From Methanosaeta sp. PtaB.Bin018 (GTDB lineage Archaea > Halobacteriota > Methanosarcinia > Methanotrichales > Methanotrichaceae): 64,000 nucleotides of DNA. Under the pieces are notes generated by a model. The model ran no database searches. It was not told the DNA's origin and worked only from the letters and a program-made list of their open reading frames with translations. A program made the position numbers and the translations under genes. The stretch lies in contig MVQH01000077.1 in assembly GCA_002067755.1 (NCBI GenBank), positions 1,425-65,424 on the forward strand. The letters are read 5' to 3'. The number at the start of each line of letters is the position of its first letter. Position 1 is the first letter of the stretch. Below, in pieces: positions 1-64,000 of the stretch.

Positions 1-3000
1 GGTTTGCCAAGTTTTCGCGCCCCCGGATTTTGCGCGTGGCATCCAATCCATCCATCTGCGGCATCTGGATGTCCATGAGGATTACATCGTATGTTTTTTT
101 CTCAATTGCCTGTAAAACTTCAAAGCCATTTGAGGCTACATCTGCAGTGTATCCAAGGCGCCTCAGCATGCCAAGAGCCACCTTTTGATTCACGGGATTG
201 TCTTCCGCCAGCAGAAGGGTCAGGCCATGCTCCTCGACTGGCTTGGCAGGCTTGGGCCTAAACTCTGACACCACTGTGCTCTTGGGTGTGAGAAGCTTGA
301 TCAGATGGTCGCGGAGCTGGATGGGTTTGATAGGCTTGCTTAACCAACCTGAGACAAATGCTTCTCGAAGAATTTTGCATCCGATGGGAACCATTATCAC
401 AATAGGTGCATCGCATCCCTTGACGAACCGGATATCCCTTGCAAGGTCCTGACCGCTCATATCTGGCAGCTTTGCATCGATGATGACAAAATCATAGACT
501 TTTCCTGCCAGCATATCCATAGCTTCCTTGCCGCTGCTCGACGCCACAACCACCATTCCCCAGGATGAAAGAACCTTGACGAGCATGTTCCTGACTGAAT
601 CGCTGCCCTCCACAATGATTGCCTTCTTGCCGCAAAGAATCAAGTCCTGAGGTTGAGGAGGCTCTTTTTCATGAACGGCTTCGGATATTATGGTGAAGTG
701 GAAGGTGCTTCCTCTTCCAAGCTCGCTCTCAACCCAAATCCTTCCGCCCATCATCTCAGCCAGCCTCCGACTTATGGCCAAGCCAAGGCCTGTCCCGCCA
801 TAATATCTTGTGGTTGAGGAATCAACCTGGGAAAAAGATTGAAAAAGCTTTCCAATATCTTCCTGAGATATTCCTATTCCTGTGTCTTTGATAGAAAAGT
901 GGAGCTCGATCTTTCCATTTTCTGCTGGGCCTGAGCTCACTGACAGTACCACCTCACCCTTTTCTGTGAACTTAACTGCGTTCCCCAAGAGATTGATCAA
1001 GATCTGACGCAGGCGGGTCTCATCGCCGATGATCTCATGCGGCACACCGCTCTCGAGGAAATATGCCAATTCCAGGCCCTTCTCTGCAGCTTTGGCAGCC
1101 ACCAGATCGATGGCGATCTCTATGCAGCTTTGCAGATCGAATCTCCTGCTAGCCAGCACCATCTTTCCACCGTCTATCTTGGAGAAGTCCAAAATGTCGT
1201 TGATGATGGAGAGCAGTGCATTCCCGCTGTTGCGAATTGTCTCCAAGTAATCGCGCTGCTCAAGCTTCAAATCCGTCTCCATGAGCAACCCAGCCATTCC
1301 GATCACTGCATTCAATGGCGTGCGTATCTCATGGCTCATGTTTGCCATGAATTCAGATTTCGCCTTCATGGCCAGTTCCGCCCTATTTTTGGCGCTCTTC
1401 AGATCTTCTTCAACCAGCTTTCGATCGGTGATATCACGCATGGACTCAATCGCGCCGTAGACCTGACCCCTCGAGTCATAAAGAACTGCTGCGCTTCCCA
1501 TGAGATAGATTGCCCTCCCGTTAATATCGGGAATAAAAGCGTCTCCGACCAAAGTGCCATCTTCCTCTCTCTTTATTGTCGCATAAGTCTCTTCGAACTG
1601 CAAATTGGGTTTTAATACAAGATCTATCAGAAGGGGCCGCCGTCTCTTGTAAAAAGGCAGGGCGTATTCATAATTGTCTCTTCCAAGCATATCCTCTGCA
1701 TTGATGCCCGTGAGCTTCTCAATAGCCCTGTTCCATGCGATTACCACGCCGTCTTTATTGATAACGAATGTCGCGTCCGGCAAAAAATTGATGATATCTG
1801 CCAGCCGCCGTTCAGAATCCACCATGGCAGCTTCGGCCAGCGTCCGCTCTTGAATCTCATTTTGCAACTCCCTATTGGCAGCCTCAAGCTGCGCAGTGCG
1901 CGAAGCTACGCGGCCTTCCAGTTCTTCGTTTAGGCGGATGATCTCTTGCTGCGCAAGTTTTCTCTCCAAAAGATCCTGTTGCGCGCTACGATAGAGTTGA
2001 GCGTTCTCATTTAATGCAAGGACCTGGCGCACTATTACAAGTCCAATGATCCAGCCCACTGCCCAGGACAATGTGTCGAAAGACAGGCCAATGGAGTGCT
2101 CATGGCTCCAGACGAGCAATGTAAAAGCGCCAGCTGCACAAAAATATGGCAGATAAAGAGGCCAGGTCAACTGGCCATATTTTGGCTGATCTGTTTGATA
2201 GGATGCAAAGGAGCCTTTGTGAATGGCATCCACCTGAGACATCCCTGCGAGGCCGATCAAGACATATCCAACAGGCCAGACAAAATCCAAAAACCCTCCG
2301 GAGACATACGTCCCCTCAAGGGTCTGCTGGAAGAAAAAGGCGTCAGCCACAATCAGAGATGTAATTCCGCCGGCGAGAAATAATAACGAGTTTTGATCTC
2401 TCCGATAAATTCTCTTGAAGATCAGCTCCAGAACGGCGAATAGAAGGATCAGATCCATTACGGGATATGCTACTGAGAGCATCAGAGTAAGGACGTCGAC
2501 ATCCGCTGAGTCCTGAATAGTGGGGGCGATGATAAGGCTCCAGAAGACAAGAACTGCAGAGATCATCACAATTCCTGTATCCAGCACCATCTTCAGCCTC
2601 TCGCTTGAGGTAAATTTTATGCTGGGAAGAATAAGAATGCCGAATAGGAATAGCGGATAGCTTAATATATAAAAATAATCTGCCAGAGAAGGAAATGGAC
2701 TCTCATGCAGGACGAGCTCTGTATAAGCCCAGATTCCGTCTCCGATAGTAAAGGAGAGCCTTGAGAGGGCCATCATCATCCAGGCCAGGTAGACTGTTCT
2801 TCCTTCAATGTAAGAGCACTTGGCACCGTAAAACAAAGCCAATGTAACCAGGCCGTCGATTATAACAGATCCGATATCGGTGAATGCTGTTGTTGCATCT
2901 TGATCATTGATAAATAGCACAGTGCCGAAGGCAAAAGAGATGAGCAACAGCAATCCTGCCACCAGCGAATAGCCAAAAGGTGGACTCCAAAATTCTGCAT

Positions 3001-3076
3001 ATGATTTAGCCTCTGCATTGGCTGTGCAGGAGTCTGAGGATTTGCCATCTGCTGCTGCCTCTATAAGAGAATGCAT
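1..3076 (-). CDS. Hybrid sensor histidine kinase/response regulator (polytopic N-terminal sensor, coiled coil, PAS, HisKA, HATPase_c, two receiver domains); the 3' end runs off the window
   Basis: Absent from the ORF track because it has no in-window stop. My manual minus-strand translation from ATG 3076-3074 stays open to position 1. It reads MHSLIEAAADGKS..., then several hydrophobic segments. Recognisable blocks follow: DSERRLADIINFLPDATFVINKDGVV (PAS), SEFMANMSHEIRTPLNAVIGM (H-box), YYGGTGLGLAIS (G2 box) and HGLTLLLAEDNPVNQK...DVILMDIQMPQMDG (receiver). Confidence 0.85.
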   Translation of the reverse strand, partial: MHSLIEAAADGKSSDSCTANAEAKSYAEFWSPPFGYSLVAGLLLLISFAFGTVLFINDQDATTAFTDIGSVIIDGLVTLALFYGAKCSYIEGRTVYLAWMMMALSRLSFTIGDGIWAYTELVLHESPFPSLADYFYILSYPLFLFGILILPSIKFTSSERLKMVLDTGIVMISAVLVFWSLIIAPTIQDSADVDVLTLMLSVAYPVMDLILLFAVLELIFKRIYRRDQNSLLFLAGGITSLIVADAFFFQQTLEGTYVSGGFLDFVWPVGYVLIGLAGMSQVDAIHKGSFASYQTDQPKYGQLTWPLYLPYFCAAGAFTLLVWSHEHSIGLSFDTLSWAVGWIIGLVIVRQVLALNENAQLYRSAQQDLLERKLAQQEIIRLNEELEGRVASRTAQLEAANRELQNEIQERTLAEAAMVDSERRLADIINFLPDATFVINKDGVVIAWNRAIEKLTGINAEDMLGRDNYEYALPFYKRRRPLLIDLVLKPNLQFEETYATIKREEDGTLVGDAFIPDINGRAIYLMGSAAVLYDSRGQVYGAIESMRDITDRKLVEEDLKSAKNRAELAMKAKSEFMANMSHEIRTPLNAVIGMAGLLMETDLKLEQRDYLETIRNSGNALLSIINDILDFSKIDGGKMVLASRRFDLQSCIEIAIDLVAAKAAEKGLELAYFLESGVPHEIIGDETRLRQILINLLGNAVKFTEKGEVVLSVSSGPAENGKIELHFSIKDTGIGISQEDIGKLFQSFSQVDSSTTRYYGGTGLGLAISRRLAEMMGGRIWVESELGRGSTFHFTIISEAVHEKEPPQPQDLILCGKKAIIVEGSDSVRNMLVKVLSSWGMVVVASSSGKEAMDMLAGKVYDFVIIDAKLPDMSGQDLARDIRFVKGCDAPIVIMVPIGCKILREAFVSGWLSKPIKPIQLRDHLIKLLTPKSTVVSEFRPKPAKPVEEHGLTLLLAEDNPVNQKVALGMLRRLGYTADVASNGFEVLQAIEKKTYDVILMDIQMPQMDGLDATRKIRGRENLAN

Positions 3077-3187
3077 TTCCAAAGCCCCCCTTCCGTGTCT
3101 CTTTTTCAATAATTTGCTGTATACTTATTCTAACTTCTGATATAACAATATATCCGTTTCAAAGTTATCCATTCCGAAGTGGCTTTT

Positions 3188-3203
3188 TTTGGAGTCCTCC
3201 AAA
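3188..3203. promoter_or_regulatory. Palindrome TTTGGAG-TC-CTCCAAA in the divergent intergenic region between the kinase and the SET-domain gene; candidate operator
   Basis: Read directly from the sequence: 7-bp arms around a 2-nt centre, inside a 225-bp AT-rich spacer. No functional evidence. Confidence 0.25.
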
Positions 3204-3301
3204 GTCTATCTTATTTAGAAAATTATATTTAGTTAAAGCAATATTCTTATATAGATCTTCTCCATTTTGTTAATTGAGAGCAACACAGTTAGAGGTCCTT
3301 T

Positions 3302-3901
3302 ATGTACTTGGTTAAAATTTATAAAGATAGTAGTAAGATTGATGGAGTGGGAATATTCTCCGGAGAATTCGTGCCCGAAGGAACCATTATCTATTATCAT
3401 AGTAGTGAAGATAATTATCTTTTAAAGACAGAGTTTCTCTCCCTTTCAGATGATGAAAAAGAAAGAATATATAAATTTGGAGTCGAGGATGAGGATGGCA
3501 ATTGGGTGGTAACCGACGGAGACGCAAACCACAGCTGCGATGCCAACATCCTCTCCCTATTTGTCGACGGCATCTACTGCGACATTGCTGCCAAAGACAT
3601 CCAGGCTGGAGAGGAGATCACAATCGATTACGGTTTATTTTATAGCTCATTTCAATGGACTATGATGTGCAAATGCAACTCTCCACACTGCAGGGGCGTT
3701 GTTGGATCAGGCCTTTTGGTGGAGCCGCAGACCCAGGAGCTGTGGCGTTCGAGAATTTCCCAGGCCGCCAGTCACATCTTCGACGTGAGGCAACCATTAT
3801 TCTCGAGAGGAGATGAGTGCGCAATGCGACTGACCTCTGCCATAAGATCCAAACGAGATCCTAAGATATTCCCATATATCAAATTCTCATTGATCTCATG
3901 A
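3302..3901 (+). CDS. SET-domain protein lysine methyltransferase
   Basis: Contains the SET signatures NHSCDAN and EEITIDYG, followed by a post-SET Cys motif CKCNSPHCRG. Confidence 0.75.
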   Translation: MYLVKIYKDSSKIDGVGIFSGEFVPEGTIIYYHSSEDNYLLKTEFLSLSDDEKERIYKFGVEDEDGNWVVTDGDANHSCDANILSLFVDGIYCDIAAKDIQAGEEITIDYGLFYSSFQWTMMCKCNSPHCRGVVGSGLLVEPQTQELWRSRISQAASHIFDVRQPLFSRGDECAMRLTSAIRSKRDPKIFPYIKFSLIS

Positions 3902-3914
3902 GTAGATCCCCGCC

Positions 3915-5822
3915 TCATGCCACTTCATGCTCTTGAGAGCTTCTAAACCACATGCGCATCTCCCATACCCCTTCTTCGCGCCTCTTCTCAGTATAAAATC
4001 CAAGTTTCTCGAAGAGGTGAATCATGGGTTTGTTCTCCACCAGCACATCGGCCACAAATCCGAGCAGGCCCTGCCTGCGGGCCAGATAAGCAAGGTACGA
4101 AAGAAGCTCTGTGCCCACGCCCTTCCCCTGGTAGTTGTCCCTCACCACCAGAGCTACTTCTGCCATATGCAAGGCAGGATTCAGTTCATATTGCCCCAGG
4201 CCAACGATGACCTCCTTCTCCTTCTCCTCGATTATCGCCAGTATCTCCATCTTCTTGCTGTAGTCCACGACCACAAAATCCTGCAGCCTCCGATGAGGCA
4301 TGTCTTTTCTGGCAGAGAAGAATCGCAAATACATGCTGTCTTCGGAGAGCGCATAGAAGAAGTCCTTGAGCATTGGCTCGTCGGCGATCTTCACAGGGCG
4401 CAGAAGGATATTCACTCCTCGTCTGGTCGTCCTGTAGATCTCCAGCTCCTCTGGATACATGCCCTTCTCGCCCGGAATGAAGACCTGATCCTTGTAGATC
4501 AGAGTCATCTTGCGGGCGGTTTCGATCAGCCAGGGCCGGAACTTGGGGTGAGCGATGGCGATGAGATCCATAGCCCTCTCTCGAATATTTTTTCCGTGCA
4601 GGAAGGCGATGCCGTACTCCGTAACAACGTATTGAACATCCCCCCGCGTAAGAGTGACTCCCGCACCCTGTTGCAGCACAGGCACAATGCGTGAGACGCT
4701 GTCGTTGAGGGCTGTAGAGGGCAGAGCAAGAATGGTCTTTCCGCCCTGGGCAAGGACTGCGCCTCGCATGAAATCAGCCTGACCTCCGATTCCGCTGTAG
4801 AATGTTCCTCCGATCGATTCTGCGGTGGCCTGGCCTGTGAGATCTATCTCCATGGCGCTGTTGATGGCGGTCATGAGGTAATTTCTGGCAATGATCAAGG
4901 GATTGTTGGTGTAATCTATCCTCTTGAACTCTATGGCCGGATTCTCGTCCAGGAAATCGTACGTTTCCCGGCTACCCATGCAAAAGGAGGCGATGGTCTT
5001 GCCGGGATTGTGGCTCTTTTTGCTGTTATTGACCACGCCCTCCCTCATGAGCTCGACGATGCCGTCGCTCAAAAGCTCGGTATGCACTCCCAGATCTTTC
5101 TTCTCCTTGAGATTTGCGACCACAGCATCGGGAATCAGCCCGTAACCCACCTGGATTGTAGAGCCATCCTCTATGATGCGGGCCACATATCTTCCAATCC
5201 TCTGAACAATGTCGCTTGGGGCCTTGACGGAGTATTCGAGCAGTGGCTCGTCATGTGGGAGGACGAAGTCGATGTCCGCTATATTTACGAAGCCATCGCC
5301 GTGAGTGCGCGGCATATTCGCATTTATCTGAGCCACTACAAGCCCGGCGGCCTTTACAGCGGATTTAACAACGTCTACACTTATTCCCAGGCTGACGTAG
5401 CCGTGCTTGTCTGGCAGGGAGGTCTGGATCAGTGCAACGTCCACGGGCACAAGCTCTCTTCTGAAAAGATCCGGGACAGACGAGAGAAAGATGGGCGTGT
5501 AGTCCGCAGCGCCCCTGTTCACAGAATTCCTGGTGCTGTCCCCTACGAAGAACGAATCGAGCCTGAAGTTCTCCTGGAACTTTTCATCGGTGTAAGGCGC
5601 AACGCCCAGGGTCCAGACGTGAATGAGCTCGGCGTCGAAGAAAGCCTTAGGATGGTTCTTGACGTATTCGACCAGCGCCTGGACAAGATACTGAGGCTCG
5701 CCACAGCCAGTTCCAATAAAGATCCGATCTCCAGCGTGAATGTGGGAGAAGATCTCTTCTTGCTGCGCAAACTTCTCAGGATACATCTTCTTAAAATCGT
5801 CGAGGAGCTTTCTGTCTTTCAT
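3915..5822 (-). CDS. Acetyl-CoA hydrolase/transferase family domain fused to a C-terminal GNAT acetyltransferase
   Basis: 635 aa. The N-terminal ~450 aa resemble acetyl-CoA hydrolase/CoA-transferase proteins (GTGCGEPQ..., GIGGQADF). The C-terminal ~150 aa have GNAT motif A (YQGKGVGTELL). Confidence 0.75.
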   Translation of the reverse strand: MKDRKLLDDFKKMYPEKFAQQEEIFSHIHAGDRIFIGTGCGEPQYLVQALVEYVKNHPKAFFDAELIHVWTLGVAPYTDEKFQENFRLDSFFVGDSTRNSVNRGAADYTPIFLSSVPDLFRRELVPVDVALIQTSLPDKHGYVSLGISVDVVKSAVKAAGLVVAQINANMPRTHGDGFVNIADIDFVLPHDEPLLEYSVKAPSDIVQRIGRYVARIIEDGSTIQVGYGLIPDAVVANLKEKKDLGVHTELLSDGIVELMREGVVNNSKKSHNPGKTIASFCMGSRETYDFLDENPAIEFKRIDYTNNPLIIARNYLMTAINSAMEIDLTGQATAESIGGTFYSGIGGQADFMRGAVLAQGGKTILALPSTALNDSVSRIVPVLQQGAGVTLTRGDVQYVVTEYGIAFLHGKNIRERAMDLIAIAHPKFRPWLIETARKMTLIYKDQVFIPGEKGMYPEELEIYRTTRRGVNILLRPVKIADEPMLKDFFYALSEDSMYLRFFSARKDMPHRRLQDFVVVDYSKKMEILAIIEEKEKEVIVGLGQYELNPALHMAEVALVVRDNYQGKGVGTELLSYLAYLARRQGLLGFVADVLVENKPMIHLFEKLGFYTEKRREEGVWEMRMWFRSSQEHEVA

Positions 5823-5895
5823 CTAGCCCTTAGCCTCCCAGTCTTTTCCAATCTCATAAGTCAGCTCTGAGGATATAGGACTTTCCGGATCTCAG

Positions 5896-7959
5896 TTACT
5901 CGCCTGATTTCGCAAGTAGATCCAGCATCTTTTTCAGATCTGTGGTGGGGAGATGGCAGCGCTGTCCAGAGCACACATAGGCAGTCGCCCTTCCATCTAA
6001 CTGGGACATATTTTTTGCGAACTTTGCTAGCATTCCTATCTGCTCATCAGATCTCAACAACACTATCTTGTTGGGAAGGAAACGAACTCTTATGGCCTGC
6101 AGCATTTTCTGGATATCTTCGTCATCCCTGTCTCCAGCCAGGACGATCTCAATGGAAGGTCCCAGGGCAAAGTCCAGAGCACAAAGAAGCATGGCGTAGC
6201 CAGTGTGCCTGTTGCCTGCTGCGCCGACTGCTGCTCGGGCGATCTTCTCTGAAGCATCTTGCAGCGCAAGATCGCCTGTGAAGTGCGCCAGCCTGAGCAA
6301 ATTGAGCATGGCAACAGAATTTCCTGACGGCACAGCTCCATCGTAAAACTCCTTTTTGCGCAGCAAAATAGCAGATCCATCATCTGGGGTGAAGAAGAGA
6401 CCACCTTGCTTATCGTCCCAGAAGTGCTGCAACATAACCTGGTTCAGCTCTAAGGCTGCCTGTAGGTACTTCCTATCGAAGACAGTCTCATAAAGATCGA
6501 TCAATCCCCAGATCAAGAACGCATAATCATCCAAGTTGGCCTGAATGCCAGCCTCACCGCGGTAGCGATGCAGCAGCCGCCATTTGGCTGTTCGCATCTC
6601 CTTCAGAATAAAATCCGCAGATCTCATGGCGGCAGAGGCATATTTTGGCTCTTGCAAGGCCTGCGCAGCCATCGCAAAGGCAGCTATCATCAGGCCATTC
6701 CAATCGGTCAGGATCTTGTCGTCCCTCATTGGACGAACTCTCTTCTCGCGGACGGCAAAGAGCTTGAGCCTGATCTTCTCTAGCCGATTTTGCAGCTCCT
6801 TCTCATCCATCTTCAGCACAGACGCCGCATCTTGCGGTGCAGACCGGAGGCGCAGGATATTTCGTCCTCTCTCATAGTTGCCGCTCTCATGCACATCGAA
6901 GAGCCTGACCATCAGCCGCATCTCTTCTTTTTCCAGGGAGCTGTTCAATTCATCTGCGGTCCAGAGATAGTACTTTCCCTCCTCTCCTTCGCTGTCAGCA
7001 TCCTCGGCAGAGAAGAAGCCGCCCGTCTCAGATGTCATGTCCCGCAGCACATAATCAAGGATCTCTCGAGCAGTCCTGGCAAACACTTCATTGCCGGTTG
7101 CCTGAAAGGCCTCAACATAAGCGATGGCAAGCATCGCCTGGTCGTAGAGCATCTTCTCGAAATGGGGGACAAGCCAGCTCTCATCTGTTGAGTACCTGTG
7201 AAATCCCCCTCCAACATGATCGTAGATCCCACCCATGCGCATGGCCAGCAAAGTAGTTTTTACCATATCTAAAGCGGCATCATCGCCACTTCGCTTCCAG
7301 TAGCGTAAAAGGAATAGAAGGTTGGACGGCGAAGGAAACTTTGGGGCTGTGCCAAATCCTCCGTTCAAGGCGTCATAGTTCGCTGACAGACCATCATAGC
7401 CCCTGGCAATGATGGCATCTAACTCAAGTCTCCAAGATTCCACCGCAGGTGCTTGGGTTTGACTGAAAGCTTCCAGGACTTCGTCGGCAGAGGCCAGCAG
7501 CTCCTCTTTATTGCCTTCCCAGAGCGTATGAATCCTGGGAATGAGTTCCATCATTCCCATCTGCCCAAAGCGCCCTCTCTTTGGGATGTATGTAGCAGCG
7601 AAGATCGGCTTCTTGTCGGGGGTCATGATGATAGTAAGAGGCCATCCACCCCGTCCTGTCATTGCTTGGGCAATGGCCATATACGTATTGTCAATGTCCG
7701 GCCTCTCCTCCCTGTCCACCTTAATGCAAATAAAAGCCTTGTTCATCAGAGCTGCCACCTCAGGATCCTCGAAGGACTCGTGGGCCATGACATGGCACCA
7801 GTGGCAGGTGGAGTATCCCACAGAGAGGAAGATGGGCTTATCCTCTCTTTTTGCCCTCTCAAAGGCCTCGTCTCCCCATGGATACCATTGCACCGGATTG
7901 TAGGCGTGCTGTAGCAAATATGGGCTCTTCTCAGAGATGAGACGATTCGCTCGACGCAT
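5896..7959 (-). CDS. Thioredoxin-domain protein of the DUF255/YyaL type, with an N-acylglucosamine-2-epimerase-like alpha-toroid C-terminal part
   Basis: Contains [22 protein letters not shown]...[15 protein letters not shown]. The ORF is open to 8049, but that start would overlap rpoL. ATG 7959 ([15 protein letters not shown]) fits the family N-terminus. Confidence 0.8.
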
Positions 7960-8006
7960 ATTCCCAGATTTCGGCCTGGCCACGGGGCAGAGAGCTTTTT
8001 GCCGAA

Positions 8007-8282
8007 CTATTTCACAGCCTCTGCATACAAGCTGCTGAACTCGTCGCACTGGCCTATTATGCGAGCTGTGACCTCTCTCAAAACGGCTATTGGGTCTGCA
8101 CCCAGTGTCTTGAGGCGGAAGACGGGATTGTCCATGATTGGGAATTTAGTATCATAGGTAGCCATCTTCACCCGCGGGTCTGCCAGCAGCTCAGTGCGCA
8201 GCAGGTTGAGGATAGTATGACCTTCCCCCACAAACTCTATGACAGCTTCGTCATCAGTCTTATTGATGATCTTCAAAATCAC
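8007..8282 (-). CDS. rpoL: DNA-directed RNA polymerase subunit L (Rpo11)
   Basis: [33 protein letters not shown]... is RpoL-like. A GTG start at 8282 overlaps the csl4 stop codon and gives a typical length of ~91 aa. The longer tracked ORF (to 8387) lies inside csl4. Confidence 0.8.
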
Positions 8283-8842
8283 TAAACCACACCCAGTCCG
8301 TAAGCAGAGCTCATCTTGCGCGTCTCGTTGTTGCCACAATTGGGACAGGCCAGCTTCCCATCTTTTCGCACAAGGCCTGTCAGGCACCGGTTGCAGTAGG
8401 CTTTGATCACTCCCAGATCCTCATCGCTTGTAGATAGCCTCATCTGCCTTTCGTCGATGATCTTGGCCTTAATGATATCGCGGAGAGAGAAAAGGTGGCG
8501 TAGGTCTTTGACATAGGAGTTCCTCACATTGGAGATGTGGATGGTGGCCTCCTCGTCCGAAAGCGGACGGCTCTCATAGCCTTTCTTGAACGCCAGAGAG
8601 ACTATAACCAGACTGTCCTTAAGGTCGATGACCTCCCCGACCACGATATCGCCATGAGAGAGCTTGGGCGGGGCATTCGTCTTGGGTATAACATAAGCGG
8701 CCCTGGTCTTGGAATCTACCTTGGTCAGGCCTGTCGTTGAAGCGAAAATCAATCCTCCCTTGGCATAGGTGTAATCTCCGGGAATGAACTCCTCAGAGGA
8801 TCCAACTACATCTCCAGGGAGCACGAAGCAGTCTTGCGTCAT
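8282..8842 (-). CDS. csl4: Exosome complex RNA-binding protein Csl4
   Basis: Has an S1-like core (GDIVVGEVIDL...) and a C-terminal zinc ribbon (CNRC...CPNCG). The csl4-rpoL pairing is conserved in archaea. Confidence 0.85.
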   Translation of the reverse strand: MTQDCFVLPGDVVGSSEEFIPGDYTYAKGGLIFASTTGLTKVDSKTRAAYVIPKTNAPPKLSHGDIVVGEVIDLKDSLVIVSLAFKKGYESRPLSDEEATIHISNVRNSYVKDLRHLFSLRDIIKAKIIDERQMRLSTSDEDLGVIKAYCNRCLTGLVRKDGKLACPNCGNNETRKMSSAYGLGVV

Positions 8843-8864
8843 TTACTCCTCAAATAATACAAAT

Positions 8865-9452
8865 CTAACAGGTTATTCTATAAAGCTCAACCTCGATGGT
8901 CTTGACGTCCTTGCTGTGAAACTCGAAGCATCTCTTCAGTTGGAATGGAATGCGATAGATCTCCTGTACCACACATGGTTCTACAAACCTTCTAATGAAA
9001 CCTTCGCTTCCCTTGTTATGAATAGAGTAGATCGTTTTTGCGACCTCCATTGCCTTGGAAAGGAATGCGCGATCTCCGACGCTCGCCCTCTGGGCGCCGA
9101 ATGGAGGGTTCATGACCACTGTGTCAATTCCCTTCAGAGAGATGGAGCTCACACTTCCCAAAACAAAGTCCACATGAACGCCCAGCTTTTTTGCATTTCT
9201 TCGAGCCTCTGCCAGAGCCTGGCGGTCGATCTCCACGCCGATTGCCCGCGCGCCGAGCAGAGCCGCTCCAATGGCAAGGATGCCTGTCCCACATCCCAGG
9301 TCGCAAACCACGCCCAAATCGCCATGCATGTAAGCATGAAAGAGCATCTCGGCGGCGACGGATGCAGGCGTTGAATACTGCTCATGCAATGGCGAGGGAC
9401 TGGGAAATCCATCCAGCCGCTCCAGTAATATCTCTAGCTGCTTCTTTTTCAT
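8865..9452 (-). CDS. Class I SAM-dependent methyltransferase with an NPPF motif (METTL5/HemK-like RNA or protein methylase)
   Basis: SAM-binding motif DLGCGTGILAI and catalytic VMNPPFG. Confidence 0.7.
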   Translation of the reverse strand: MKKKQLEILLERLDGFPSPSPLHEQYSTPASVAAEMLFHAYMHGDLGVVCDLGCGTGILAIGAALLGARAIGVEIDRQALAEARRNAKKLGVHVDFVLGSVSSISLKGIDTVVMNPPFGAQRASVGDRAFLSKAMEVAKTIYSIHNKGSEGFIRRFVEPCVVQEIYRIPFQLKRCFEFHSKDVKTIEVELYRITC

Positions 9453-9478
9453 CCTGCGTTTGCAGCAATTATCTTAAA

Positions 9479-11653
9479 CTATATCAAATATAGTATTGCA
9501 TCTATCGTCAGAAGCAGAACCACCACCATCGCGAGAGCCTTGACGAGCATTACGACATTTGATCGATCATCTTCTTCTCCGGACTTGGCAGCTTTGGAAG
9601 ATATCTCATTCACCTCGACACTGCTTTGAGGCCCTTCGTTTGCATCATTGGTAACATCCTCGTTCACCAGTTTGAGCTCTTCAGGCTTGACGGCCTCTGC
9701 CACATCTGATCTTTCACGGAAGAGCTGCACCTGTCCGCTGGAAGGACAAGCTACGCTGGCCTCCACCGGGACCAGCCAGCATTCTTCGTGGTTTGCTGCA
9801 TCCTCAGCAGTCTCCCTGGCATCGACAAGAACGATCTGCTGCGCTGGATCCCAAGAAAGCTGGCTGGGAGACTTTTTACTTGAGATCGGCCTTTGCACCA
9901 ATTTCAATGACTCATCCCAGGTGTAGATGGTATTTGCGTCATCGATATACGATAAAATGTAATTTGTCAGAACGCTGCTCAACAATAGCAGGACATCCCT
10001 CTCCGGCCTGAAGTTCAACCTATCCTTTATGGTCAATTCCGCCCGGCTCTGGCAGTCTTCTGAGCCTACAAGCGCCTCGAGGATCTTTGCAGCCTCGCCG
10101 ATCTTTGCTGCGCTCTGCGCATCCAGCGCGCTCTTGCCAGCCGAAAGATGCTTCTGGGCTCTTTGCAGATCCCCGACTGCAGCCTTCAGCCTATCTGCTG
10201 GATCCTTTTTGTTCTTTTCAGCCTCCATGCTCGCGCTCAAATTTCGCAGGGCATCGCAAATGCAACCATTGGCCTCACCTGGGATGCAGGCTCCGCCCAC
10301 GAGATACTCGCAGGAATTGGTGACTGCCCTCATCAACCTCCAGGGTTCGCTTCCGAGAAATCCAATGGATAGAGCCTCTTTCATCCCAGCTATGGACCGC
10401 TTCAGGCTCTCAATTCGTTTTTTCTTCTGACCATCTGAGTTCGCAATAGCGCTATCAAGGGCTGCAATTGCCCTCTCTGCAAGGGCCACTGCCTCTTCGT
10501 CCGGGACTCGAGCTGAAATCCTGGAGAGGTATGAGCAGCTTCTTGCAATTCCTGCTGCGACCTCGACCTCACAATTCTCCCTCTTCAGCAAAGATGCCAA
10601 TTCCTGGAATCGATCTGATGAACGGGCAAAGTACTTGGAGGCCTGCTTCCTGGCTGAACTCTCCTCTCCGGCATCATCATCCTCATCTTCTGCTTTTTGC
10701 AGGTTCATTTTGGCAAGCGAACTGTAGGCTGCTGCCAGGCCTGAAAGGGCATTCTGGTAGCCGGGCTGCATGCTCTTGGGAATCATCTGTACAGCTCTCT
10801 CAAGAGACTCGCATGCAGCAGTGGCATCTCCCATCTCCAAGTACATCCTTCCGAGGTTTGAGAGCACAATTCCTGTGCTGTGGCTCTGCCCCTGATCCTC
10901 CATGAGGGCGAGGCTCTGGTTGTAGTATCCGAGAGCCTTGTCCCACTGCTTTCCCTCACAAGCGACTCTTCCAAGCCGATCGAGCACCCAGGCAGCGCTC
11001 TTCTTGTCGCCAAGCCTTCGAAAGTCGGTCAAACTCCGTTCGAGATAACGGGTGGCCAGATCGCACTCGCCCATCTCGGCATATATCCTTCCCAAGCTCC
11101 CGTTCATCTGCGAAATGCCCTGCTCGTCTCCCAATTCCTCAAAGATCTTCAAGCTGCTGTAGCATTGTTCGATGGCTTTATCCCACTCTTTGCGGCAGCG
11201 ATATGCTGAGCCCAGGTTTCCCAGTACATGGGCCATGCCGCTGCCATCTCCTATGGCAGCAAACCCCCTGGTCGCCTTTTGGTAGTAGACTACAGCTCTC
11301 GATAGATCTCCCTGCCGAGCATAGGTCTGTCCCAGGTTGTTTTGAAGCACTGGCTGCAGTTCTTGATCGTGGTTCTTGGAGAGTGCCTTGTTATACGATT
11401 TTAAGGCAAGGCCACAGAGCCCAGCCTTTCGGCAGATGTCGCCCAGCCTCTTGATCTCATAAACATCCTGAAGGCAGTCAGCCAGTTTTTCGCATGTATC
11501 CTCCTCGATCCTTCCCCTTTTTGCGCCTTCCAGCAACTTGCCTACTTGATCCGGGCAGCACCCCTCGATTCCCTTGGAATCAATCTTTTGGAGATCATCA
11601 CCACCCCTGGAAAATGATGCGTAAATCTCCTGGAGAACAACTAATTGATCCAT
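9479..11653 (-). CDS. Tetratricopeptide-repeat protein with a single C-terminal transmembrane anchor
   Basis: Many TPR-like units (for example LGQTYARQGDLSRAVVYYQKA, LGSAYRCRKEWDKAIEQ). The final ~25 aa are hydrophobic (VVMLVKALAMVVVLLLTIDAILYLI). Confidence 0.7.
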   Translation of the reverse strand: MDQLVVLQEIYASFSRGGDDLQKIDSKGIEGCCPDQVGKLLEGAKRGRIEEDTCEKLADCLQDVYEIKRLGDICRKAGLCGLALKSYNKALSKNHDQELQPVLQNNLGQTYARQGDLSRAVVYYQKATRGFAAIGDGSGMAHVLGNLGSAYRCRKEWDKAIEQCYSSLKIFEELGDEQGISQMNGSLGRIYAEMGECDLATRYLERSLTDFRRLGDKKSAAWVLDRLGRVACEGKQWDKALGYYNQSLALMEDQGQSHSTGIVLSNLGRMYLEMGDATAACESLERAVQMIPKSMQPGYQNALSGLAAAYSSLAKMNLQKAEDEDDDAGEESSARKQASKYFARSSDRFQELASLLKRENCEVEVAAGIARSCSYLSRISARVPDEEAVALAERAIAALDSAIANSDGQKKKRIESLKRSIAGMKEALSIGFLGSEPWRLMRAVTNSCEYLVGGACIPGEANGCICDALRNLSASMEAEKNKKDPADRLKAAVGDLQRAQKHLSAGKSALDAQSAAKIGEAAKILEALVGSEDCQSRAELTIKDRLNFRPERDVLLLLSSVLTNYILSYIDDANTIYTWDESLKLVQRPISSKKSPSQLSWDPAQQIVLVDARETAEDAANHEECWLVPVEASVACPSSGQVQLFRERSDVAEAVKPEELKLVNEDVTNDANEGPQSSVEVNEISSKAAKSGEEDDRSNVVMLVKALAMVVVLLLTIDAILYLI

Positions 11654-11977
11654 AGATTATAAGATAACTTATATCTTTATATAGTTTTTGAATAAGTCGA
11701 ATTTTTGCGCTTCTATGTCAGACTCATAGGACGCTGATTATTATTTGAAAATATAGATTTCAGGCTCGAGTTATATTTATATCTAATAAGAATAATTTTG
11801 ATAGTAATAATAGTTATCGACATCATGAAGCATCATTTCACATGTAAAACTGAGATCATAACATCGATAGATCTCGTTTTTCATCACTCACGTGTGGGCC
11901 TTGTCCTAAGGCACATGGGCGTTTCAATATGTCAGGGCAGTAAAACCATGGCTTCAAAAAATGCCCTTGAAGAAACC

Positions 11978-11985
11978 TTTTATAT
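11978..11985 (+). promoter_or_regulatory. Candidate TATA box for the aRF1 gene
   Basis: TTTTATAT lies ~40 nt upstream of ATG 12022, preceded by the purine-rich GAAGAAAC (BRE-like). GGAG lies ~10 nt before the ATG. Position-based call only. Confidence 0.3.
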
Positions 11986-12021
11986 CTTGGCCCCAAGCAG
12001 TTTTTTTGGAGATTCGCTATA

Positions 12022-13263
12022 ATGGAGTTCACCGCGCAGGAAAAATATGAGTTCAAACGTCTTCTTGATGAATTGCGGAGCAAGACGGGCAGGGGCACTG
12101 AGCTCATCTCCCTCTATATTCCTCCCGACAAGCAGATCTCGGATGTCACTGCGCAGCTACGCGAGGAATACGGACAGGCTGCCAACATCAAGTCCAGGGT
12201 TACCAGGCTCAGCGTTCAGAGCTCCCTTGAGTCCGCCATGGCCCGCCTCAAGCTGATCCCAAAGCCTCCTAAGAACGGCGTGGTCCTCTTCATCGGAAGC
12301 GTTGATGTAGGCGCCAACAAGACAGAGATGTATAGCGTAGCCCTGGAGCCGCCTGACCCCATCGTAACCTATAGATACCACTGCGATTCCCAGTTCCTGC
12401 TCGAGCCTCTGGAAGAGATGTTGGCCGACAAGAAAACATTCGGGCTCATCGTCCTGGATAGGCGCGAGGCGACCATCGGAGTGCTGAAAGGCAAGTACAT
12501 CGAACCCCTGAAGCACCTAACATCAACGGTGCCGGGCAAACAGAGGAAAGGCGGCCAGTCAAGCCACAGATTCCAGCAGCTCCGGCTGATCGCAATTCAT
12601 GACTTCTACAGCCGGATCGGAGAGTCTGCCAACGACGCATTTCTTGCGATCGATCCCAAGGACCTGCAGGGCATCCTGATCGGTGGGCCCTCGCCAACCA
12701 AAGAAGAGTTCGTGGAGGGAGGCTTCCTGCACCATGAGCTGCAGCGAAAGGTCCTGGACGCTCTCGATGTCTCCTACACAGACGAGTCTGGGCTGTACGA
12801 GCTTGTGGATGCGGCTCAAGATAGGCTGCAGGACCTGGAGCTCACTCAAGACAAGTTGGTCATGCGCAGGTTCATGAAGGAGCTGGTGAGCGACAGGGGA
12901 CTGGCGGCTTACGGAGAGAGTGAGGTTCGCCATAACCTGGAGCTTGGAGCGGTGGAGGTTCTTCTTCTATCTGAGGATCTGCGCAAGACCCGTGCCAAGG
13001 TCGTCTGCACCAACCGAAGCTGCGACTTTGTCGACAGCCAAACCCGAACGAGCGCGTCGGCGCCAGTGGGAAGCTGCCAAAAATGCGGCAGCCCCCTCTC
13101 AGTCGCAGAGGAGGAGGATATTGTGTCAGATCTGTCGAAGCTCGCTGAGAGGTGTGGAGCCGATGTCAAGATCATCTCCTCGGAGTTTGAGGAGGGACAG
13201 CAGCTCTTCAAGGCATTTGGAGGCATCGCAGCCATCCTCAGATACAAGACAGGTCATATCTAG
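12022..13263 (+). CDS. prf1: Peptide chain release factor aRF1
   Basis: NIKS motif (AANIKSRV), GGQ motif (QRKGGQSSHRF), and a length typical of aRF1. Confidence 0.95.
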   Translation: MEFTAQEKYEFKRLLDELRSKTGRGTELISLYIPPDKQISDVTAQLREEYGQAANIKSRVTRLSVQSSLESAMARLKLIPKPPKNGVVLFIGSVDVGANKTEMYSVALEPPDPIVTYRYHCDSQFLLEPLEEMLADKKTFGLIVLDRREATIGVLKGKYIEPLKHLTSTVPGKQRKGGQSSHRFQQLRLIAIHDFYSRIGESANDAFLAIDPKDLQGILIGGPSPTKEEFVEGGFLHHELQRKVLDALDVSYTDESGLYELVDAAQDRLQDLELTQDKLVMRRFMKELVSDRGLAAYGESEVRHNLELGAVEVLLLSEDLRKTRAKVVCTNRSCDFVDSQTRTSASAPVGSCQKCGSPLSVAEEEDIVSDLSKLAERCGADVKIISSEFEEGQQLFKAFGGIAAILRYKTGHI

Positions 13264-13268
13264 AGGCG

Positions 13269-13709
13269 ATGAGAACGATCGAGGTCTCTGTGTACTCTTC
13301 CGTCAGGCCCACTGAGTGTGTGGAGAAGGTCGTCTCGGCGATCGAAAAGATATTTCCCGGGCTGATCATGGACATTCGCGACGACCGCATCCTGGCCTAC
13401 GATGGCCCCGAATCCCTGAAGACCTTTCACGAGCTCTTGAGGAGGCAGAAGATTCTGGATACCGCCAGGTCCGTCATGCTTGGAAGCCTTGTGGGCGAGT
13501 CCATTCAGTTCCAACTCAACAAGCAGGCAGCCTTAATGGGAAAGGTGAGCTTTCCACCTGAAGAGGAGCCGCTTGGGTCGGTTCATGTGAAAATCACAGG
13601 CGGCAGGCATGTGATCGACTGGCTGGCACCCCAGACGGAAAAGGGCGTGCCGATCAGAGAGATCGAGCTGGAAGATCTCTTTGAAATCGAGGGTGATGAA
13701 GATGTTTAG
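13269..13709 (+). CDS. UPF0201-type small archaeal protein (putative RNA-binding, COG1931-like)
   Basis: The N-terminal pattern VYSSVRPTECVEKVVSAIEKIFP matches my memory of the V.PTED.EKV..AI...FP signature. Assigned from memory only. Confidence 0.5.
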   Translation: MRTIEVSVYSSVRPTECVEKVVSAIEKIFPGLIMDIRDDRILAYDGPESLKTFHELLRRQKILDTARSVMLGSLVGESIQFQLNKQAALMGKVSFPPEEEPLGSVHVKITGGRHVIDWLAPQTEKGVPIREIELEDLFEIEGDEDV

Positions 13710-14472
13710 CTTCTCCTCCAGCAGGCTCGTGGACCGGCCCTTCGACTGGGCATATCAGCTTGAGGACTTGGGCTACAGCGGCTGGGAGATCGTAAATGAA
13801 GGGCGTCAGAAGCTCACGCCTGAGAGCCTGGTTGAGGTCGAGAGGATCATCGAGACCACAGATCTCACGATTACAATTCATCTGCCGTACTCCGACTTGA
13901 ACTTGGCATCCGTGAACCAACCGATCTGGGAGGAGACTGTGCGACAGATGAAGAGCTGCCTGGACATCTCCAGCGAATTCGCCCGTCTGGCTGTACTGCA
14001 TCCAGGCCACTTCTCTCCTCTGGGAATGCAAATGCAGGATTCTGCCTGGTCCCAGGCGATACTAGGCATCCAGCAGGTCTGCGATCGAGCAGCAGATCTG
14101 GACATCAAAATTGCCGTAGAGAACATGGTAAACATGCCTGCAGTCTTGGGCAAAAGGCCCGAAGAGATCTTGGGGATACTGGAGACCGTAGATCGGGAGA
14201 ATGTTGGGTTTATATTCGATGTGGGGCACGCCAATACCAACGGAAATGTGTTGGACTTCTTGAAGCTAAAGGACAAGATCATCCACATCCACATGCACGA
14301 CAATCATGGCGAGAGGGATGAGCACCTGCCTGTTGGAAATGGCACTGTGCCATGGAAAAAAGTCGTCTCTTGCCTGAGAGATTACAAGGGCCGCATTGTG
14401 ACCGAGTCTCGCTCACTGGAAGAGGGACAGAGATCTGTGAATCGTCTCAAAAAATTGATGAAGATTGGATAG
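13702..14472 (+). CDS. Sugar phosphate isomerase/epimerase (xylose-isomerase-like TIM barrel)
   Basis: Contains IAVENM..., FDVGHAN and HIHMHDNHGERDEHLPVGNGTVPW. ATG 13702 overlaps the upstream stop; the tracked start is 13681. Confidence 0.7.
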   Translation: MFSFSSSRLVDRPFDWAYQLEDLGYSGWEIVNEGRQKLTPESLVEVERIIETTDLTITIHLPYSDLNLASVNQPIWEETVRQMKSCLDISSEFARLAVLHPGHFSPLGMQMQDSAWSQAILGIQQVCDRAADLDIKIAVENMVNMPAVLGKRPEEILGILETVDRENVGFIFDVGHANTNGNVLDFLKLKDKIIHIHMHDNHGERDEHLPVGNGTVPWKKVVSCLRDYKGRIVTESRSLEEGQRSVNRLKKLMKIG

Positions 14473-15121
14473 CAAAAGGACGAAACAAATGCTGACATTC
14501 GACAATCTCGCCGAGGGCATGCTGGCCAGCTTTGAGTCCAAAGATCGGGCCCGAGAAGAGGCGTTTCGCCTTTCTCGAAATGTGATCCGCGTCTGCTCCA
14601 CATCCATCAGGTCTGTGCATCGCGGAGATCTTGAGGTGGCCGAGAGGCTCATGGACGAGGCTGCATCGGGCCTAGAGAAGATCCGAGAGGTACTATCCGA
14701 CCATCAGGACGTGCGATATGCGGGATTTGTGGACGGGGCAGAGCAGGAGTATGCAGAGGCGAGGTCCTTCTACTCCATCACCACCAGGCATGAGATCTTG
14801 GCGCCTGAACAGATCGGCGTGGAGCTGGTGAACTACCTGGTGGGGCTGGGCGATACAACCGGCGAGCTGCGACGTCATATACTGGATCTGATACGCAATG
14901 GCAGGGCAAAAGAAGGAGAATATTTCCTGGGAGTGATCGAGGAGATTTATTATCTGCTGATGCTCTTCGATTATCCGGATGCCATAACGAGGGGCCTGCG
15001 TCGCAAGAGCGACCTGGCGAGGTCTATGCTGGAGAAGACACGCGGCGACCTCACCAATGCCCTGGAGCTTGCCAATGTAAAAGCCTCGCTGCAGGGCTTT
15101 AGCGGCAAGCGGCGAGATTGA
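14465..15121 (+). CDS. Translin-family protein
   Basis: All-helical protein with the GLGDTTGELRRHILD signature typical of translin/TRAX. Confidence 0.6.
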   Translation: MDSKRTKQMLTFDNLAEGMLASFESKDRAREEAFRLSRNVIRVCSTSIRSVHRGDLEVAERLMDEAASGLEKIREVLSDHQDVRYAGFVDGAEQEYAEARSFYSITTRHEILAPEQIGVELVNYLVGLGDTTGELRRHILDLIRNGRAKEGEYFLGVIEEIYYLLMLFDYPDAITRGLRRKSDLARSMLEKTRGDLTNALELANVKASLQGFSGKRRD

Positions 15122-15154
15122 ATTGCAGATTGAGAAGCCTTGAGGTTATGTTGC

Positions 15155-16768
15155 ATGAGATTCGATCCAATCCAGATCAGAGAGGCTGCCAAAAAGGATT
15201 TTGATAAAGCCTGGCAGCAGGGGAGAGGGTATCTGGGCAAACCTTCCTTGAACAAGAGGTATCCAAGAAACACTTATTCTTTCGGAGAACCTCATCCGAT
15301 CTTTGATACCATCCAGAAGCTTCGAGAGGCATATTTGCGCCTTGGCTTCTCAGAGGCCATGAACCCTGTGATGGTCGAAGCCCAAGATGTTTTTCGGCAG
15401 TTCGGCTCAGAGGCCCTGGCTGTGCTCGATAGATGCTTTTACCTGGCCGGCCTTCCAAGGCCCGACATCGGCATCTCTGATGAGAGGATCGCCCAAATAA
15501 ACGCCCTCGTGGGCCGCACCCTTTCCACTGATGAGGTCGAGGCCGTCCGCCAAATTCTGCACGGCTACAAGAAGGGAAAGGTGGAGGGCGACGACTTGGT
15601 GCAGGAGATTGCCAAAGCTGTCAGCGTCGATGACGCTTTGATCTCCACAGTTCTGGAGAAGGTCTTTCCCGAGTTTCGCGCTCTTGTGGCAGAAGCCACA
15701 ACGCGCACATTGCGCAGCCACATGACGTCCGGCTGGTTCTTATCGCTCTCCCATCTCTACGATCGCGAAAAGCTCCCAGTCAAGCTATTTTCTGTGGATC
15801 GCTGTTTTCGCCGTGAGCAGGCTGAGGACGCTGCACGGCTGATGAGCTACTTTTCGGCAAGCTGCGTGATAATGGACGAGGATGTGTCAGTTGAAGATGG
15901 CAAAGCGGTCGCAGACGGACTGCTCAGCCAGTTCGGCTTCCAGAAGTTCCAGTTCAGGCCAGATGAGAAGAGGAGCAAGTACTACACACCAGGCACGCAG
16001 ATCGAGGTATACGCCTATCATCCTGAGCTTGTGGGCTCGGCCACTAAATACAGCAGCGGCTGGGTTGAGGTGGCGACCTTCGGAATCTATTCGCCCATAG
16101 CTCTCTCCCAGTATGACATCCCCTACCCAGTCATGAACCTGGGCCTGGGGGTTGAGCGCATTGCAATGATCCTGCACAACTCAAAAGACGTACGCGCCCT
16201 GTCCTACCCTCAGTTCCAGACCGACTGGGAGCTGACGGCTCGCGAGATGGCGCAGATGATCAGCGTGCAGAAGTCTCCCACAACTGCAGCCGGATTGTCC
16301 ATAGCCGAGTCGGTTGTTAAGACATGTATTGAGCACGGCGACACGCCTTCACCATGCGAATTCACTGCCTGGGAGGGCGAGCTGTTCGGGCGCAGGGTAT
16401 TGGTATTGGTTGTAGAGCCAGAGGAGAACACCAAGCTTTGCGGACCGGCCTTCCAAAATGAGATCGTGGTATACAAGCAGAATGTCATGGGAGTTCCGCG
16501 CACTGCCCGCTGGGAGGAGGCTTTCTTGGACGGCGTTACCACGGGCATCAGGTACATCGACGCCTTTGCAGAGCTTGCAGCCTACGAGGTTGAGGTGGCG
16601 ACATTGGCCGGAAAGGACTCGGAGACCCGAAGCAGGATTGTGCGCGGCCCAAGCGACGTAAACATCCAGATAGATCCGGCTCTGGAGAGGTATATCACCA
16701 GCCACAAGCACAAGATAGACCTGCGTGGGCCATTGTTCACCACTGTGAAGAGCCAGATAGTCGGCTGA
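15155..16768 (+). CDS. sepS: O-phosphoserine--tRNA(Cys) ligase (SepRS)
   Basis: The N-terminus MRFDPIQIREAAKKDFDKAWQQG and the class II core (FSVDRCFRREQ) match SepRS. ATG 15155 is preferred over the tracked TTG 15140. Confidence 0.9.
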   Translation: MRFDPIQIREAAKKDFDKAWQQGRGYLGKPSLNKRYPRNTYSFGEPHPIFDTIQKLREAYLRLGFSEAMNPVMVEAQDVFRQFGSEALAVLDRCFYLAGLPRPDIGISDERIAQINALVGRTLSTDEVEAVRQILHGYKKGKVEGDDLVQEIAKAVSVDDALISTVLEKVFPEFRALVAEATTRTLRSHMTSGWFLSLSHLYDREKLPVKLFSVDRCFRREQAEDAARLMSYFSASCVIMDEDVSVEDGKAVADGLLSQFGFQKFQFRPDEKRSKYYTPGTQIEVYAYHPELVGSATKYSSGWVEVATFGIYSPIALSQYDIPYPVMNLGLGVERIAMILHNSKDVRALSYPQFQTDWELTAREMAQMISVQKSPTTAAGLSIAESVVKTCIEHGDTPSPCEFTAWEGELFGRRVLVLVVEPEENTKLCGPAFQNEIVVYKQNVMGVPRTARWEEAFLDGVTTGIRYIDAFAELAAYEVEVATLAGKDSETRSRIVRGPSDVNIQIDPALERYITSHKHKIDLRGPLFTTVKSQIVG

Positions 16769-16774
16769 GAGACC

Positions 16775-17470
16775 ATGAAAGACGCATCAACCAATTCAAA
16801 TGCCAAAAGGATGGCTGGCGAGGCAGCTGCAGAGCTTGTGAAAAGCGGCATGGTAGTGGGCCTTGGGACCGGCTCCACAGTGGCCTGGACGATTCAGAGG
16901 CTTGGAGCGAGAGTTCGGGAGGAGGGACTGGAGCTCCTTGGTGTTCCCACATCTTTTCAATCTGAGCATCTGGCAATCGCCTCGGGGATAAAGCTCACGT
17001 CGCTCAATCAGCACCCGATCTTGGATCTGGCCATCGACGGGGCTGATCAGGTGGATGCAGACCTGTTCGTCATCAAGGGCGGTGGGGCGGCGCATACTAG
17101 GGAGAAGGTGGTCTCCTGCTCTGCCAAGCGATTTGTGATAGTGGCAGATGAGAGCAAGTTCGTGCAAAGGCTGTCTCGCCCGGTTCCAGTGGAGGTGCTG
17201 GCATTTGCGACCAGGCTCGTCGAGCGGAGGCTGCAAAGCCTTGGTGGATCCCCAGTGCTGCGACAGGCGATGAGGAAGGACGGGCCTGTGATCACTGACA
17301 ACGGGAACCTCGTGATGGACGTGGACTTCGGATCGATCCAGGATCCCAGGGCATTGGCCGCGAAGATCAGCCCGATTCCAGGAGTCGTGGAGCACGGAAT
17401 ATTCGACAACGTAGATGAGCTGTATCTGGCTCGGGCGGACGGCGTGGAGAAGATCAGGAGAAGTAGATGA
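16775..17470 (+). CDS. rpiA: Ribose-5-phosphate isomerase A
   Basis: Contains GLGTGST, DGADQVD and [11 protein letters not shown]. Confidence 0.9.
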
Positions 17471-17593
17471 GAGAGATGATGGCCCTTGTCTCACCCACAC
17501 AAAACGGCGATGAGCATCATATCTCAATTCGACTTCGAAAATGGCAAACCCTTATTATCCAGGCCGACGAGAATTAAGTGGGTGATATCTCCA

Positions 17594-18031
17594 ATGTCAG
17601 AAAGCTACAGGCCAGTATTTTTATTGCTTGCGCTCCTTGTTTTATTGATCCCGGCTCTGGCTGAGAGCCCGGATAAATATACTGTGAACGTCTCCGAAAA
17701 GAAGTTCCTTGGACAGTTTCTGGTAAACCAGACGGGCTTTACACTTTATTACTTCTCAGATGACTCCAAGGGAAATGGCGCCAGCACATGCTATGATGAA
17801 TGTGCAGCAACCTGGCCGCCCTTCTATGCCAAGGAGCTGATCCTGCCTGAGACTTTAAGGGCGGTGGACTTTGCGACCATAACCAGGAGGGACGGATCGA
17901 ACCAGACGACCTTCAAGGGATGGCCGCTCTATCTATACTCAAGAGATGCCGCAGCCGGCGACACCTTCGGGAGCGAGCAAAAAGGCCTCTGGCATGTGAT
18001 CGATCCCTCAAACCAGCCACAGCTAATCTAG
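17594..18031 (+). CDS. Secreted protein with tandem Yx(FWY)xxD-type repeats (COG4315-like)
   Basis: Signal-like MSESYRPVFLLLALLVLLIPALA, then FTLYYFSDD...C...WPPF and WPLYLYSRD repeats. Start taken at ATG 17594. Confidence 0.6.
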   Translation: MSESYRPVFLLLALLVLLIPALAESPDKYTVNVSEKKFLGQFLVNQTGFTLYYFSDDSKGNGASTCYDECAATWPPFYAKELILPETLRAVDFATITRRDGSNQTTFKGWPLYLYSRDAAAGDTFGSEQKGLWHVIDPSNQPQLI

Positions 18032-18044
18032 CTTCTGAATAATA

Positions 18045-18060
18045 TTTTTTCGTGTATTTT
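18045..18060 (+). terminator. Oligo-T tract between two convergent genes
   Basis: TTTTTT plus TTTT lie 14-29 nt after the stop at 18031. This is an archaeal-style intrinsic termination signal. Confidence 0.35.
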
Positions 18061-18083
18061 GCCTCTCGCCTCAGCGGCTCCTC

Positions 18084-18638
18084 TCAATGGCCCGATCTCG
18101 TTCTTTGAGCTGCTGCATAGGGAAACATCTCAAAGCCCCTCGGGAACTTGAAGCTCCTCTCTCCAAGCTCCCTGTCCGCTGCCCAAAGAGCAGCATCGTC
18201 ATCTCCTGCTGCCAAAACCAATTTCAGGACGCGATCTGATGATTCCTCCTCCTCCACCTGCTCATCCACGTACCACTGCAAAAAGCTCCTCGTAGCTTCG
18301 TCTCTCTCTGCCTTTGCCACCCCAACCAGGGAATGAATAAGCCCAGTCACAGCCCGCTCGTGGTCCCAGACCTGTCCGAAGGCATCCTTGGGCGATGCCC
18401 AGGATTCTCGGGGAGCCTCAACGGCCAGGAGCCTGGCTCTGCCGCCGGCAGATGCCACGTAGTCCAGCATCATCATGGCATGCACCAGCTCCTCGCCTGC
18501 CTGAACCCTCATCCAACTTGCAAAGCCCTTCATGTTCACAGACTCGAAATAGTAAGACATGGAGAGATAGAGATAGGATGAGTACAGCTCTCTATTTGCC
18601 TGAACATTGAGCGCTTCATTCATCTTTTCGCTGAGCAT
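18084..18638 (-). CDS. Ferritin
   Basis: Contains ELYSSYLYLSMSYYFES...GFASWMRVQAGEELVHAMMM. ATG 18638 (MLSEKMNEALN) is the preferred start. Confidence 0.85.
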   Translation of the reverse strand: MLSEKMNEALNVQANRELYSSYLYLSMSYYFESVNMKGFASWMRVQAGEELVHAMMMLDYVASAGGRARLLAVEAPRESWASPKDAFGQVWDHERAVTGLIHSLVGVAKAERDEATRSFLQWYVDEQVEEEESSDRVLKLVLAAGDDDAALWAADRELGERSFKFPRGFEMFPYAAAQRTRSGH

Positions 18639-18649
18639 TTTTCGGCCCT

Positions 18650-18811
18650 CTATTCCATCCTCTCGAACTGATCTTTGTCGGCGCCGCACTCTGGACAGAC
18701 CCAGTCATCTGGCAGGTCTTCGAAGGATGTCCCCGGAGCAATTCCAGATGTCGGGTCTCCCTTCTCGGGATCGTATATGTATCCACAGACATTGCAGACA
18801 TATTTATCCAT
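18650..18811 (-). CDS. Rubredoxin
   Basis: 53 aa, [19 protein letters not shown]...[14 protein letters not shown], with two CxxC pairs. The tracked 154-aa ORF extends implausibly into the upstream gene. Confidence 0.9.
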
Positions 18812-18845
18812 TTTTATGCTCACCACCATCCTTTTGAACCGCAAC

Positions 18846-19700
18846 CTAAATGAAATTTTCCAGCAGCACTTTGATCCTTGCATGCCTCTCGAGATCTTTT
18901 GGCCTGGCGTCCAAAAAAGCCTGATCCAGCCTTGGCGCATCTGTTTCATAGAACTTGCCCAAGGGGATGGGAGCCTCGCCTCCGTCGTAGTTCCATGATC
19001 GAATGATCCTTTGGGCCTCTTCGAAGCTGCCAGTGTCGTTGCCTTTGACCTCGTAAGTGCGCTTGTTGTAAGCCTCATACATGTTGAAGTAGGAGACGCA
19101 GACCTGCAGAACATCGACGAATGAGAAGCCCTTGTGGACTATTGCCTCCTTAAAAAGCCTCTGCAATAGGTCGATTCCGTGCGTGTAGCCGCGAGCAATG
19201 TAGGTTGCGCCGCAAACGAGCATAATCTCTGCCGGGTTCATGGGAAGCTCATCTGAGCCCTGGGGCGTCGACTTGCCCCTGAAGCCTTTGGGTGAGGTCG
19301 GAGTGTACTGGCCAGTGGTCAGGCCGAAGACGCGATTGTCGTGCAAAATGATTGTGATGTCGATGTTCCTCTTGGCCGCAAAGACGAGATGGTCCAGGCC
19401 CTCTGCCAGGCTGTCGCCATCCCCTGAAAAGCAGATCACCTTCAGATCGGGATTTGCAAGCTTTATGGCCGTCGCAACTGGAAGAGTTCTGCCATGGATG
19501 GAATAAAAGCTGTTCACATTCAAGTAATCCACAATCTTGGCATGGCACCCGATTCCCGAGACAAGCACCACATTCTCAATCGGATAACCCTCTCCGTCCA
19601 ACTCTGCCAGCACTGCTCTCATGGCGTTGAGGATAGAGAAGTTTCCGCAGCCGGGACACCATGTATTCCTGGCGTAGGTTGCAAGGTCTTTGGGGTTCAT
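18846..19700 (-). CDS. 2-oxoacid:ferredoxin oxidoreductase, beta (TPP-binding) subunit
   Basis: Contains WCPGCGNF and the TPP motif GDGDSLAEG...N. Its start overlaps the alpha-subunit stop by 4 nt. Confidence 0.85.
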
Positions 19701-21379
19701 CCCAGAATCCTCCCAAGGTCGGCTTGCAGATCATCCAGCGAAAACGGCCTTCCATCATACTTCAGAATCCGGTCATGGATTTTGATGCCGTAAAAGCCCA
19801 CCAGCCGGGCCAACTGGGCAGTCGAGTTGCACTCCACAGCGATGAGCCTGTGCACCCCCTCCAGAGCTTGCAACAGCTTAGCTTCGGGGAACGGCGAGAG
19901 GACCAGCACCTGAATAGCCTTCAGTCCGAACTTCCTGGCAGCCTCGATGCAAACGCCCTTGTTAGAGCCCCAACAGAGCAGGGCAGTCTTGCTCGTCTCT
20001 TCTCCGAACACCTTCACAGTTTCGTATCCGTCCAGATCCTCTGCCATCGATCTGCCCTTTTGCAGGCGCTTGTCATTCATCTCTTTGGCGATCTTCGGAT
20101 CTTCTGTGGTTATGCCAAACTCGTCATGCACATAGCTGTCTGCTTTTATCACCTGGCCCTTTTGGGGAGGGAACGCCATAGGTGAGACGCCGGTGTTCGT
20201 GTAACTGTAGCGGTTATACTTTCCCTGCCCGTCCCAGAGAAGTGGCTCTTCTTCGAACACGTCTCCTGCTGCATCAAGGTCTAAACTGTACAGGCTCTCG
20301 CTCGTGACCTTATCCGACAGTATGAATGCAGGAGTCTGGTACTTCCAGGCCATGTTCAAGGCTATGCCAGACCAGTAGTAGGCATCTGCAGCATCTCCAG
20401 GCGAGACGACGAACCTGGGAAATTCGCCCTGGCCGGCGTTGAGCACGAAATGCAGGTCGCCCTGGGCGGTGTAAGTTGGAAGGCCAGTGGAAGGGCCAGT
20501 TCTCTGGGACATGACTATCACCACGGGATTCTCTGCCATGCCTGCCAGGCTGACGCCCTCGGTCATGAGGCAAAAGCCGCCGCCCGAGGTTCCTACTGCG
20601 GCCTTGATCCCTGCATAGGCAAATCCCTGGGCCATGAGGATGACTGCGATCTCATTTTCCGGGTGAACTACCTTTAGGCCGAAATCGGGAGCTAGACGGG
20701 CCATGAAATCGAGCAAACTCGAAGACGGCGTCATGGGATAGGCCACATAGGCTCCAAGGCCAGCCTTGATGAGGCCCAGACATATGGCCTGGTTGCCTGT
20801 CATGACTGGAAGGGCGAGCTGATCCTGCGACCGACTAGCTCTCTCTATACGACAGAACTCCACTGCAGAGTCGTAGCCCCGGCGTGCAACTCTCAGATTT
20901 TGCTCCACCTTTTTGGGAATGTGCTTCAGAAGAACGTCCTTCAGAACAGCCCATTCGATTCCCACAACCTGGCAAAAGCCGCCAAGTATGCATGAGTTCT
21001 TCATGACCGGCAATGCGCCTTCCTCTTTCAGGATCTGGGTGACAGGAATGCCGCAACTTCTCTGCTTGATGCCATCTGCTTTGACTCTATCTGCATCATA
21101 AATCACGAAGGAGTCATCCAAAAGTCGCCATTTGTGCATCTCCACAGTATCCTGGTTCAGGGCGATGAGGACGTCGATCTGATCCTTGCACGCTCCAACA
21201 TTCTGTTTTGAGGCCCTGACAACAGAGAAATTATGCCCTCCTCTGATGAGAGACGGATAGTCGTAGTACATGAAAATGCGAAAGCCCAGTCGGTTGAAGA
21301 GCCGGGCAATGGTGCCTCCTGCCTCATTTATGCCGTCGCCTGCAATTCCCCCGATTAGAGTTGAAAAATCATTCATCAT
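19697..21379 (-). CDS. 2-oxoacid:ferredoxin oxidoreductase, fused gamma-alpha subunit
   Basis: The N-terminal gamma-like part (GGIAGDGINEAGG) is followed by an alpha domain (AYPMTPSS). Substrate cannot be decided from sequence alone. Confidence 0.85.
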   Translation of the reverse strand: MMNDFSTLIGGIAGDGINEAGGTIARLFNRLGFRIFMYYDYPSLIRGGHNFSVVRASKQNVGACKDQIDVLIALNQDTVEMHKWRLLDDSFVIYDADRVKADGIKQRSCGIPVTQILKEEGALPVMKNSCILGGFCQVVGIEWAVLKDVLLKHIPKKVEQNLRVARRGYDSAVEFCRIERASRSQDQLALPVMTGNQAICLGLIKAGLGAYVAYPMTPSSSLLDFMARLAPDFGLKVVHPENEIAVILMAQGFAYAGIKAAVGTSGGGFCLMTEGVSLAGMAENPVVIVMSQRTGPSTGLPTYTAQGDLHFVLNAGQGEFPRFVVSPGDAADAYYWSGIALNMAWKYQTPAFILSDKVTSESLYSLDLDAAGDVFEEEPLLWDGQGKYNRYSYTNTGVSPMAFPPQKGQVIKADSYVHDEFGITTEDPKIAKEMNDKRLQKGRSMAEDLDGYETVKVFGEETSKTALLCWGSNKGVCIEAARKFGLKAIQVLVLSPFPEAKLLQALEGVHRLIAVECNSTAQLARLVGFYGIKIHDRILKYDGRPFSLDDLQADLGRILG

Positions 21380-21452
21380 TCATGTATATCAGTGGACTTT
21401 CTGTTATAAAAACTTCGGCATATCGGTGGTATGATGATAATGCACCCCGAGG

Positions 21453-22049
21453 TCAAGAGCCACCCACGAATGCTTGCCTGAAAGCAGGCAGTGAGCGCCT
21501 CTGGGCCTTCTGTTGAGCAGGATCGAGGCTTTCCGCCTTTGACGAGAGCAGGTCTACTGTCGTTGTAGAGGCTAAGTAGTTCAACAGATCGAGATCGATG
21601 TCCCAGTCCCCGTTCCAAAATACGATGTAATCAAGCCTTCCATTCTCGTCAAAGTCGAAGGTTCGCATGGTTCTCTTGATCTTGCCATCCCTGTCCATCA
21701 TGCTGCCAGCTACCAGAAAATCGCCGCAACTGAGCTCGGAGATGGTTGGGACTGCATAGCCGTTGCCGTTTGCATATGAAGTCCAAATCCGCTCTAAGTT
21801 AGCTTTTGTGATAGCTCTCGAGTCCCATGTGGAGAAGATATGCGGGAAGAGGGTGGGCATCTCCCCAGTGCTCAAGTTCATTTTTATCAACATACCCGGC
21901 TTTTCGACGCCCCATTGAACATCAGCAGTTACTTGTAGCGGCGTTGAGAAGCCTATTTCAAATGTTTCATATTTGTGACTGTATTCTTCTCCTGCTACGA
22001 CTCCAAAAGCCCAAGACAGCATCAACATCAGACATATCAACGACTTCAT
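21453..22049 (-). CDS. Hypothetical secreted protein
   Basis: ATG 22049 gives the signal-like MKSLICLMLMLSWAFGVVAG. I recognise no family. Confidence 0.4.
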   Translation of the reverse strand: MKSLICLMLMLSWAFGVVAGEEYSHKYETFEIGFSTPLQVTADVQWGVEKPGMLIKMNLSTGEMPTLFPHIFSTWDSRAITKANLERIWTSYANGNGYAVPTISELSCGDFLVAGSMMDRDGKIKRTMRTFDFDENGRLDYIVFWNGDWDIDLDLLNYLASTTTVDLLSSKAESLDPAQQKAQRRSLPAFRQAFVGGS

Positions 22050-22155
22050 GATCGATCTATTGTAAATTACATAATTAAAAACTTTTGTATGATGATTGGT
22101 CATGCGAGCTCTAATAAACCATGAACTCGATTGTACTGATAAAAGAAGAGTCGTT

Positions 22156-23505
22156 ATGAGTTCAGAGAATCAAGAGAATATCCTCGAGAATGCATTGAGG
22201 ATCATACGCCTCGGCCCCATCTGCGACAGTTGTCTTGGCCGCCAGTTCGCCATGCTGTCAACTGGTCTGACCAATGCCCAGAGGGGCAGCTCAATCAAGA
22301 CGGTGCTGTCCATGCAGGCTTCGGCTGCTGATGATAAGGCAACGCTGGAAGCGCTGGCCCCTTCGGTTCATAGTGCCCGGCTGATGTTAGGCCGAAAAGA
22401 GGAAGATGATGCCCTTTGCACCGTCTGCCTTGGAGAGATGAGGGCCGAAAAGCTCGATGGCTGGGCAGAGAAGGCTGCAGCCGCGATGCAGGGACTGGAG
22501 TGTGCTACCATTCTCGTGGGCACGAGGATGAGCGGCCTTTTGGCTGAGAACGAGGAGCTACTGCTCGCGGACGGTGGATCCAAGCATGCCGAGCCGCTCA
22601 AATCCGAGCTGAACCGCGAGGTAGGCAAAAGGCTCTCAGCCAGAGCTGGCAAGCGGGTCGATCTAAAGAGCCCTGATGTGGTGATACATCTAAACCTGGA
22701 GTCAGGCGAGGTGGACTTGCATATCGCATCCCTTTTCATCCGAGGCAGATACAGAAAGCTGGTACGTGGCATTCCCCAAACAAGATGGCCCTGCCGCGAG
22801 TGCCATGGCAGTGGCTGCCCGCGCTGCAATGGAACAGGTCGCATGTACCAGGAGTCAGTAGACGAGCTGATCCGACCTGCGATAGTCGAGGCTGCTCAAG
22901 CAGAGGATACCGTCTTCCATGGTGCCGGAAGGGAGGACATCGATGCTCGAATGCTGGGGTCGGGCCGACCATTCATCGTCGAGGTGGTGCGACCTAAAGT
23001 GCGCAGCATCGATCTGGCGAAGCTCCAGGAGGAGGTCAATCGGCGTTCAGAGGGCAAGGTGGAGGTACTTGACCTCAGAGCTGCAGAGGCTTGTATGGTG
23101 GAGCGGCTCAAAGATGCAGCCTTTACGAAGACCTATTCGGCTTTGGTGAAGTTTGGAGCCGAGATTCCAGAAGAAAAGCTTAAATCGGTCCTCGATGAAT
23201 TGGTAGGGTTGATCGATCAGCGAACGCCAACCCGCGTATCTCACCGCCGAGCAGATAAGCTGAGGGTAAGAAAGGTCCACAGCGCAAAGCTGATCGAGGT
23301 TTCGGGCAACCAAGCCCGCATAAATATCAAAGGCGACAGTGGGCTCTACATCAAGGAGCTGATCTCTGGTGATGGAGGCAGAACCAGGCCGAACCTCGCG
23401 GATGCCCTGAGAGTCGATGCGGTGGTCGCAGAATTAGATGTAATAGATGTAGGTGGAGAATCAGATGGCACATCATCACGGAATGCGGAAGAAGACAAGA
23501 GATAA
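22156..23505 (+). CDS. pus10: tRNA pseudouridine(54/55) synthase Pus10
   Basis: N-terminal Zn motifs (CDSCLGRQF, CTVCLG) and the catalytic block GAGREDIDARMLGSGRPFIVEV. Confidence 0.85.
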   Translation: MSSENQENILENALRIIRLGPICDSCLGRQFAMLSTGLTNAQRGSSIKTVLSMQASAADDKATLEALAPSVHSARLMLGRKEEDDALCTVCLGEMRAEKLDGWAEKAAAAMQGLECATILVGTRMSGLLAENEELLLADGGSKHAEPLKSELNREVGKRLSARAGKRVDLKSPDVVIHLNLESGEVDLHIASLFIRGRYRKLVRGIPQTRWPCRECHGSGCPRCNGTGRMYQESVDELIRPAIVEAAQAEDTVFHGAGREDIDARMLGSGRPFIVEVVRPKVRSIDLAKLQEEVNRRSEGKVEVLDLRAAEACMVERLKDAAFTKTYSALVKFGAEIPEEKLKSVLDELVGLIDQRTPTRVSHRRADKLRVRKVHSAKLIEVSGNQARINIKGDSGLYIKELISGDGGRTRPNLADALRVDAVVAELDVIDVGGESDGTSSRNAEEDKR

Positions 23506-23755
23506 GCTGAGCAAGACAGTAAGAGCTAGGGGAATTTCTCCAGTGGTCAGGGCAATCCAGGAGTTTGAGCCTGGAGCAAAAGTGCACGTGCTCATCGACC
23601 CAAGCATCCATAAGGGCATGCCACACCCTCGGTTCCACGGAAGGACAGGAGAGGTTGTGGGCAAGAGGGGCAGAGCATTCGTCCTGAAGGTTACCGACGG
23701 CGACGCCACCAAGACATTGATCGCATTACCAGAGCATCTAATAGCGCAAAAGTAG
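23465..23755 (+). CDS. rpl21e: 50S ribosomal protein L21e
   Basis: MAHHHGMRKKTRDKL...HKGMPHPRFHGRTGEVVG. Overlaps the end of pus10 by 41 nt. Confidence 0.9.
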   Translation: MAHHHGMRKKTRDKLSKTVRARGISPVVRAIQEFEPGAKVHVLIDPSIHKGMPHPRFHGRTGEVVGKRGRAFVLKVTDGDATKTLIALPEHLIAQK

Positions 23756-24100
23756 ATGATTGTCAAAAGAGTATTGCAGGAGGAGCTCCTAACCCTTGCA
23801 GAGGCCAAGGAGATCCTGGACCAGATCCGGCTAAACAGGGCCGAGGAAGAGGAACTGGGTTACGAGCTGCGGCGGGCCATTAGGCACGCCGAACTCTTCT
23901 CCAAAGGGACTGCTGAGGAGAGCAGGGCCATGGTAGAGGAGCTCAAAAAGCTCGATAAGATGACAGAGGACATCGCCGTAAAGATCGCTGATATCAGGCC
24001 CAATACCAAAGACGAGCTAAGAGCTATTTATGCTAAGGAAAGGTTCACGTTAAGCGAAGAAGAGCTTAATGGGATCTTAGATATTGTATTCAGGGGATAA
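23756..24100 (+). CDS. rpoF: DNA-directed RNA polymerase subunit F (Rpo4)
   Basis: Size, helical composition and position in the conserved archaeal L21e-RpoF-DUF655-KsgA cluster. Confidence 0.75.
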   Translation: MIVKRVLQEELLTLAEAKEILDQIRLNRAEEEELGYELRRAIRHAELFSKGTAEESRAMVEELKKLDKMTEDIAVKIADIRPNTKDELRAIYAKERFTLSEEELNGILDIVFRG

Positions 24101-24105
24101 GGGCT

Positions 24106-24687
24106 ATGCCTGAGGGGAGACCGCCAAAAAGAGAAGAAGTAGCGAGGGTTCTCGATTATCTCCCCTATGGACGGGCTCCAGATACCAGAAGTTACCAAAA
24201 ACAGCCATTGGTCCAGGCCGTGGGCGAGGCCAATTTTGTGCTCATGGAGATGACGCCGAAGGAAGGCGTAGTGCCAGCAGTAGGCACTAGAGTTTACATC
24301 GCAGGCAGAGAGCGAGATATAATAGATCACGTAAACCGCAGGATCGACTACTCTGAACTCTCCAATAACGCCAAGCTCGAGCTGCCTTTTGAGATTCAGA
24401 GCATAGTCTTGGATAACGAGGCAAGGTTTATTCGGTACTTCAACGAAGCCGGCCCCATCACGACGCGTATGCATGCCCTAGAGCTCTTGCCAGGCATTGG
24501 CAAGAAGTTGATGTGGGCTGTGCTCAATGAGCGCAAGAGGGGGCCCTTCAAGAGCTTTGCAGATCTGATGGAGCGGGTGAAAGGGCTGCACAATCCTGAG
24601 AAGCTCATAGCCAAGCGCATCGAGGATGAGCTGATGGACGACAAGATAAAGTATCGGGTATTTACCACTGTGCCCCGCGCAAAATGA
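24106..24687 (+). CDS. DUF655 (COG1491) putative RNA-binding protein with helix-hairpin-helix
   Basis: Contains VLDYLPYG... and the C-terminal LELLPGIGKKLMWAVL, plus the conserved cluster position. Confidence 0.8.
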   Translation: MPEGRPPKREEVARVLDYLPYGRAPDTRSYQKQPLVQAVGEANFVLMEMTPKEGVVPAVGTRVYIAGRERDIIDHVNRRIDYSELSNNAKLELPFEIQSIVLDNEARFIRYFNEAGPITTRMHALELLPGIGKKLMWAVLNERKRGPFKSFADLMERVKGLHNPEKLIAKRIEDELMDDKIKYRVFTTVPRAK

Positions 24688-25415
24688 AAAAGAAGGATAA
24701 AAAGGGGCAGCATTTCCTGATCGATCGTGGCGTCATCGAGCGCATTGCATCCTACGCTGAGCTGAAGGATGACGACCGTGTGCTTGAGATAGGCCCGGGC
24801 ACAGGCAATCTCACTGAGGTTCTCGCGCCTCGCGTCTCCCGGGTCTATGCAGTTGAGGTCGATCCTGATCTTGCAGCCAAGCTCAACCATCGGGGTATAC
24901 AGGTGATCAACGCCGATGCATTGGAGGTCGAGCTTCCCGACTATAACAAGATCGTCTCCAATCTTCCCTATCAAATCTCCTCCAAGATAACATATCGGCT
25001 CATTTCCAGGCCCTTTGAGCTGGCGGTTTTGATGTACCAGAGGGAGTTCGCCATGCGCATGACAGCCCCCGTCGGCAGTGAGAGATACGGGCGTCTGGCG
25101 ATGGTCGTGGGCCACTTCTGCCATGCTGAGATCTTGGAGACTGTTCCCAAGATCGCATTTCGGCCAGTGCCGCCGGTAAATTCCGCTATCATCAGGCTGC
25201 GGCCCAGGCTGGAACGCCCTGGGGTGAGCGCTGCAAAATTCATGAAGATCACAGAGGGGCTCTTCAACAACCGCCGAAAAAAAGTCAAGAATGCTCTGGC
25301 GGCCCTTGGCACGAGTCAGGAGATCCTGGCTGAGCTGGACTCAGATCTGCTGGAGAAGCGGCCAGAGGATCTGACGTCGGATGAGGCTGCTCTGCTGGCA
25401 GGAGCTTTGCCTTAG
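24684..25415 (+). CDS. rsmA: 16S rRNA (adenine-N6,N6)-dimethyltransferase KsgA/Dim1
   Basis: Contains GQHFL, VLEIGPGTGNLT and SNLPYQISS. Confidence 0.9.
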   Translation: MKKKDKKGQHFLIDRGVIERIASYAELKDDDRVLEIGPGTGNLTEVLAPRVSRVYAVEVDPDLAAKLNHRGIQVINADALEVELPDYNKIVSNLPYQISSKITYRLISRPFELAVLMYQREFAMRMTAPVGSERYGRLAMVVGHFCHAEILETVPKIAFRPVPPVNSAIIRLRPRLERPGVSAAKFMKITEGLFNNRRKKVKNALAALGTSQEILAELDSDLLEKRPEDLTSDEAALLAGALP

Positions 25416-25427
25416 CATGCGAACCCA

Positions 25428-26600
25428 ATGGAGTTAGTGATCATCCAAATGTCCAATCCCGGGGCTAAGAAAAATATAGTATTATTAGGATTCGTTAGCC
25501 TGCTGAATGATATCAGCAGCGAGATCATTCAGCCAATCTTGCCGCTCTTCATCACATCCTTAGGAGGTGGGGCAGTGGCCGTGGGTCTCATCGGCGGCAT
25601 TGCAGATGGGCTGCCCAGCATCCTTCAGGTCTTTGTGGGATACTGCTCGGATCTCTGGGGAAGACGAAAACCTCTGGTCGTGGCAGGCTACGGGCTTTCG
25701 GCAGTCAGCAAGTTATTCCTGCCCTTCTCTTGGACCTGGCAACAAGTATTTGCGATAAAGGCACTGGAAAGATGTGGCAAAGGAGTGCGCTCGGCTCCCA
25801 GAGATGCCCTGATCTCCGAATCTGTGGATGAAAATAACCAGGGAAAGGGCTTCGGGATTCACAGGGCCATGGACTCCTCGGGTGCTGTGATAGGGTCCAT
25901 TCTGGCATATGCCCTCTGGATAGCGGGCCTTGATTTTCGAACAATATTTCTAATAGCCGCAGCTATGGCTGTGGCAAGTCTCATTCCATTTCATATGGTT
26001 GAGGAGAGGCCAAAGGTGCCCAACGGCCAGCTCAAGCTGAGCGTCTCCGACCTCTCGCCAGGACTTCGCAAGTTCTTGGTCGTAGCCTGCCTTTTTGCAC
26101 TTGGGAACTTCAGTTACATGTTCTTCATCCTGCGAGCCCAGCAGCTCTTCAGCGGCAAAGAAGCAATAGCTGCACCCCTGCTCCTGTACGTTCTTTTCAA
26201 TTTGGTCTACGCAGGCATGGCAGCGCCCGTGGGCATATGGTCTGATAAAATTGGGCGCCGCAATGTTCTTGCCTTGGGCTATGCCATCTTCGCTGCAACT
26301 GCCCTCGGGTTTGCCACAGTCTCATCTCTGGCAGGCGTGATGGTCCTATTTGCACTTTATGGGCTGGTCTATGCAATAGTGGACAGCATGCAGAGCGCCT
26401 TCGTCTCTGACCTGAGCAGCTCTTGCGTTCGGAGCACATCGCTGGGGCTCTACTATGGAGCCACAGGTGTGACCGCCATCCTGTCGAGCCTCCTGGCAGG
26501 AGCTCTGTGGACCCAGTTTGGCGCCTCTGCCACATTCGTCTTCGGTGCAGCAGCCTCGGCCCTGGCGGCCCTGGCCCTCTTGAGGATGAAGGCGCTTTAG
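25428..26600 (+). CDS. MFS transporter
   Basis: About 12 hydrophobic segments and the loop motif DLWGRRKP between TM2 and TM3. Confidence 0.8.
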   Translation: MELVIIQMSNPGAKKNIVLLGFVSLLNDISSEIIQPILPLFITSLGGGAVAVGLIGGIADGLPSILQVFVGYCSDLWGRRKPLVVAGYGLSAVSKLFLPFSWTWQQVFAIKALERCGKGVRSAPRDALISESVDENNQGKGFGIHRAMDSSGAVIGSILAYALWIAGLDFRTIFLIAAAMAVASLIPFHMVEERPKVPNGQLKLSVSDLSPGLRKFLVVACLFALGNFSYMFFILRAQQLFSGKEAIAAPLLLYVLFNLVYAGMAAPVGIWSDKIGRRNVLALGYAIFAATALGFATVSSLAGVMVLFALYGLVYAIVDSMQSAFVSDLSSSCVRSTSLGLYYGATGVTAILSSLLAGALWTQFGASATFVFGAAASALAALALLRMKAL

Positions 26601-26618
26601 ATTAGGGCAAAATCCTCC

Positions 26619-28547
26619 TCAATTCAGGTCTGGACATCCACAAATATTGGTTTTCTTCGGCGTCTCAAATTCGCCAGCGTCATTGTAGGACGTGCTGGCA
26701 GTCTTGTTGCAGTAGTCTACCCACCAGTCGAATACCCGGACCTTGACGGGCTGGCCCAGGAAGCAGCCTGTGAAATAGAAGTAATGCGGCACTCCCAACA
26801 GATTGATACCCTCACCGTTTCCTGTTGTATCGGCGAGATGATACATTGCATCGCCTGGCAGCAGCACGAGGTTGTAGGCATGGCCTGGGTGGCTTCCCAG
26901 CAGTGGCAGATCGTAACCAGTGCTCGCCGTGCTCATGGCTTCGGTCTTGTTGTAGCCTGCTTTGCGCAGCATCGTCGTCAATGCGGCTGCGTAGTCTATG
27001 CAGATGCCAGTTCTAAGGATGTTCACAGTGGCGTGCGTTGGAAACATGCCCAGCACGGCGCTGTTCTCGCTCATGTTTGTATCTGAGCGCCAGGCAGATA
27101 CGCCCCACTCATCAGGACGGCAGGAGAGTCGGCTGACATTTTCATTGAAGCCGTCCCGGAATGAGCAGGTTCCGGCCAGGCTCAAGCCGCATGTGCGGGT
27201 GCACTCTGGATAACCAGAGCAGCAAGCCTTGAAGAGCGCATAGCCCTGCATGTAAGTCGCCTCTGGCCCGAAGGCCCGTATGATATAAAGGCCTCTACAT
27301 CTCTTCTTGTCACCGCCCGAGTTTGCGCATGCATAAGCGCAGGCCGACCCCGGGACGGGCGTGCCGTCACAGCAATTGACTGCGTCAGCTACTATGTAGT
27401 CCAGGTCGGGGTTGCAGACCTCGAACTCCTGGCATCTTGCTGTTGCGTTGGGCCAAATGTCCTGGCATGAGGTGTCCACAGGATAGTATCTCGGCCTTGG
27501 GCTGACGTTGCCGCAAACCGAGCAGCCGGAGATTCCAAGCTCGATGGAGTCGGATGAGGATGCGTTGGTGCTATCGGTGATGGTAAGAGTGATATTATGC
27601 CATCCTATTGAGAGGTCGCTGCGATTGAACCTCTCCTCCCGCCCGATTACTCCGTCCAGATCAGAGTGCCAAAGATACCGTATCTGGCCCATTTTGCAGG
27701 CTTTGGCTTCAAAGCACACAGCTTCGCCATGAGGAAACGTGCGAACGTCCCCTGGAGATATGATCTCGGCTTTGAGCTGCTCGTCGCTGCAGCTTTGGCT
27801 CTGCATCGAAGCATTTGCGTTTGTGTACTTTGGGCAGTCGTTCATGCAGTCGCATTCCTTCGTCTCAGAGATCACTGAGCCTCTCATGTCCGAACTTGTC
27901 TCAACTGGGACGTGAACGAGAGCTGCCACAGAAAGAAAGATCAGCAGCAAGCTCAGCAAAGGATAAAGAAGATAGCCGCATAGCAGAGATTCTCTTCGAT
28001 TGCTATTCAGGAGCGGAAGGCGGATGAAGCCCTTCTTTGCGATTGAGAGAATTCCGCAAAAAACGAAAAGAACTCCTGAGATCGACCAGATCTTCCAGCC
28101 ATAGGGCAGAAAGGTCATGGCAGCTTGGCTCAGAGGAAAGCCAGCAAGACCTGCAAAAAGAAGAAGAGCTGAGCCTCTCTTGCTCTGCTGGAGTGCCAGA
28201 GATGCTGCTACGACCATTACGATGCTGGCACAGGCCGCCAATTCATTCGAGAAGGCAAGAGCCGCAAGTCCGAAGAGAGAAAGAAGGATATCGAGAATTA
28301 CCAGTCCCCGTTCAGCCTTCCGGCTTTCAGCTGCAATGGCAGCACCCAGGGCGCCGGTCAGTCCTAATAGGATGAAAAGGATTGCTCCAGCTACAGGAGA
28401 CAGAGCGCTGCCATACTCTGCTTGCCGGCCAAGAGATGGAAGGGCGAAGAACAGGACCAGGCTGCCTATAATGACAGCAAATAGGCTGCCAACGATTGCT
28501 GGAAGCATCAGGATTTGATCGCTTTTTTTTGCCATCAAATGCATCAA
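26619..28547 (-). CDS. Polytopic membrane protein with an extracellular Cys-rich region and a transglutaminase-like cysteine protease core
   Basis: The N-terminal ~200 aa are hydrophobic. A Cys/His/Asp core pattern is present (GICIDYAAALTTMLRKAGY ... HAYNLVLL ... LADTTG), along with many N-x-S/T sequons. Confidence 0.65.
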   Translation of the reverse strand: MMHLMAKKSDQILMLPAIVGSLFAVIIGSLVLFFALPSLGRQAEYGSALSPVAGAILFILLGLTGALGAAIAAESRKAERGLVILDILLSLFGLAALAFSNELAACASIVMVVAASLALQQSKRGSALLLFAGLAGFPLSQAAMTFLPYGWKIWSISGVLFVFCGILSIAKKGFIRLPLLNSNRRESLLCGYLLYPLLSLLLIFLSVAALVHVPVETSSDMRGSVISETKECDCMNDCPKYTNANASMQSQSCSDEQLKAEIISPGDVRTFPHGEAVCFEAKACKMGQIRYLWHSDLDGVIGREERFNRSDLSIGWHNITLTITDSTNASSSDSIELGISGCSVCGNVSPRPRYYPVDTSCQDIWPNATARCQEFEVCNPDLDYIVADAVNCCDGTPVPGSACAYACANSGGDKKRCRGLYIIRAFGPEATYMQGYALFKACCSGYPECTRTCGLSLAGTCSFRDGFNENVSRLSCRPDEWGVSAWRSDTNMSENSAVLGMFPTHATVNILRTGICIDYAAALTTMLRKAGYNKTEAMSTASTGYDLPLLGSHPGHAYNLVLLPGDAMYHLADTTGNGEGINLLGVPHYFYFTGCFLGQPVKVRVFDWWVDYCNKTASTSYNDAGEFETPKKTNICGCPDLN

Positions 28548-28633
28548 GGCGAGCGAGGAAGTTAAAATTATGGGCGCATGAGAATTATTAATTTTAATAA
28601 TATTATTTGTTACTATTATTTTACAAAAAAATG

Positions 28634-28640
28634 TTATATA
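28634..28640 (+). promoter_or_regulatory. Candidate TATA box for the coiled-coil protein gene
   Basis: TTATATA lies ~44 nt upstream of ATG 28678, in a 130-bp AT-rich divergent spacer. GGTGGAG lies ~10 nt before the ATG. Confidence 0.3.
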
Positions 28641-28677
28641 CTAAGAAAAATCTATGAAGGGTGGAGTGACCTAGAAC

Positions 28678-29418
28678 ATGATATCAAAAATAGCCGTACT
28701 GATCTTGATGCTCCTCGCAATACCTTCGACGGCCTTTGCCCTGGAGCCAATTTATCTGGGCAGCGGCCACAGCGACCAGGCCATCAACCTCGATGCTGGA
28801 GCAAAGCAGCCCAATCAGAACTATAGCTATGGCAGATTTGGCTTTGTGACGCCCTCGATGCCTCAGCCTATGGCATTGAGCCCTCACATGATGATAAAGC
28901 AGACGGAAGATCTGTTAGATGAAGCCCAGAAGGCAAGGGATGAGGCAATGTCTGCAAGGGATGAGGCAGTGTCTGCAAGGGATGAGGCAGTGTCTGCAAG
29001 AGGTGAGGCAGTGTCTGCAAGAGACCAGGCCAGGGCGCAGTATGAAGAGGCCCAGGTTTTGCTGGCAAAGATCGAGAAGTCGGAGCAAATAGTTGGTGAA
29101 TTGCAAAACAAGACTGAGGCCAGCACGAGAGCTGCAGCAGTCAGTGCTTCACAAGCAGAGAACTTTCTGAATAAGACCGAAGAAGCCTGCAGCCAGATGA
29201 AATCCATGCTGCTGGGCGCCAGAACCTACGCAAATGATTCAGCTCTCTATGCCAGCCAGGCAGGCAGCTATTTTAACCTGACTCAATCGACGTATAATAA
29301 AACGGTTGTGGTTTATAGCAGGTCTGCATCCGACTATAACAATATGACTCTATTGGCAAAAGAGATCCGGTCGAACTATGATAGCATCAGGGCGATGATG
29401 AACCAGACATATCTATGA
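28678..29418 (+). CDS. Secreted alpha-helical/coiled-coil protein with heptad tandem repeats
   Basis: Signal-like MISKIAVLILMLLAIPSTAFA. Repeats ARDEAMS/ARDEAVS/ARDEAVS/ARGEAVS. Several N-x-S/T sequons in the C-terminal half. Confidence 0.6.
   Translation: MISKIAVLILMLLAIPSTAFALEPIYLGSGHSDQAINLDAGAKQPNQNYSYGRFGFVTPSMPQPMALSPHMMIKQTEDLLDEAQKARDEAMSARDEAVSARDEAVSARGEAVSARDQARAQYEEAQVLLAKIEKSEQIVGELQNKTEASTRAAAVSASQAENFLNKTEEACSQMKSMLLGARTYANDSALYASQAGSYFNLTQSTYNKTVVVYSRSASDYNNMTLLAKEIRSNYDSIRAMMNQTYL
28933..29028 (+). repeat. In-frame 21-bp tandem repeat, four full units plus a partial fifth
   Basis: Units of GCAAGGGATGAGGCA(A/G)TGTCT at 28933, 28954 and 28975 (units 2 and 3 identical). A variant GCAAGAGGTGAGGCAGTGTCT starts at 28996 and a partial unit at 29017. 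Confidence 0.9.
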
Positions 29419-29476
29419 TATCAATGCGAGGATTCCTAAAAACCTTGCTTTAAAACATCATTCATCTTGAGATCAA

Positions 29477-29494
29477 TTTTCCTTTTTAATTTTT
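29477..29494 (+). terminator. Oligo-T tracts downstream of the coiled-coil gene
   Basis: TTTTCCTTTTTAATTTTT begins ~60 nt after the stop at 29418. Confidence 0.35.
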
Positions 29495-29739
29495 AGCTTT
29501 TAGGTTCGAATACTATTGATTTTCCTTGAATTTCTCTCTTTTTATGTTCATTTTTCGATGGCATCCGCTATGGCTAAATAACCTTGGCATTTTTTAATGT
29601 GCAGAGCTGATACAGGTTAAAAGCGAACGCTGTAACCATCATCACGATTAACTGTGATAACCAGCACTCTGCCTGCCCCAAAAAACTCCCTTCATCACAG
29701 CATGAGGCCTTTCGCCTGGTGATCTTAAAGCGCTAAATC

Positions 29740-30440
29740 AAACTGCGCGCGGCCACCCCCGCCCTAAAGGACGGGGTATGCTTCGGGCCGCGCGCCCGGT
29801 TAGCCGGAATTCAGAAATCATCGAGTCTTCGTTGCCCTGACCACCTCAACTTTCGTGATTGGAACTCTATTTTCTGTTTTCCCTGAAAATCCTTGATATA
29901 ATGCTGGATAGTATCAGTGGTGACATTTCCAACAGACCGAAAAAATTTTCCAGCAGACCATAGACTACCACCCCAATATTGCTTTCTCAATTCAGGATGA
30001 AGCCTGAACAATCTATAAGAGCTACCTCCTTTTAAGTACTGAATTGCTTCTGACAGAGAGGTTGATGGGTGAAATTCCAAGAACAGGTGAACATGATCCT
30101 CAACTATTTGCATAGCATGGATTTTATATCCCTGCTTTATACAAATATTGCTGAGGACTAACTCGCAATCCTTTTTAACTTGGCTATTGTTGAATATTCT
30201 GTATCGATACTTTGGCACCAATACGATGTGGTATGTTATCTGGCCAAAGCCATGGCTAAAGCTGCGCAATTCCAATGCGTATCACATCCTAGCCATAGGT
30301 GGCTGTCACCACCTGTGGCTAAGGTGCCAAAATAATCTCATGTTCAATATATGTAACGTCAAACGGATTCAAGAAGCAGAAAACTGGGCGAGGGTTCACT
30401 TCATCCCCAACCTGAAGGTTGGGGGATTCGTGACCCTCCG
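29740..30440 (-). mobile_element. IS200-type minimal insertion sequence (IS200/IS605 family, tnpA only)
   Basis: About 700 bp. A Y1 transposase gene is flanked by subterminal hairpins. The 3' side has GCGCGCGGCC...GGCCGCGCGC (29745-29795). The 5' side has ATCCCCAACC-tgaa-GGTTGGGGAT (30403-30426) nested in GGGTTCAC/GTGACCC (30392-30436). A 12-bp imperfect stem (30291-30320) lies 16 nt upstream of the ATG. No tnpB. Exact ends are not determined. Confidence 0.7.
29811..30275 (-). CDS. tnpA: IS200/IS605-family Y1 (HUH) transposase TnpA
   Basis: 154 aa with YHIVLVPKYRYRIF and the HUH motif (DHVHLFLEF); typical size. Confidence 0.9.
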   Translation of the reverse strand: MELRSFSHGFGQITYHIVLVPKYRYRIFNNSQVKKDCELVLSNICIKQGYKIHAMQIVEDHVHLFLEFHPSTSLSEAIQYLKGGSSYRLFRLHPELRKQYWGGSLWSAGKFFRSVGNVTTDTIQHYIKDFQGKQKIEFQSRKLRWSGQRRLDDF

Positions 30441-30581
30441 CACTCCCTAAGTATTAAATGGTTGAGACCGAATATAAAATTCAGCCCAGTGTATCTAAAG
30501 TCAAGACATTCGGGACTACACACAACACAGCAGCTTCGACCAATCTCCTACATTCAATTATTGGAGTCCTCTACCATCACC

Positions 30582-30615
30582 TTTAAGTAAAATAAATTGA
30601 TTTTAAGTAAAATAA
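30582..30615 (+). promoter_or_regulatory. Two copies of TTTAAGTAAAATAA spaced 20 bp start-to-start, upstream of the first beta-propeller gene
   Basis: Exact 14-bp direct repeat at 30582-30595 and 30602-30615, 41-74 nt upstream of ATG 30656. Either a duplicated TATA-like element or a regulator site. Confidence 0.35.
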
Positions 30616-30655
30616 CATAGAATAACGGCTCAAATCGAGCGTCTGGGGTGCGCAG

Positions 30656-33043
30656 ATGGCTGAACAGAAACCGTCTAAGAATACGAGAGCGTTTATCACC
30701 ATTATCATATCGTCTTTGATAGCTTTCAATTCTTTGATAGCTTTCAATATTACTAACGCGTCAGACTGGCCGCTGTTCAAGAAGGATGTTTTGAACTCCG
30801 GCATAAGTTCCGATCGCGTTCCAAGCACTCCCGTGATACTGTGGTCTGCTGACATACAGAGGATGGAGACCACACCCATTATCTCCTCCGATCTGGTCTA
30901 TGCTCTTACGGGTAACGGTTCTGTCTGGGCCATTGACAAGGAGACCGGCAAATCGAGATGGCTGTCCCAGTTGGAGGGTTGGGTCTACCAGATGTCTACA
31001 CTGGCAAGCAGCGGAGAGAAAATCTTCGCTGCCACCGATTCGGGATTGCTAGCGGCCTATGATGCTCTGACAGGACGAGTGCTCTGGGTGAGGAGTCTGA
31101 CGGATAAGAGGTTCGAGGCACCAATAAACTATATAGACGGTCGGCTATACCTGGGAGAAGGAAGCGCCTACGGATCTGGCAAAAAGAGGTTCTTCTGCCT
31201 TTACGAGAACGGCACAGAGTGCTGGAATGTCTCTCGAAATACTAAGGGCTATCAATGGTGTGGGGCTGCTCAGGCTGGCAGTTATCTGGTATTCGGCCAG
31301 AATGACGGTGTCCTTTTGAGCGTGAACCGCCACAGTGGAGAGGTGGCCGATGAGCTGAGCCTGATCAACAGCTCCAGACTGAGCTTCTCTCAAGATAGAG
31401 CGGGAAGAGTTCGCGCATCCGTGGCCTTCAATGACAGCTACGTTTACGTCACATCCGAGTTCTCGGCAAAGGAAGGCTTTGCCTGGAAGATAGGCCTGGA
31501 TCCGAATACGGGCAAGTTCGAGGACCGCGGGTGGAGCTCCCCCGTGGGGTTTTCCACATCTACCCCTTCAGTCTGCAACAACCGGGTTTACATGGGCGTG
31601 GGCGAGCACGGACATCCCGGTGCCCTGGTCTGCCTTAACGATTCTTCCGGCGATCTGATCTGGTCCTATCCTGTGGAGGCAGGCGTGAAATCATCTCCAT
31701 CCGTATCGACGGCTTATGAGAAGCCTAGGATTTTATTCACCACTGCAAAGGTCGATGGCTATGTCTACTGCATAGAGGACAGTGGAGAAAAAGCTGTTCT
31801 ATTGTGGAGGTTGGATCCGCCCGATCCTGGCTACCTCTTGGGAGGCATATCCATCTCAGATGGTAGGATTTACTTCGGAACCGAGGGCGACCAACATTAC
31901 GGCAAACTGTACTGCCTTGGCGATGAATATGACGATGTTGAGGGCTGGACTCAGTTTCACAGCAACCCGCAGCATCATGGGTACAGCAGCACTAAAGCCC
32001 CCAGGTCCAACAAAACCGCCTGGATAAGCGAGGATATAGGTGCTCAGCCGGGATCTTCAGTCACTGTGGCCGAAGGATCGGTATTCGTGAATTGCGTTCA
32101 CAATCTGACCTGCCTAGATCAGAAGTCTGGAGAGGTGCTCTGGACATCTCCATTCAATGCCTCAGGAGACTATGCATTTGGATTTACCCCGGTTTACAGC
32201 AGAGGCCGGGTCTTCTTCACATCAGACAAGACTTACTGCCTGAACGCACAAGATGGCAGTGAGGTCTGGAGCTTTTCTCTGCCCACCGACAAGTTTGCAA
32301 TCGACGGTAGCCCGGCAATAGTTGACGGCAAAGCAATCGTCAGCGACTGGGATGGTCATCACTACTACTGCCTTGACGAGGTTACTGGAGAGGAACTGTG
32401 GAACTTCACCGTCGAGGGCAATGCTCAGTCTACCCCAGCCATCGACCAGGGAAGGGTGGTCTTTGGCAGCTGGGAGTGGGGCCTTGGCGGCAAGGTCTAC
32501 TGTGTCGACCTCAGAGATGGCTCAGAGATCTGGAATATGACAACCAAAAACTCACCATGCGGCTCGGCGACGATCGAGAACAAAACAGTCTACATGGCCA
32601 CCTACAACTTCGAAGGGGACGGCGATCTCCTGGCCATGACATTAGACAGCGGTTCTGTTCAATGGATGGCACAAGTAAGCCCCACCGACTCGACCCCTGT
32701 TGTGGTCGACGGGAGGGTCTATTTATGCGGAGGATGCGATGGTTTTTCCGAGCTTGTAACTTACTGCTTCGATGCGAATAGCGGCGAGCTCATATGGAGT
32801 ACATCGCCCAAAGAGAGCATCGGCGACTGGAGATGCTCTCCTGCCTTTGCTGACGGCCTGCTGTTTGTCGGAAGGCCGAATTTCATAGAGTTTAGAGGGA
32901 CTTTTGCCCTGAACGCCACTTCTGGCGAGGTGGTCTGGAGCTATCCAGAGGGAGGCTCATCTCCATCTCTGGCCGGCGGGATGCTCTTCACCATTGGCGG
33001 CGGCAGAGTCTATGCTTTTGGTGATGATTTATTGGAGGAATGA
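30656..33043 (+). CDS. Exported PQQ-like (BamB-type) beta-propeller repeat protein with two propeller modules
   Basis: 795 aa with an N-terminal hydrophobic segment. Each module opens with WP(L/Q)F..-type motifs (DWPLFKKDVLNSG; WTQFHSNPQHHG). Repeated ...G.V.A.D..TG...W blades. Confidence 0.8.
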   Translation: MAEQKPSKNTRAFITIIISSLIAFNSLIAFNITNASDWPLFKKDVLNSGISSDRVPSTPVILWSADIQRMETTPIISSDLVYALTGNGSVWAIDKETGKSRWLSQLEGWVYQMSTLASSGEKIFAATDSGLLAAYDALTGRVLWVRSLTDKRFEAPINYIDGRLYLGEGSAYGSGKKRFFCLYENGTECWNVSRNTKGYQWCGAAQAGSYLVFGQNDGVLLSVNRHSGEVADELSLINSSRLSFSQDRAGRVRASVAFNDSYVYVTSEFSAKEGFAWKIGLDPNTGKFEDRGWSSPVGFSTSTPSVCNNRVYMGVGEHGHPGALVCLNDSSGDLIWSYPVEAGVKSSPSVSTAYEKPRILFTTAKVDGYVYCIEDSGEKAVLLWRLDPPDPGYLLGGISISDGRIYFGTEGDQHYGKLYCLGDEYDDVEGWTQFHSNPQHHGYSSTKAPRSNKTAWISEDIGAQPGSSVTVAEGSVFVNCVHNLTCLDQKSGEVLWTSPFNASGDYAFGFTPVYSRGRVFFTSDKTYCLNAQDGSEVWSFSLPTDKFAIDGSPAIVDGKAIVSDWDGHHYYCLDEVTGEELWNFTVEGNAQSTPAIDQGRVVFGSWEWGLGGKVYCVDLRDGSEIWNMTTKNSPCGSATIENKTVYMATYNFEGDGDLLAMTLDSGSVQWMAQVSPTDSTPVVVDGRVYLCGGCDGFSELVTYCFDANSGELIWSTSPKESIGDWRCSPAFADGLLFVGRPNFIEFRGTFALNATSGEVVWSYPEGGSSPSLAGGMLFTIGGGRVYAFGDDLLEE
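30713..30748 (+). repeat. Perfect 18-bp tandem duplication inside the signal/anchor segment
   Basis: TCTTTGATAGCTTTCAAT occurs twice in tandem, encoding SLIAFN-SLIAFN. Confidence 0.9.
32339..32569 (+). repeat. Copy 1 of a ~231-bp near-identical segment shared by two adjacent propeller genes
   Basis: Matches 33544-33774 with 3 mismatches by eye. Encodes VSDWDGHHYYCLDEVTGEELWNFTVEGNAQSTPAIDQGRVVFGSWEWGLGGKVYCVDLRDGSEIWNMTTKNSPCGSA. Flanking sequence is far more divergent. Confidence 0.9.
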
Positions 33044-34254
33044 TAATGGAGAATTACATCGTTAAACTCGCGGGCTGGAAAACAATAGCTCTATTGATTT
33101 TCTGGCTCATCATTCAGCCTGTTGTATGTAGCAGTGACCTGGATTGGCCACAGTTCCACATGAACCCACAGCATACGGGCAACGCAAGCGTCAACGCTCC
33201 AGATGCGGCCCTTCTGGCTTGGAAGAGCGAAGCAATCGGCGCTCAGGAGGGGTCATCTGTATCGGTGGCAGAGGAGAAGGTATTCGTAAACTGCGTCAGC
33301 AATTTGACCTGTCTTGACCTGCGAACTGGAAAATTGCTATGGAGCACTGCCTTCACCCCCATGGACGATATCTGTCAGGCATTTGGCTGCTCGCCGGCAT
33401 ATCATCAAGGCAAGGTCTTTCTCTCCAGCCAAGATACCCTCTGCCTTAATGCATCTGACGGAAAGGTGCTGTGGATCTTTACACCTCCCACGAAAAGGGG
33501 TGCATTGGATGGAGGACCAGTGATAAGCGACGGCTTCGTTCTGGTCAGCGACTGGGATGGTCATCACTACTACTGCCTTGACGAGGTTACTGGAGAGGAA
33601 CTGTGGAACTTCACAGTCGAGGGCAATGCTCAGTCTACCCCAGCCATCGACCAGGGAAGAGTGGTCTTTGGCAGCTGGGAGTGGGGCCTTGGCGGCAAGG
33701 TCTACTGTGTCGACCTCAGAGATGGCTCAGAGATCTGGAATATGACAACCAAAAACTCGCCATGCGGCTCGGCTGCCATTTGGCAGAATGTGACCTGGGT
33801 TACCACTTACAACTTCGAAGGAGATGGAGAAGTCATGGCCATCTCACTCGAGGACGGGAAACTTCTCTGGGAGAGGACCATTCAGAGAACGGACTGTACC
33901 CCCACGCTTGCCAGCGGACGGCTATATGTTTGTGGTGGTGCCGATGGCTTCAGCGACAAGGTCACCTACTGCTTCGATGCCTCTAGCGGCGAACTTCTCT
34001 GGAATACTTCGAAGGAGGAGGAGATCGGCGAGTGGAGATGCTCTCCTGCCTATGCGGACGGCCTGCTGTTTGTGGGCAAGACAGATAGCAAGAGCTCCAC
34101 ATACGATACCCTCTGTGCGCTTAATGCCAGTACAGGTGATATTGTATGGAGCTATCCGGCAAGCGGATCGGCCCCGGCAGTTGCCTATGGAATGGTATTC
34201 TCCATAGGCGCAGGCAGGGTCTACGCTTTTGGGCCTGGAGGCAGCAGCACGTGA
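33040..34254 (+). CDS. Exported PQQ-like beta-propeller protein, single module, paralogous to the C-terminal half of the upstream gene
   Basis: 404 aa with an N-terminal hydrophobic segment, then DWPQFHMNPQHTGN. ATGA start/stop overlap with the upstream gene. Confidence 0.8.
   Translation: MIMENYIVKLAGWKTIALLIFWLIIQPVVCSSDLDWPQFHMNPQHTGNASVNAPDAALLAWKSEAIGAQEGSSVSVAEEKVFVNCVSNLTCLDLRTGKLLWSTAFTPMDDICQAFGCSPAYHQGKVFLSSQDTLCLNASDGKVLWIFTPPTKRGALDGGPVISDGFVLVSDWDGHHYYCLDEVTGEELWNFTVEGNAQSTPAIDQGRVVFGSWEWGLGGKVYCVDLRDGSEIWNMTTKNSPCGSAAIWQNVTWVTTYNFEGDGEVMAISLEDGKLLWERTIQRTDCTPTLASGRLYVCGGADGFSDKVTYCFDASSGELLWNTSKEEEIGEWRCSPAYADGLLFVGKTDSKSSTYDTLCALNASTGDIVWSYPASGSAPAVAYGMVFSIGAGRVYAFGPGGSST
33544..33774 (+). 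repeat. Copy 2 of the ~231-bp near-identical segment
   Basis: See 32339-32569. Confidence 0.9.
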
Positions 34255-37200
34255 GGATATCTGATGCCAAAAATTTGGGAGTCTGCATCCCTCTGATCTT
34301 TTTTTTATTTGGATTGATGATGCAGGCCAGTGCAGACTTCACCACTTTTCACGGTGATAACCAGAGGACTGGCAACGTAAGCGGCAACTATCCTGATGAA
34401 CCCCATGTTCTCTGGAGCGCGAGCCCGACAGGTCACGGCTACATTGGCGCTACAGCTGCCATATCTGGCATTAGAGTTTACATCTCCAACTGGCCGGATA
34501 TGACCTTCAAAGGGGAGCTTGGGCTTGCATGCCTGGATGAAGAAAATGGGACAGTCCTCTGGCTCAATTCGCTTGGCGGCAAAGGTGGAGCCTCAACTCC
34601 TGCCATATCGGATGACAGGGTCTTTGTCGGCTCACTTACGGGAGACCTTTACTGCCTTAACTCCACTACCGGAAAAACATTGTGGAACCGCACTCTAGAT
34701 AAAAATCCGGGGTGGTGGGGAGTGGCATCATCGCCTCTGGTTCAGGGTGAGACGGTATACGTCATGAGTTTCTCAGACGGAGCTATTCATTCTCTGGATC
34801 TGGATGGAAAGGAGATGTGGAACATGACCACGGGTCGGATTCATCCCTTCGCATCAGCTGCATCATCAGGCAGAAGGCTTTACTTCCCCGGTGGCGATCC
34901 GGCACTGTACTGCATCGATGCAACCTCAGGAGAGCTGGTATGGAAAGCCCCGCAAGAGTCTCAGATCACAGCCACCCCAGCCCTCTGGAACGATCTGGCA
35001 TTCATTGTTACTGAGAAAGCCCTTAAGGCCCTAAATGCCAGCACAGGCCAGGAGATCTGGAAGGTAGCCATCAATGGCACGATGTCTTCGCCTGCCATCT
35101 CTTTCGATAGGGTCTATGTCGGATCGGATGACGGATCCACGGGCCACTTGGCCTGCTTTAATGCCCAAAATGGCTCACAGGTTTGGAGAACGGAGGTCAA
35201 CGGCCCAGTCAGATCCTCGCCTCTGGTCGGGGATGGGAAGGTCTACTTCGGAACTAATACAGAGGCTGGAGTCATCTATTCACTGAATGCCTCCAATGGG
35301 TCTGTCGCCTGGAGCTACCCCGTCCATCAATATGTTATGGCCTCTGCTGCTGGATCCGATGGCGTCATCTTCATAGGGTCCGATGATGGCCTTCTCTACG
35401 CCTTTGGTTTTATGCCGAAGGGGCATCTCCGGAATGGAGACATTCAGCATGATGATGAATCAGTCAAATTCAATATCACAGCACACACAACTCGCCCAAA
35501 TGCACTTTTCATTACTGTAGGCAACCATCCTCAAATAGAAGTGGCCTCCCAAAATGCTGCTCTTAATGTGACCTTGGCTCCACCAACCAATGTCTCGAAC
35601 TTATCCTCTTATGACCTAATATTCCTGGAGATGCTCGGGGCAGAGGATGTTTCAAATCTTGCGCCCCTGATCGAGGATGCTAAAAAAAAAGGCGTTCCTG
35701 TAATAATACTAAACTCTGGGGGCTATGAAGACCTTGGCAATGTGAATTTATCGGATCATCCTAAAATTCAAGAATACTGGGACTACAGCGGCATTGAGAA
35801 CATGAGACGACTCTATTCCTACCTGGCAGCACGCATATTGGGCTTAAATGTCAAAGTAGAGGAGCCCGTACCCACCCCAAAAGAATACATATACCATCCA
35901 GATTCAGCTGAGATCTTCGATAACCTCTCACATTATTTGGACTGGTATGAGAATAAACCCGGACATCGTTACAATCAATCAGCTCCAACTATTGGCATAT
36001 TGAGCTATTATACAGACCTGGGACAAATAGACATTAACCGTCTCATCTCTGCCTTGGAGAGAGAGGGAGCAAACGTCATAGGCGCAGGATTCTCCAACAC
36101 ATCGACCATCAAAAGGCTCTTCTTCAAGAACGGAACGCCTATCGTAAACGCCGTGATACTCACCAAGTCCTTCCGGATAAATTATGGTGATGCAGATCAG
36201 GGTGTCTCGGATTTAGAAGACCTAAATGTTCCTGTGCTACGTGCAATGAGGTTATACTACCAGACTGCAGAGCAGTGGACAAATGCGTCCAGCATCGAGC
36301 CGATAGAGCTCTATTTCCAGGTCGCTCAGCCTGAGATGGATGGGGTCATTGAGCCCATTGTAATCTCAGGCAGAGACGAGACGATCTATGCTCCGGTGGA
36401 GAGCCAGATCGAATGGATAGCCGAACGGGCCTTAGCCTGGGCAGAGCTGGAAAGAAAGCCCGAGTCGGACAGGAAGCTGGCCATCATCTATTATAATCAC
36501 GCGGCTGGCAAGGACAACCTGGAAGGCTGCTACCTCAATGTTCCCCGCACCCTAGAGAATATCCTGGAAGGCCTGAACAGATCGCTATTCAAGGTGCAGG
36601 GAAGCATTCCAGATGAGAAGGACCTGGTAGATCTCCTGGCCCACGAGGGAACCAACATTGGATCCTGGGCCCCAGGTGAGCTTTTGTCGATGGTCGATAA
36701 GGGGAATGCAACTTTAATTCCTGCCGAAGAATACCTCTCCTGGTTTGAAACCCTGCCCGCAAACAGACAGGAGGAGACGATAAAACACTGGGGACCACCG
36801 CCAGGCGATATAATGGTCTATCAGAACGAGAGCGGAAAATATATTGTCATTCCAAAGCTCTCCTTTGGAAATGTCATTTTGCTGCCTCAGCCCACCAGAG
36901 GCTGGTTGGAGAACAATACAGTACTTTATCACTCCACCGACCTTCCTCCTCATCATCAGTACATAGCCTTCTATCTCTGGCTCAAAAATGGATTTGGCGC
37001 TGATGCCATAGTCCATCTGGGAAAACATGGGACTCAGGAGTGGCTGCCCGGCAAGGAATGCGGCATATCCAGAGATGACTGGCCTGCACTTCTCATCCAG
37101 GACCTGCCTGTGGTCTACCCATATATCGTCGACAACATTGCCGAAGGGACGCAGGCCAAGCGCAGGGGAGATGCTGTGATGGTCACCCATCTCACTCCGC

Positions 37201-39470
37201 CAATTGTTGCCTCCGGGCTATATGGCAACCTGACAAACCTTGCACAGACGGTCTTCGAATACAAGAGTGTGCAAAACGCCAGCGTGAAAGAGGGCTACAA
37301 GAGACAGATCATCAACATCAGCAGGGATATGCATCTGGACGAAGATCTTGAGGTGGATCTGAATCTTATCTCTTCAAATTCTACCAGCTTCGATGTCTAT
37401 GCAGATGATCTGGAAAGATATCTTTACGATCTTAAGAACCAGTTCATGCCATACGGACTTCACACCTTTGGCAAGCCTCCTGAGGGCAGGGCTCTGGTGG
37501 GCATGGTGAAGTCCATGCTGGGAGAGGGCCTGTCCAAAGAGGTTGCACACATGATATCATACAGCGATTATCCAAACATCACGCGCCTTGACAAGGAGAA
37601 TGAGCTCGAAAACTGCGAAACAAAGCTGCTTTCACTGGTAGTGATCAACGGGACTCTTCCTGATTATGCCCAGATGGCGGTTTTGAATAATGTCTCAAGA
37701 AACCTGTCTGATCAGCTAAATCTATCTCTGGCATATGCACAGAACATTCGAGCCTGCCAAAGAGAGGTGAGAAGCCTCGTAAGTGCCTTGGACTCCAATT
37801 ATACATCGCCTTCTCCAGCCGACGATCCTATTCGAGATCCAGAGGTTCTTCCTACCGGACGGAACTTCAGGTCACTTGATCCGCGCAGGGTGCCAACAAG
37901 TGCTGCCTGGGAGGTAGGCAAAAATCTGGCTGAAAAGATCATTGAAGAATACAGGCAGGATCACAACGGTACTTTTCCAAGAAAGCTGGCGATGGTGCTC
38001 TGGGCCTGGGCCATGACTGATCACGGTGTTGTGGAATCGGAAATCCTCTCTTTGATAGGGGCAAAGCCAGTCTATGACGGCTACGGTGGAGTGTGTGACG
38101 TAAAACTTGTACCGCTCTCCGAGCTCGGCAGGCCCAGGATAGATGTGGTGGTCGTGCCTTCAGGCCTTGACAGAGATCTGTTTCCAGAGAAGCTCCAGCT
38201 AATAGACAGAGCTATCAGACTGGCCAGCAACGACAGTAGCACAGAGTATTCCAACTTTATCCGAGAGAACTCAGAAAAGATATTCCAGGAGCTGATGGCC
38301 ACAGGAAATGTGAGCGAGAGTGATGCACGAATCCTATCCACCTCCAGGATATTCCTGGAAGAGGCAGGGACATACGGTCCCAACCTCGACGCTGCAATAT
38401 CTGCCAGCAATGCCTGGGAGAATGACACAGTGCTTGGCAACCTCTTCATAAAGAGGATGTCTTACATCTACGGCGATGGGATCTGGAGCAGCAAGCTGGC
38501 CTCCGGAGAGGACCTATCTCCCTTGCAAGAGGATCTATACAAGACCAATCTTCAGGAGGTAGAGGCAGCAGTCCATCACACCAACTCCAACCTCTACGGA
38601 TTCATAGACAACGACGACGTCCTCCAGTACCTGGGAGGCATAGGGCTGGCGGTGAGAACTGTCAGTGGAAAAACACCTGATATGTACGTCACCGATGCCA
38701 GAGATCCTGAAAGCACAGCAGTATCATCGTTACACAACTTTTTCTCCAAGGAGCTTCGGGCACGTTACTACAATCCTCAGTGGATCAAAGGGATGATGGA
38801 GCAGGGCTACTCAGGTGCCAGGGAGATGGACAAGTTCGTTGAAAACCTGTGGGGCTGGGAGGCTATGCTTCCCGATATGGTCTCTGAGGCTGTCTGGAAT
38901 GAGGTGCATGATGTCTATGTAAGGGACAAGTATGATCTCGGCATGAAACAGTTCTTTGACCAGAACAATCCCTGGGCATCTCAGGCCCTCGAAGGGAGAA
39001 TGCTCGAGACTGCCAGGAAATGTAGGTGGCACCCAGACCAGGCTACAAAGGCAGATCTAGTCCGGGAGTACCAACGATCGGTAAAGGATTTTGGTGTGAC
39101 CTGCTGTCACCACACCTGCGGCAACCTACTGCTAAACGAGTACATGAGTGGAATTCTCCCTGCACAAGACAGACAAGACGGCTCCAGACAGAGCGACTCG
39201 AAGCCAAGCCATAAAAGCTCCTCGTCCAAACGCTCCTCTCCAGGGGGCGCTTCTGGACGCTTCAACACAACGAAGTCGAGCGGTGTGGGCACAGCGTCCG
39301 CAAAGCCTGTGGAAAAGACACAGTCAGCCTCAGAAGAAGTGCAGGGCATGGTCATGGAAAGCCCTTCGAACGACATCTCTCTGCCATCCATTTCTGGCGC
39401 GCCGCTCATGGGTGTGGCCTTGGTGCTTGTCATGTTGCTGTTCATGATCGCAGGATTCAGGAGAGGCTGA
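34251..39470 (+). CDS. Exported fusion protein: PQQ-like beta-propeller, then a CobN/ChlH-type (class I) chelatase large-subunit domain, then a Ser-rich linker and a C-terminal TM anchor
   Basis: A GTG at 34251 (GTGA overlap with the upstream stop) gives the signal-like (M)RISDAKNLGVCIPLIFFLFGLMMQASA. The propeller module starts FTTFHGDNQRTGN. The CobN-type core includes HLGKHGTQEWLPGKE, DPIRDPEVLPTGRNF and AVHHTNSNLYGFIDNDD. The C-terminus is SSSSKRSS...PLMGVALVLVMLLFMIAGFRRG. I count about 35-40 N-x-S/T sequons by eye along the whole length. Confidence 0.85.
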   Translation: MRISDAKNLGVCIPLIFFLFGLMMQASADFTTFHGDNQRTGNVSGNYPDEPHVLWSASPTGHGYIGATAAISGIRVYISNWPDMTFKGELGLACLDEENGTVLWLNSLGGKGGASTPAISDDRVFVGSLTGDLYCLNSTTGKTLWNRTLDKNPGWWGVASSPLVQGETVYVMSFSDGAIHSLDLDGKEMWNMTTGRIHPFASAASSGRRLYFPGGDPALYCIDATSGELVWKAPQESQITATPALWNDLAFIVTEKALKALNASTGQEIWKVAINGTMSSPAISFDRVYVGSDDGSTGHLACFNAQNGSQVWRTEVNGPVRSSPLVGDGKVYFGTNTEAGVIYSLNASNGSVAWSYPVHQYVMASAAGSDGVIFIGSDDGLLYAFGFMPKGHLRNGDIQHDDESVKFNITAHTTRPNALFITVGNHPQIEVASQNAALNVTLAPPTNVSNLSSYDLIFLEMLGAEDVSNLAPLIEDAKKKGVPVIILNSGGYEDLGNVNLSDHPKIQEYWDYSGIENMRRLYSYLAARILGLNVKVEEPVPTPKEYIYHPDSAEIFDNLSHYLDWYENKPGHRYNQSAPTIGILSYYTDLGQIDINRLISALEREGANVIGAGFSNTSTIKRLFFKNGTPIVNAVILTKSFRINYGDADQGVSDLEDLNVPVLRAMRLYYQTAEQWTNASSIEPIELYFQVAQPEMDGVIEPIVISGRDETIYAPVESQIEWIAERALAWAELERKPESDRKLAIIYYNHAAGKDNLEGCYLNVPRTLENILEGLNRSLFKVQGSIPDEKDLVDLLAHEGTNIGSWAPGELLSMVDKGNATLIPAEEYLSWFETLPANRQEETIKHWGPPPGDIMVYQNESGKYIVIPKLSFGNVILLPQPTRGWLENNTVLYHSTDLPPHHQYIAFYLWLKNGFGADAIVHLGKHGTQEWLPGKECGISRDDWPALLIQDLPVVYPYIVDNIAEGTQAKRRGDAVMVTHLTPPIVASGLYGNLTNLAQTVFEYKSVQNASVKEGYKRQIINISRDMHLDEDLEVDLNLISSNSTSFDVYADDLERYLYDLKNQFMPYGLHTFGKPPEGRALVGMVKSMLGEGLSKEVAHMISYSDYPNITRLDKENELENCETKLLSLVVINGTLPDYAQMAVLNNVSRNLSDQLNLSLAYAQNIRACQREVRSLVSALDSNYTSPSPADDPIRDPEVLPTGRNFRSLDPRRVPTSAAWEVGKNLAEKIIEEYRQDHNGTFPRKLAMVLWAWAMTDHGVVESEILSLIGAKPVYDGYGGVCDVKLVPLSELGRPRIDVVVVPSGLDRDLFPEKLQLIDRAIRLASNDSSTEYSNFIRENSEKIFQELMATGNVSESDARILSTSRIFLEEAGTYGPNLDAAISASNAWENDTVLGNLFIKRMSYIYGDGIWSSKLASGEDLSPLQEDLYKTNLQEVEAAVHHTNSNLYGFIDNDDVLQYLGGIGLAVRTVSGKTPDMYVTDARDPESTAVSSLHNFFSKELRARYYNPQWIKGMMEQGYSGAREMDKFVENLWGWEAMLPDMVSEAVWNEVHDVYVRDKYDLGMKQFFDQNNPWASQALEGRMLETARKCRWHPDQATKADLVREYQRSVKDFGVTCCHHTCGNLLLNEYMSGILPAQDRQDGSRQSDSKPSHKSSSSKRSSPGGASGRFNTTKSSGVGTASAKPVEKTQSASEEVQGMVMESPSNDISLPSISGAPLMGVALVLVMLLFMIAGFRRG

Positions 39471-39557
39471 AGGCGTAAAGATTATTATCATCATATTTTT
39501 CCTTTAATCAACAAAACTTGCGTAAGCGTTATATCCAACCAGGATGATTTTAGACAA

Positions 39558-40250
39558 TTGGTGTCCTCATTGGAGCTCTCATCGATTACTGTTAGTGGTA
39601 TCTTGATAGGCATTCTTATCTTTGCATTTAAAGTCAGCCTTGGCTGTGGCATGGCCTGCCTCAGCCGTCGTGAAACTCTGTTAATAGCTCTCAGCTATAT
39701 GGCACTGGCCAGCCTGATGGGTGTCATCATTGGATTCATACCGAATTCGGTCTTCTTTTGGCTGCTGAACGCTGGGGTGGCCATGCATGCCGTCATCGCC
39801 TTGCTACTGGTCACCTTGGGCGTGATTACTGCTAGGGAATGGAACCGTGAAGGCCATGATATCTCTCGTCGCACCTTCTGGGCCCTGTCCTTTCCCTGTC
39901 CGGCCTGCATGGCCGCAACTTTCCTATCCTGTAGCTTTCTTGTAGGCGTTTTAAATGTTGCCTCTTGGATGATAGGCCTTGCCGTGGGAGCGGTCTTTCT
40001 CGTATCCATCATCGGGCTATCTGAGCTGTTTCGAAAGAGTCACAGGACGCCATCTGATATGGGCAATGCCATGATATTTCTAGGGCTTTTTTATATTTTA
40101 TCAATGCTGGTCATCCCTGCTTACCTCGGCTCTAAAATAGCTTCAACGCCTTCGGAGATGCCCTCAGTAAATGCTGTCTACATTTATGGATTTCTTTTTG
40201 GAATGGTGCTTCTGGGATACCTGAGCAGGAGGATGGGGGTCGCCAAATGA
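39558..40250 (+). CDS. Polytopic membrane protein (DUF2162-like predicted transporter) with an intramembrane CPAC motif
   Basis: 230 aa with ~6 hydrophobic segments. SFPCPACMAATFLSC is encoded at 39897-39908. TTG start as tracked. The DUF2162 assignment is from memory of methanogen annotations. Confidence 0.6.
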   Translation: MVSSLELSSITVSGILIGILIFAFKVSLGCGMACLSRRETLLIALSYMALASLMGVIIGFIPNSVFFWLLNAGVAMHAVIALLLVTLGVITAREWNREGHDISRRTFWALSFPCPACMAATFLSCSFLVGVLNVASWMIGLAVGAVFLVSIIGLSELFRKSHRTPSDMGNAMIFLGLFYILSMLVIPAYLGSKIASTPSEMPSVNAVYIYGFLFGMVLLGYLSRRMGVAK

Positions 40251-40888
40251 TGGGCATCTACGATACATGCGAATACATGCTCTATGTATTCTCAGATGCC
40301 ATGCTTTATCCAGATATGATCGGGCTGATCCTCCTATTTGGCTGGTCTCTAACCCTGGTAGGATCGATGGTTCATGATTTCACCACCCGTAATAGAGATC
40401 TCGAGAAGATTGAGGAGATATGTTTTCAGGCGGCGGGTCTTGTGCGATCTGGCCGGACGGATCAGGCTGCAGCAAAGCTCGGCAGCTATGGGTCCAAGAC
40501 GCTTGTCTCCCGGGTTTTAAAGGAGATGGGAGATGCCATTTTGGTTGGGACCTTCCACCTGAAGTTCGAGAAGATTTTGCAGGATGCAGAGATCAGCATA
40601 GACAAATCACTTGAGCTCATTCGGATCGGTGTCAGGATAGGACCAATGCTGGGGCTGATGGGAACACTGATACCCCTGGGACCAGCACTTCTTGGCCTGG
40701 CTCAAGGCAATATCAAGCAGCTTTCAGACAGCCTGGTGATAGCTTTCACCACCACTGTGGTGGGCATAGTGGTGGGAGGGATATGCTACTGTGTTGCGAC
40801 AATAAGGACGCGATGGTACCGTCAGGACTTGAGCGATCTGGAGTATGCAGTCGACATCCTCAGGAGCGAGATTGATGAGGGGGCGTAG
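40247..40888 (+). CDS. MotA/TolQ/ExbB-family proton channel protein
   Basis: C-terminal signature GPMLGLMGTLIPLGPALLGLA...SDSLVIAFTTTVVGIVVG. ATGA overlap with the upstream gene. Confidence 0.8.
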   Translation: MMGIYDTCEYMLYVFSDAMLYPDMIGLILLFGWSLTLVGSMVHDFTTRNRDLEKIEEICFQAAGLVRSGRTDQAAAKLGSYGSKTLVSRVLKEMGDAILVGTFHLKFEKILQDAEISIDKSLELIRIGVRIGPMLGLMGTLIPLGPALLGLAQGNIKQLSDSLVIAFTTTVVGIVVGGICYCVATIRTRWYRQDLSDLEYAVDILRSEIDEGA

Positions 40889-41231
40889 GTATTTCAGCGA
40901 GGCTGCTCCATGGAATGAGGACCCCATGAGCGGGCTGTCTAATATCTTCGACGCTGCCATGGTCTTTGCTCTTGGGTTCTTGCTGGCGCTAGCAGTCTCG
41001 TACAGCATCCAAGAGATGCTCGATCCTCAAAGCACAGTGACTTTGGTCAAGAATCCAGGAGATCCCGATATGCAGATAATCATCAAGGACATGGATAAAA
41101 TTCAGGTGCTGAACATGACCGACAAGATTGCTGGAGGACAGGGCACAAAGATGGGAACAGCCTATCGCCTGGAGAACGGGCAGGTGGTCTATGTGCCGGA
41201 GAACGCCACTTCGCCCTCAGTTCAGAGTTAG
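40875..41231 (+). CDS. Single-pass membrane protein (DUF2149-like), ExbD/TolR-like in topology
   Basis: ATG 40875 overlaps the ExbB-like gene by 14 nt. The TM segment LSNIFDAAMVFALGFLLALAV carries an Asp at its start, as ExbD/TolR do. A ~80-aa extracytoplasmic domain follows. Confidence 0.55.
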   Translation: MRGRRYFSEAAPWNEDPMSGLSNIFDAAMVFALGFLLALAVSYSIQEMLDPQSTVTLVKNPGDPDMQIIIKDMDKIQVLNMTDKIAGGQGTKMGTAYRLENGQVVYVPENATSPSVQS

Positions 41232-41422
41232 GGCAGCCCCATTGATAATTTCTCATTTAGTTCCTGATCATCGGCATATTTCACCTTGTTTTTGGTGCTA
41301 TTTGGGTTATTAAATGATCAAAAGATGCTAATTTTAATCTTAGTCCAAAAAGTTTAAATAAAATCATTATAACTTGATCTACTTGATTTGTATTAACAAA
41401 AATTAATTTGAGGTAGAGAGGG

Positions 41423-42943
41423 ATGAAACATTTGGCTTTGGCGCTATTTTGCGTTTTTTTACTTACACTCACAACAGCATCGGCAGAGGTAACGGCTCAA
41501 ATAACTGTTTTTTGTAATGGAGGTGTAGTCTACGACAATGCTGTGACGGTTACTGGTTCGAATCCCACTGCCTGGGACGCCATTCGGGCAAGTGATGTGG
41601 GCTATGATTATACCGACTATGGTGGATGGATTTTTATAAATAGCATTGCAGGATGCGGCGGAAGCTGGGGCCCCGCATTTTATGTAAATGGAGCCGAGTC
41701 CGATGTAGGCGTCAACAGTTACTACATAGAAGATGGCGATCATCTTCAGTTCATTGGGCCGAACAATGGCGGACCGACAGCAGGCATCCTGTATCTTGCT
41801 GTGCTTCCGGATGTTGTAGCCAAAGGCGAAGGCTTCAGGGTCAAAGTAATGGAAAAATCTGCATACTCATATGGGGGCTATGATCGCCCATCAGCAGGCG
41901 CAACAGTCACCATAGGCAATGAGACCTTCGATACAGGCAGCGACGGCTACACAGACGAGATCGTCCTCGACTATGACGCCTATTATTGCGTAGCCGCAGA
42001 GAAGGGCGGATATGTGGCCACATATTACTTTTATGGCCTTCCGTATATTCAGTGTGGAGTTGGAGGGCCCTACATTTGTAGCGTTACTGGCGAAGGGTCG
42101 AAGAGAGGAAATATAAAGTACGACGAAGACTCATCGGTCAGCGGCGAAGGGTTCTGTTCGTGCCGATCCTACTTTGAAAATTATGGCGGAAAATATCCAG
42201 CACGCTCGACAAAGGCTTACCAAAAGGGATCTGGAAGCTACGACGCTGAGAGAATTATCAAGCAGAGGCCGAGTGGAATCGACCTCAGCGAATCAACGGA
42301 GATGAATTATCGTCCGACCACAGTTGAGGCTTATAGCCGGGATCTTAACTACAAATCCAATTACGAGGACAGCATATACCAGAAGAATTATCGTGGAGCC
42401 ACAGAATCCTCCGAGAGATATCGCCAACTGAATTCCCTTACGAAGACGAGCTATTATAACAATAGCCGAGGAATCAATTACTCTTTCACGGCGAACTTTC
42501 AGGGAATAGCTGAACTGTCTGCACGCACCCTTGAGGACGAGGCCTTCTTGGACTGGAGAGAAAAGGCTCGGCCTAAGGAAGAGTCTATTGAGACTTACAT
42601 CGGCAACTTCCAAATTTCCCGAAGAGGTTTTCTCCCGATGGGTGGGAACGATGAAACGGATTGCGAAGAGGACTGCAAATGGAATTGTAAAAAGCATTGC
42701 ATGGAGGACGAGGGATATAGCGAGGAGTACTGCGAAGAGCATTGCGGTGAGTATTGCGAAGATTATTGCGAGAACGAATCTACCTATGAGGATTATGAGC
42801 TTTTACCATGCTGTAGCGGTGGATGGTTCAATATGACAAAGGCAGATCAGATTGGACATTCTGCCAAAGGCATCTTCGATTGCTCCTGCAAAATTACTGC
42901 GGCTCCAGTATTGATCGGCAAGAAGGCCAGTTCGAAGGCATAA
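41423..42943 (+). CDS. Secreted DUF4430-domain protein (transcobalamin beta-domain-like) with Ig-like middle region and a Cys/Glu-rich C-terminal region
   Basis: Signal MKHLALALFCVFLLTLTTASA. DUF4430-like block TAWDAIRAS...YGGWIFINSIAG...WGPAFYVNGAESDVGVNSYYIEDGDHLQF. Then CEEDCKWNCKKHC...YCEEHCGEYCEDYC. Confidence 0.65.
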   Translation: MKHLALALFCVFLLTLTTASAEVTAQITVFCNGGVVYDNAVTVTGSNPTAWDAIRASDVGYDYTDYGGWIFINSIAGCGGSWGPAFYVNGAESDVGVNSYYIEDGDHLQFIGPNNGGPTAGILYLAVLPDVVAKGEGFRVKVMEKSAYSYGGYDRPSAGATVTIGNETFDTGSDGYTDEIVLDYDAYYCVAAEKGGYVATYYFYGLPYIQCGVGGPYICSVTGEGSKRGNIKYDEDSSVSGEGFCSCRSYFENYGGKYPARSTKAYQKGSGSYDAERIIKQRPSGIDLSESTEMNYRPTTVEAYSRDLNYKSNYEDSIYQKNYRGATESSERYRQLNSLTKTSYYNNSRGINYSFTANFQGIAELSARTLEDEAFLDWREKARPKEESIETYIGNFQISRRGFLPMGGNDETDCEEDCKWNCKKHCMEDEGYSEEYCEEHCGEYCEDYCENESTYEDYELLPCCSGGWFNMTKADQIGHSAKGIFDCSCKITAAPVLIGKKASSKA

Positions 42944-42944
42944 A

Positions 42945-43949
42945 ATGAGGGATGACATGATTAAATTGTTTGGTGCAGTCCTTGCCTCAGTCGTGTTTCT
43001 TGGCATAGCAACAGGAACTATCGACGGTTCCGGAGAGAAGAATCCGGTGGTCACCAATGATTCTTTGGAATTGGGACTTCTTTCGATGTCTGATGGGCCG
43101 ATAGTTTCTGCAATAAATTATCTATCGTCCTGCCAGAATGAGGATGGGGGCTTTGGACCCGATCCAGAATCTGAGAGCAACATTAAAGATACAGCCATAG
43201 TTACAATTGCCTTTGCGTCTGCAGGCAAAAATATGTCGGATTTTGCCAAGGGTGGGAAGAACTCCCTTGATTATTTAATTGAGAGGCAGGCAGAACTCGA
43301 CAATTTAAGCAATGTCGAAGCCCAGGTAGGGCGATACGTGACTGCCCTCGCATCAGCTGGCTTGGATCCAAGGGATATCAAAGGCAAAAACTACGTGCAA
43401 ATCTTGAAAAGCTACTGTCGACCCGACGGTGAGGTGGGCAAAGAGTTCTACATCTGGGATGATGCATGGATCGTGATCGCCCTTGCCGCATGCAATGAGT
43501 CTCATTCAAATGAGGTGAAAAGTGCGCTCGAGCATCTGAAGAGCATACAGACAGCCAAGGGAGGTTGGGCCTGGAACGGAGGCACTAGCGGCGAGGACCC
43601 AGACACTGCAAGCATAATTTTATGTGCACTGATATGTGGAGGTGAAGATGCGGACTCCGATGCGGTCAAGAGAGGTTTGCAGTATCTTTCATCAGAGCAA
43701 AATGCAGATGGAGGGTTCTCATCCGTTGGATCCAACGCTGCTACCGATGGCTGGGCTATCATGGCCCTCAATGCTGCAGGCCAAAATCCCAGATCATGGA
43801 AGAAGGGATCCTCCGATCCTATCGGCCATCTGCTAAGCCTCCAGCAGGATGACGGCTCTATATGGTGGAAAAAGGATAGCAAGGGTTTTTCCTTTGAGTG
43901 GACTGCCAATGGGATAATAGCCTTGACCGGAGGGCGAATGCCTCCGTGA
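42945..43949 (+). CDS. Secreted prenyltransferase/squalene-cyclase-like alpha/alpha-toroid repeat protein
   Basis: N-terminal hydrophobic segment, then QW-type repeats: QNEDGGFG, QTAKGGWAW, QNADGGFS, QQDDGSIWW. Starts 1 nt after the upstream stop. Confidence 0.7.
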   Translation: MRDDMIKLFGAVLASVVFLGIATGTIDGSGEKNPVVTNDSLELGLLSMSDGPIVSAINYLSSCQNEDGGFGPDPESESNIKDTAIVTIAFASAGKNMSDFAKGGKNSLDYLIERQAELDNLSNVEAQVGRYVTALASAGLDPRDIKGKNYVQILKSYCRPDGEVGKEFYIWDDAWIVIALAACNESHSNEVKSALEHLKSIQTAKGGWAWNGGTSGEDPDTASIILCALICGGEDADSDAVKRGLQYLSSEQNADGGFSSVGSNAATDGWAIMALNAAGQNPRSWKKGSSDPIGHLLSLQQDDGSIWWKKDSKGFSFEWTANGIIALTGGRMPP

Positions 43950-44016
43950 TCGCTCTCCTGGCACCTATCCATAAGTCCATTTCGCCACCTTTTTACAGAG
44001 GAATAGCATATCTTCG

Positions 44017-45177
44017 ATGATGAAGCGCATTTACATGGACCACTCCGCCACCACACCCGTAGCTCCTGAGGTCATGGAGGCGATGCTTCCATACTTTTCC
44101 GAGAAGTTCGGCAACGCCTCCAGCCTGCACAGCTTCGGCCTAGAGGCTCGGCAGGCCCTGGAAGCCTCCAGAGAAAAGGTGGCGAAGCTTTTGGGAGCAA
44201 ACCCGGAAGAGATCATCTTTACATCAGGCGGAACGGAATCCGATAACCTGGCACTGAAAGGCATAGCCTACAGGAACCGTGAGATTGGGTCGCATATCAT
44301 CACCTCCTGCATAGAGCATCCGGCAATTCTGGAGACATGTAGAATGCTCGAAAAAGATGGATTCGATGTGACCTACCTTCCGGTTACAAACGAGGGGTTC
44401 GTTGATCTGGCAGCACTTGAGTCGGCCATTCGCAAGGACACCATCCTCATCTCAATCATGCATGCCAACAACGAGATCGGGACGATCCAGCCTCTGGAGG
44501 AGATCGGCAGTCTGGCAGCCGAGAAGGATATCTACTTTCATACCGATGCAGTGCAAAGCGTAGGCAAAGTTCCCACTGACGTTGACGCCCTCGGATTAGA
44601 CCTGCTCTCCCTATCGGCACACAAGCTCTATGGGCCCAAAGGGGTGGGCGCGCTATACATTCGCAAGGGCACAAGGCTTAATAGCATCATGCAGGGCGGC
44701 GGCCATGAGCGCGGCCTTCGATCTGGAACTGAAAACGTGGCAGGCGTTGTCGGACTTGCCAGAGCGGCAGATCTGGCCAGGGAGACCATGATCCAGGAAG
44801 CGGAAAGGCTCGCTGAGCTTCGCGATCGACTGGCGAGGCTGGTCTTGGCGAAGGTGAAGGATGCCTGGATCAACGGCTCCATGAAAAAAAGGCTCCCCGG
44901 CAACCTGAACTTCGGCTTCAGATACGTCGAAGGAGAGTCGCTCCTCCTGTTCCTTGACTCAAAAGGCATCGGCGTGTCCACAGGCTCTGCCTGCTCATCC
45001 AAGAAGCTGGAGCCAAGCCATGTCCTGCTATCCCTGGGCCTCAAACCGGAAGAATGCCACGGCTCATTGAGGATCTCCATGGGAAGGTCGAACACGCAAG
45101 ATGAGGTGGACTTTGTTGCTGAGTGCATCGTCGAAGCAGTAGAGAGGTTCAGGAGCATCTCAGCGCTGGGACGGTGA
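44017..45177 (+). CDS. nifS: Cysteine desulfurase (NifS/IscS type, PLP-dependent)
   Basis: YMDHSATTP, PLP-lysine block SAHKLYGPKGVGALY, and active-site Cys in STGSACSS. Confidence 0.9.
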   Translation: MMKRIYMDHSATTPVAPEVMEAMLPYFSEKFGNASSLHSFGLEARQALEASREKVAKLLGANPEEIIFTSGGTESDNLALKGIAYRNREIGSHIITSCIEHPAILETCRMLEKDGFDVTYLPVTNEGFVDLAALESAIRKDTILISIMHANNEIGTIQPLEEIGSLAAEKDIYFHTDAVQSVGKVPTDVDALGLDLLSLSAHKLYGPKGVGALYIRKGTRLNSIMQGGGHERGLRSGTENVAGVVGLARAADLARETMIQEAERLAELRDRLARLVLAKVKDAWINGSMKKRLPGNLNFGFRYVEGESLLLFLDSKGIGVSTGSACSSKKLEPSHVLLSLGLKPEECHGSLRISMGRSNTQDEVDFVAECIVEAVERFRSISALGR

Positions 45178-45186
45178 CTATTAATA

Positions 45187-45639
45187 TCAGTGGTCAGCAG
45201 CCTTCCTGGTTTGAACCGCAAGCCCTCTCTTGATTTGTAGCATCTCCTCAGGAGAGAGCACCGCTGTTCCCGTGGCCAGCAGCGAGTCAGAAGAGTCCAC
45301 GACAAGCACCTCCTCGCCAGCGCGAATCTCCAAGTCCACATCTAAGACATGCTTTGCAAAGAGGTTTCCGCCCTTGGCCACAAATGGTGCTGCATCATCC
45401 GACGCCACGACTCTGAGCCTGGGAGACGCAAAGGCTGCATGCAGTCGCATCGCCCCGAGCATGCTCAGTGTCAAGAGATTGTCGCCGGCTCTAACGGTCG
45501 CGATCCTCTCCCTGCCAGAGTACAGGTACCTCAGCCTGCCAGTCTTGGAGAGGCTGAAGGTCGTATCATCCAAAAAGAGTGAAGCGCCTGCGCCCCGGCC
45601 AAACTGGTAGTCTGCAATGGTCCTGGCGCGCTTTAACAT
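45187..45639 (-). CDS. PUA-domain protein
   Basis: 150 aa. The N-terminal YQFGRGAG pre-PUA-like part is followed by a PUA-like barrel (FAKHVLDVDLEIRAGEEVLVVDSSDSLLATG). Confidence 0.65.
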   Translation of the reverse strand: MLKRARTIADYQFGRGAGASLFLDDTTFSLSKTGRLRYLYSGRERIATVRAGDNLLTLSMLGAMRLHAAFASPRLRVVASDDAAPFVAKGGNLFAKHVLDVDLEIRAGEEVLVVDSSDSLLATGTAVLSPEEMLQIKRGLAVQTRKAADH

Positions 45640-45795
45640 CCTTTAATCATTCGCGCTCAGGACTAAAAAAGAGTTGTGGTTTGTGGCGTTTGGATCTGGA
45701 GCATAAGCCTGGCTCCCGTTAACCCTTATCACCATAATCTATTTTGCTCTCCTCAATACATCTTGACCATCTCGCTAGTGATACCGGTGATTTGA

Positions 45796-47043
45796 TTGAA
45801 TTCCTTGAGCGTTGAAGATCCCGAAATCGCAGCCGCTATCCATTCCGAGCTGGAGCGGCAGCGAAACAATATCATATTGATCGCATCCGAGAACTACGCA
45901 AGTAGAGCGGTCATGGAGGCCCAGGGCTGCATCATGACCAACAAATATGCGGAAGGCTATCCAGGCAAACGCTATTATCGTGGCACTGCCTGCGTGGACG
46001 CTGCCGAGGATCTGGCCCGCGAGCGCTGCAAGAAGCTCTTTGGTGCAGAGCACGTGAATGTGCAACCGCACAGCGGAACCCAGGCGAATATGGCTGCGTA
46101 CTTCGCTGTGCTAAAGCCGGGCGATACCATCATGGGGATGAATCTCGCCCACGGCGGCCATCTCTCTCACGGAAGTCCCGTCAATTTCTCAGGCAGGATG
46201 TACAAGATCGTTCCCTACAGCGTTCGCAGGGATACTGAGATGCTGGACTACAGCGAGATGGCTGACATAGCAGCAAAGAGCAAGCCACAACTGATAGTGG
46301 TAGGTGCATCCAGCTACCCCCGAATAATTGATTTCAAGGCAGTCCGTGAGATTGCAGACGATGTAGGAGCCTTGGTGATGGCAGACATCGCCCACATTGC
46401 GGGCCTATGTGCTGTGGGCGCACATCCATCGCCCATTCCCTACGCGGACATAGTCACCACAACCACCCATAAGACCCTGCGCGGGCCCAGGGGTGCTCTG
46501 ATAATGTGCAGAGAGGAGCTGGCATCATCAATAGACAGGTCAGTCTTCCCAGGCACTCAAGGCGGGCCATTCATGAATTCAATAGCTGCAAAAGCTGTGG
46601 CTTTCAAGGAAGCTCTGGCCCCTGAGTTCAAGGAGTATCAGTTCCAGATCGTTCGGAACGCGCGCGCTCTTGCCGAAGGGCTTCTGAGAAATAAATTTGA
46701 TCTGGTCTCTGGTGGCACCGACAACCACCTCATGATGGTCAAACTACTCAAAGAGGGCATCACAGGCAAGGTAGCTGATGAGGCGCTTGAGAGAGCTGGC
46801 ATCACCCTCAACAAGAACATGATTCCATTCGACCCGGCCACGCCCTTTGTCACCAGTGGCATTCGGATAGGCACTCCATGCGTTACCACCAGGGGCATGA
46901 AGGAAAAGCAGATGATGCAGATAGCAGACATGATCACTGCAGTGCTGCGCGACATAAAGAACGAAGAGACCATAAAGGCTGTGCGCTCTCAGGTCAAAGA
47001 GCTCTGCGACCAATTCCCTCTGTACCCTGATCTGACATGTTGA
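45796..47043 (+). CDS. glyA: Serine hydroxymethyltransferase
   Basis: LIASENY, and [12 protein letters not shown] with the PLP lysine. TTG start as tracked. Confidence 0.95.
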
Positions 47044-47894
47044 TCGAAGGAAAGCTCCTGGCCTTGGACGTGGAGGCAGAGACGAGGAAGAAGGTAGAGA
47101 GGCTGGCAGAGCAAGGCGTTTTGCCGGGCCTCGCTACTGTGCTGGTAGGCGAGAATCCTGCCTCGCAAATGTACATCCGCCTGAAGCATTCGGCGTGCGA
47201 GCGCGTGGGCATTCATTCTGAGAACGTGGTGCTTGCAGAGAACACCACTGAGGAGCAGCTCATCGGCAAGATCCTGGAGCTGAATGAGCGCCCGGATATA
47301 CACGGCATCCTCTTGCAGTTGCCACTGCCAAAAGGCCTCAGTCCCAAGAAGGCCATGATGACGATCAAGCCGGAAAAAGATGTTGATGGATTTCATCCCG
47401 AGAACATGGGCTCGCTGCTTTTGGGCGCAGAGCGCCTTGTGCCCTGCACGCCACTGGGGATAATCTATGCGCTTGAGCGCCTGGGAAAGAAGCTGGAGGG
47501 TGCAGAGGTTGTGATCGTGGGCCACAGCAATGTCGTTGGCAAGCCTCTGGCAGCAATGATGCTCAACCGCAATGCAACAGTCCAGGTCTGCCACGTCTTC
47601 ACCAAAGACCTGGCGAAGCACACTCGAGACGCTGAGATCCTAGTAGTGGCTGCGGGCGTTCCAGGTCTTATCAAGAGGGATATGGTCAAGCCCGGGGCCT
47701 TTGTCTTCGACGTGGGCATCAACCGCGTAGGGAACAAGACCGTTGGCGATGTGGACTTCGAGGCTGTCAAGGACGTGGCCGCGGCCATTACGCCGGTTCC
47801 AGGAGGCGTCGGGCCGCTGACTGTGTCCATGCTGCTTTGCCAGACTGTGCAGGCTGCAGAGAGCCAGCAGCGAAAACTCGAAAAAAGAGACTAG
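47037..47894 (+). CDS. folD: Bifunctional methylenetetrahydrofolate dehydrogenase/methenyl-THF cyclohydrolase
   Basis: Contains [21 protein letters not shown] and [10 protein letters not shown]. Confidence 0.9.
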
Positions 47895-47908
47895 AGGAGG
47901 CACGATAA

Positions 47909-48502
47909 CTGTCGCTGGTCATCGCCCTGGCGAAGAGCCGTGAGGCCGTAATCGGAGGCGATAGGCGGACCATCGCCTTTTGGGGCGCAGCTCCACGTCT
48001 TGAGGAGGAGCTTTACTCCGGCCAGATTAAAGATGACCAGGAGCTCAAGAAGAGAGCTGAGGAGCTTGGTGCCTCACTGCAGGTCTCAGACGGCAAGGAG
48101 AAGGTCTGGAGACGCGGAGAGCTGCTGGTAGGCGAGGTCACTGAGCTCTCGGCAGGCCTTTTGAGGCGCAGGCGGATTTATCTGACCCCGGGTGCATATC
48201 TCATAGCCGACATCGTCGGCAATATGACCAGAATAAATCGTCAGGGAGGGGTCGAATGCGTTGTTTTGGGAAATCAATACACTCAGAGGCTTGCCCGCAG
48301 CAGAGTCCTTATGGCTGGAGGGAGAGTGAGCGCAGCTCTGATCGAGAGCATCCTGAAAGAAGCTGCAGAATCGACGGCCTCGGTAAGCCACGAGCACATC
48401 ATCTTGAAGAGCGATGTCCTGCAGGCGGACCCTGTTGAAGCGCTCGGCATGGCGCTGCAGGAGGACTGCCAGAGGAACGGCTGGAGGCAATGCAGGCCTT
48501 GA
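47909..48502 (+). CDS. Conserved archaeal hypothetical protein (possibly DUF2121-like) with no canonical start codon for its first 84 codons
   Basis: The frame is open from just after TAA 47906-47908. The first ATG/GTG/TTG is TTG 48161. The upstream 84 codons read like protein (LSLVIALAKSREAVIGGDRRTIAFWG...). GGAGG lies 9 nt before CTG 47909. Confidence 0.5.
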   Translation: MSLVIALAKSREAVIGGDRRTIAFWGAAPRLEEELYSGQIKDDQELKKRAEELGASLQVSDGKEKVWRRGELLVGEVTELSAGLLRRRRIYLTPGAYLIADIVGNMTRINRQGGVECVVLGNQYTQRLARSRVLMAGGRVSAALIESILKEAAESTASVSHEHIILKSDVLQADPVEALGMALQEDCQRNGWRQCRP

Positions 48503-49212
48503 GCCTCAAGGGCACAAGACCTGGCCGCTCTGCAGTGATCCTGGCAGGCGGCAACAGTAGCCGCATGGGTGAAGACAAGGCCTTGCTGAGGTTTGAGGGA
48601 AGGCCGCTTCTTTGCTGGACTGTTGAGAAGCTTGCACTGTCCGCAGGAGAGGTCGTAGTAGTTGCCAAGGACGAGCAGCATGCAAAACAGCTTTTGAACC
48701 TGACCTGCTCCGCAGGGGATGGCTTTGGCGACCATTCGAGAGAGCTAGAGGAGCAGGACCACAGGGTAGTTTTCACCTGGGACAGCATAAGTGGTTATGG
48801 TCCAGTGGCAGGTCTATGTGCAGGCCTTTGTAAGGCAAGTGGCGTGTATGTTTTTGCCACTGGATGCGACCTTCCATTTCTGAAGCCCAAGGTAGTTGAC
48901 AGGATCTTTGAGATGGCTGATGGGCACCAGGGCTTCGATGCAGTGGTTCCAGTGCAGAACAACGGATTTTATGAGCCGCTCCATTCCGTCTATCGCCGCG
49001 ATAAGATGCTCGCCGCCTGCCGGAGGGCTCTGGAAAACAAAGAGCGACGGATCTATGCTCCCCTTCAGGAGCTGCAGGTTTATCGCGTGCTTATGGAACA
49101 CTTCAGGTCCATCGATCCAGAGCTTATGACTTTTTTTAACCTGAACACGCAAAAGGATCTGGAGACTGCAAGGGCCCTGTGGTCTGTTCATGGGCTAAGC
49201 TGCCAGCAGTAA
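48490..49212 (+). CDS. mobA: Molybdenum cofactor guanylyltransferase
   Basis: AVILAGGNSSRMGEDKALL signature and typical size. Confidence 0.8.
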   Translation: MQALSLKGTRPGRSAVILAGGNSSRMGEDKALLRFEGRPLLCWTVEKLALSAGEVVVVAKDEQHAKQLLNLTCSAGDGFGDHSRELEEQDHRVVFTWDSISGYGPVAGLCAGLCKASGVYVFATGCDLPFLKPKVVDRIFEMADGHQGFDAVVPVQNNGFYEPLHSVYRRDKMLAACRRALENKERRIYAPLQELQVYRVLMEHFRSIDPELMTFFNLNTQKDLETARALWSVHGLSCQQ

Positions 49213-49222
49213 CAATGGCAAT

Positions 49223-49405
49223 TTAAGTGTAATGTTTCAATATCAGATATATTGCGTAGACTATCACTACGAAGAGCATGAGCCGAACAAGCCACCAGAA
49301 GGTGTTCCAGAGAACGAGGGCCACCAGGATGGCCAGGAGTATCAGCACCAGATTCTTTTCGCGGCTAAGTGCAGGTTGTCGCAAGCCGTATCTCCGCCAT
49401 TGCAT
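49223..49405 (-). CDS. Possible small two-TM membrane protein
   Basis: 60 aa with two clear hydrophobic stretches, filling an otherwise empty 240-bp gap. No family recognised. Confidence 0.3.
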   Translation of the reverse strand: MQWRRYGLRQPALSREKNLVLILLAILVALVLWNTFWWLVRLMLFVVIVYAIYLILKHYT

Positions 49406-49452
49406 GTTCAGCCATACATTTCAGATGGTATTAATGTTTTTTCCTGGGGGCT

Positions 49453-50490
49453 TTGGTCGCACAGAACCAAAAGCATTATACATCCACATTCCCCTTGAGG
49501 CGTGGTGACTCTCCTTTGGATAAGTTTGAGCTGGTGACGAGGAATGTGGAAGAGATTGTGACTGCGGATGAACTTTTGGGCCTCTTGGAGCAAAAGCTGC
49601 GGCCGCGCGCTTATGTAGGCTACGAGACGAGCGGCAAGGTGCATTTAGGTCACATGCTGACCGCCAACAAGCTGCTCGACCTGCAGAAGGCTGGCTTTGA
49701 CGTTGTAGTGCTGCTGGCAGACCTGCATGCCTTCTTGAACGAGAAGGGCTCATTGGAGGAGGTGCGCAGGATTGCAGACTACAACAGGGACTGCTTCATG
49801 GCCCTGGGCCTCGATCCTGAGAGGACGCAGTTCGTCTACGGCACAGACTACCAGCTCAAGCCAGACTACATGCTCAAGATACTGCAGATGGCTCGCAACA
49901 CCACGCTCAACCGTGCCCGCAGGAGCATGGATGAGGTCTCACGCAATGCTGAGAATCCAATGGTCTCGCAGATGATCTACCCGCTGATGCAGGCTATCGA
50001 TATCGCCGACCTCAAGATCGATCTGGCAGTGGGCGGCATAGATCAGCGCAAGATCCACATGCTGGCTCGCGAGGAGCTGCCGCGCCTGGGCCTGCCAGCT
50101 CCTGTGTGCATGCACACGCCTCTCATCCCCGGCCTGAATGGAGAGAAGATGTCTTCTTCGAAGGGCAACAACATCGCAGTGGACGAGAGCGCTGAGGAGA
50201 TCGAAAGAAAGATAAAGAGCGCATTTTGCCCTGCCAAGGTCGTGGAGAACAATCCAGTGCTGGCGATATGCAAGTACCATATCTTCCCGAGAATTGAGGC
50301 AGGCATGACGGTGAGGCGTCCCGCGAAGTTCGGAGGGGATGTACACTATGAGCGCTATGAGGCCTTGGAGTCTGATTTCGTATCAGGGGCGATGCACCCG
50401 ATGGATCTCAAGATAGCATGCGCTGAGTACATGATCGAGATACTTGAGCCTGTGAGAAGGAAGATAGGGGGTGAATCACTTTATCTTTGA
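49453..50490 (+). CDS. tyrS: Tyrosine--tRNA ligase
   Basis: HIGH-type motif (KVHLGHML) and KMSKS-type motif (EKMSSSKG). The true start may be TTG 49516 (LDKFELVTRN...). Confidence 0.9.
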   Translation: MVAQNQKHYTSTFPLRRGDSPLDKFELVTRNVEEIVTADELLGLLEQKLRPRAYVGYETSGKVHLGHMLTANKLLDLQKAGFDVVVLLADLHAFLNEKGSLEEVRRIADYNRDCFMALGLDPERTQFVYGTDYQLKPDYMLKILQMARNTTLNRARRSMDEVSRNAENPMVSQMIYPLMQAIDIADLKIDLAVGGIDQRKIHMLAREELPRLGLPAPVCMHTPLIPGLNGEKMSSSKGNNIAVDESAEEIERKIKSAFCPAKVVENNPVLAICKYHIFPRIEAGMTVRRPAKFGGDVHYERYEALESDFVSGAMHPMDLKIACAEYMIEILEPVRRKIGGESLYL

Positions 50491-50757
50491 TTCCACCATC
50501 TCTTCCCTGAGTCTGCAAAGGTTCTCGGCACCTCGGACATAGAACCAGTAGTGAACAACTATTAGAAGCCCCCACCCCACAGGCGAATAATATATGGCCC
50601 AAGACGGCTCTATCTTTATTGACCCCATCATATTCAATGCTAGCCAAATGATGTTCACCACCAGATAGATGGCTACATGAAGCTGAAATAGCTTCATTTG
50701 GTCCGAGACTGTCGCCTCTCTGAAAAGCCTCTTGTATTCATCCAGTGCTCCAGCCAT
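50476..50757 (-). CDS. Small 2TM-domain membrane protein
   Basis: 93 aa with two hydrophobic helices (LHVAIYLVVNIIWLALNMM; VGWGLLIVVHYWFYV). Confidence 0.45.
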   Translation of the reverse strand: MAGALDEYKRLFREATVSDQMKLFQLHVAIYLVVNIIWLALNMMGSIKIEPSWAIYYSPVGWGLLIVVHYWFYVRGAENLCRLREEMVESKIK

Positions 50758-50900
50758 AATCTTTCACCTATCATTATTATTAGCACCTTCACAAGATTTA
50801 TAGTTTCTGCACCTCCAGAGCACAAGCGCCAGGATCATATAAAAAGAGCCCGAAAAGGCCTGATATTAGAGCGTTCAGTCTCAATTGAGATGTTGAGGAA

Positions 50901-51566
50901 GTGGCTATGACAAAATCGATATTTATTCTTGTCTCTTTCGCATTCATCGTGGCTGTGGCGAGCTTAGCTGCCACGGCTTATGCTGGATGTTCTGCATGTC
51001 AAGGAGAGCAGAATTGGAGTGCAAGTGCAATCAGCTTTCTGGAAGGAAAGGCTGTGGACGAGACGCAACCACTGTGGGGTCCAAAGGCAGAGCGGATGCG
51101 TAACCCTCAGCTCAATTCAAATGCCGATAATGCCCAAAAGACAGAGGGAGTTGCATCTGATTCATCCAAAGGTGCAGCTAATGCGCAAGCCGCCCGAATC
51201 GATCTCATAAATGTGAGCGTTGAGCCAAATCCCGTGAGCTCTGGCAGCTACGCAAAGATCATTGCAGTATTCAAAGAGAGCACCTTGGACTCTTCCGCAG
51301 ATCAGCCTGGAAAAGAGACGCTGATGACGGCAGTTGCAACCATTACAGACTCAGCAAATAGAGTGGTTGGGAAATTGAGCCTTCTGCGATCCACTGATAA
51401 TGAGTATTCAGGTATATGGAATGCCAATGTTGCAGCAGGCATCTATAATGCAACCATCGTAGCATCTTCGATGCAGGCATCAGGGACATTCAAGGATGCA
51501 TTGCAAATTGAGGTAATTGGCACAGGAAATGCTGCCGATAGTGCAACTGTAAAAGCTACTGCATGA
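50901..51566 (+). CDS. Hypothetical secreted protein
   Basis: Signal-like MTKSIFILVSFAFIVAVASLAATAYAGC. No family recognised. Confidence 0.45.
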   Translation: MAMTKSIFILVSFAFIVAVASLAATAYAGCSACQGEQNWSASAISFLEGKAVDETQPLWGPKAERMRNPQLNSNADNAQKTEGVASDSSKGAANAQAARIDLINVSVEPNPVSSGSYAKIIAVFKESTLDSSADQPGKETLMTAVATITDSANRVVGKLSLLRSTDNEYSGIWNANVAAGIYNATIVASSMQASGTFKDALQIEVIGTGNAADSATVKATA

Positions 51567-51570
51567 GATC

Positions 51571-52284
51571 TCAAAGAAGGTCCGAGAGCATCTGTCTGCG
51601 CGGACCTTCTTTATTCTTAAGGATGAACCTGTGTCGAATCCTTCCGTGCGCTTTGATTCTCGTGTAGGCCAGTGCTTTCTCTCTTTGCTCTTTCATCTCT
51701 GCCAGGAGCTCATTCAGATCCGCAAGTTCTGCCTCTGAGAGCTCAATTTCGCACTCAAGGCCGCGGGACCAATCGAAGACACGAACGATGTAGAGTGTCT
51801 TGATGTGTATCCAAGAGCCCCTGCATCCGTCCTCCTCAGAAAGTTTACGGCATGCATAATCCACCGGCCCGCGGAATTCTTGGCATAGCTCATCTGGCTG
51901 GCAAAGCCCAAGGCTCCCAACGCCGAGATCCGGGTAGCCTTTGCTCTCCTTCTTCAAGGTTTCGCACTTCGGACAATGCATCCTTTGGAACCACTCCGAA
52001 AATATTCTATCCTCGACGTCTGTCGCTTCCAACCAGAGCCTTCTTGCTTCCTGCTCGCTATAGCCCGTCTGTCCCAAAAATGCCGCAAGGATCGCGGCCA
52101 TCCTGTGCTTGCCCTCGGAGCTTGCACCTCTCTGGAGGATGTTTTTGATGCAGGGAGGAAAGTTCTCTCGCAATGCTGGATCTGAGGCGATCCACAACAT
52201 CTCCTCTCGCCGATCTACTCCCAAGACGGATATGGGGATCTCCGATCCTTCGACAGGCCTGAGGTTGTATCTTCTTGCAGCCAT
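51571..52284 (-). CDS. Stand-alone protein resembling the Fe-S C-terminal domain of primase large subunit PriL
   Basis: FPPCIKNILQRG...GKHRMAAILAAFLGQTGYSEQEARRLW matches my memory of the PriL-CTD signature. Further Cys residues are present (CPKC, LCQPDELC, YAC). At 237 aa it lacks a PriL N-terminal domain. Confidence 0.45.
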   Translation of the reverse strand: MAARRYNLRPVEGSEIPISVLGVDRREEMLWIASDPALRENFPPCIKNILQRGASSEGKHRMAAILAAFLGQTGYSEQEARRLWLEATDVEDRIFSEWFQRMHCPKCETLKKESKGYPDLGVGSLGLCQPDELCQEFRGPVDYACRKLSEEDGCRGSWIHIKTLYIVRVFDWSRGLECEIELSEAELADLNELLAEMKEQREKALAYTRIKAHGRIRHRFILKNKEGPRRQMLSDLL

Positions 52285-52286
52285 TC

Positions 52287-53807
52287 TCAGGATCTGTTAT
52301 GCCCTCCTACGAAATAAGCCTGTGTATCTTTATCTGGCCTCGCTGCCTGGGGCACGGGAGCAGATCCCTTGCAGGCCTCGTACTCCATTCTTGTCCTCAG
52401 GATGCACTTGCTGCCTCGCAGGCCGCCCAGTGGATTTTTTGGCGTGCCCATGGAGTTCATGCAGCGAGCCATCACAGCTGCACCGCGTGCCAGGCCGTCA
52501 TCCACGAAGACGACGTTCATCTCCGGCTGATCGAAAAGCTTTAGCTTCTCTATCTCCTCCAGTATCAAACTGGGCTTATTTCCGCTAATTCCCGCCCGGC
52601 CCGTGACGCCAATGGCAGTATTCTTGGTGACGATCCCCTCCTCCACGCCGACTTCCACCAGCCGACGTGCCATGCGGGCGCATGCAATGTCCAAAGTTCC
52701 AAAGAGGGTCTTCAATCCCTTGCTTTTGTAAAGATCTGCACCGATCTCGGATAACTTGCCAAGGTCGCTTCCATTCACCCCAGCATCGCAGCCAATGAGA
52801 ACTACGCTGTTTTGCTCTGCTGCCTTTGGGTTGACTGGGACAAGTCCGTACTTTGTGCGGCTCATGGGGACCTTCTCTATTTTCACGATCTCATCTATCT
52901 GATCTGCAAATTCCGTGGCATCTCTGCCCAACTCAGGCTTCATCTTGGGGTCGAAGATATCCAAGGTGGCTCCTGTCATTCTGTCCACAAGGCCTGTGCC
53001 CTGAACCACAGCATCTGGGATTGCTCCTGCCAGGCCGAGCAAATTTCCAATTGTGTGCGCATAAGGCAGCTCTTCGCTGGTCACTCTTCCATCCAAGGTC
53101 GTCCCGAAGTCCATGGAGAGGCAAGGGTTTCGAAAGTCCACGTCTGTCCAGCGGCTGCCTTCTTTTATGCCTGCAGTGGCCAGCTCGCCCTCCATCTCAT
53201 TTGCCACGACTTCAACGCCCGTTGAACCCTGCGGCGGGAAGCACGAGGCCACTGCGCCCATGAAGATCACTTTGTCGATCAACGTGTAGTTTCTGAACTT
53301 GTCGATGATGTTATGGATGCTCATAGCAGGTGTCATGAGCCTTGGGGGGACGCCAGCCATGAGGCAGCCCTGTGCCAGAGCCTGAATGAATGCACCGACT
53401 TGATCTGGCGAGTCCAGCTCTGCCACGACGCCCGTCGATCGCACAACGAAGTGCAGATCTGTCCTGATGTCCAGCCTGGCTCTTTCATGACTTTCCACGA
53501 GTGTGTCCCTCACCAGCTCAGCTACGGACTCCCTGGTGAGTGCTGTGCCATTGATGGTGTGGGCAAATATCTCTTCTCCGGCTTTAGGAGCTCGCACGTC
53601 TCTTGTCATCTTAACAGTTTTATTGACAATATACGTCCTGCCGGCGTTCATGTCCGTAGCAGTGAGGATGCTTTTGGTAGTAGTATTGCCGACCTCCACC
53701 GACGCCACGATGTAATAGGGCTTGGTCTTGAGATCGAGATAATTTGCAGGAGGACTTTGTGCAATGCGTGGTTTTGGCTTGGACTTTAATAGGCCGCAAA
53801 GGTTCAT
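52287..53807 (-). CDS. Methanogenesis marker 14-like protein (actin/reactivase-type ATPase fold)
   Basis: YYIVASVEVGNTTTKSILTATD... and the ~500 aa size match my recollection of the marker-14 family. Not verifiable here. Confidence 0.55.
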   Translation of the reverse strand: MNLCGLLKSKPKPRIAQSPPANYLDLKTKPYYIVASVEVGNTTTKSILTATDMNAGRTYIVNKTVKMTRDVRAPKAGEEIFAHTINGTALTRESVAELVRDTLVESHERARLDIRTDLHFVVRSTGVVAELDSPDQVGAFIQALAQGCLMAGVPPRLMTPAMSIHNIIDKFRNYTLIDKVIFMGAVASCFPPQGSTGVEVVANEMEGELATAGIKEGSRWTDVDFRNPCLSMDFGTTLDGRVTSEELPYAHTIGNLLGLAGAIPDAVVQGTGLVDRMTGATLDIFDPKMKPELGRDATEFADQIDEIVKIEKVPMSRTKYGLVPVNPKAAEQNSVVLIGCDAGVNGSDLGKLSEIGADLYKSKGLKTLFGTLDIACARMARRLVEVGVEEGIVTKNTAIGVTGRAGISGNKPSLILEEIEKLKLFDQPEMNVVFVDDGLARGAAVMARCMNSMGTPKNPLGGLRGSKCILRTRMEYEACKGSAPVPQAARPDKDTQAYFVGGHNRS

Positions 53808-53909
53808 GATGCGCTGTGAAGAACTCTTGAGCGTTAAAGCCTTCGGGTCGAAACTGGACTGTCTCTGTCAGGCGATCAAAGCCATTTCACTTCTGCGTGG
53901 CAGGGGAGG

Positions 53910-56541
53910 TCAACATCGGATGCCCGGATCTTCTTTTTGGCCTCTTGATTTTGCAGACCCTGGAATCGTAGACTGCCCAGAGGATGACCATTTGGCGAGC
54001 ATATCTGCCAGTTCTCTTTTAATGATTGGTTTGGCAATAAAATCGTTCATTCCGGCCTGAACACACCTCTCTCTATCTTCTTTCATGGCGGAAGCCGTCA
54101 GGGCGATGATGGGAATGCGTGGATTGAGTGCTCTTGAATCATCCCGGCGAATTGTGCGGGTGGCCTCGAAACCATCCATCTCAGGCATATGACAGTCCAT
54201 CAAGACCAGGTCGTAAGGAATGGTCTGCAGCGCACTGACAGCCTCCAGACCATTGGCCACAGCATCCGCTTGGTAGCCCATGTTTCGCATCATCGCCAAC
54301 GCCACTTTCTGGTTTACTGGATTGTCCTCTGCCAGAAGGATGCGTATTTTCCGATTGACTGGGCCTTGTTGACTTGGCAGGGTAGTGGAACGCTCTGCAG
54401 GCTCCTTTAGCCTGACTTTGGAAAAAGTCGCATGCTCAGATGAGAGGCTTGCAGAGGGCTTTTTAAAAACAGCAATAAACCAGAAGGTGGACCCTTCACC
54501 TTCACGGCTCTCCACACCAATCTCTCCTCCCATCAATTCGACCAACTGCTTGGAGATGGCCAGGCCCAGACCAGTCCCGCCATATTTGCGCATTGTGGAG
54601 CCATCCACCTGGGTGAAGGGCGAGAAGAGGACATCTTTTCTATTTGCTGGAATGCCGATGCCTGTATCGCTGACTTGGAAGCGAAGGGCGACAGTCCTCT
54701 CATCAGAGCTCTGCAGGCAAACGCGAATCGATATCCTGCCCTCTTCTGTAAACTTCACTGCATTGCTCCCCAGGTTGACCAAAATCTGGCGCAGCCTTCC
54801 TGGATCGCCTCTCAGATGAGTTGGGACCTCAGGATCGACCTGACATATCAGCTCAAGCCCTTTCTCATGAGCACCGATGGCCAAAAAATCGATGATATCC
54901 TTGAGCACAGAGTGCAGGTCGAAGTCCAGGACCTCCAGCTCCATTTTGTTGGCTGCGATCTTGGAATAGTCAAGGATCTGGTTTACAAGAGAGAGCAAGT
55001 TCTCGCCACTGATATGTGCGAGCTGTGCATATTCACGCTGTTCGGCATTCAGGTCCGTGTCCATCAGCAATCCGATCATGCCGATGATGCCGTTCAAAGG
55101 GGTTCGGATCTCATGGCTGATGTTGGCCAGGAACTCGCTCTTCGCAGCATTTGCCCTCATGGCCTCCTCAGCCATCTGTTCAGCATGCCAAGTAGCCTCC
55201 TCAAGTCGCAGATTCGCTTTCTTCAGCTCGTTTTCTGTCTGCTTGTACCTTGTGATATCGCGGATGGACTCAATTGCTCCCACGACAGAACCGCTGCTAT
55301 CGTACAGCAGGGATGCGATGCACCAGATGAATACATTTCTCCTGCCGTTCAGGTTGGAAATTTCAGTCTCTGCGATCAGCTGATTGCCCTTCCTGGAAAT
55401 AAAGTAATATCTCTTATCGATCTTAGCCTGGTCCATAAAGAGGTAGTCGATGAGGATCGGCCGGCGTTCGCCATAGAATGGGATTGCGTAAACATAATTG
55501 CCCTTACCCATCACCTCTGTCTTCTGCACGCCGGTCATCTCTTCGATGGCACGGTTCCATGCAATGACCCTCCCTTCTCGATCCACAGCGAATGTGGCAT
55601 CGGGCAGGAAATCGATGATATCGGACATGCGCCTCTCAGACTCGCGCAGAGCATCCATTGCGTGCCTATAGCCGGTGATATCAGAGATAGTTCCAAGTAA
55701 GCCTATGAACTCTCCATTTAAACCCACCATCCTTCGCCCACTTAAATATCCCCAGAAATCGCCTCCATCCCCGCGAAGGTAATGTCTCTGTGTATAGATA
55801 ACATCGAGCCTATCTTCCAGCATCGCTCTCAGGGTATTTGCTCCCTCCTCGCGTTCATCAGGATGAACAAAGGCGGTATACGGAGTGCCGATCATGGCCT
55901 CCAATGGGCATGCGAACAGCTCAGCCATCCGCCGGTTAGCTTGGACGACCCGTCCTTTCGTGTCGACTATGATTATTCCAGCGCTGGAGGTCTCAAAAAT
56001 AGTCCTTAACCTCAGCTCGCTCCTTCGCAGAGCTTCGTTGATCTCCTTCTGCTTGGTGATGTTGCTTGTCGTGCCAAAGACAGTAACCTGGCCATCTCGG
56101 TGGGAATGGGCAGAAGCCGTGGTGCGAGCCCAAATCATAGTGCCGTCTGACTTTCGCAGACGATACTCTACGCTTTTGTCCCTTCCCTGGCATTCGTATT
56201 GCGTCTGAAAGCGCATCCTGGACGGCTGGCAGGTCATCGGGATGAACATAGGATAAAAATTTGTCGAAGCTATCTTCGATGGTGCCATCAGGCAAACCCA
56301 GCATCCTGTCAGCGACATGTGAGATATATGAGTCGACGCTCTCTCCATTGAGGCCGAGATCATAGCGCCAGAGGATATCGGATGTCATCAAGACCACTTG
56401 CTCATATTGGGATTTTCGGTCATCTGCTGCTCGCTCAGCATCCCACAAGCTCTCTTTGACTTGAGTGCGACGATCGAATTTCATGATCATCCTTAAAGAA
56501 TTGTTTTTTGTTGATACATCTTTCGGACCGTCTGTCAGCAT
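53910..56541 (-). pseudogene. Hybrid multi-PAS sensor histidine kinase/response regulator interrupted by a frameshift, or by a sequence error
   Basis: ORF 55993-56541 encodes the first half of a PAS domain (...FLSYVHPDDLPAVQDAL). ORF 53910-56363 continues that same domain in another frame (...GRDKSVEYRLRKSDGTMIWARTT). After it come more PAS units, the H-box (FLANISHEIRTPLN), HATPase (GGTGLGLAIS) and a receiver (ILLAEDNPVNQKV...DLVLMDCHMPEMDG). Confidence 0.6.
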
Positions 56542-57380
56542 TCGATCTCACTGTCTCTCTTCTTTTTTTGAACCTTGATCAGCTCTGCTCCGAAGAGGAA
56601 TATCTGGGCAGAGTAGTAGATCCAGAAGAGGAAGACCACCAGGCTGCCTGCTGCTCCATAGGCAGAGCCAAGATCGATCAGGCTCACATAGATCTCAATG
56701 ACGAAATTGCCGGCTGCAAGCAGCAGAGCAGTTACGGCTGAGCCTGTCAGCACATCCATCCAACCCAACGCCACATCAGAGAGCGTCTTGTAGGTCATGG
56801 CGAAGAGGAGTGTGATGAAGAGGAAGGATATCAGGAATGTGATTCCTCGCAGAAGTCCGAGATGGACCGGAAGCTGCTCCTCGATCTGCTTGCCAACGGG
56901 CAGCAGAACTGCGGTGACAAACGAAGAGAGGAGGAGCATGAAGGCCACGAATGCTATCAGCAAAAATGATTTCACATAGGATCGGACAGTTCCTGTCACA
57001 AAAGGTTTGTCTTCCTGGATTGCCCATATGATATGAAATGCTCTCTTGGTCTGCACGAAGAGACCAGCAGCTGCCAGGAGCAGTATGATTATGCTCAAGA
57101 GCGTGAACCGAAATGATGCAGCCTGCTCCCTGGCCCGATATATGAGCTCATCAGATCCCGGGGCCCGCTGGCCTGCAAGCTCCTGGGCCAGTCCAGCAAC
57201 ATCAGCAGCTAGGATTTCATGGCCTATTAGAGAATTTATAAGTATTAATAATAATATTAGCAGTGGAACCAGGGAGAAGATCCCATAGTAGGCCAGGGCA
57301 GCGGCCAGAAGAGATGCATCGTCTTTTTGCCATTCTGAGAAAGCCTCCTGAAGAGATCGCAAAAATTCCTTCAGGTGCAT
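56535..57380 (-). CDS. YihY/BrkB-family membrane protein
   Basis: AAALAYYGIFSLVPLL signature and ~6 TM segments. Confidence 0.8.
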   Translation of the reverse strand: MHLKEFLRSLQEAFSEWQKDDASLLAAALAYYGIFSLVPLLILLLILINSLIGHEILAADVAGLAQELAGQRAPGSDELIYRAREQAASFRFTLLSIIILLLAAAGLFVQTKRAFHIIWAIQEDKPFVTGTVRSYVKSFLLIAFVAFMLLLSSFVTAVLLPVGKQIEEQLPVHLGLLRGITFLISFLFITLLFAMTYKTLSDVALGWMDVLTGSAVTALLLAAGNFVIEIYVSLIDLGSAYGAAGSLVVFLFWIYYSAQIFLFGAELIKVQKKKRDSEIEC

Positions 57381-57424
57381 AAAATATACCTTAGCGCAAG
57401 ATTGGAGATGAAAAGGGAATCCGG

Positions 57425-58648
57425 TCAGCTCCCTTTCAAATCCTCTCTTTGGGTGATGTTCTTTATCTCTTGCTTCAGGTCCTCTGGCAGCCCCTTGATC
57501 TCCACATCCAAAAAGCCCCTGACGATTACGCTCGTTGCCTCCTCGGATGTCAGCCCTCGGGCCATGAGGTACTCCAGCTCCTCCTCGGATATTCGGCCGA
57601 CGGCTGCCTCGTGGGACATGTCCAGATCGCGGCTCTGGCCATCCAGCTCAGGAATGGAGTAGATCCTGCCTTTATCGGATAGCAGCAGCCCCACGCATTC
57701 CAGGTGCGCCCTTGCACCCGGAACTCTGCCGGTCATCCTGCCCCGTGCGATGACTTCTCCGCCCACTGAAACTACCCGTGAGATGGACTCAGCGGACGTT
57801 TCGGGTGCATCGAGAATCACATTGCTGCCGATATCTATGTTGCCCATGGTGGAATAGACCACTGTGTTGAAGCTGGCAACAGCTCCGCGGCCTGCGAGTG
57901 TGGCTGAGGGGAAGGTCTGAATGGTCTTCACAGGGCGCAGCAATATGTAGTTGTTTGAGAGAGAACCTCCTTCTGCGATTGCGATTCCTGTTCTAGGCCG
58001 GACCTCCACCTCCTTGCCCCAGCTATGCACCATCGTGAAGCTCACGCGCGCATTCTTCTGGATGAAGAACTCCGAGACGCCGATGTGCAGTCCGCGCTGC
58101 ACATGCGCTGGCGTTGTGCAGCCAGTTATGACGTGCAGCTCCGACCCTTCCTCTGCGACGATGACATTGTGCACGCGCTGGTTGAGGTTTGTCGATCCGA
58201 GGTACAGACAGCTCTTGACTGGGAAGACAGTCTTCATGCCGCTCTTGGCGCGAATAAAATAGCCAGCGGGCGGAGAGGTCGCAACATCGGCTGTGTATTT
58301 GTCTGCATCTGGTGCCACCAGCTTCCACCAGTAGTCCTGAAGATAGTCGTACTTCTTCAGGGCGCTGGCAATATCCATGATCTCCACGCCTTCATAAAGC
58401 GATTTGGCCACAACGGGCGTCTGGTCCATCTGCACATAAGCTCCGGACGACTCGGCATCGAGCTTCACGCCTACATCCAGAGCTGCCTTCTTGACTATGC
58501 CCGGAAGCTCCTCTGCCTTCTCAACGATGTTTTGTGGCTTTGCATCAGACTCGTAGCTTTGCAGGTCAACGTCTGTGCCATAGAGGGCCCTCTTCTCCCG
58601 CGCTCTGCGGGCTTTCTCTTCTATGTCTGACACATGCATCCTGCACAC
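57425..58648 (-). CDS. sufB: Fe-S cluster assembly protein SufB/SufD
   Basis: SufBD-type C-terminal region (HEAAVGRISEEELEYLMARGL), immediately downstream of sufC. Confidence 0.85.
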   Translation of the reverse strand: MCRMHVSDIEEKARRAREKRALYGTDVDLQSYESDAKPQNIVEKAEELPGIVKKAALDVGVKLDAESSGAYVQMDQTPVVAKSLYEGVEIMDIASALKKYDYLQDYWWKLVAPDADKYTADVATSPPAGYFIRAKSGMKTVFPVKSCLYLGSTNLNQRVHNVIVAEEGSELHVITGCTTPAHVQRGLHIGVSEFFIQKNARVSFTMVHSWGKEVEVRPRTGIAIAEGGSLSNNYILLRPVKTIQTFPSATLAGRGAVASFNTVVYSTMGNIDIGSNVILDAPETSAESISRVVSVGGEVIARGRMTGRVPGARAHLECVGLLLSDKGRIYSIPELDGQSRDLDMSHEAAVGRISEEELEYLMARGLTSEEATSVIVRGFLDVEIKGLPEDLKQEIKNITQREDLKGS

Positions 58649-59364
58649 CCCTCATATCCGTTTCTTTTGATCTGCGCCAGGATCTCGCTCGGATTGCCGC
58701 TGCAGACTATTGACCCGCCGAGCATTACATGAGCCCTGTCGGCCTTCATGTACTCCAGGATGTGGCCGAAGTGCGTGATAATTATCCCAGACTTGGTTCT
58801 GGAGCTAGGACGCCTGTCCTTTTGCGTCAGGGAGTTGATGGCATCTCCTATGAGCTTGATGTTCTCCAGGTCCACTCCAGAGTCAGGTTCGTCGAGCATG
58901 ACGAAGTCCGGTTGCTGGGCCAGAAGCTGGACCATCTCCGAGCGCTTAACCTCGCCTCCGGAAAATCCGCGATTGACATCGCGCTCGGCGAAGGCTGCAA
59001 AATCCATCTTATTCAGAATGGCCAAGACATCGGCTTTGGGATTGATGATCCTGATGAGGTCCTTGAGCCTCAGGCCGCGGATAGCTGGAGGACGCTGGAA
59101 GGCCATGCCAATGCCAAGCCTTGCCCGCTCGTCCATTGACATATTTGTGATATCCTTGCCTTTGAAGACGATTCGTCCTCCATCAACTTTGTACCTGGGA
59201 ATTCCAGCGATAACATTTAAGAGGGTGGTTTTGCCTGTTCCATTTGGCCCAAAGAGAGCATGGGTCTCGCCGGACCCTATTTTAAGGTTGAAGTTCTTCA
59301 GAACCTGCTTATTGCCGATGCTGGCCGACAGATCAACAATCTCCAGCAGCCACATCACCTCCAA
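58621..59364 (-). CDS. sufC: Fe-S cluster assembly ATPase SufC
   Basis: Walker A GPNGTGKTT, signature FSGGEVKR, Walker B FVMLDEPDSGVD. Confidence 0.9.
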   Translation of the reverse strand: MEVMWLLEIVDLSASIGNKQVLKNFNLKIGSGETHALFGPNGTGKTTLLNVIAGIPRYKVDGGRIVFKGKDITNMSMDERARLGIGMAFQRPPAIRGLRLKDLIRIINPKADVLAILNKMDFAAFAERDVNRGFSGGEVKRSEMVQLLAQQPDFVMLDEPDSGVDLENIKLIGDAINSLTQKDRRPSSRTKSGIIITHFGHILEYMKADRAHVMLGGSIVCSGNPSEILAQIKRNGYEGCAGCMCQT

Positions 59365-59444
59365 TGATCTAACTTAGATGACCTTGGAATATAATATCCT
59401 TTTCAGCGGAAAAACCAAATACTGAATAGATATGATGTCACATC

Positions 59445-59924
59445 ATGATCAAGGGCAAGTCTTGGGTCTTCGGCGACGACGTGGATACGGATGTGATCAT
59501 ACCCGGCAAGTACCTCAGGACCAAGGACACAAAGCTCTGGGCAGAGCATGTCATGGAGGGTCTGGACCCGCATTTTGCCTCAAGGGTCCAGAAGGGAGAC
59601 ATCATTGTGGCGGGCCGAAACTTCGGCAGCGGCTCCTCTCGGGAGCAGGCTCCAAGAGCCCTGAAGGAGGCTGGAGTTGCCGCGGTGGTGGCCAAGTCCT
59701 TTGCCCGCATATTTTACAGGAACGCCATCAATGTCGGGCTGCCTTTGGTGGAGGCAGATGTGGATTGCAAAGAGGGCGACGAGGTAGAAGTTGACCTTGC
59801 CTTGGGAACCGTTCGCGTGGGCGACAGAGTTATCCAGGGAAGCAGGCTTCCTGACTTTTTATTGGAGATCCTGCAGGCTGGAGGCCTTGTGGCCCATCGC
59901 AGACAGCAAAAGAAAGTGGCCTGA
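59445..59924 (+). CDS. Aconitase-family small subunit: 3-isopropylmalate dehydratase/homoaconitase (LeuD/HacB); the substrate loop favours HacB
   Basis: [18 protein letters not shown] and [14 protein letters not shown]. From memory, the YLRT loop is the methanogen homoaconitase version. Confidence 0.8.
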
Positions 59925-59929
59925 TCTAC

Positions 59930-60757
59930 ATGATATTTCCTGAGGACTATAAATCTGTGGGCATAAAGGATCAAGAGCGCCTGGGCGAGCCCATCTACTT
60001 TGCCACAGAATACCTCATCAACCGGGATGGTCCGAGGCTTTACCGCGTGCAAAGCAGAGGCAAGGGTTTCATGAGGCAACTGGAGAGCCTGGAACTGATT
60101 GCTTCAGGCACTGAGATTGTGTTTTATCCTGGGAAGGTCGACACTCGCAACAGGGCAAAGATGATAGATCTGGCGGCAGATGTATGCCGCAGCAGAGGCG
60201 CGAACACAGTCGTCTTTAAGGGACCTGATGAGCACGTTACATTCGTCAAAGACCCTGATCCTGCAGCAGTCCTGGCCATCGAGGTCTTGGATGTCTCTCC
60301 GCCAGATCCTCCGTGGCTCGTGTATGTGCTGGAGAGGCTGGAGCGCTGCGGAGTGCTGGGCGATCTGACGGTTCGATTTTTGCCCCGCGTTTTGGATCTG
60401 CGCAAGTTCGATTGCGACTGTGTCTATTATCCCTGCAGGGCCTCTGGCCTGGGCAGGTCACTTGACTGTGATCGCGTCACTCATGAAAAGCCCAGGATCG
60501 TAGGCTGTGAGGTCTCACGGGAGATATTCTTGGCTAAAAATGCAGGCAAGGAATATGAGTTCGTCAACATATGTCCGGTCAAGAGCGAGGAGCACGTCTT
60601 TGACCCAGCAGGACCTTTCATCACCCGCTGCTGTAAATCCGAGCGCAGAGGTTTGACTCGCTTGAACGGCCAGACGGGCATCATAGTGCACTGGGGAGAC
60701 GGCCCCTGGAAGATAGCTGAGGCAGTGAGATGTCTGGCGAAGGAGCTTGGAAGGTAG
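59930..60757 (+). CDS. Cys-rich hypothetical protein lying between the dehydratase small subunit and the dehydrogenase
   Basis: 275 aa with CDCVYYPC, GCEVS, ICPV and RCCKSE. No family recognised. Overlaps the downstream gene by 28 nt. Confidence 0.45.
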   Translation: MIFPEDYKSVGIKDQERLGEPIYFATEYLINRDGPRLYRVQSRGKGFMRQLESLELIASGTEIVFYPGKVDTRNRAKMIDLAADVCRSRGANTVVFKGPDEHVTFVKDPDPAAVLAIEVLDVSPPDPPWLVYVLERLERCGVLGDLTVRFLPRVLDLRKFDCDCVYYPCRASGLGRSLDCDRVTHEKPRIVGCEVSREIFLAKNAGKEYEFVNICPVKSEEHVFDPAGPFITRCCKSERRGLTRLNGQTGIIVHWGDGPWKIAEAVRCLAKELGR

Positions 60758-61707
60758 CAGTCGTTCCAGGAGATGGCATCGGCCCTGAGGTTGTAAGATC
60801 AGCGCTGGCGGTCCTGGATGCTGCAGGAGCCAAGTTCGAGCAGGTTGTCGTGGAGATTGGCTTTGGCCGCTGGAAGCGTCTGGGCCTGGCAATGGCAGAT
60901 GAGGATCTTGAGACCATCAAGCAGTGCGACTGCGTCCTTCTGGGAGCAATCACCACGCCACCGGATCCAGGCTACAGGAGCATTCTATTGCGGCTGCGAA
61001 AGGAGCTTGACCTTTACGCCAATATCAGGCCTTTTCGCTCCAAAGCCATCGATCTAATCATAGTGCGTGAGAACACCGAGGGGCTTTATTCCGGACTTGA
61101 GGAGGTCGGGGCAGAGGAGGCCCGGACACTGCGGGTCGTCACTCGAAGGGGCTCAGAGAGGATTGCAGAGAAGGCCTGTGAGATAGCTGCCAAAAAAAAG
61201 AGGCTAACCATAGTTCATAAGTCCAATGTCCTGCAAAGCGATCGTCTGTTCCTCAAGACCTGCCAGGCGGTGGCTATGCGGCGCGGGATCCAAGCTGAGG
61301 AGATGCTTGTGGACAGCGCTGCCTACAACCTTGTGGTCAATCCCCAGAGGTTTGATGTCATCGTTACTACGAACATGTTCGGGGACATTCTGAGCGATGA
61401 GGCAGCAGGCGTCGTGGGCTCTCTGGGGCTTTGCGCAAGCGCAAACGTTGGCATGAATAGCGCTCTGTTCGAGCCCATTCACGGCAGCGCTCCAGACATC
61501 GCAGGAAAGGGCATTGCCAATCCGCTAGGGGCCATTCGCAGTGCTGCGATGATGATGGAGTGGATGGGCGAGACGGAAAAGGCGACGAGGATAGAAGCTG
61601 CTGTGCAGTGGGCGCTTGATAATGATATTAAGACGCCCGACCTTGGCGGAGGATGCAGCACAGAGGATGTCACAAATGCCGTGGCTGACTACCTGGAAAG
61701 ATCTTGA
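60730..61707 (+). CDS. Isopropylmalate/homoisocitrate/isocitrate dehydrogenase family enzyme (LeuB/AksF type)
   Basis: [33 protein letters not shown] and [14 protein letters not shown]. Confidence 0.85.
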
Positions 61708-61711
61708 AGCT

Positions 61712-61724
61712 ATTTTTTCTTTTT
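61712..61724 (+). terminator. Oligo-T tract after the dehydrogenase gene
   Basis: ATTTTTTCTTTTT starts 4 nt after stop 61705-61707. Confidence 0.4.
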
Positions 61725-61933
61725 CCATATATTTGCAAACCAGCGAGAAAGGCTCCAGGGCAAGCTGTTCATAAGCCGTTTTCTGATGAGGCCTTGATCG
61801 TCCTTTCTCTTCACTGTCTGCTTCCTCATAAATCTCCCAAGAATTTAGTTGGGGCTTTTTATGGCTTAATACTTGATGGTCCTGGAGGTGCCATGCTGAT
61901 CGAAAGGTTTTTTATTCTTAAATTCGTTCCACC

Positions 61934-62236
61934 ATGGGAATGAGCGAGGGAATTAGCGAGGCAGAGAATAAGAGCTCTCTGAAGAAGAAGCTCGATCTAA
62001 AGAGCAAGCTGGATATCAAAGAAAAGCTCGATCTTGATGAGATGGTTGGAGACATCGGCGTCTCCATGCCTTCCACGGACGTTCATGAATACATCCGGGT
62101 CCTGAAGCTGGCCAGAAAGCCAAGCCGCGAGGAGTTCAACATGATCGCCAAGGTCTCTTTAGCGGGCATCGGAATCATAGGCACCATTGGCTTTGTAATA
62201 TACGCGCTGCTGACGGAACTTCCAAAAGCTATTTGA
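61934..62236 (+). CDS. secE: Preprotein translocase subunit SecE (Sec61 gamma)
   Basis: EYIRVLKLARKPSREEFNMIAKVSLAGIGIIGTIGFVIYAL is SecE-like. The Lys/Asp-rich 36-aa N-terminal extension may not be translated; ATG 62042 is the alternative start. Confidence 0.75.
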   Translation: MGMSEGISEAENKSSLKKKLDLKSKLDIKEKLDLDEMVGDIGVSMPSTDVHEYIRVLKLARKPSREEFNMIAKVSLAGIGIIGTIGFVIYALLTELPKAI

Positions 62237-62258
62237 AAAAATTTTTCCATGGTTCGCC

Positions 62259-63353
62259 TTATCTCGCTTTGTTCAGAGCCCTTAGTGTGGCTCCGAACTC
62301 AGATTCTACGAGAGAGGTCACGCCCATGGTCTTGGGGTGCAGGTCCAGCTCTACAGTAACGTGCTGGTGGCCCAGATCGCGCAGCGGCCTGACCTGGCGC
62401 GGACCATTGGTTATTGAGAATATCTCCAGGCCTTGCAGGACAGATGCTGGCAGTGCATGGGGCACTCCTGAGATCACAGCAAAGTCGTAGTCTCCATCCT
62501 TCATCAGCCTGGATACGGCCTCGCCCGTTACTGGATACTCGTCAAGCCCACCGATTAGCTTGAAGTCCACACCTCTCGAATGCAGGTCTCGGGCGATGTT
62601 TGCGGCGTCTCTCCTAACTTTGGGCAGGCCCACACTGTCATCGAGATTTGCCAAGGTCTCGACCTGCCCGCCAGCCACTTCGAAGACCGCTGCGGTTATG
62701 TCAGCGAACATGTAGGCGGTCTCTTTCTTTGCATTGAGGATGTTCAGGCCCCTTTTGCCATCGTGGATGAGCTGCAGCAGTCGTGATGCTGCCTCAAACT
62801 TGAGGTCGCCGTGTTCCGGTGCTAGGTACTCCTTGCTGGCGGCTCCATGAAGCCTCTCGACCTCCGTGGCTTTCTCAAGCAAAAACTTCTGCCGACAAAA
62901 CTCCTGCTCATCGATGATCCCCTTGTCTTTGGCGGCTTCCAGTGTGAGGATCACCCCTCTGGTGTTATCCCTGTACCCGGCATGCACCTCTACCTCCAGG
63001 ACAGGTATGTCGAGGTTCGCCTCGAGGACTGCCTGGTGCAGATCCTCTCCTATGATCATGCTGCTACAAGTTCCTGATACTGCCATGAGCTTGGGGTTGA
63101 ACAATTCCCTGGCCCTCTTGAGAAGATTTGTCAAGGGTTTTTGGCCACCGAAGACGAAGCCCGCCTCGTCCAATGCAGTCGTCAACACGCGCACACCGTC
63201 CTCTTCCAATAGCCGGGCATGCTTGAAGCAGCATCCGCTCGGGCCGTGGAGGATGACGACATCTGCTCCCAGGTCGCGCAGGGTATAGAGAGCCGCAACG
63301 ATTGAACTGGGCCTGGGATGAATTATCTGCAAATTCTGCACTTCGCTTGCCAT
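62259..63353 (-). CDS. cfbD: Nitrogenase-like Ni-sirohydrochlorin a,c-diamide reductive cyclase component CfbD (NflD)
   Basis: ATG 63353 gives [45 protein letters not shown]..., which is NifD/K-like. It lies directly downstream of a Mur-ligase-like gene, as in cfb clusters. The tracked start 63518 overlaps the upstream gene. Confidence 0.7.
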
Positions 63354-63360
63354 TTTCTTG

Positions 63361-64000
63361 TCACCTGAAACATTTAACGCACAAAAGCAGCCTCTCCACT
63401 GGGCATGACATGGCCTGCTCCTGGCCAGCAGCCAGGTCCCGAGCATGCATTGCTCCAAGCCCATCTGCCCAGGGTGCGAGCCTCTCTCCCACGAGAACCA
63501 AAAGGTCCAGCTCCGCACGGCGTTGGCGGAGAAGGTCCAGCAGGGCGGGAATATCCATGCCCTCGCATACAGTCTCCGACTCCTCTCCCACGACGAGGCC
63601 TAATTTGGGCCCACTGGCCAGATCCAAGGCACGGTTCACATCTCCTACCTTAAGCCCGGAGTTGGAGCTGTCGTAGATCTTGAGGCCAGGCTGGCGCAGG
63701 ACCTTCATTCGGCCGCTGAAGCCGTCAAAGTCCTGCAAAGCTCGGGCGATCTCGTCCAGAGGAATTCCGCTAGCGTGCGCCGTTGCTGCGGCTGCTGCTA
63801 GGGCTGTAGCATAGCCTGGAAAGTCCAGATCTTCACCGAGGGACAGGGGCAATTCTTGGCGTCCGAAGATCAGCTTATCAGGCTTTGCCTGCACATGTCC
63901 GTCCATGCCGAAGGAGAGATCTGCACAGACCCGAACGTCTGTGTTAGCCACCAGCCTGGCGCCCCTCTTTGCCAAAGAGAGCATCTGCAGCTTGGCGGTG
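63361..64000 (-). CDS. cfbE: Mur-ligase-family coenzyme F430 synthetase CfbE; the N-terminal part lies beyond the window
   Basis: Mur-ligase C-terminal-domain-like sequence ([28 protein letters not shown]). The call rests on its pairing with the cfbD-like gene. Confidence 0.6.

Follow-up and report, generated by a model that had tools for sequence, protein, structure and literature searches.

We found that the eight-gene locus at positions 30656-43949 of the 64,000-nucleotide stretch of Methanosaeta sp. PtaB.Bin018 DNA analyzed here (the window) is, on balance, probably a Methanotrichaceae cell-surface version of the HmuS/BtuS-type systems for salvaging metal from tetrapyrroles. Its putative function is most likely to scavenge cobalt, nickel or iron from corrinoid-like tetrapyrroles with the help of the ion-motive force. 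The initial annotation had held that no function was assigned to this combination of genes. That view has to be revised, since the CobN-like protein, the MotA/ExbB channel and the DUF2149 protein correspond to hmuS, hmuU and hmuV of the hmuYRSTUV operon of Bacteroidota (PMC10434189, PMC11681262); bacteria have a system for scavenging metal/tetrapyrrole that is known in part, and the locus is its archaeal variant rather than something wholly new. Its features are as follows.

30656..33043, plus strand: g1, 795 aa, exported, two PQQ_2-type beta-propellers (residues ~37-430 and ~431-795)
33040..34254, plus strand: g2, 404 aa, exported, single beta-propeller (Pfam PQQ_2 5e-40)
34251..39470, plus strand: g3, GTG start, 1739 aa, C-terminally anchored fusion protein (Pfam CobN-Mg_chel E = 0, 1128 bits)
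37026..37145, plus strand: catalytic-site residues of g3 placed by alignment, His-926 (GKHGT) and Glu-965 (AEGT)
38607..38618, plus strand: DNDD motif of g3 placed by alignment, residues 1453-1456
39099..39125, plus strand: TCCHHTCGN motif of g3 placed by alignment, residues 1617-1625
39471..39557, no strand: spacer g3-g4, 87 bp, AT-rich, GC 0.31
39558..40250, plus strand: g4, TTG start, DUF2162 membrane protein (Pfam 177 bits, 4.7e-52)
40247..40888, plus strand: g5, 3-TM MotA/TolQ/ExbB-family channel protein (Pfam MotA_ExbB 39.9 bits, cut-off 22.9 bits, 4.2e-10)
40875..41231, plus strand: g6, 118 aa, DUF2149 single-pass protein (Pfam 108 bits, 2.5e-31)
41232..41422, no strand: spacer g6-g7, 191 bp, AT-rich, GC 0.30
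41423..42943, plus strand: g7, 506 aa, exported, DUF4430/intrinsic-factor-beta-like (Pfam DUF4430 22.0 bits, below the cut-off of 23.8 bits)
42945..43949, plus strand: g8, exported alpha/alpha-toroid with the prenyltransferase/squalene-cyclase repeat fold (Pfam SQHop_cyclase/Prenyltrans)

When the coordinates were re-derived and the junctions read directly, the eight plus-strand genes, their overlaps and the two AT-rich spacers proved to be exactly as first annotated: ATGA at 33040-33043 (g1/g2), GTGA at 34251-34254 (g2/g3), ATGA at 40247-40250 (g4/g5), a 14-nt overlap at 40875-40888 (g5/g6) and a 1-nt gap at 42944 (g7/g8). On six metagenome contigs carrying the identical locus, genes called independently gave the same 1739-aa and 118-aa products. 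Profile-HMM searches against Pfam likewise bore out the domain calls, with DUF4430 just under its cut-off, and at the N-terminus of each soluble product a hydrophobic segment comes after a basic n-region, the signal-like start that had been claimed for all of them. GC is 0.505 over the whole locus, against the much lower values of the two spacers. The 87-bp spacer contains a T-run and then a TTATAT box ~25 nt upstream of the g4 start, a possible internal terminator or promoter, while T-runs, a TTTAAATA box and a GAGG Shine-Dalgarno sequence ahead of g7 could provide that gene with a separate promoter within the 191-bp spacer. Because the spacers hold such promoter- and terminator-like elements, the three blocks that they delimit may or may not be transcribed jointly.

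In g3, a signal/anchor segment (residues 9-28) is followed by a beta-propeller (~30-420), a chelatase body (~449-1706), a Ser-rich linker, a transmembrane helix (1716-1736) and an RRG tail (FRRG end). The hydrophobic segments at the two termini carry their positive charges on the cytoplasmic sides, which strongly suggests that the whole body of ~1,680 residues is outside the cytoplasmic membrane, with a C-terminal anchor as in HmuS. The CobN domain is thus predicted to be exported rather than cytoplasmic, and the same holds for 28 of the 30 complete CobN-like proteins encoded beside a g4-g5-g6 trio, which have both the N-terminal hydrophobic segment and the C-terminal transmembrane anchor. In a PDB search, g3 matched the heme dechelatase HmuS (9d26) at 530 bits, above ChlH (468) and CobN (455), and its C-terminal domain alone scored 156 bits against HmuS and 90 bits against CobN. 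These comparisons make g3 homologous to the H subunit of class I chelatases, with HmuS as its nearest solved relative. The latter, described in 2025, is a periplasmic heme dechelatase that is anchored in the membrane, has transmembrane helices at its two ends and needs no AAA+ partner; it was shown experimentally to strip iron from heme (PMC12583661). In the alignments, His-926 and Glu-965 of g3 correspond to H538/E577 of HmuS and H554/E593 of CobN, and the DNDD motif retains the Asp equivalent to HmuS D1208 and CobN D1100 (residue roles: PMC12583661, bioRxiv 10.64898/2026.07.21.739949). Aligned in this way, g3 retains the catalytic His, Glu and Asp; their strict conservation in g3 and nearly all homologues argues for catalysis, though some paralogues have been retained after losing the catalytic His and Asp.

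With such a relative, the locus could be read as a plain archaeal HmuS system, in which an extracytoplasmic heme dechelatase provides Fe(II) for import by FeoB and the other surface proteins are hemophore-like binders. We regard this as unlikely. It would fit the ranking of HmuS in the PDB search, the shared topology and the presence of HmuU and HmuV homologues, as well as a Met that lies one residue ahead of the HmuS Met-79 position in most archaeal homologues. According to PMC6460266, the family name 'BtuS' goes back to Rodionov 2003 and archaeal homologues bear the label 'BtuS, metalloporphyrin salvage'; the Methanosarcina barkeri homologues are labelled 'BtuS' too and rise when the Fe/S source changes (PMC10846266). 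These are the sole expression data for archaea, and they speak for iron or sulfur rather than cobalt. However, the HmuS-specific heme ligands Met-79 and His-254 (as aligned) are missing in g3, with His-254 replaced by S, G or P; His-1209 is an Asp, the same as in CobN; and the Met-rich insertion is missing, the region having 94 residues with 4 Met, whereas Prevotella HmuS has 249 residues there, 31 of them Met. In this light g3 is not HmuS proper, and because every HmuS-specific feature is missing, dechelatase chemistry is not confidently transferable to it. Furthermore, the bacterial member of the g3 clade is under cobalamin riboswitches rather than iron control, and the accessory binder of the locus is intrinsic-factor-like, not HmuY-like. 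That clade is linked to DUF2162, has DNDD and CCHHTC as invariant motifs and extends over many archaea as well as some Desulfuromonadia and Deltaproteobacteria. The CCHHTC motif, absent from HmuS, is invariant in archaeal trio-linked CobN-like proteins and reads CC[DE]HTC in Trichlorobacter lovleyi and in locus L086; in g3, TCCHHTCGN is a candidate metal hand-off site.

In its DNDD motif, g3 is like the metal-inserting biosynthetic CobN, and this brings up the forward reaction: extracellular insertion of Co or Ni into metal-free or partly degraded corrinoids or hydroporphyrins, with an ion-motive-force motor in place of the AAA+ proteins ChlI/ChlD. Its extreme form is the annotated reading of g3 as an ordinary biosynthetic cobaltochelatase subunit CobN. 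A motor is indeed present and AAA+ partners are absent: no Walker-A AAA+ candidate of the ChlI/ChlD type was found among the ORFs of the window, as the initial annotation had reported, and no ChlI/ChlD-like neighbour recurs across 80 trio loci. The earlier picture of an exported or membrane system that has a class I chelatase H-subunit homologue and a MotA/ExbB-type channel but no AAA+ partner therefore stands. Proposals of the Rodionov type for B12-regulated CobN-like genes would also agree with insertion. Nevertheless, we consider it highly improbable. The extracytoplasmic location excludes a cytoplasmic biosynthetic role, we know of no environmental pool of metal-free corrinoids, and methanogens insert Co and Ni with the class II chelatases CbiX/CfbA. 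Moreover, the sole characterized exported member of the family works in reverse (PMC12583661).

The likeness to the hmuSTUV core, i.e. a CobN-like protein, a membrane protein, MotA/ExbB and DUF2149, covers two of the three membrane parts. Sequence comparison with Prevotella nigrescens identifies g5 and g6 as clear homologues of HmuU (9.5e-32; profile 1.1e-50) and HmuV (1.4e-25; profile 2.1e-45), respectively, whereas g4, in the 'T' position of the module, showed no homology to Prevotella HmuT in a direct comparison and has a homologue in the DUF2162 protein of T. lovleyi (HMM 2.7e-32). Seven transmembrane helices are predicted for g4 (N-out/C-in), and a 19-sequence alignment has an invariant P-C-P-x-C at 113-117 and conserved C125, H77, C30 and D101. 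The conserved helices of g5 contain GPMLGLMGTLIP and AFTTTV, and g6 is built of a basic N-terminus, a transmembrane helix in which N23/F25/D26 are conserved, and an ectodomain of ~65 aa. The term 'ExbD-like', previously applied to g6, suits its topology, its partner protein and its conserved transmembrane Asp but not its ancestry, as DUF2149 and ExbD have no detectable homology (hhalign probability 0.15). To our knowledge archaea have neither TonB nor TonB-dependent receptors, and the T. lovleyi operon contains a separate ExbB-ExbD-TonB set of its own; thus, the trio is not simply a TonB energizer. That this stator might drive the chelatase itself is pure conjecture.

In a synteny survey of 80 loci on contigs from one genome per species, the order DUF2162-MotA-DUF2149 was kept in Methanotrichaceae, Methanosarcinales, ANME-1/2, Methanomicrobiales and Archaeoglobaceae, and ~60% of the loci with full flanks had a CobN-like gene within 10 kb of the trio. 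The g4-g5-g6 group is a conserved syntenic unit, usually beside an exported CobN-like gene, and this core is co-conserved in many archaea and some bacteria. Methanotrichaceae have added the propellers and the DUF4430/toroid pair, which recur with the trio in paralogous loci of that family (L008-L013, L029). The trio could be a general motor that serves several clients, as it also occurs with no CobN within 10 kb (e.g. L014, L021, L039, L047 and L053), with propellers only (L064/L065) and, in Thermoleophilia, with a toroid protein only. Taken further, it would be an envelope motor for many unrelated clients, the propellers and g7/g8 being ordinary surface, sheath or electron-uptake neighbours that form no single system. 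The regulatory-like elements in both spacers would agree with this, as would an IS200 element and a gene-conversion tract that mark the region as plastic, and PMC10470525 discusses the PQQ-like surface propellers of Methanothrix in relation to electron uptake. Such a reading seems quite improbable in view of the translational coupling inside the blocks, the physical fusion of propeller and CobN-like body that at least five Methanotrichaceae loci show, the six independent paralogous loci in which g7/g8 adjoin the trio, in both orientations, and the ArsR-DUF4430 regulator divergent to the trio in Methanosarcina, a member of another archaeal order.

The corrinoid, cobalt and nickel theme of the initial annotation gained backing from several sides. 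In T. lovleyi, a single clade member and the closest bacterial homologue examined, pGLOV01 has the order TBDR-DUF2162-MotA-DUF2149-exported CobN; the exported CobN matches g3 at 791 bits and shares DNDD and CC[D]HTC with it. The operon lies directly behind two tandem cobalamin riboswitches (107 and 65 bits) and is flanked by cobamide biosynthesis genes (PMC3403914). MotA-DUF2149 adjoins CbiQ/ABC_cobalt/CbiO in the Firmicute locus L042, and L086 has a DUF4198 neighbour; the ArsR-DUF4430 regulator of Methanosarcina fits this theme as well. Within the locus itself, g7 has a signal peptide, a DUF4430/intrinsic-factor-beta-like domain (~21-115) and a beta-sandwich (~120-200), followed by a beta-rich region of low confidence, an acidic CX3C-repeat helical hairpin (413-451) and LPCCxGGW (461-468). 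The mean pLDDT of its AF2 model is 59, with 72-89 in the N-terminal domain, and the top Foldseek match in the PDB is intrinsic factor-cobalamin (2pmv; probability 1.00, E 0.013, 101 columns), which rescues the DUF4430 call despite the sub-threshold Pfam score. The full-length g7 family is limited to Methanotrichaceae. For g8 (AF2 pLDDT 89), the top Foldseek matches are type II terpene cyclases, SHC, prenyltransferase beta and TED domains, and transcobalamin is absent from the top 50. The 'split transcobalamin' proposed earlier is therefore a weak reading, as the toroid has no specific similarity to transcobalamin. Homologues of g8 include SLH-anchored surface proteins and single-chain toroid+DUF4430 fusions, one of which is followed by an ECF S-component-like gene. 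The putative ligand is read from the context in distant bacteria and from the 101-column match of g7, whose E-value is marginal.

These same data could be taken to mean that intact corrinoid is captured and taken up, the CobN-like protein acting as a non-catalytic binder or chaperone and the trio moving the corrinoid or passing it to a transporter encoded elsewhere. The g7/g8 pair mirrors the two-domain architecture of transcobalamin, fused forms of the pair exist, and both the ECF neighbour and the riboswitch control in T. lovleyi would agree, as would the paralogues kept without catalytic His and Asp; a chaperone role has been proposed for P. gingivalis HmuS (PMC13227078). Against this, the H/E/D conservation speaks for an enzyme, and the DUF2162 protein is small (7 TM, ~230 aa), with an invariant PCPxC that suits a metal ion rather than a 1.3-kDa corrinoid. 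Methanothrix, besides, makes its own cobamides. Uptake of the intact molecule is thus improbable.

In the metal salvage that we favour, the surface proteins, i.e. four propellers and the DUF4430/alpha/alpha-toroid pair, would capture a metallated tetrapyrrole, most probably a corrinoid or other cobalt/nickel tetrapyrrole shed by neighbouring cells. The CobN-like body would remove the metal without ATP in a reversed chelatase reaction, as HmuS does, and this thiophilic metal would be relayed over conserved Cys/His sites (CCHHTC of g3, PCPxC of the DUF2162 membrane protein and possibly also the CX3C hairpin of g7) and then enter the cell. The MotA/ExbB-DUF2149 channel would use the ion-motive force for a conformational step in the anchored enzyme or in DUF2162.

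Pfam PQQ_2 propellers are found in g1, g2 and the N-terminus of g3, and the count of three modules made earlier becomes four in three proteins, since g1 holds two. PQQ_2 matches six stretches of g1 (3.9e-63), which begins with an n-region and a hydrophobic segment. Its C-terminal half is 64% identical to g2, which is preceded by an SD-like GGAGG, and g1 orthologues adjoin the same module in the Methanotrichaceae loci L008, L010, L012 and L029.

The eight plus-strand open reading frames, g1 to g8, have exactly the ends that the initial annotation had given them, and an identical locus is present on six metagenome contigs, where independent gene calls agree with these products, among them g3 (1739 aa, GTG start) and g6 (118 aa). 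The source is a Methanothrix-type archaeon of the Methanotrichaceae. Direct reading of the sequence confirmed every junction that had been proposed to couple the genes into blocks, the last of them being the single base that separates g7 from g8:

30656-43949 (+): the eight genes, namely g1 and g2 (propeller proteins), g3 (CobN-like), g4 (DUF2162), g5 (MotA/ExbB), g6 (DUF2149), g7 (DUF4430-type) and g8 (alpha/alpha toroid)
33040-33043 (+): ATGA overlap
34251-34254 (+): GTGA overlap
40247-40250 (+): ATGA overlap
40875-40888 (+): 14-nt overlap

The two spacers also stand as described, with 87 bp (GC 0.31) and 191 bp (GC 0.30) against a GC of 0.505 for the locus. Pfam agreed with most of the domain calls (PQQ_2, CobN-Mg_chel, DUF2162, MotA_ExbB, DUF2149 and the squalene-cyclase/prenyltransferase toroid). 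Where three propeller modules had been claimed, the propellers are there but the count was too low, since g1 holds two and the three proteins together hold four; the DUF4430 call in g7 scored 22.0 bits, slightly below the curated cut-off of 23.8.

The match of g3 to CobN-Mg_chel covers its full length (Pfam, E = 0), and its best solved relative is HmuS (PDB 9d26, 530 bits), followed by ChlH (468) and CobN (455); the HmuS of Prevotella nigrescens, the reference used here for the Bacteroidota hmuYRSTUV operon, matched at 494 bits. HmuS was described in 2025 as a membrane-bound, periplasm-facing heme dechelatase that has a TM helix at either end and works without an AAA+ subunit, and a cryo-EM structure exists (PMC12583661). 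The catalytic trio is kept in g3 as His-926 (GKHGT), Glu-965 (AEGT) and an Asp within DNDD (1453-1456), the counterparts of HmuS His-538/Glu-577/Asp-1208 and of CobN H554, E593 and D1100, which lie around a pair of Co2+ ions in the CobSTN structure of 2026. Hydrophobic segments span residues 9-28 and 1716-1736 and are flanked by basic residues on their cytoplasmic sides; at the sequence level they argue strongly that the body of g3 would be extracytoplasmic and anchored in the membrane. An ordinary biosynthetic CobN, as in CobNST, has the six-domain H/N-subunit fold of g3 and also its active-site His/Glu/Asp, but the CobNST and ChlHID enzymes, which use ATP to insert Co and Mg, are cytoplasmic and soluble, and need AAA+ (I/S) and VWA (D/T) subunits. 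We reject this identity for g3, which carries a signal segment and a C-terminal TM anchor and falls below the cut-off of all NCBIfam CobN equivalogs (best 1223 vs 1619). It is also contradicted by a Walker-A scan for ChlI/ChlD-type partners, which found none in the window, as the initial annotation had noted, and none that recurs in the 80 comparative loci, although a divergent partner could escape what was a motif scan of greedily chosen ORFs.

Nor is g3 HmuS proper in the sense of Nath et al. 2025. When the site-1 axial heme ligands of HmuS were sought in the g3 alignment, Met-79 was replaced by Leu, with a conserved Met one residue earlier, and His-254 by Ser, a position occupied by S/G/P in the archaeal homologues. 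The Met-rich insertion of ~120 residues in domain IV is missing, the segment having 94 residues with 4 Met in g3 and 249 with 31 Met in Prevotella HmuS, and HmuS His-1209 (Na1/metal ligand) is absent, its place being taken by an Asp of DNDD, as in CobN. Unlike HmuS, g3 has the DNDD motif, an N-terminal propeller, and the sequence TCCHHTCGN near the end of domain VI, which is invariant in g3 and in all archaeal homologues linked to the DUF2162-MotA/ExbB-DUF2149 gene trio (g4-g5-g6 in the window); the CCHHTC motif within it is absent from HmuS in the alignment. The name BtuS, from Rodionov 2003, was used by Rocha et al. for a third CobN-like type with a predicted role in metalloporphyrin salvage (PMC6460266). 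We define here a DUF2162-linked, BtuS-like CobN clade, consisting of exported proteins with DNDD and CC[HDE]HTC motifs that are encoded beside DUF2162 (PCPxC)-MotA/ExbB-DUF2149; g3 has these features, and the same set was found in archaeal loci, in Trichlorobacter lovleyi and in one further comparative locus, L086.

Two of the three membrane proteins can be traced to the hmu operon by sequence. g5 matched Prevotella nigrescens HmuU at 1e-31 (profile 1e-50) and g6 matched HmuV at 1e-25 (profile 2e-45), and the DUF2149 gene lies 3' of the MotA/ExbB gene and overlaps it. g4 occupies the same operon position as Prevotella HmuT and is similar in size (230 vs 232 aa); the DUF2162 HMM gave no match to HmuT at E <= 10, and g4 is homologous to the DUF2162 protein of T. 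lovleyi. DUF2162 has an invariant P-C-P-x-C, together with a conserved Cys-125, His-77, GCG and Asp-101, and the positive-inside rule predicts seven TM helices, N-out/C-in, with the Cys cluster in the half of the membrane that faces the cytoplasm. This is akin to the CPx metal sites of P1B-ATPases. The alternative is to read the Cys motif as a CxxC redox relay, and this matters for the question of which physiological reductant serves HmuS.

g5 has the ExbB/TolQ-type layout of three TM helices, which are conserved, with the TM2/TM3 motifs. The best 120 matches listed in the homologue search with g5 were all from Methanotrichaceae, and a wider range emerged solely when genome contigs were scanned for the pattern. 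DUF2149 is a small family, with 441 clusters at 50% identity in a set of 1.84 billion representatives, and its members have a basic N-terminus, a TM helix in which Asn, Phe and Asp are conserved, and an ectodomain of ~65 residues; the Asp, Asp-26, is inside the helix and conserved at no less than 90%. g6 thus described would be a single-pass, N-in partner with a conserved protonatable TM Asp. The earlier label "ExbD-like" holds for its topology and fails for its sequence, as aligning the DUF2149 profile to the ExbD of T. lovleyi with hhalign gave a probability of 0.15, and homology to ExbD was rejected. A search of the PDB with the same profile returned chance-level matches only, the best to the ComEA SLBB domain (E 0.14), and neither ExbD nor TolR was among them. 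The pair resembles ExbB-ExbD-TonB, TolQ-TolR and MotA-MotB in its g5 channel and in the single-pass TM Asp of g6, and differs from those stators in that DUF2149 has no sequence kinship to ExbD. To our knowledge, archaea lack TonB, Tol-Pal and a flagellar rotor on which such a motor could act.

A pattern scan of one-genome-per-species contigs, based on the g5 alignment, gave 80 loci carrying the trio or parts of it, which were annotated with phmmer and jackhmmer. Among them the core genes are syntenic across many archaea and some bacteria, and the DUF2162-MotA/ExbB-DUF2149 order is kept in Methanotrichaceae, Methanosarcinales, ANME-1/2, Methanomicrobiales, Archaeoglobaceae and some bacteria. 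A CobN-like gene lies within 10 kb, 5' or 3', in ~60% of the loci with full flanks. The proposed export of the chelatase-like protein also fits the wider set, since 28 of the 30 complete trio-linked CobN-likes have an N-terminal hydrophobic segment and a predicted C-terminal TM helix; the other two, encoded several kilobases away, are CobNs of the cytoplasmic type. On co-conservation, on the location of CobN and on a consistent AAA+ neighbour, three of the points at which the initial annotation had said it could be refuted, the outcome favours it. The propeller-CobN fusion and the free propellers occur in Methanotrichaceae alone, and in six paralogous loci of this family genes of the g7 and g8 types adjoin the trio, in either orientation. 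Most of the recurrent neighbours in the 80 loci are lineage-specific housekeeping genes (fibrillarin/Nop, GHMP kinase, ParAB, glycosyltransferases), and clustering of the neighbourhoods found no ABC importer or FeoB consistently linked. Modules of diderm bacteria are flanked by TonB-dependent receptors, a Planctomycetota locus (L073) has a TonB gene at the T position beside MotA/DUF2149, MotA-DUF2149 adjoins CbiQ/ABC_cobalt/CbiO in a Firmicute, and a deltaproteobacterial locus includes DUF4198.

The module also occurs in other combinations. The trio is found without CobN, as in Methanimicrococcus, or with propellers alone, as in two Methanosarcinales MAGs (L064:2-13506 and L065:1-8343), in which MotA/ExbB-DUF2149 without DUF2162 lies amid large multi-propeller surface proteins of up to 1,540 aa; the motor thus pairs with propeller proteins where no CobN is nearby. 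Three to five CobN-like paralogues surround a single trio in some Methanosarcinaceae and Methanomethylovorans loci (L063:4682-8926 and L066:4688-8935). One such paralogue has lost the catalytic His (GTHGT to TIFSS) and the DNDD Asps and kept CCHHTC, which suggests a non-catalytic, possibly binding, role. In Thermoleophilia and relatives (L067-L079 and L084), a toroid-containing protein of 600-680 aa is encoded directly 5' of MotA/ExbB, which is enlarged to ~340 aa, and DUF2149 is ~195 aa long with a Pro/Thr-rich tail. There is no CobN within 10 kb in these loci, which, in monoderm Actinomycetota, are a second, bacterial, association of toroid and motor.

The closest bacterial match to g3 that we examined, at 791 bits, is the CobN-like protein of T. 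lovleyi, which is exported, C-terminally anchored and has the DNDD and CC[D]HTC motifs. It is encoded in the cluster Glov_3667-3675 of plasmid pGLOV01/pSZ77 of T. (Geobacter) lovleyi, in the order TBDR-DUF2162-MotA-DUF2149-exported CobN-ExbB-ExbD-TonB-TBDR. The cluster shares with the window the g3 clade and a PCPxC-containing DUF2162 followed by MotA/ExbB and DUF2149 in the same order. It differs in having TBDRs, its own ExbB-ExbD-TonB and riboswitches, and in lacking the propeller fusion and the DUF4430/toroid pair. Two tandem cobalamin riboswitches lie directly 5' (L091:5597-5788 and 5889-6063; 107 and 65 bits), and cobamide biosynthesis genes flank the cluster. Wagner et al. noted that this CobN lacks CobS/T and called its exact biochemical role unknown (PMC3403914); the 2012 T. 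lovleyi genome paper describes the cluster and mentions neither the riboswitches nor the trio. Since a canonical ExbB-ExbD-TonB set is present in the same operon, the trio of T. lovleyi is not simply the energiser of a receptor. The contexts of the DUF2162-linked clade lean towards corrinoid, cobalt or nickel, and those of the Bacteroidota HmuS clade are related to heme and iron.

The model of g7 is reliable only at its N-terminus (residues ~21-200, pLDDT 72-89), and the best Foldseek match of this part is intrinsic factor-cobalamin (2pmv; probability 1.00, E 0.013, 101 columns). A beta region of low confidence matched MACPF and porins, and these matches were set aside; a search of the PDB with the g7 sequence gave no match at E <= 10. 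NCBI names a 91%-identical homologue as a DUF4430 domain-containing protein, and full-length g7 is confined to Methanotrichaceae (49 clusters). g8 is modelled as an alpha/alpha toroid (pLDDT 89), and its best 50 Foldseek matches, made up of terpene cyclases, prenyltransferases, TED domains and glycosidases, include neither transcobalamin nor intrinsic factor nor haptocorrin; a specific kinship of g8 to the transcobalamin alpha domain was rejected. What the proposed split transcobalamin pair would have in common with transcobalamin, intrinsic factor and haptocorrin, which consist of an alpha6-alpha6 barrel and a beta domain (Pfam DUF4430), is a weakly matching DUF4430-type domain in g7 and a toroid in g8. 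The arrangement differs, as there are two separate genes in reverse order, and g7 has ~390 extra residues. These include, at residues 413-468 (window 42659-42826), an acidic CX3C repeat, DCEEDCKWNCKKHC...YCEEHCGEYCEDYC, predicted to form a helical hairpin, and LPCCSGGW after it. Both the hairpin and LPCCxGGW are conserved in the Methanotrichaceae homologues, and the hairpin looks like a putative extracellular metal-binding element. Among the homologues of g8 are single-chain toroid+DUF4430 proteins and surface proteins with an SLH anchor, and the gene of one archaeal toroid+DUF4430 fusion is followed by an ECF S-component-like gene.

DUF4430 also appears beside the trio in another setting. In Methanosarcina spp. 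and Ca. Ethanoperedens, a protein of 171-181 aa with an ArsR-type winged helix and a C-terminal DUF4430 is encoded divergently, 50-1000 nt 5' of the trio (L057:6324-6866(-), L059:8307-8849(-), L080:8741-9262(-) and six more loci), and seven of the eight members scanned match PF14478 (best E 9e-9). It is plausible that this protein is a ligand-sensing regulator, and possible that it is the archaeal counterpart of the bacterial cobalamin riboswitch. A functional tie of DUF4430-type binding domains to the trio is credible, and a corrinoid-like ligand for them is plausible.

In Bacteroidota hmuYRSTUV, hmuS is annotated as cobaltochelatase subunit CobN, hmuT as hypothetical, hmuU as MotA/TolQ/ExbB and hmuV as DUF2149 (PMC10434189, PMC11681262), and two archaeal proteins labelled BtuS respond to the Fe/S source in the Methanosarcina barkeri proteome (PMC10846266). 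The initial annotation took the combination to be one without an assigned function, and this did not survive for the core, which is of a kind known already as HmuS/BtuS with HmuU/V. Homologues of the core in archaea had received labels before but no analysis; for the archaeal module the literature searches gave only the BtuS label in that M. barkeri study and a remark that the function of archaeal CobN clusters is unclear. As in hmuSTUV, an exported CobN-like protein with TM segments at both ends and no AAA+ partner is followed by a multi-pass protein of ~230 aa, MotA and DUF2149. Unlike the hmu operon, the archaeal locus has no HmuY or TonB-dependent receptor, because there is no outer membrane, and the locus in the window adds propeller, DUF4430 and toroid proteins. 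What is new is the DUF2162-linked clade, with its own motifs and its presence in cells without an outer membrane, and the propeller fusion with the recurrent DUF4430 and toroid partners.

The homology of g3, g5 and g6 to HmuS, HmuU and HmuV, the conserved catalytic residues, the synteny and the absence of AAA+ partners in the motif scan are established, and a sequence of events can be envisioned around them. The propeller, DUF4430 and toroid proteins would capture a metallated tetrapyrrole, g3 would demetalate it without ATP, the metal would pass along the Cys/His motifs and enter via DUF2162, and the MotA/ExbB-DUF2149 channel would give a conformational step driven by the ion-motive force. 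As a rough weighting, we rank the ligand as corrinoid/Co ahead of Ni tetrapyrroles, and these ahead of heme/Fe. The locus suggests a first function for MotA/ExbB homologues of archaea; the motifs CCHHTC, PCPxC and the CX3C hairpin are testable, and ArsR-DUF4430 is a candidate for a regulator that senses the ligand. Methanothrix ranks with the most important producers of methane on Earth and needs very large amounts of cobalt (corrinoid proteins), nickel (F430, CODH/ACS) and iron, and its habitats are sulfidic, with free metal ions vanishingly scarce. A surface system that took metal out of tetrapyrroles released by other cells would open a new supply of trace metals, with a bearing on digesters and methane emission.

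The fact that MotA/ExbB-DUF2149 is kept with exported CobN-likes where there is no outer membrane, and also beside the ExbB-ExbD-TonB of T. lovleyi, implies that it is probably not, or not only, the energiser of an outer-membrane receptor, and the comparative picture challenges the textbook drawing of the hmu operon. A bolder version, which we regard as improbable, is that an ion-motive-force stator (a channel of the MotA/ExbB pentamer type with DUF2149), docked via the g3 TM anchor or DUF2162, mechanically drives a class-I-chelatase-like enzyme on the outer face of the membrane, replacing the AAA+ ChlI/ChlD (CobS/CobT) motor. If that were true, stator-driven (de)metalation would be a new way to power tetrapyrrole chemistry, archaeal MotA/ExbB homologues, in cells with no outer membrane, TonB, Tol-Pal or proton-driven flagellum, would have their first assigned job, and the role now given to HmuU/V in Bacteroidota, that of powering the outer-membrane receptor HmuR, would need to be replaced or extended.

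Several minor features lie 5' of g1 or within the propeller genes:

26619-28547 (-): ORF of 642 aa, no Pfam match at E <= 0.001
28678-29418 (+): ORF of 246 aa, no Pfam match at E <= 0.001
29811-30275 (-): IS200-like Y1 transposase (Pfam Y1_Tnp, 6e-36)
30582-30617: 14-mer TTTAAGTAAAATAA, present twice
32335-32555: tract of ~220 nt in the C-terminal propeller of g1
33540-33760: the same tract in g2

An Rfam scan of the whole 64-kb window found no riboswitch and no family at gathering score, not even a tRNA. The two copies of the 14-mer start 22 nt apart, 40-75 nt 5' of the g1 ATG, and are a candidate archaeal TATA box or operator of the first block. The transposase gene is 380 bp 5' of g1, with the two ORFs just 5' of it, and metagenome contigs carrying the same locus tend to end directly 5' of g1, as expected of a repeated element. 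The tracts in g1 and g2 are 98-100% identical in DNA, with an exact run of 98 nt (32456-32553 = 33661-33758) and an identical protein block of 81 residues, and their flanks are just 55-65% identical, which looks like a recent gene conversion between tandem propeller paralogues.

What the first reader, a model, noticed from the sequence alone, without database searches (positions are those of the whole stretch)
34251..39470. CobN/ChlH-type chelatase domain that appears to be extracytoplasmic, propeller-fused and membrane-anchored
The ~1740-aa product has four parts:
- a signal-like N-terminus;
- a ~400-aa PQQ-like propeller;
- a full-length CobN-type core with signatures such as HLGKHGTQEWLPGKE;
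- a Ser-rich linker and one C-terminal TM helix ending in RRG.

By eye I count about 35-40 N-x-S/T sequons spread over both the propeller and the chelatase part. That is several times more than composition alone would predict, and it is typical of glycosylated archaeal surface proteins. Characterised CobN and ChlH proteins are cytoplasmic and depend on ATP through AAA+ partners. An exported one implies a different energy source or a non-chelatase role, such as tetrapyrrole binding or hand-off.
Basis: partly seen in the sequence, partly recalled or inferred. Interest (0 to 1): 0.75.

Follow-up and report, generated by a model that had tools for sequence, protein, structure and literature searches.

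The report
Surface-exposed archaeal CobN-type chelatase module
A methane-producing archaeon (Methanothrix group) encodes a large metal-chelatase-type enzyme that sits outside the cell, next to genes for a proton-driven membrane motor; it is an archaeal variant of a bacterial heme-iron-harvesting system, and its substrate is unknown.

Summary
Window 34251-39470 (+) encodes a 1739-aa protein with five parts:
- a signal peptide;
- a ~400-aa PQQ-like propeller;
- a full-length CobN/ChlH domain (Pfam E=0);
- a Ser-rich linker;
- one C-terminal TM helix ending in RRG.

It has 39 N-x-S/T sequons against 12.7 ± 3.2 expected. Density is about 5-10 times that of cytoplasmic proteins in the same window.

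An exported, ATP-independent CobN relative is already known: HmuS/BtuS heme dechelatase of Bacteroidota, which is the best PDB match. The three genes after the chelatase encode DUF2162, an ExbB-like protein and DUF2149. The last two are clear homologues of HmuU and HmuV (33% and 45% identity). All six archaeal loci I examined that carry DUF2149 have this trio beside an exported CobN, so a proton-motive energy source is plausible.

It is not an HmuS orthologue. The HmuS-specific His/Glu motif and the heme ligands are absent. The active site is CobN-type (H926, E965, D1455-D1456), and DUF2162 shows no detectable homology to HmuT.

Neighbouring genes encode secreted propellers and transcobalamin-like domains. 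Related loci add Feo, ZIP, CorA or cbi genes.

Most likely this is a surface metal/tetrapyrrole salvage machine. Substrate and reaction direction are unresolved. It is a new variant of a known kind.

The parts
30656..33043 (+). Secreted double PQQ-like beta-propeller protein (795 aa); first gene of the putative operon
   Evidence: Pfam PQQ_2 and Beta-prop_ACSF4. Hydrophobic N-terminus. 15 sequons vs 5.4 expected. Its end overlaps the next gene by 4 nt.
33040..34254 (+). [quoted passage not shown]
   Evidence: Pfam PQQ_2. 64% identical to aa 431-789 of the 795-aa protein. 8 sequons vs 2.3 expected.
34251..39470 (+). The finding: the propeller-CobN fusion protein, 1739 aa
34251..34334 (+). Signal peptide (aa 1-28): basic n-region, h-region aa 9-27, 'QASA|DF'
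   Evidence: Hydropathy. The same 'A-x-A | D-[FY]' arrangement occurs in nearly all homologues. Cleavage is inferred, not shown.
34335..35525 (+). PQQ-like (BamB-like) beta-propeller, aa ~29-425
   Evidence: Pfam and NCBIfam. PDB sequence matches to propellers. 11 sequons vs 3.7 expected.
35526..39125 (+). Class I chelatase (CobN/ChlH/HmuS) body, aa ~426-1625 (domains I-VI)
   Evidence: PF02514 full length, E=0. PDB matches: HmuS 9d26 E 9e-158, ChlH 4zhj E 8e-139, CobN 7c6o E 4e-135.
37014..37031 (+). HLGKHG motif (aa 922-927). H926 corresponds to HmuS H538 and CobN H554.
   Evidence: Alignments. Residue roles are taken from PMC12583661 and bioRxiv 10.64898/2026.07.21.739949.
37143..37145 (+). 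E965 in 'NIAEGTQAKRR', equivalent to CobN E593
   Evidence: Position relative to H926, counted by hand as 39 residues downstream, the same spacing as CobN H554 to E593. Motif conserved in the family. Role in CobN.
38607..38618 (+). D1453-N-D1455-D1456 of 'FIDNDDVLQYLGG'. This is the CobN-type acidic motif at the position where HmuS has LSLDH(1209)xxE(1212)FMGG.
   Evidence: Residue-level alignments to HmuS and to two CobN structures. Family survey.
39102..39125 (+). Conserved 'CCHHTCGN' Cys/His motif just after domain VI (aa 1618-1625); candidate metal site
   Evidence: Present as [GV]-[TA]-CCHHTC-[GA]-N in about 54 of 65 family members and in distant exported archaeal CobN homologues. HmuS has 'SCSGFVCDN' there. 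A metal-binding role is inferred only.
39126..39395 (+). Ser/Thr-rich linker (aa 1626-1715) ending in the juxtamembrane 'GMVME...PSISGAPL' motif
   Evidence: 29% Ser+Thr. 'VME' and 'SGAP' are conserved in the family. Bacteroidota HmuS has 'G[VM]VMKKEE' at the same place.
39396..39470 (+). C-terminal TM helix plus the RRG tail (aa 1716-1739), and the stop codon
   Evidence: Hydropathy. Conserved across the family.
39558..40250 (+). DUF2162 polytopic membrane protein (230 aa). It occupies the position of HmuT but is not detectably homologous to it.
   Evidence: Pfam E 5e-52. Near-invariant P113-C114-P115. AF2 model pLDDT 89, 8 helices, with no PDB fold match. hhalign against HmuT gives 35% probability, last helix only.
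40247..40888 (+). MotA/TolQ/ExbB-family protein (213 aa); homologue of Bacteroidota HmuU
   Evidence: Pfam PF01618. 33% identity, E 3e-36 to B. thetaiotaomicron HmuU. E 4e-8 to E. coli ExbB. Matches the HmuU ORF of 74 Bacteroidota loci.
40845..41231 (+). DUF2149 protein (128 aa): one TM helix with an invariant Asp (D36) plus an outside domain; homologue of HmuV
   Evidence: Pfam E 2.5e-31. 45% identity, E 9e-29 to HmuV. Invariant D36 in alignment A1. TM helix aa 27-56 in the AF2 model.
41423..42943 (+). Secreted 506-aa protein with a borderline DUF4430 (transcobalamin C-terminal-like) match
   Evidence: Pfam E 2e-4, 22.0 bits vs cutoff 23.8. DUF4430 is fused to the propeller and/or CobN in relatives P0050, P0055, P0062, P0064, P0072, P0073 and P0080. 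DUF4430 is the C-terminal domain of transcobalamins (PMC4350170).
42945..43949 (+). Secreted or anchored 334-aa protein with prenyltransferase / squalene-cyclase-type alpha/alpha-toroid repeats
   Evidence: Pfam SQHop_cyclase_C and Prenyltrans. PDB sequence matches. The same domain types sit beside propeller-CobN genes in L084 and L088.

Best explanation
The gene encodes an N-glycosylated, surface-exposed class I chelatase homologue of a Methanothrix-group methanogen. It is tethered to the membrane by its C-terminal helix and has a CobN-type active site.

With the three membrane proteins encoded right after it, it forms an archaeal counterpart of the Bacteroidota HmuS-T-U-V module. Those proteins are DUF2162, an ExbB-like HmuU homologue and a DUF2149 HmuV homologue.

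Proposed mechanism:
1. Secreted propellers, the fused propeller, and transcobalamin-like DUF4430 and alpha/alpha-toroid proteins capture an exogenous metallo-tetrapyrrole (corrinoid, heme or a Ni/Co porphyrinoid).
2. The chelatase body removes or exchanges the metal in the cleft lined by H926, E965 and D1455-D1456.
3. The metal passes to membrane importers. Candidates are DUF2162, with its PCPxC motif, or Feo/ZIP/CorA-type transporters encoded beside relatives.
4. Instead of an AAA+ ATPase, the ExbB-like/DUF2149 pair uses the proton-motive force. It probably acts through the conserved C-terminal tail and helix that follow chelatase domain VI.

Shown here: the domain anatomy, the topology signals, the sequon excess, homology to HmuS, HmuU and HmuV, conserved gene linkage, and the active-site residue states.

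Inferred: actual glycosylation, the substrate, the direction of the reaction, and coupling to the proton-motive force.
For: Anatomy and topology.

Homology to the Hmu system:
- HmuS is the best solved-structure match.
- In B. thetaiotaomicron locus L004 the gene order is HmuY, HmuR, HmuS (CobN domain), HmuT, HmuU (MotA_ExbB), HmuV (DUF2149).
- The window proteins match HmuU at E 3e-36 and HmuV at E 9e-29, and match the corresponding ORFs of 74 Bacteroidota loci.

Gene linkage in archaea. DUF2162, MotA_ExbB and DUF2149 lie beside an exported CobN in all six archaeal loci that carry DUF2149, in varying order and orientation:
- the window;
- L083, L086 and L088 (Methanothrix-type);
- L089, Methanofollis;
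- L090, Ca. Syntrophoarchaeum.

These organisms have no outer membrane or TonB-dependent receptor for an ExbB-like motor to serve.

Active site: the catalytic-core residues are conserved.

C-terminal tail: the 'G-x-V-M-E ... TM ... basic' motif is shared with Bacteroidota HmuS. In CobNST the motor adaptor CobT grips domain VI, the domain that this tail directly follows.

DUF2149: an invariant Asp lies in its single TM helix. hhalign places it opposite ExbD D25.

Metal and tetrapyrrole context:
- FeoA, FeoB and a DtxR-type repressor directly after a paralogue (L001).
- ZIP (L086).
- CorA, plus ZnuABC and DtxR nearby (L089).
- cbi genes (L090).
- Ahb-like genes (L002).
- DUF4430 and toroid proteins.

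Literature:
- HmuS is periplasmic and ATP-independent (PMC12583661, PMC13227078).
[quoted passage not shown] I could not check whether that protein is of the exported type.
Against: - No experiment exists on any archaeal member.
- The HmuS-family motif LSLDHxxEFMGG (H1209, E1212) and the head/neck heme ligands M79 and H254 are not conserved. Heme dechelation by the HmuS mechanism therefore cannot simply be transferred.
- A CobN-type acidic site could equally mean metal insertion.
- DUF2162 is not detectably related to HmuT.
- DUF2149 homology to ExbD is not significant (hhalign probability 0.5%). Its AF2 model is poor (pLDDT 56).
- Of the eight archaeal loci with a window-family CobN (fused, or unfused as in L084), only four have the trio within 10 kb: the window, L083, L086 and L088. 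L001, L002, L084 and L087 lack it.
- The role of HmuU/V is unknown even in Bacteroidota. There it is currently drawn as powering HmuR or as an inner-membrane transporter.
- The DUF4430 match in the window is below Pfam's cutoff.
Confidence: 0.5

Rival explanations
1. It is a true HmuS orthologue. It would be a heme dechelatase that strips Fe(II) from environmental heme outside the cell and feeds FeoB, as in Bacteroides.
For: - Best PDB match is HmuS.
- Same outside-facing, C-terminally anchored topology.
- HmuU and HmuV homologues are adjacent.
- A paralogue is followed by FeoA-FeoB-DtxR (L001).
- An Argoarchaeum relative lies next to Ahb-type heme-synthesis-like genes (L002).
Against: - Only 29.6% identity over 1122 aligned residues.
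- HmuS H1209 and E1212 are Asp and Gln here. The head/neck heme ligands M79 and H254 are Leu and Ser.
- No HmuY, HmuR or HmuT homologue is present.
- A different archaeal exported CobN, M. maripaludis P0066, does carry the HmuS-type 'DHVYEF' motif. The two types are therefore distinct lineages.
Confidence: 0.2
2. It is a corrinoid-directed enzyme. It would be a surface cobalt chelatase or dechelatase that salvages or remodels exogenous corrinoids, or harvests their cobalt. Transcobalamin-like proteins would act as the binders.
For: - CobN-type metal-site motif 'DNDD..QY.GG', against CobN 'DSDDYYQFEGG'.
- Conserved H926/E965/D1455, equivalent to CobN H554/E593/D1100.
- DUF4430 and alpha/alpha-toroid proteins are in the operon and are fused to relatives. 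DUF4430 is the transcobalamin C-terminal domain.
- In Ca. Syntrophoarchaeum the module sits directly upstream of cbi genes.
Against: - No cobalamin riboswitch or any other Rfam element in the window.
- The window DUF4430 hit is sub-threshold.
- No corrinoid transporter (BtuCDF or ECF-CbrT type) was seen in the operon.
- The Feo and ZIP neighbours of paralogues point to other metals.
Confidence: 0.2
3. It is what the databases call it: cobaltochelatase subunit CobN, the cytoplasmic, ATP-dependent CobNST enzyme of B12 biosynthesis.
For: - Named 'cobaltochelatase subunit CobN' in several sources.
- Best NCBIfam model is a CobN model, NF004645.
- The active-site motif is CobN-type.
Against: - Scores are below every NCBIfam equivalog cutoff: 1223 vs 1619 for NF004645, and 629 vs 822 for TIGR02257.
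- Signal peptide, C-terminal TM helix and a 3-fold sequon excess across all domains.
- No CobS/CobT or ChlI/ChlD gene among the window ORFs scanned.
- Methanogens use the anaerobic, CbiX-dependent pathway (PMC3087415).
Confidence: 0.03
4. It is a nickel (or general soft-metal) acquisition device. The chelatase fold and the CCHHTC motif would capture or mobilise Ni, Co or Fe from complexes in sulfidic habitats, not necessarily from tetrapyrroles. DUF2162 (PCPxC motif) would import the metal.
For: [quoted passage not shown]
- Conserved Cys/His motif after domain VI.
- PCPxC motif in DUF2162.
- CorA, ZIP, Feo and CDF neighbours.
Against: - It is unknown whether CobN1 is the exported, HmuUV-linked type.
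- Every characterised member of the superfamily acts on a tetrapyrrole.
- Conservation of the whole tetrapyrrole-cleft core argues for a macrocycle substrate.
Confidence: 0.1

Closest known systems
HmuS / BtuS2 heme dechelatase with HmuT-U-V (Bacteroides thetaiotaomicron, B. fragilis, Porphyromonas gingivalis; PDB 9d26)
   Same: - CobN-superfamily body facing away from the cytoplasm.
- C-terminal TM anchor preceded by a 'G-V-V-M-[EK]' motif.
- No AAA+ partner.
- Adjacent ExbB-like (HmuU) and DUF2149 (HmuV) genes that are clearly homologous.
   Different: - Archaeal, with no outer membrane and no HmuY or HmuR.
- N-terminal cleavable-looking signal peptide plus a fused beta-propeller, instead of an N-terminal anchor.
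- HmuS H1209/E1212 and M79/H254 are not conserved.
- DUF2162 replaces HmuT.
- Dense sequons.
- About 30% identity.
CobN of the aerobic cobaltochelatase CobNST (PDB 9uk9, 7c6o)
   Same: Full-length domain architecture I-VI. The putative metal-site residues are the same: H554/E593/D1100 correspond to H926/E965/D1455. The 'D-[SN]-D-D-x-x-Q-[FY]-x-G-G' motif is shared.
   Different: CobN is cytoplasmic and is driven by the CobS AAA+ ring through CobT, which docks on domain VI. This protein is exported, has extra N- and C-terminal modules and no such partners nearby, and scores below the CobN equivalog cutoffs.
ChlH/BchH of magnesium chelatase (PDB 4zhj)
   Same: Superfamily fold, and the conserved His and Glu of the cleft.
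   Different: ChlH reads 'LTDVSHYFDSD' in the domain V motif region. It is cytoplasmic or plastidic, ATP-dependent, and acts on protoporphyrin IX with Mg.
ExbB-ExbD(-TonB), TolQ-TolR and MotA-MotB proton-driven stator units
   Same: An ExbB-family protein (E 4e-8 to E. coli ExbB) is paired with a small single-TM protein that carries an invariant Asp near the start of its helix. A third protein has a single TM helix and a long flexible linker, which recalls TonB. That ExbD D25, TolR D23 and MotB D32 are the proton-binding residues is from my own knowledge.
   Different: DUF2149 is not significantly similar to ExbD. There is no outer-membrane receptor or flagellum to drive. The TonB analogy for the chelatase tail is inference only.
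Transcobalamin / intrinsic factor (alpha6/alpha6 barrel plus DUF4430 beta-domain); BtuG beta-propeller B12 binder of Bacteroides
   Same: The operon and its relatives combine DUF4430, alpha/alpha-toroid and beta-propeller modules on the cell surface.
   Different: Only domain-family resemblance, and the window's DUF4430 hit is borderline. The BtuG comparison is from memory and was not tested. No ligand evidence exists.

Membership tests
Class I chelatase large-subunit superfamily (CobN/ChlH/BchH/HmuS; Pfam PF02514) | Full-length match to the CobN-Mg_chel profile | tested here: met
   aa 508-1599 against model positions 2-1089 of 1090, E=0, 1127 bits.
Class I chelatase large-subunit superfamily (CobN/ChlH/BchH/HmuS; Pfam PF02514) | Superfamily-invariant His of the HxGxHG loop (HmuS H538, CobN H554) and the cleft Glu (CobN E593) | tested here: met
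   H926 in 'HLGKHG' and E965 in 'NIAEGTQAKRR'. Both are conserved in the family. Residue roles. The E965-to-E593 equivalence rests on a hand count of residue spacing.
Canonical cobaltochelatase CobN (CobNST) | Score above the curated equivalog cutoff of a CobN model | tested here: not met
   NF004645 1223 < 1619; NF004644 878 < 1248; TIGR02257 629 < 822.
Canonical cobaltochelatase CobN (CobNST) | Cytoplasmic protein working with AAA+ CobS and VWA CobT | tested here: not met
   Signal peptide, C-terminal TM helix and sequon excess. No AAA+ or VWA chelatase subunit among the window ORFs scanned. The rest of the genome could not be checked.
Canonical cobaltochelatase CobN (CobNST) | Domain V acidic motif D-S-D-D-x-x-Q-F-x-G-G containing D1100 | tested here: met
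   'IDNDDVLQYLGG' aligns with 'LDSDDYYQFEGG' (9uk9) and 'ADSDDYFQYHGG' (7c6o).
HmuS/BtuS heme dechelatase family | Extracytoplasmic, membrane-anchored CobN homologue | tested here: met
   Topology signals and sequons. The anchor is C-terminal only if the signal peptide is cleaved. Localisation was not shown experimentally.
HmuS/BtuS heme dechelatase family | LSLDHxxEFMGG motif with axial His-1209 and Glu-1212 (strictly conserved in HmuS, PMC12583661) | tested here: not met
   D1456 and Q1459 occupy these positions. All 75 Bacteroidota HmuS ORFs that matched the motif search have 'LSLDHV[YF]EFMGG', and none of the window family does.
HmuS/BtuS heme dechelatase family | Head/neck heme site Met-79 / His-254 | tested here: not met
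   Leu and Ser at the aligned positions.
HmuS/BtuS heme dechelatase family | Encoded with HmuU (MotA/ExbB family) and HmuV (DUF2149) | tested here: met
   E 3e-36 and E 9e-29 to the B. thetaiotaomicron proteins. Linkage is conserved in 6 of 6 archaeal DUF2149 loci.
HmuS/BtuS heme dechelatase family | Encoded with HmuT, HmuY and HmuR | tested here: not met
   DUF2162 vs HmuT: no BLAST or phmmer match, and hhalign probability 35% over one helix. No HmuY or TonB-dependent receptor in the window.
HmuS/BtuS heme dechelatase family | Reductant-dependent conversion of heme to protoporphyrin IX plus Fe(II) | not testable with these tools
   Needs biochemistry.
ExbB-ExbD / TolQ-TolR / MotA-MotB type proton-motive stator (for the partner genes) | MotA_ExbB-family channel subunit | tested here: met
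   PF01618 E 4e-10. BLASTP E 4e-8 to E. coli ExbB over the full length.
ExbB-ExbD / TolQ-TolR / MotA-MotB type proton-motive stator (for the partner genes) | ExbD/TolR/MotB-like partner: single TM helix with an essential Asp | tested here: inconclusive
   DUF2149 has one confident TM helix and an invariant D36 in it. hhalign puts D36 opposite ExbD D25, but at 0.5% probability. A profile search of the PDB found nothing.
N-glycosylated archaeal surface proteins | Sec-type signal peptide and sequon enrichment relative to composition and to cytoplasmic proteins of the same genome | tested here: met
   39 vs 12.8 +/- 3.2. 2.24 per 100 aa against 0-0.5 for most cytoplasmic proteins. Family median ratio 3.2.
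N-glycosylated archaeal surface proteins | Glycans actually attached; known C-terminal sorting signal (PGF-CTERM and the like) | tested here: inconclusive
   No NCBIfam model matches the C-terminal 45 aa at E<=10. Glycosylation itself is not testable here.

The most novel reading that the evidence does not exclude
This would be a class I chelatase whose AAA+ ATPase motor has been replaced by a proton-motive ExbB/ExbD-like stator. The motor would pull on the enzyme's C-terminal tail, just after domain VI, which is the same 'handle' that CobT grips in CobNST. That would drive metal extraction from, or insertion into, tetrapyrroles outside the cell. It would also mean that HmuU/V in Bacteroidota serve HmuS rather than the TonB-dependent receptor HmuR, and that methanogens harvest Ni, Co or Fe from environmental tetrapyrroles at their surface.
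Probability: 0.3. Interest if true: 0.85.

Novelty: new variant of a known kind. Interest (0 to 1): 0.55.

Why it matters
Methanogens need unusually large amounts of Fe, Ni and Co, and they live where these metals are locked up as sulfides. How they acquire them is poorly known.

The paper that established HmuS as a dechelatase states that it is unclear how Archaea use their many HmuS/CobN/ChlH homologues (PMC12583661). This locus makes that question testable in three ways.

- The archaeal proteins are surface enzymes.
- They come with the same ExbB-like/DUF2149 pair as HmuS, although the organism has no outer membrane.
- They occur in at least two active-site types: CobN-like here, and HmuS-like in Methanococcus.

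The linkage in an organism without an outer membrane also argues that HmuU/V work with the chelatase or the cytoplasmic membrane step, not with a TonB-dependent receptor. That would change the current drawing of the bacterial Hmu system.

On the practical side, hundreds of such genes are annotated as 'cobaltochelatase subunit CobN' or 'BamB', which is probably wrong.

Tried and rejected
1. AlphaFold2 of the DUF2149 protein with 35 sequences gave pLDDT 56, with only the TM helix confident. I therefore ran no fold search. A profile search of PDB sequences found nothing.
2. hhalign of DUF2149 against E. coli ExbD aligned only the TM segment, at 0.5% probability. Homology is not claimed.
3. DUF2162 against HmuT: BLASTP, phmmer and hhalign (55 vs 76 sequences) found no credible relationship.
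4. The DUF2162 AF2 model is good (pLDDT 89), but Foldseek against the PDB gave no hit below E 0.1. Fusions of DUF2162 are only to TPR repeats and are uninformative.
5. Rfam on the whole window found no riboswitch or other RNA.
6. NCBIfam on the C-terminal 45 aa found no known sorting signal.
7. The DUF2149 homologue search returned only close archaeal relatives. I therefore fetched the Bacteroides locus with an HmuS fragment read from the PDB alignment.
8. Literature searches for an archaeal exported CobN, or for CobN with ExbB or DUF2149 in archaea, found nothing beyond the remark in PMC12583661. Haloferax CobN is cytosolic and not relevant.
9. The idea that the sequon excess merely reflects Asn/Ser/Thr-rich composition is rejected by the shuffles and the composition-based expectation.
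10. I looked for an iron-box or other operator upstream of the operon only superficially. No conclusion.

Full report
**1. What is there**

The open frame runs 34146-39470 (+). It is also the start of an identical 1739-aa metagenome protein, P0001.

Closest named relatives are 55-70% identical and come from Methanothrix/Methanosaeta and Methanotrichaceae. The rest of the window is archaeal and methanogen-like: SepRS, Pus10, DUF2114, archaeal eRF1.

Pfam finds a PQQ_2/BamB-type beta-propeller in the first ~400 residues. It finds a complete CobN-Mg_chel domain at aa 508-1599, covering model positions 2-1089 of 1090, with E=0.

Only two hydrophobic segments exist. One is aa 9-27, followed by 'QASA|DF'. 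The other is aa ~1717-1736, followed by RRG. The 90 residues before the last helix are 29% Ser+Thr.

**2. Sequons**

There are 39 N-x(not P)-S/T sites. Shuffles of the same protein give 12.8 ± 3.2, with a maximum of 27 in 2000.

| Domain | Observed | Expected |
|---|---|---|
| Propeller | 11 | 3.7 |
| CobN domains I-II | 9 | 2.3 |
| CobN domains III-IV | 13 | 2.8 |
| CobN domains V-VI | 5 | 2.7 |

Density is 2.24 per 100 aa. Most cytoplasmic enzymes in the window have 0-0.5, for example SepRS 0, SHMT 0.24 and POR 0.36, with a few short proteins higher. The other signal-peptide proteins have 1.6-3.3.

All 65 family members show the same excess, with ratios of 2.5-4.3. They also share the same signal peptide and the same C-terminal 'PSISGAPL-TM-GFRRR' end.

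The whole polypeptide apart from the tail is best read as extracytoplasmic and under selection for N-glycosylation. Glycosylation itself is inferred.

**3.

The best solved-structure match is not CobN or ChlH. It is the HmuS heme dechelatase of Bacteroides thetaiotaomicron (9d26, E 9e-158). ChlH 4zhj scores 8e-139 and CobN 7c6o scores 4e-135.

- HmuS (= BtuS2) is anchored by N- and C-terminal helices.
- It faces the periplasm.
- It needs reductant but not ATP.
- It is encoded with HmuT (membrane protein), HmuU (MotA/TolQ/ExbB family) and HmuV ('no known family').

These points come from PMC12583661, PMC13227078 and PMC12094164.

An exported, ATP-independent CobN homologue is therefore a known kind of thing. 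The same paper says that many archaeal homologues exist and that their use is unclear.

**4. The neighbours**

Directly after the chelatase gene come three membrane-protein genes:

| Window coordinates | Family |
|---|---|
| 39558-40250 | DUF2162 |
| 40247-40888 | MotA_ExbB |
| 40845-41231 | DUF2149 |

I fetched the B. thetaiotaomicron hmu locus (L004) and annotated it. The order is HmuY, TonB-dependent HmuR, HmuS, a 233-aa membrane protein (HmuT), a MotA_ExbB protein (HmuU) and a DUF2149 protein (HmuV).

- The window ExbB-like protein is 33% identical to HmuU (E 3e-36).
- The window DUF2149 protein is 45% identical to HmuV (E 9e-29).
- Both match the corresponding ORFs in 74 Bacteroidota loci.
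- DUF2162 and HmuT share position and size but no detectable homology.

The linkage is conserved in archaea, with varying order and orientation.

| Locus | Organism or type | Arrangement |
|---|---|---|
| L088 | Methanothrix-type | Same order as the window |
| L083, L086 | Methanothrix-type | Trio divergent from the chelatase gene |
| L089 | Methanofollis | Trio upstream of an unfused exported CobN |
| L090 | Ca. Syntrophoarchaeum | Trio upstream of an unfused exported CobN |

The L089 and L090 CobN proteins also have a signal peptide, a C-terminal TM helix and a sequon excess. That makes 6 of 6 archaeal loci with DUF2149.

Conversely, only 4 of 8 loci with a window-family CobN carry the trio within 10 kb. 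L001, L002, L084 and L087 lack it. These genomes hold several paralogues, which may share one trio. That is inference.

**5. It is not an HmuS orthologue**

Identity to HmuS is 29.6% over 1122 aligned positions.

The superfamily-wide His (H926 in HLGKHG) and the cleft Glu (E965) are present.

The motif that defines the HmuS family is LSLDHxxEFMGG, with the proposed axial ligand H1209 and its partner E1212. Here it reads 'FIDNDDVLQYLGG'. That aligns residue for residue with CobN 'LLDSDDYYQFEGG' and 'IADSDDYFQYHGG'.

CobN D1100, one of three residues named at the two-Co2+ site of the CobNST cryo-EM structure (H554, E593, D1100), corresponds to D1455.

All 75 Bacteroidota HmuS ORFs that matched the motif search have the His form. 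None of the window family does.

The HmuS head/neck heme ligands M79 and H254 are Leu and Ser here.

Two further observations came from the same alignment.
- The exported CobN homologue of Methanococcus maripaludis C6 (P0066) carries the HmuS-type 'FDHVYEFYGG'.
- The Methanofollis protein has lost the HxGxHG loop.

Exported archaeal CobN proteins therefore fall into at least two active-site classes, and possibly an inactive one.

Against NCBIfam, the protein scores best on a 'CobN' model built on long archaeal proteins (NF004645). It stays below every equivalog cutoff.

**6. Further conserved features**

- A 'GVTCCHHTCGN' motif lies just after domain VI, at aa 1618-1625. It is present in about 54 of 65 family members and in distant exported archaeal homologues. 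HmuS has 'SCSGFVCDN' there. It is a candidate metal site.
- The tail carries a juxtamembrane 'G-x-V-M-E' motif 15-25 residues before the helix. The same motif, 'G[VM]VMKKEE', precedes the C-terminal helix of Bacteroidota HmuS. The tail is therefore more than a passive anchor.
- DUF2149 has one confident TM helix with an invariant Asp, D36, in 'N-x-F-D-x-A-M-V-F-A'.
- hhalign places D36 opposite ExbD D25, but without statistical support.
- The ExbB-like protein matches E. coli ExbB at E 4e-8.
- DUF2162 is a small family: 104 representatives among 1.84 billion proteins. It has a near-invariant P-C-P(-x-C) in a helix. Its 8-helix model is confident (pLDDT 89) and matches no solved fold.

**7. Context that bears on the substrate**

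Upstream in the same putative operon are two secreted propeller proteins.

Downstream are a secreted protein with a borderline DUF4430 match and a secreted alpha/alpha-toroid protein of prenyltransferase/squalene-cyclase type.

DUF4430 is the C-terminal domain of transcobalamins (PMC4350170).

The same three domain types recur beside, or fused to, propeller-CobN genes:
- P0050, P0055, P0062 and P0064: propeller + DUF4430 + CobN;
- P0080: propeller + toroid + DUF4430;
- large toroid/DUF4430/CLIPPER proteins in L084 and L088.

Metal-related neighbours of relatives:
- FeoA-FeoB plus a DtxR-type repressor directly after a paralogue (L001);
- ZIP (L086);
- CorA, with ZnuABC and DtxR nearby (L089);
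- cbi genes (L090);
- AhbA/B-like and radical-SAM genes (L002).

No Rfam element occurs in the window.

[quoted passage not shown] I could not check whether it is of this exported type.

**8. Most likely mechanism**

Shown:
- a surface-facing CobN-type enzyme;
- an intact catalytic core;
- genetic coupling to an ExbB-like/DUF2149 pair in organisms that have no outer membrane.

Inferred:
- The secreted propellers and transcobalamin-like proteins deliver an exogenous metallo-tetrapyrrole.
- The chelatase extracts or exchanges its metal.
- The metal enters through DUF2162 or Feo/ZIP/CorA-type carriers.
- The ExbB-like/DUF2149 unit supplies proton-motive energy through the chelatase's C-terminal tail.

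That tail follows domain VI, the domain gripped by the motor adaptor CobT in CobNST.

The CobN-type acidic site leaves the direction open, so insertion cannot be excluded. The context is split between Fe, Co and Ni.

I put 0.5 on the general model. I put about 0.2 each on the heme-iron and corrinoid versions, and 0.03 on the database annotation as canonical CobN.

**9. Novelty and score**

The kind is known: an exported CobN homologue with HmuU/V. This family has the following features:
- archaeal and propeller-fused;
- heavily sequon-decorated;
- CobN-type active site;
- DUF2162 in place of HmuT;
- transcobalamin-like accessories;
- no outer-membrane parts.

The literature I could search does not describe it. 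In the databases it is annotated as CobN or BamB.

It is a new variant of a known kind. It makes an explicitly stated open question testable, and it bears on what HmuU/V do in bacteria. Interest 0.55.

Noticed in passing
window 29811-30275 (-) and 30285-30326: An IS200-like transposase (Y1_Tnp, E 6e-36) lies about 380 bp upstream of the operon's first gene. An 18-nt imperfect hairpin (83% complementary) lies next to it and may be the element's end.
   Followed up: no
window 30582-30625: The direct repeat 'TTTAAGTAAAATAA' occurs twice, about 30-70 nt upstream of the first propeller gene's ATG (30656). It could be a duplicated TATA-like promoter or an operator. I made no comparison with other loci.
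   Followed up: no
window 32236-32535 vs 33441-33740: The two free propeller genes are tandem paralogues, 64% identical overall. They share an 86-aa stretch that is 100% identical, running from 'VSDWDGHHYYCLDEVTGEELWNF' to 'TTKNSPCGSA'. This suggests recent gene conversion.
   Followed up: partly
window 39102-39125 (aa 1618-1625): A 'CCHHTCGN' Cys/His motif after chelatase domain VI is conserved in exported archaeal CobN homologues from several orders. It lies outside the Pfam CobN domain. B. thetaiotaomicron HmuS has 'SCSGFVCDN' there.
   Followed up: partly
P0066 (Methanococcus maripaludis C6, 1800 aa): This is an exported CobN homologue fused to CarboxypepD_reg/Ig-like domains rather than a propeller. 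It carries the HmuS-type 'FDHVYEFYGG' motif, so it is a better candidate for an archaeal heme dechelatase than the window protein. The organism is genetically tractable.
   Followed up: partly
L089 10579-15534 (Methanofollis sp.): The HmuTUV-linked exported CobN here lacks the HxGxHG loop and has 'LEHPMVAAYFGG' in the domain V motif. It may be a catalytically dead paralogue or a different chemistry.
   Followed up: no
window 26619-28547 (-) and 28678-29418 (+): Two proteins with hydrophobic N-termini and a 2.8- to 4.1-fold sequon excess match no Pfam, NCBIfam or PDB sequence family. They are presumably further surface glycoproteins of unknown function.
   Followed up: partly
window 45796-47894 and L002 4940-7064: SHMT and FolD genes lie within a few kb of the propeller-CobN gene in both the window and the Ca. 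Argoarchaeum locus. This may be residual synteny or coincidence.
   Followed up: no
window 39558-40250 (DUF2162): A confident AlphaFold model (pLDDT 89, 8 helices) has no similar solved structure (best Foldseek E 0.13). The family is rare, with 104 representatives at 50% clustering, and has a near-invariant intramembrane P-C-P motif. Some members are fused to TPR repeats.
   Followed up: yes
L084 10001-14503 (P0045): The called protein starts inside the last blade of a propeller ('VFDGVLYIGSDDGCLYAFG'), and a 1.1-kb uncalled gap precedes it. It is probably a split or frameshifted propeller-CobN gene rather than a genuinely unfused one.
   Followed up: no

Follow-up and report, generated by a model that had tools for sequence, protein, structure and literature searches.

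The closest described relatives of the locus studied here are the hmuYRSTUV operons of P. gingivalis and B. thetaiotaomicron, in which HmuS is CobN-like, HmuU is MotA/ExbB-like, and HmuV is a DUF2149 protein. Published hmu operons carry matching gene names (PMC11681262; PMC10434189). In vitro, purified HmuS stripped of its transmembrane (TM) helices dechelates heme when given NADH but no ATP (PMC12583661). According to a 2025 EMBO J paper, complete hmu operons are lacking in archaea. Canonical CobN and ChlH, the large subunits of CobNST and ChlHID, are soluble, cytoplasmic proteins with AAA+ partners (CobS/T and ChlI/D). In GldL-GldM (type IX secretion and gliding), ZorA-ZorB, and AglR-AglQS, the A subunit pairs with a divergent single-pass partner and serves a client that is not a receptor. 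To our knowledge, none of these three systems has a DUF2149 partner, occurs in archaea, or is linked to a chelatase.

In this study, a 64,000-nucleotide stretch of archaeal DNA (hereafter, the window) was analyzed. The names of the closest homologues place the organism in Methanothrix/Methanotrichaceae, and it therefore has no outer membrane. The window contains a cluster of eight genes on one strand, with the following features:

30656..33043, plus strand: exported PQQ-type beta-propeller protein, 795 aa, the first same-strand gene of the cluster (Pfam PQQ_2, E 3.9e-63)
33040..34254, plus strand: exported PQQ-type beta-propeller protein, 404 aa, paralogue of the 795-aa gene (Pfam PQQ_2, E 5e-40)
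34146..39470, plus strand: CobN-family (de)chelatase-like protein, 1774 aa (Pfam CobN-Mg_chel, 1127 bits)
39345..39359, plus strand: juxtamembrane tether motif G-M-V-M-E of the CobN-like protein (conservation)
39402..39458, plus strand: C-terminal TM anchor of the CobN-like protein, followed by RRG (Kyte-Doolittle 2.56)
39558..40250, plus strand: DUF2162 polytopic membrane protein, 230 aa, Cys/His-rich (Pfam DUF2162, E 4.7e-52)
39897..39908, plus strand: C-P-A-C codons at the predicted cytoplasmic start of DUF2162 TM4 (conservation)
40247..40888, plus strand: MotA/TolQ/ExbB-family proton-channel subunit, 213 aa, 3 TM (Pfam MotA_ExbB, E 4.2e-10)
40845..41231, plus strand: DUF2149 single-pass protein, 128 aa, HmuV equivalent (Pfam DUF2149, E 2.5e-31)
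41423..42943, plus strand: exported 506-aa protein with a Cys/Glu-rich tail (sub-threshold Pfam DUF4430, signal peptide)
42945..43949, plus strand: exported 334-aa alpha/alpha-toroid protein with prenyltransferase/squalene-cyclase repeats (Pfam SQHop_cyclase_C, E 1.4e-16; Prenyltrans, 6e-11)

The three overlapping genes that an earlier note on this DNA had placed at 39558-41231 are present as plus-strand ORFs at 39558-40250, 40247-40888, and 40845-41231. The end of the DUF2162 gene and the start of the ExbB-like gene have 4 bp in common. The DUF2149 gene overlaps the ExbB-like gene by 44 bp from its first ATG and by ~14 bp from Met11 (MRGRR, ~40875), which is the likely start and the one used in most homologues. 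Adjacent, overlapping genes are also a feature of the Ton and Tol systems. A sample of 80 archaeal loci, the best 80 of 165 matches and all from Halobacteriota, was compared; five loci were interrupted by contig ends. The order DUF2162 - ExbB-like - DUF2149 is kept in 75/75 loci with enough sequence; hence, the trio consists of real, conserved genes and chance ORFs are excluded. No riboswitch or other RNA element was found in the 28-45 kb region.

The earlier note had assigned the middle gene to the MotA/TolQ/ExbB family, and it is a true member. The 213-aa protein matches PF01618 (MotA_ExbB) with an E value of 4.2e-10 and 39.9 bits (gathering cut-off, 22.9), and its subfamily profile matches solved ExbB (E 2.3e-4), MotA (4e-4), and TolQ (7e-4). 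Its hydrophobic segments (residues 20-38, 134-152, and 159-177) give the ExbB/TolQ-type topology of TM1, a cytoplasmic helical domain, and a TM2-TM3 hairpin, and the alignment with E. coli ExbB covers chain residues 15-197. T140 (GLMGT; 40664-40666) aligns with ExbB T148, and T170 (AFTTT; 40754-40756) aligns with ExbB T181; neither residue varies among 29 subfamily members from archaea and bacteria. The Pfam family, the three TM segments, and both channel threonines are thus shared with the A subunits of ExbB-ExbD-TonB and TolQ-TolR-TolA. Comparison with HmuU (32% identity over the full length, E 2e-31) suggests that the protein is an orthologue-like relative of Bacteroidota HmuU.

The 128-aa product of the third gene had been likened to ExbD/TolR/MotB, and this likeness stands for architecture and a conserved TM Asp but not for family, either by sequence or by predicted fold. 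The segment NIFDAAMVF corresponds to residues 33-41, with Asp36 encoded at 40950-40952; an N-in tail precedes the TM helix that carries Asp36, and a small external domain follows it. Asp36 is kept in 81/81 archaeal copies and in 137/150 representatives of the family of 740 clusters (~145 aligned; the rest are mostly gaps), so the TM Asp is conserved in orthologues. As in Ton/Tol, the channel subunit has a single-pass, N-in partner with a TM Asp in the register of ExbD D25 and TolR D23. This register comes from hhalign, in which Asp36 lies opposite both residues; the alignments with E. coli ExbD and TolR span 17-19 TM residues only, at a probability of 3%. None of 74 DUF2149 members matches the Pfam ExbD profile (PF02472), even with the E-value limit relaxed to 10, and a DUF2149 profile search of the PDB gave no ExbD, TolR, or MotB. 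The AlphaFold model (pLDDT 77 overall and 94-96 in TM helix 27-52) predicts a small, five-strand, all-beta external domain with no alpha/beta fold, unlike the alpha/beta domain of ExbD/TolR. Foldseek of this model against the PDB gave nothing at E <0.5, with no ExbD, TolR, or MotB among the matches listed. Membership in the ExbD/TolR/MotB family is rejected on the Pfam, PDB profile, hhalign, and AlphaFold plus Foldseek results, none of which showed homology. As judged from sequence and the predicted model, DUF2149 is ExbD-like in architecture and one residue only.

Upstream of the trio, the anchored CobN fusion proposed previously (34146-39470) was found as described. The 1774-aa protein comprises, in order, a signal peptide, a PQQ propeller, a CobN/Mg-chelatase domain, a Ser-rich linker, and a C-terminal TM helix. 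Its ORF overlaps the 404-aa PQQ gene by 109 nt; hence, translation probably begins downstream of 34146. The homology to the large subunits of CobNST and ChlHID extends throughout (CobN-Mg_chel, 1127 bits) and includes the superfamily-wide HLGKHG histidine and the CobN-type DNDDxxQY motif. Unlike these large subunits, the window protein is exported and tethered to the membrane, and its conserved neighbours include no AAA+ partner; a proton channel is the only candidate energy source of the module. Among solved structures, its best relative is HmuS, a heme dechelatase (9d26, E 9e-158). The active-site motif DNDDVLQYLGG is of the CobN type, with Asp and Gln at the positions seen in solved CobN. 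In contrast, HmuS has the proposed axial/catalytic residues His1209 and Glu1212 (SLDHVYEF), where the window protein has Asp and Gln (DNDDVLQY). Because a CobN-type motif replaces the HmuS His/Glu, heme may not be the substrate in the window; the His/Glu motif is present in some other archaeal loci.

All of the linked CobN-like proteins, 44/44 complete archaeal ones and 6/6 bacterial ones, have a C-terminal TM helix with a basic tail, whereas cytoplasmic CobN and ChlH have no such C-terminal helices (PMC13227078). The tether motif, in its general form [VILE]xGxx[MI]x, lies 43-46 residues from the C-terminus in 39/44 distinct archaeal tails, against a background of 12.8% per 75-aa window. It is confined to CobN ORFs. 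Among the bacterial CobN-like proteins linked to ExbB/DUF2149, 5/6 carry the motif, and the match is unclear in the Bacteroidales HmuS of locus L081. A one-TM-anchored extracytoplasmic third protein of this kind could take a role like that of TonB or TolA. TonB has its anchor at the N-terminus, whereas the candidate client, an enzyme, has it at the C-terminus.

The remaining genes of the cluster encode exported proteins. The 795-aa PQQ protein has a hydrophobic signal or anchor at its N-terminus and is found with the trio in Methanotrichaceae loci; its gene and the 404-aa gene have a 300-nt direct repeat (85% identity) in common. The 506-aa protein matches DUF4430, the C-terminal domain of transcobalamins (PMC4350170), with an E value of 2.2e-4 and 22.0 bits, below the Pfam cut-off of 23.8. 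Its gene adjoins the trio in 9/80 archaeal loci, all from Methanothrix-type MAGs, and is lineage-specific. The 334-aa toroid gene, whose product has an N-terminal hydrophobic segment, is also lineage-specific and occurs together with the 506-aa gene in 10 loci. Searches of the PDB gave no sequence link between these two proteins and transcobalamin. From its sequence features, the 506-aa protein is a possible ligand binder.

The linkage of the trio to CobN was evaluated in the 31 archaeal loci that are fully flanked (≥5 kb on each side of the trio). A CobN-like gene lies ≤10 kb from the trio in 26 of them, namely, 23 with a CobN domain gene and three with a fusion gene running off the locus edge. 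In the other five (L020, L026, L041, L051, and L074), neither a CobN domain gene nor a fragment of the fusion lies ≤10 kb away, and no other client bearing a CobN-type C-terminal tail was found in the CobN-less loci. As had been supposed, the trio goes with genes for membrane-anchored CobN-like proteins and not with archaellum or pilus loci. The adjacent CobN gene is on the strand of the trio in 40/43 cases. No archaellum, pilus, or TonB genes were detected among the conserved neighbours in the 80 loci, and literature searches for archaeal ExbB-type proteins linked to CobN gave nothing specific.

These neighbourhoods bear on a motility role, in which the pair would drive an archaellum or pilus. 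Such a role is suggested by the family name and by a weak NCBIfam MotA match of the ExbB-like protein (E 0.0065; 15.5 bits against a cut-off of 340). Archaella are ATP-driven, the subfamily is nearest to HmuU, and neither the window cluster nor the conserved neighbours of the 80 loci include archaellum or pilus genes. On the basis of synteny, the motility reading is effectively refuted.

Comparison with the hmu operon places the locus more closely. The archaeal CobN-like, ExbB-like, and DUF2149 genes are adjacent and on the same strand, as are those for HmuS, HmuU, and HmuV. As in HmuS, the CobN-like protein has a signal peptide and a C-terminal membrane anchor; the DUF2149 protein aligns with HmuV at 43% identity, and a gene for a ~230-aa polytopic protein lies just upstream of the ExbB-like gene, as in hmu. 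A DUF2149 representative sits in a canonical operon of the order HmuY - TonB-dependent receptor - CobN - 231-aa protein - MotA_ExbB - DUF2149. Unlike hmu, the eight cluster genes contain no HmuY, Plug, or TonB_dep_Rec domain (Pfam), the polytopic gene encodes a Cys-rich DUF2162 protein unrelated to HmuT, and PQQ propellers are fused to or beside the CobN-like protein. By sequence, the trio with the CobN fusion corresponds in archaea to the HmuS/HmuU/HmuV part of hmu, and its gene families are already catalogued. A TonB-like principle in an archaeon had been proposed, but no TonB-like protein is present. The arrangement is known from Bacteroidota, so the principle is not restricted to archaea.

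Nine hand-picked bacterial loci, whose setting was deduced from neighbouring genes, were also compared. CobN, the ExbB-like gene, and the DUF2149 gene recur together, whether or not a third membrane gene or a TonB-dependent receptor accompanies them. In Bacteroidota and several other bacteria, a gene for such a receptor lies next to the module, and in published operon schemes HmuU and HmuV power HmuR (PMC12583661). Both points favour a classical Ton/Tol-type system, in which the pair would energise an outer layer (sheath, S-layer, or outer-membrane receptor) and the CobN linkage would be incidental. However, no receptor gene accompanies the module in L084 and L086, and in L090, where the context is probably monoderm, the ExbB-like/DUF2149 pair occurs with a CW_binding_2 surface protein beside Fur and CbiMQO. 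CobN is wholly absent from L090 and from the atypical locus L088; nevertheless, the linkage of the pair to CobN is far more constant than its linkage to a receptor. Unlike the Ton and Tol systems, moreover, the archaeal pair occurs in an organism without a TonB or TolA homologue, an outer membrane, or a TonB-box receptor. A TonB or TonB-dependent receptor is impossible in Methanothrix and none is among the conserved archaeal neighbours, and DUF2149 does not have the periplasmic ExbD fold that binds TonB. We consider the classical reading very improbable. In a cell that lacks an outer membrane, the archaeal pair can have no role there; with the match to part of hmu, this indicates that the pair probably serves the chelatase-like enzyme.

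The first gene of the trio encodes a 230-aa protein whose only significant Pfam match is DUF2162 (PF09930, "predicted transporter"; E 4.7e-52, profile positions 2-223 of 223). It contains no soluble domains. The ~6 TM segments reported earlier are replaced by seven hydrophobic segments (Kyte-Doolittle) or eight AlphaFold helices. The codons at 39897-39908 encode C114-P115-A116-C117, inside FPCPAC. The CPAC cysteines are conserved in 74-75 of 75 archaeal copies, as the earlier note had anticipated (C114, 75/75; P115, 75/75; C117, 74/75; C125, 74/75); the SxPCPxC motif is invariant, and E39, H77, D101, C114, C117, and C125 are listed as invariant residues. The suggested resemblance to the CPx site of P1B-ATPases is a coincidence of motif: the protein is only 230 aa long, and no E1-E2 ATPase or related Pfam domain was found in it or in 53 family members. 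Weak matches to DUF2231 and DUF998 in family members are uninformative. The AlphaFold model is poor (pLDDT 67); all of its Foldseek matches had E ≥0.3, and it matched no known transporter fold. HmuT was rejected as a DUF2162 homologue (BLASTP, nothing; hhalign probability, 0.3%; no DUF2162 Pfam match in HmuT). DUF2162 is, as a guess, a candidate conduit for metal or reductant.

A redox role was considered for this protein. In it, the DUF2162 cysteines would carry electrons outward in the manner of CcdA/DsbD to reduce the metal centre before dechelation, and the ExbB-like/DUF2149 pair would be a scaffold or regulator. HmuS requires a reductant in vitro, and both HmuS papers consider it probable that, under physiological conditions, electrons reach the periplasm-exposed site by a membrane-associated route (PMC13227078; PMC12583661). 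Four conserved cysteines (C30, C114, C117, and C125) lie in or near TM helices. However, the Pfam matches of 53 members and Foldseek gave no link of DUF2162 to DsbD/CcdA, by sequence or fold, nor to NicO, HupE, or P-type ATPases. Such cysteines are missing from Bacteroidota HmuT, yet HmuS there also needs reduction, and the redox model leaves unexplained why Asp and Thr are invariant in the ExbB-like/DUF2149 pair. A redox conduit is distinctly unlikely.

The position of the polytopic gene supports another reading, namely, that the ExbB-like/DUF2149 pair energises uptake of a tetrapyrrole or metal through DUF2162 or HmuT, and that the CobN-like protein is an independent tethered enzyme or a chaperone that feeds the importer. 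The gene lies directly upstream of the ExbB-like gene in 75/75 archaeal loci, and a ~230-aa polytopic gene has the same position in the Bacteroidota operon and L086. Conserved Cys, His, and Glu residues are spread along the DUF2162 helices, and HmuTUV may carry heme or iron across the inner membrane (PMC12094164; PMC13227078). Soluble HmuS, moreover, works without partners. Against an importer, the polytopic gene lacks conservation: HmuT shows no relationship to DUF2162, and a gene of this kind is missing in L084, L085, L087, and L089, which retain CobN, the ExbB-like gene, and the DUF2149 gene. We know of no MotA/ExbB-family unit that drives a cytoplasmic-membrane permease. We regard an importer as unlikely.

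The reading that we prefer, with a confidence that is evenly balanced, is that metals or tetrapyrroles are scavenged by a tethered, extracellular CobN-family (de)chelatase, which a proton-driven ExbB-like/DUF2149 unit serves. ExbB-like subunits would surround the DUF2149 helices, most likely as a proton-conducting, stator-type unit, and buried Asp36 would be the protonatable site facing Thr140 and Thr170. We infer that the client is not an outer-membrane receptor but the extracellular CobN-family enzyme held on the same membrane by its C-terminal helix and GxVME tether. Coupled proton flow would produce a movement that helps the enzyme to load, process, or release a metallated tetrapyrrole, or to pass products on; the substrate and the direction, chelation or dechelation, are likewise matters of the model. 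DUF2162 may be an accessory that lets a released soft metal ion (Co, Ni, or Fe) inward or reducing equivalents outward. In the Methanothrix-type lineage, the exported beta-propellers and the DUF4430/alpha-toroid pair may catch the ligand. One point counts against a motor-client relationship: because HmuS without TM helices is active without ATP, dechelation chemistry has no strict need for energy input.

A broader version of the preferred reading is possible, though doubtful. The ExbB-like/DUF2149 pair would be an unrecognised class of proton-driven, stator-type motor that engages a tethered CobN client by way of its C-terminal helix and GxVME tether, and would act as an extracellular substitute for AAA+ partners. 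This class would be common to methanogenic and alkane-oxidising archaea and to bacteria (HmuS/U/V) and would scavenge or remetallate Co, Ni, and Fe tetrapyrroles (corrinoids, F430-like compounds, and heme).

HmuT, HmuU, and HmuV of the widespread Bacteroidota heme-iron pathway are drawn as helpers of an outer-membrane receptor; the archaeal linkage and the receptor-less bacterial loci point to the chelatase as their partner. If this is true, powering the outer-membrane receptor is not the role of HmuU and HmuV, contrary to current schemes, and ExbB-type energy transduction is independent of an outer membrane. A DUF2149-type partner would give the 5:2 motor family a new B subunit and an enzyme client, and would extend the family to archaea. 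Methanogens hold many CobN paralogues, whose role was raised as a question in the 2025 HmuS paper, and their core metabolism relies on corrinoids, F430, and iron-sulfur clusters. A (de)chelatase module that is extracellular and proton-coupled would give these organisms a new way to obtain cobalt, nickel, or iron from environmental tetrapyrroles.

The DUF2162, ExbB-like and DUF2149 genes (the trio) overlap one another on the plus strand and lie in the middle of a cluster of eight genes that share this strand (30656-43949). Their nearest homologues are from Methanothrix/Methanotrichaceae. The transposase gene marks the upstream limit of the locus; on the downstream side come ORFs that look like housekeeping genes.

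Features of the cluster and its flanks
29811-30275, minus strand: IS200-like (Y1_Tnp) transposase gene, bordering the cluster on its upstream side (Pfam E 6e-36)
within 30656-43949, plus strand: two exported PQQ-type beta-propeller proteins
34146-39470, plus strand: 1774-aa CobN fusion (signal peptide, PQQ propeller, CobN/Mg-chelatase domain, Ser-rich linker, C-terminal TM helix)
39558-40250, plus strand: DUF2162, 230 aa (Pfam 'predicted transporter', E 4.7e-52)
40247-40888, plus strand: MotA/TolQ/ExbB protein, 213 aa (Pfam E 4.2e-10, over the gathering score)
40845-41231, plus strand: DUF2149, 128 aa (Pfam E 2.5e-31)
41423-42943, plus strand: 506-aa exported protein, sub-threshold DUF4430 match in its N-terminal part
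within 30656-43949, plus strand: 334-aa exported alpha/alpha-toroid protein
44017-45177: cysteine desulfurase-like ORF in the downstream flank (resemblance judged from the translation)
45796-47894: serine hydroxymethyltransferase-like and FolD-like ORFs in the downstream flank (resemblance judged from the translation)

The C-P-A-C motif is encoded by nt 39897-39908 of the DUF2162 gene, and NIFDAAMVF occupies residues 33-41 of the DUF2149 protein; the coordinates of the earlier note were therefore exact. Most DUF2149 homologues begin at a position equivalent to Met11 (MRGRR), so the DUF2149 and ExbB-like genes probably overlap by about 14 bp in reality. A direct repeat of 300 nt is common to the two PQQ-propeller genes (32236-32535 and 33441-33740, 85% identity), as is a second repeat pair (32684-32871 and 33889-34076). 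Within the 300-nt repeat, about 75 aa are identical in both proteins (SDWDGHHYYCLDEVTGEELWNF...SPCGSA), which suggests that the paralogues arose by a recent duplication or have undergone gene conversion. The C-terminal third of the 506-aa protein is strongly acidic and Cys-rich (DETDCEEDCKWNCKKHCMEDEGYSEEYCEEHCGEYCEDYCENE...LLPCCSGGW), with repeated C-x3-C spacing, and looks like a putative extracellular metal-binding or disulfide-rich module.

Archaeal loci were gathered with the DUF2149 alignment; the 80 best of 165 matches cover Methanotrichales, Methanomicrobiales, Methanosarcinales, ANME-1, and Syntrophoarchaeum. The order DUF2162, ExbB-like, DUF2149 was kept in all 75 loci with sufficient contig. 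Both residue sets singled out in the earlier note proved to be conserved. Asp36 in the DUF2149 TM helix is present in 81/81 archaeal copies. An exhaustive profile search found 740 representative clusters of DUF2149, and 137 of the 150 best representatives have the Asp, the remainder being mostly gaps or fragments. In archaeal DUF2162, the CPAC cysteines C114 (75/75) and C117 (74/75) lie within S-x-P-C-P-[AV]-C, and a third cysteine, C125, is kept in 74/75. DUF2162 may be the accessory of the archaeal system that lets metal in or provides reductant. A rival model, a redox conduit to which these cysteines would be central, is distinctly improbable. Several single MAGs carry two different trio loci each (L018+L030, L043+L063, L050+L067, L057+L060, L069+L070, and L075+L077); genomes can therefore hold more than one paralogue of the module, as would be expected were each copy dedicated to its own CobN-like enzyme or substrate. 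One 2.6-kb contig labelled Desulfuromonadales bacterium (L064) has a typical archaeal-type trio whose DUF2149 is 59% identical to that of the window; this contig is probably archaeal and wrongly binned, not bacterial.

Assignment of the middle gene to the MotA/TolQ/ExbB family was upheld beyond the Pfam match. The subfamily profile matches solved ExbB, MotA, and TolQ (E 2e-4 to 7e-4), and the invariant T140 and T170 align with T148 and T181 of E. coli ExbB, which argues that the 213-aa protein is, by sequence, a genuine family member with its channel residues intact. The third protein had been described as ExbD/TolR/MotB-type. Pfam ExbD gave no match, even weak, in 74 diverse DUF2149 proteins, and the DUF2149 profile matched none of the PDB sequences. 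In hhalign, only the TM helix aligned with E. coli ExbD (probability ~3%), with the DUF2149 Asp in register with ExbD D25 and, provisionally, with TolR D23; the ExbD query was checked against PDB 6TYI. In the AlphaFold model (pLDDT 77; TM helix 94-96), a single long helix leads into a beta domain of five strands, and Foldseek with this model returned no ExbD, TolR, or MotB match. By its layout (N-in, TM Asp, small outside domain), DUF2149 is predicted to resemble a stator B subunit in architecture; as far as membership is testable, it belongs to a family distinct from ExbD.

The closest known system is the Bacteroidota hmuYRSTUV operon; the literature on DUF2149 gives its annotations as CobN for HmuS, MotA/TolQ/ExbB for HmuU, and DUF2149 for HmuV. 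One DUF2149 representative (P0247) belongs to an operon of this kind on a Bacteroidales contig, which encodes, in order, HmuY, a TonB-dependent receptor, a 1392-aa CobN, a 231-aa membrane protein, MotA_ExbB, and DUF2149. The window ExbB-like protein is 32% identical to HmuU of this operon over its full length (E 2e-31), and the two are far closer to each other than either is to generic ExbB. Among solved structures, the window CobN domain scored best with the HmuS heme dechelatase (530 bits), followed by ChlH (467) and CobN (455). Like the Hmu system, the archaeal locus has the S/U/V core; unlike it, the third membrane protein is the Cys-rich DUF2162, which on comparison was unrelated to HmuT. 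HmuS takes iron out of heme in the periplasm, with N- and C-terminal helices as anchor, and complete hmu operons are said to be absent from archaea (PMC12583661, PMC12094164, PMC13227078).

The earlier note asked whether the trio always lies near CobN-like genes; in most loci it does. Of the 31 archaeal loci flanked by 5 kb or more on each side, 23 contain a CobN-domain gene in the flanking sequence and in 3 more a PQQ-CobN fusion continues past the locus edge; five fully flanked loci have no CobN. Where CobN is adjacent, it shares the strand of the trio in 40/43 archaeal cases. Neighbours in some lineages are metal-related (CDF and ZIP transporters, an Opp/Nik-type ABC ATPase, a DOMON/DUF2202 protein). 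A rival model in which the polytopic protein forms part of an importer is unlikely. Archaellum, pilus, and TonB genes were absent from the conserved neighbours of the archaeal loci. A motility stator is hardly credible for this ExbB-family channel. A conventional Ton/Tol-like role is very doubtful for the pair in this archaeon, which lacks an outer membrane. In a bacterial sample of nine loci from divergent DUF2149 clusters, six combine CobN, ExbB-like, and DUF2149 genes; a third membrane gene and a TonB-dependent receptor are each present in some of these six and missing from others. On two contigs there was too little sequence to judge the neighbourhood, and a further locus (L088) was atypical. 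Bacterial locus L089 encodes, between DUF2149 and CobN (9357-11315) and adjoining a TonB-dependent receptor gene, a fusion of BtuF-like (Peripla_BP_2) and CbiZ (adenosylcobinamide amidohydrolase) domains; this places it in a corrinoid context and makes it a corrinoid-salvage flavour of the module. In L090 (8374-14149), the pair occurs without CobN and is followed by Fur and a CbiM/CbiQ/ABC (CbiMQO; ECF-type Co/Ni) transporter; the host is probably a monoderm bacterium because the contig encodes a CW_binding_2 surface protein.

All 44 complete archaeal trio-linked CobN-like proteins end in a TM helix followed by basic residues, as do the window fusion and 6/6 bacterial linked proteins. Cytoplasmic CobN and ChlH are without such membrane anchors (PMC13227078). 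Of 44 distinct archaeal tails, 39 carry a tether motif, [VILE]xGxx[MI]x, 43-46 residues before the C-terminus, against a background of 12.8% for a window of 75 residues. The motif reads EVQGMVME in the window fusion and was found in 5/6 bacterial proteins (QVTGYEME, VEGKIME, VKGYKME, IQGFKME, and VEGIAMD); it could not be clearly made out in HmuS from the Bacteroidales locus L081. Within the examined loci, the motif is confined to CobN-domain proteins. The anchor and tether, which can be likened to the single TM helix of TonB, are the best candidate for the element coupling the enzyme to the membrane unit. After the CobN domain, the window protein also has a Cys-x4-5-Cys-x-N motif (CCHHTCGN within VTCCHHTCGN, ~39110-39140), with counterparts in bacterial linked proteins (CSGTVCNN, CADNVCGN, CSDNTCAN, and CSYETCGN).

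The proposed axial ligands of HmuS, His1209 and Glu1212, lie in SLDHVYEFMGG. At this site the window fusion has DNDDVLQYLGG, the pattern of solved CobN cobaltochelatases, and DNDD..Q is the commonest of three variants, found in most archaeal loci. In some Methanosarcinales MAGs (L067, L075, L076, and L069), two tandem CobN-like genes precede one trio, one with HmuS-like xIDHTFEFFGG, including the His/Glu pair, and one with CobN-type DGDDPFQYFGG. The former points to candidate HmuS-type heme dechelatases in some archaea. The third variant, EHPMVAAYFGG or DHSQVAAYFGG in Methanoculleus and Methanofollis (L042, L054, L059, and L078), has neither the HmuS His/Glu pair nor the CobN Asp/Gln pair. These variants suggest that the motor-like pair serves CobN-like proteins of diverse catalytic type. 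For the window enzyme, a corrinoid-like or other non-heme substrate seems as likely as heme. Transcobalamins have DUF4430 as their C-terminal domain (PMC4350170); the sub-threshold match to it beside the alpha/alpha-toroid protein hints weakly at a corrinoid theme, and a search for a direct sequence link to transcobalamin found none.

The best-supported model, to which we give about an even chance, is that a proton-conducting ExbB-like/DUF2149 unit would act on a membrane-tethered extracellular CobN-family enzyme. Against it stand the five loci without CobN and the activity of soluble HmuS in vitro with NADH and no ATP (PMC12583661). Given the latter, the step that requires energy may be hand-off or release instead of chemistry.

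The arrangement is not categorically new, because its gene families are catalogued and a bacterial counterpart operon is known. In the literature searched, three aspects appear to be new: the Hmu S/U/V core with a different, Cys-rich third membrane protein in methanogens and alkane-oxidising archaea; the finding that the ExbB-like/DUF2149 pair has as its constant partner a CobN-like protein with a C-terminal anchor and not a receptor of the outer membrane; and the conserved tether motif beside that anchor. The locus gives a specific and testable way into two questions, what HmuTUV do and what role the extracellular CobN paralogues of archaea play, and it suggests that ExbB-type motors may have a new class of client.
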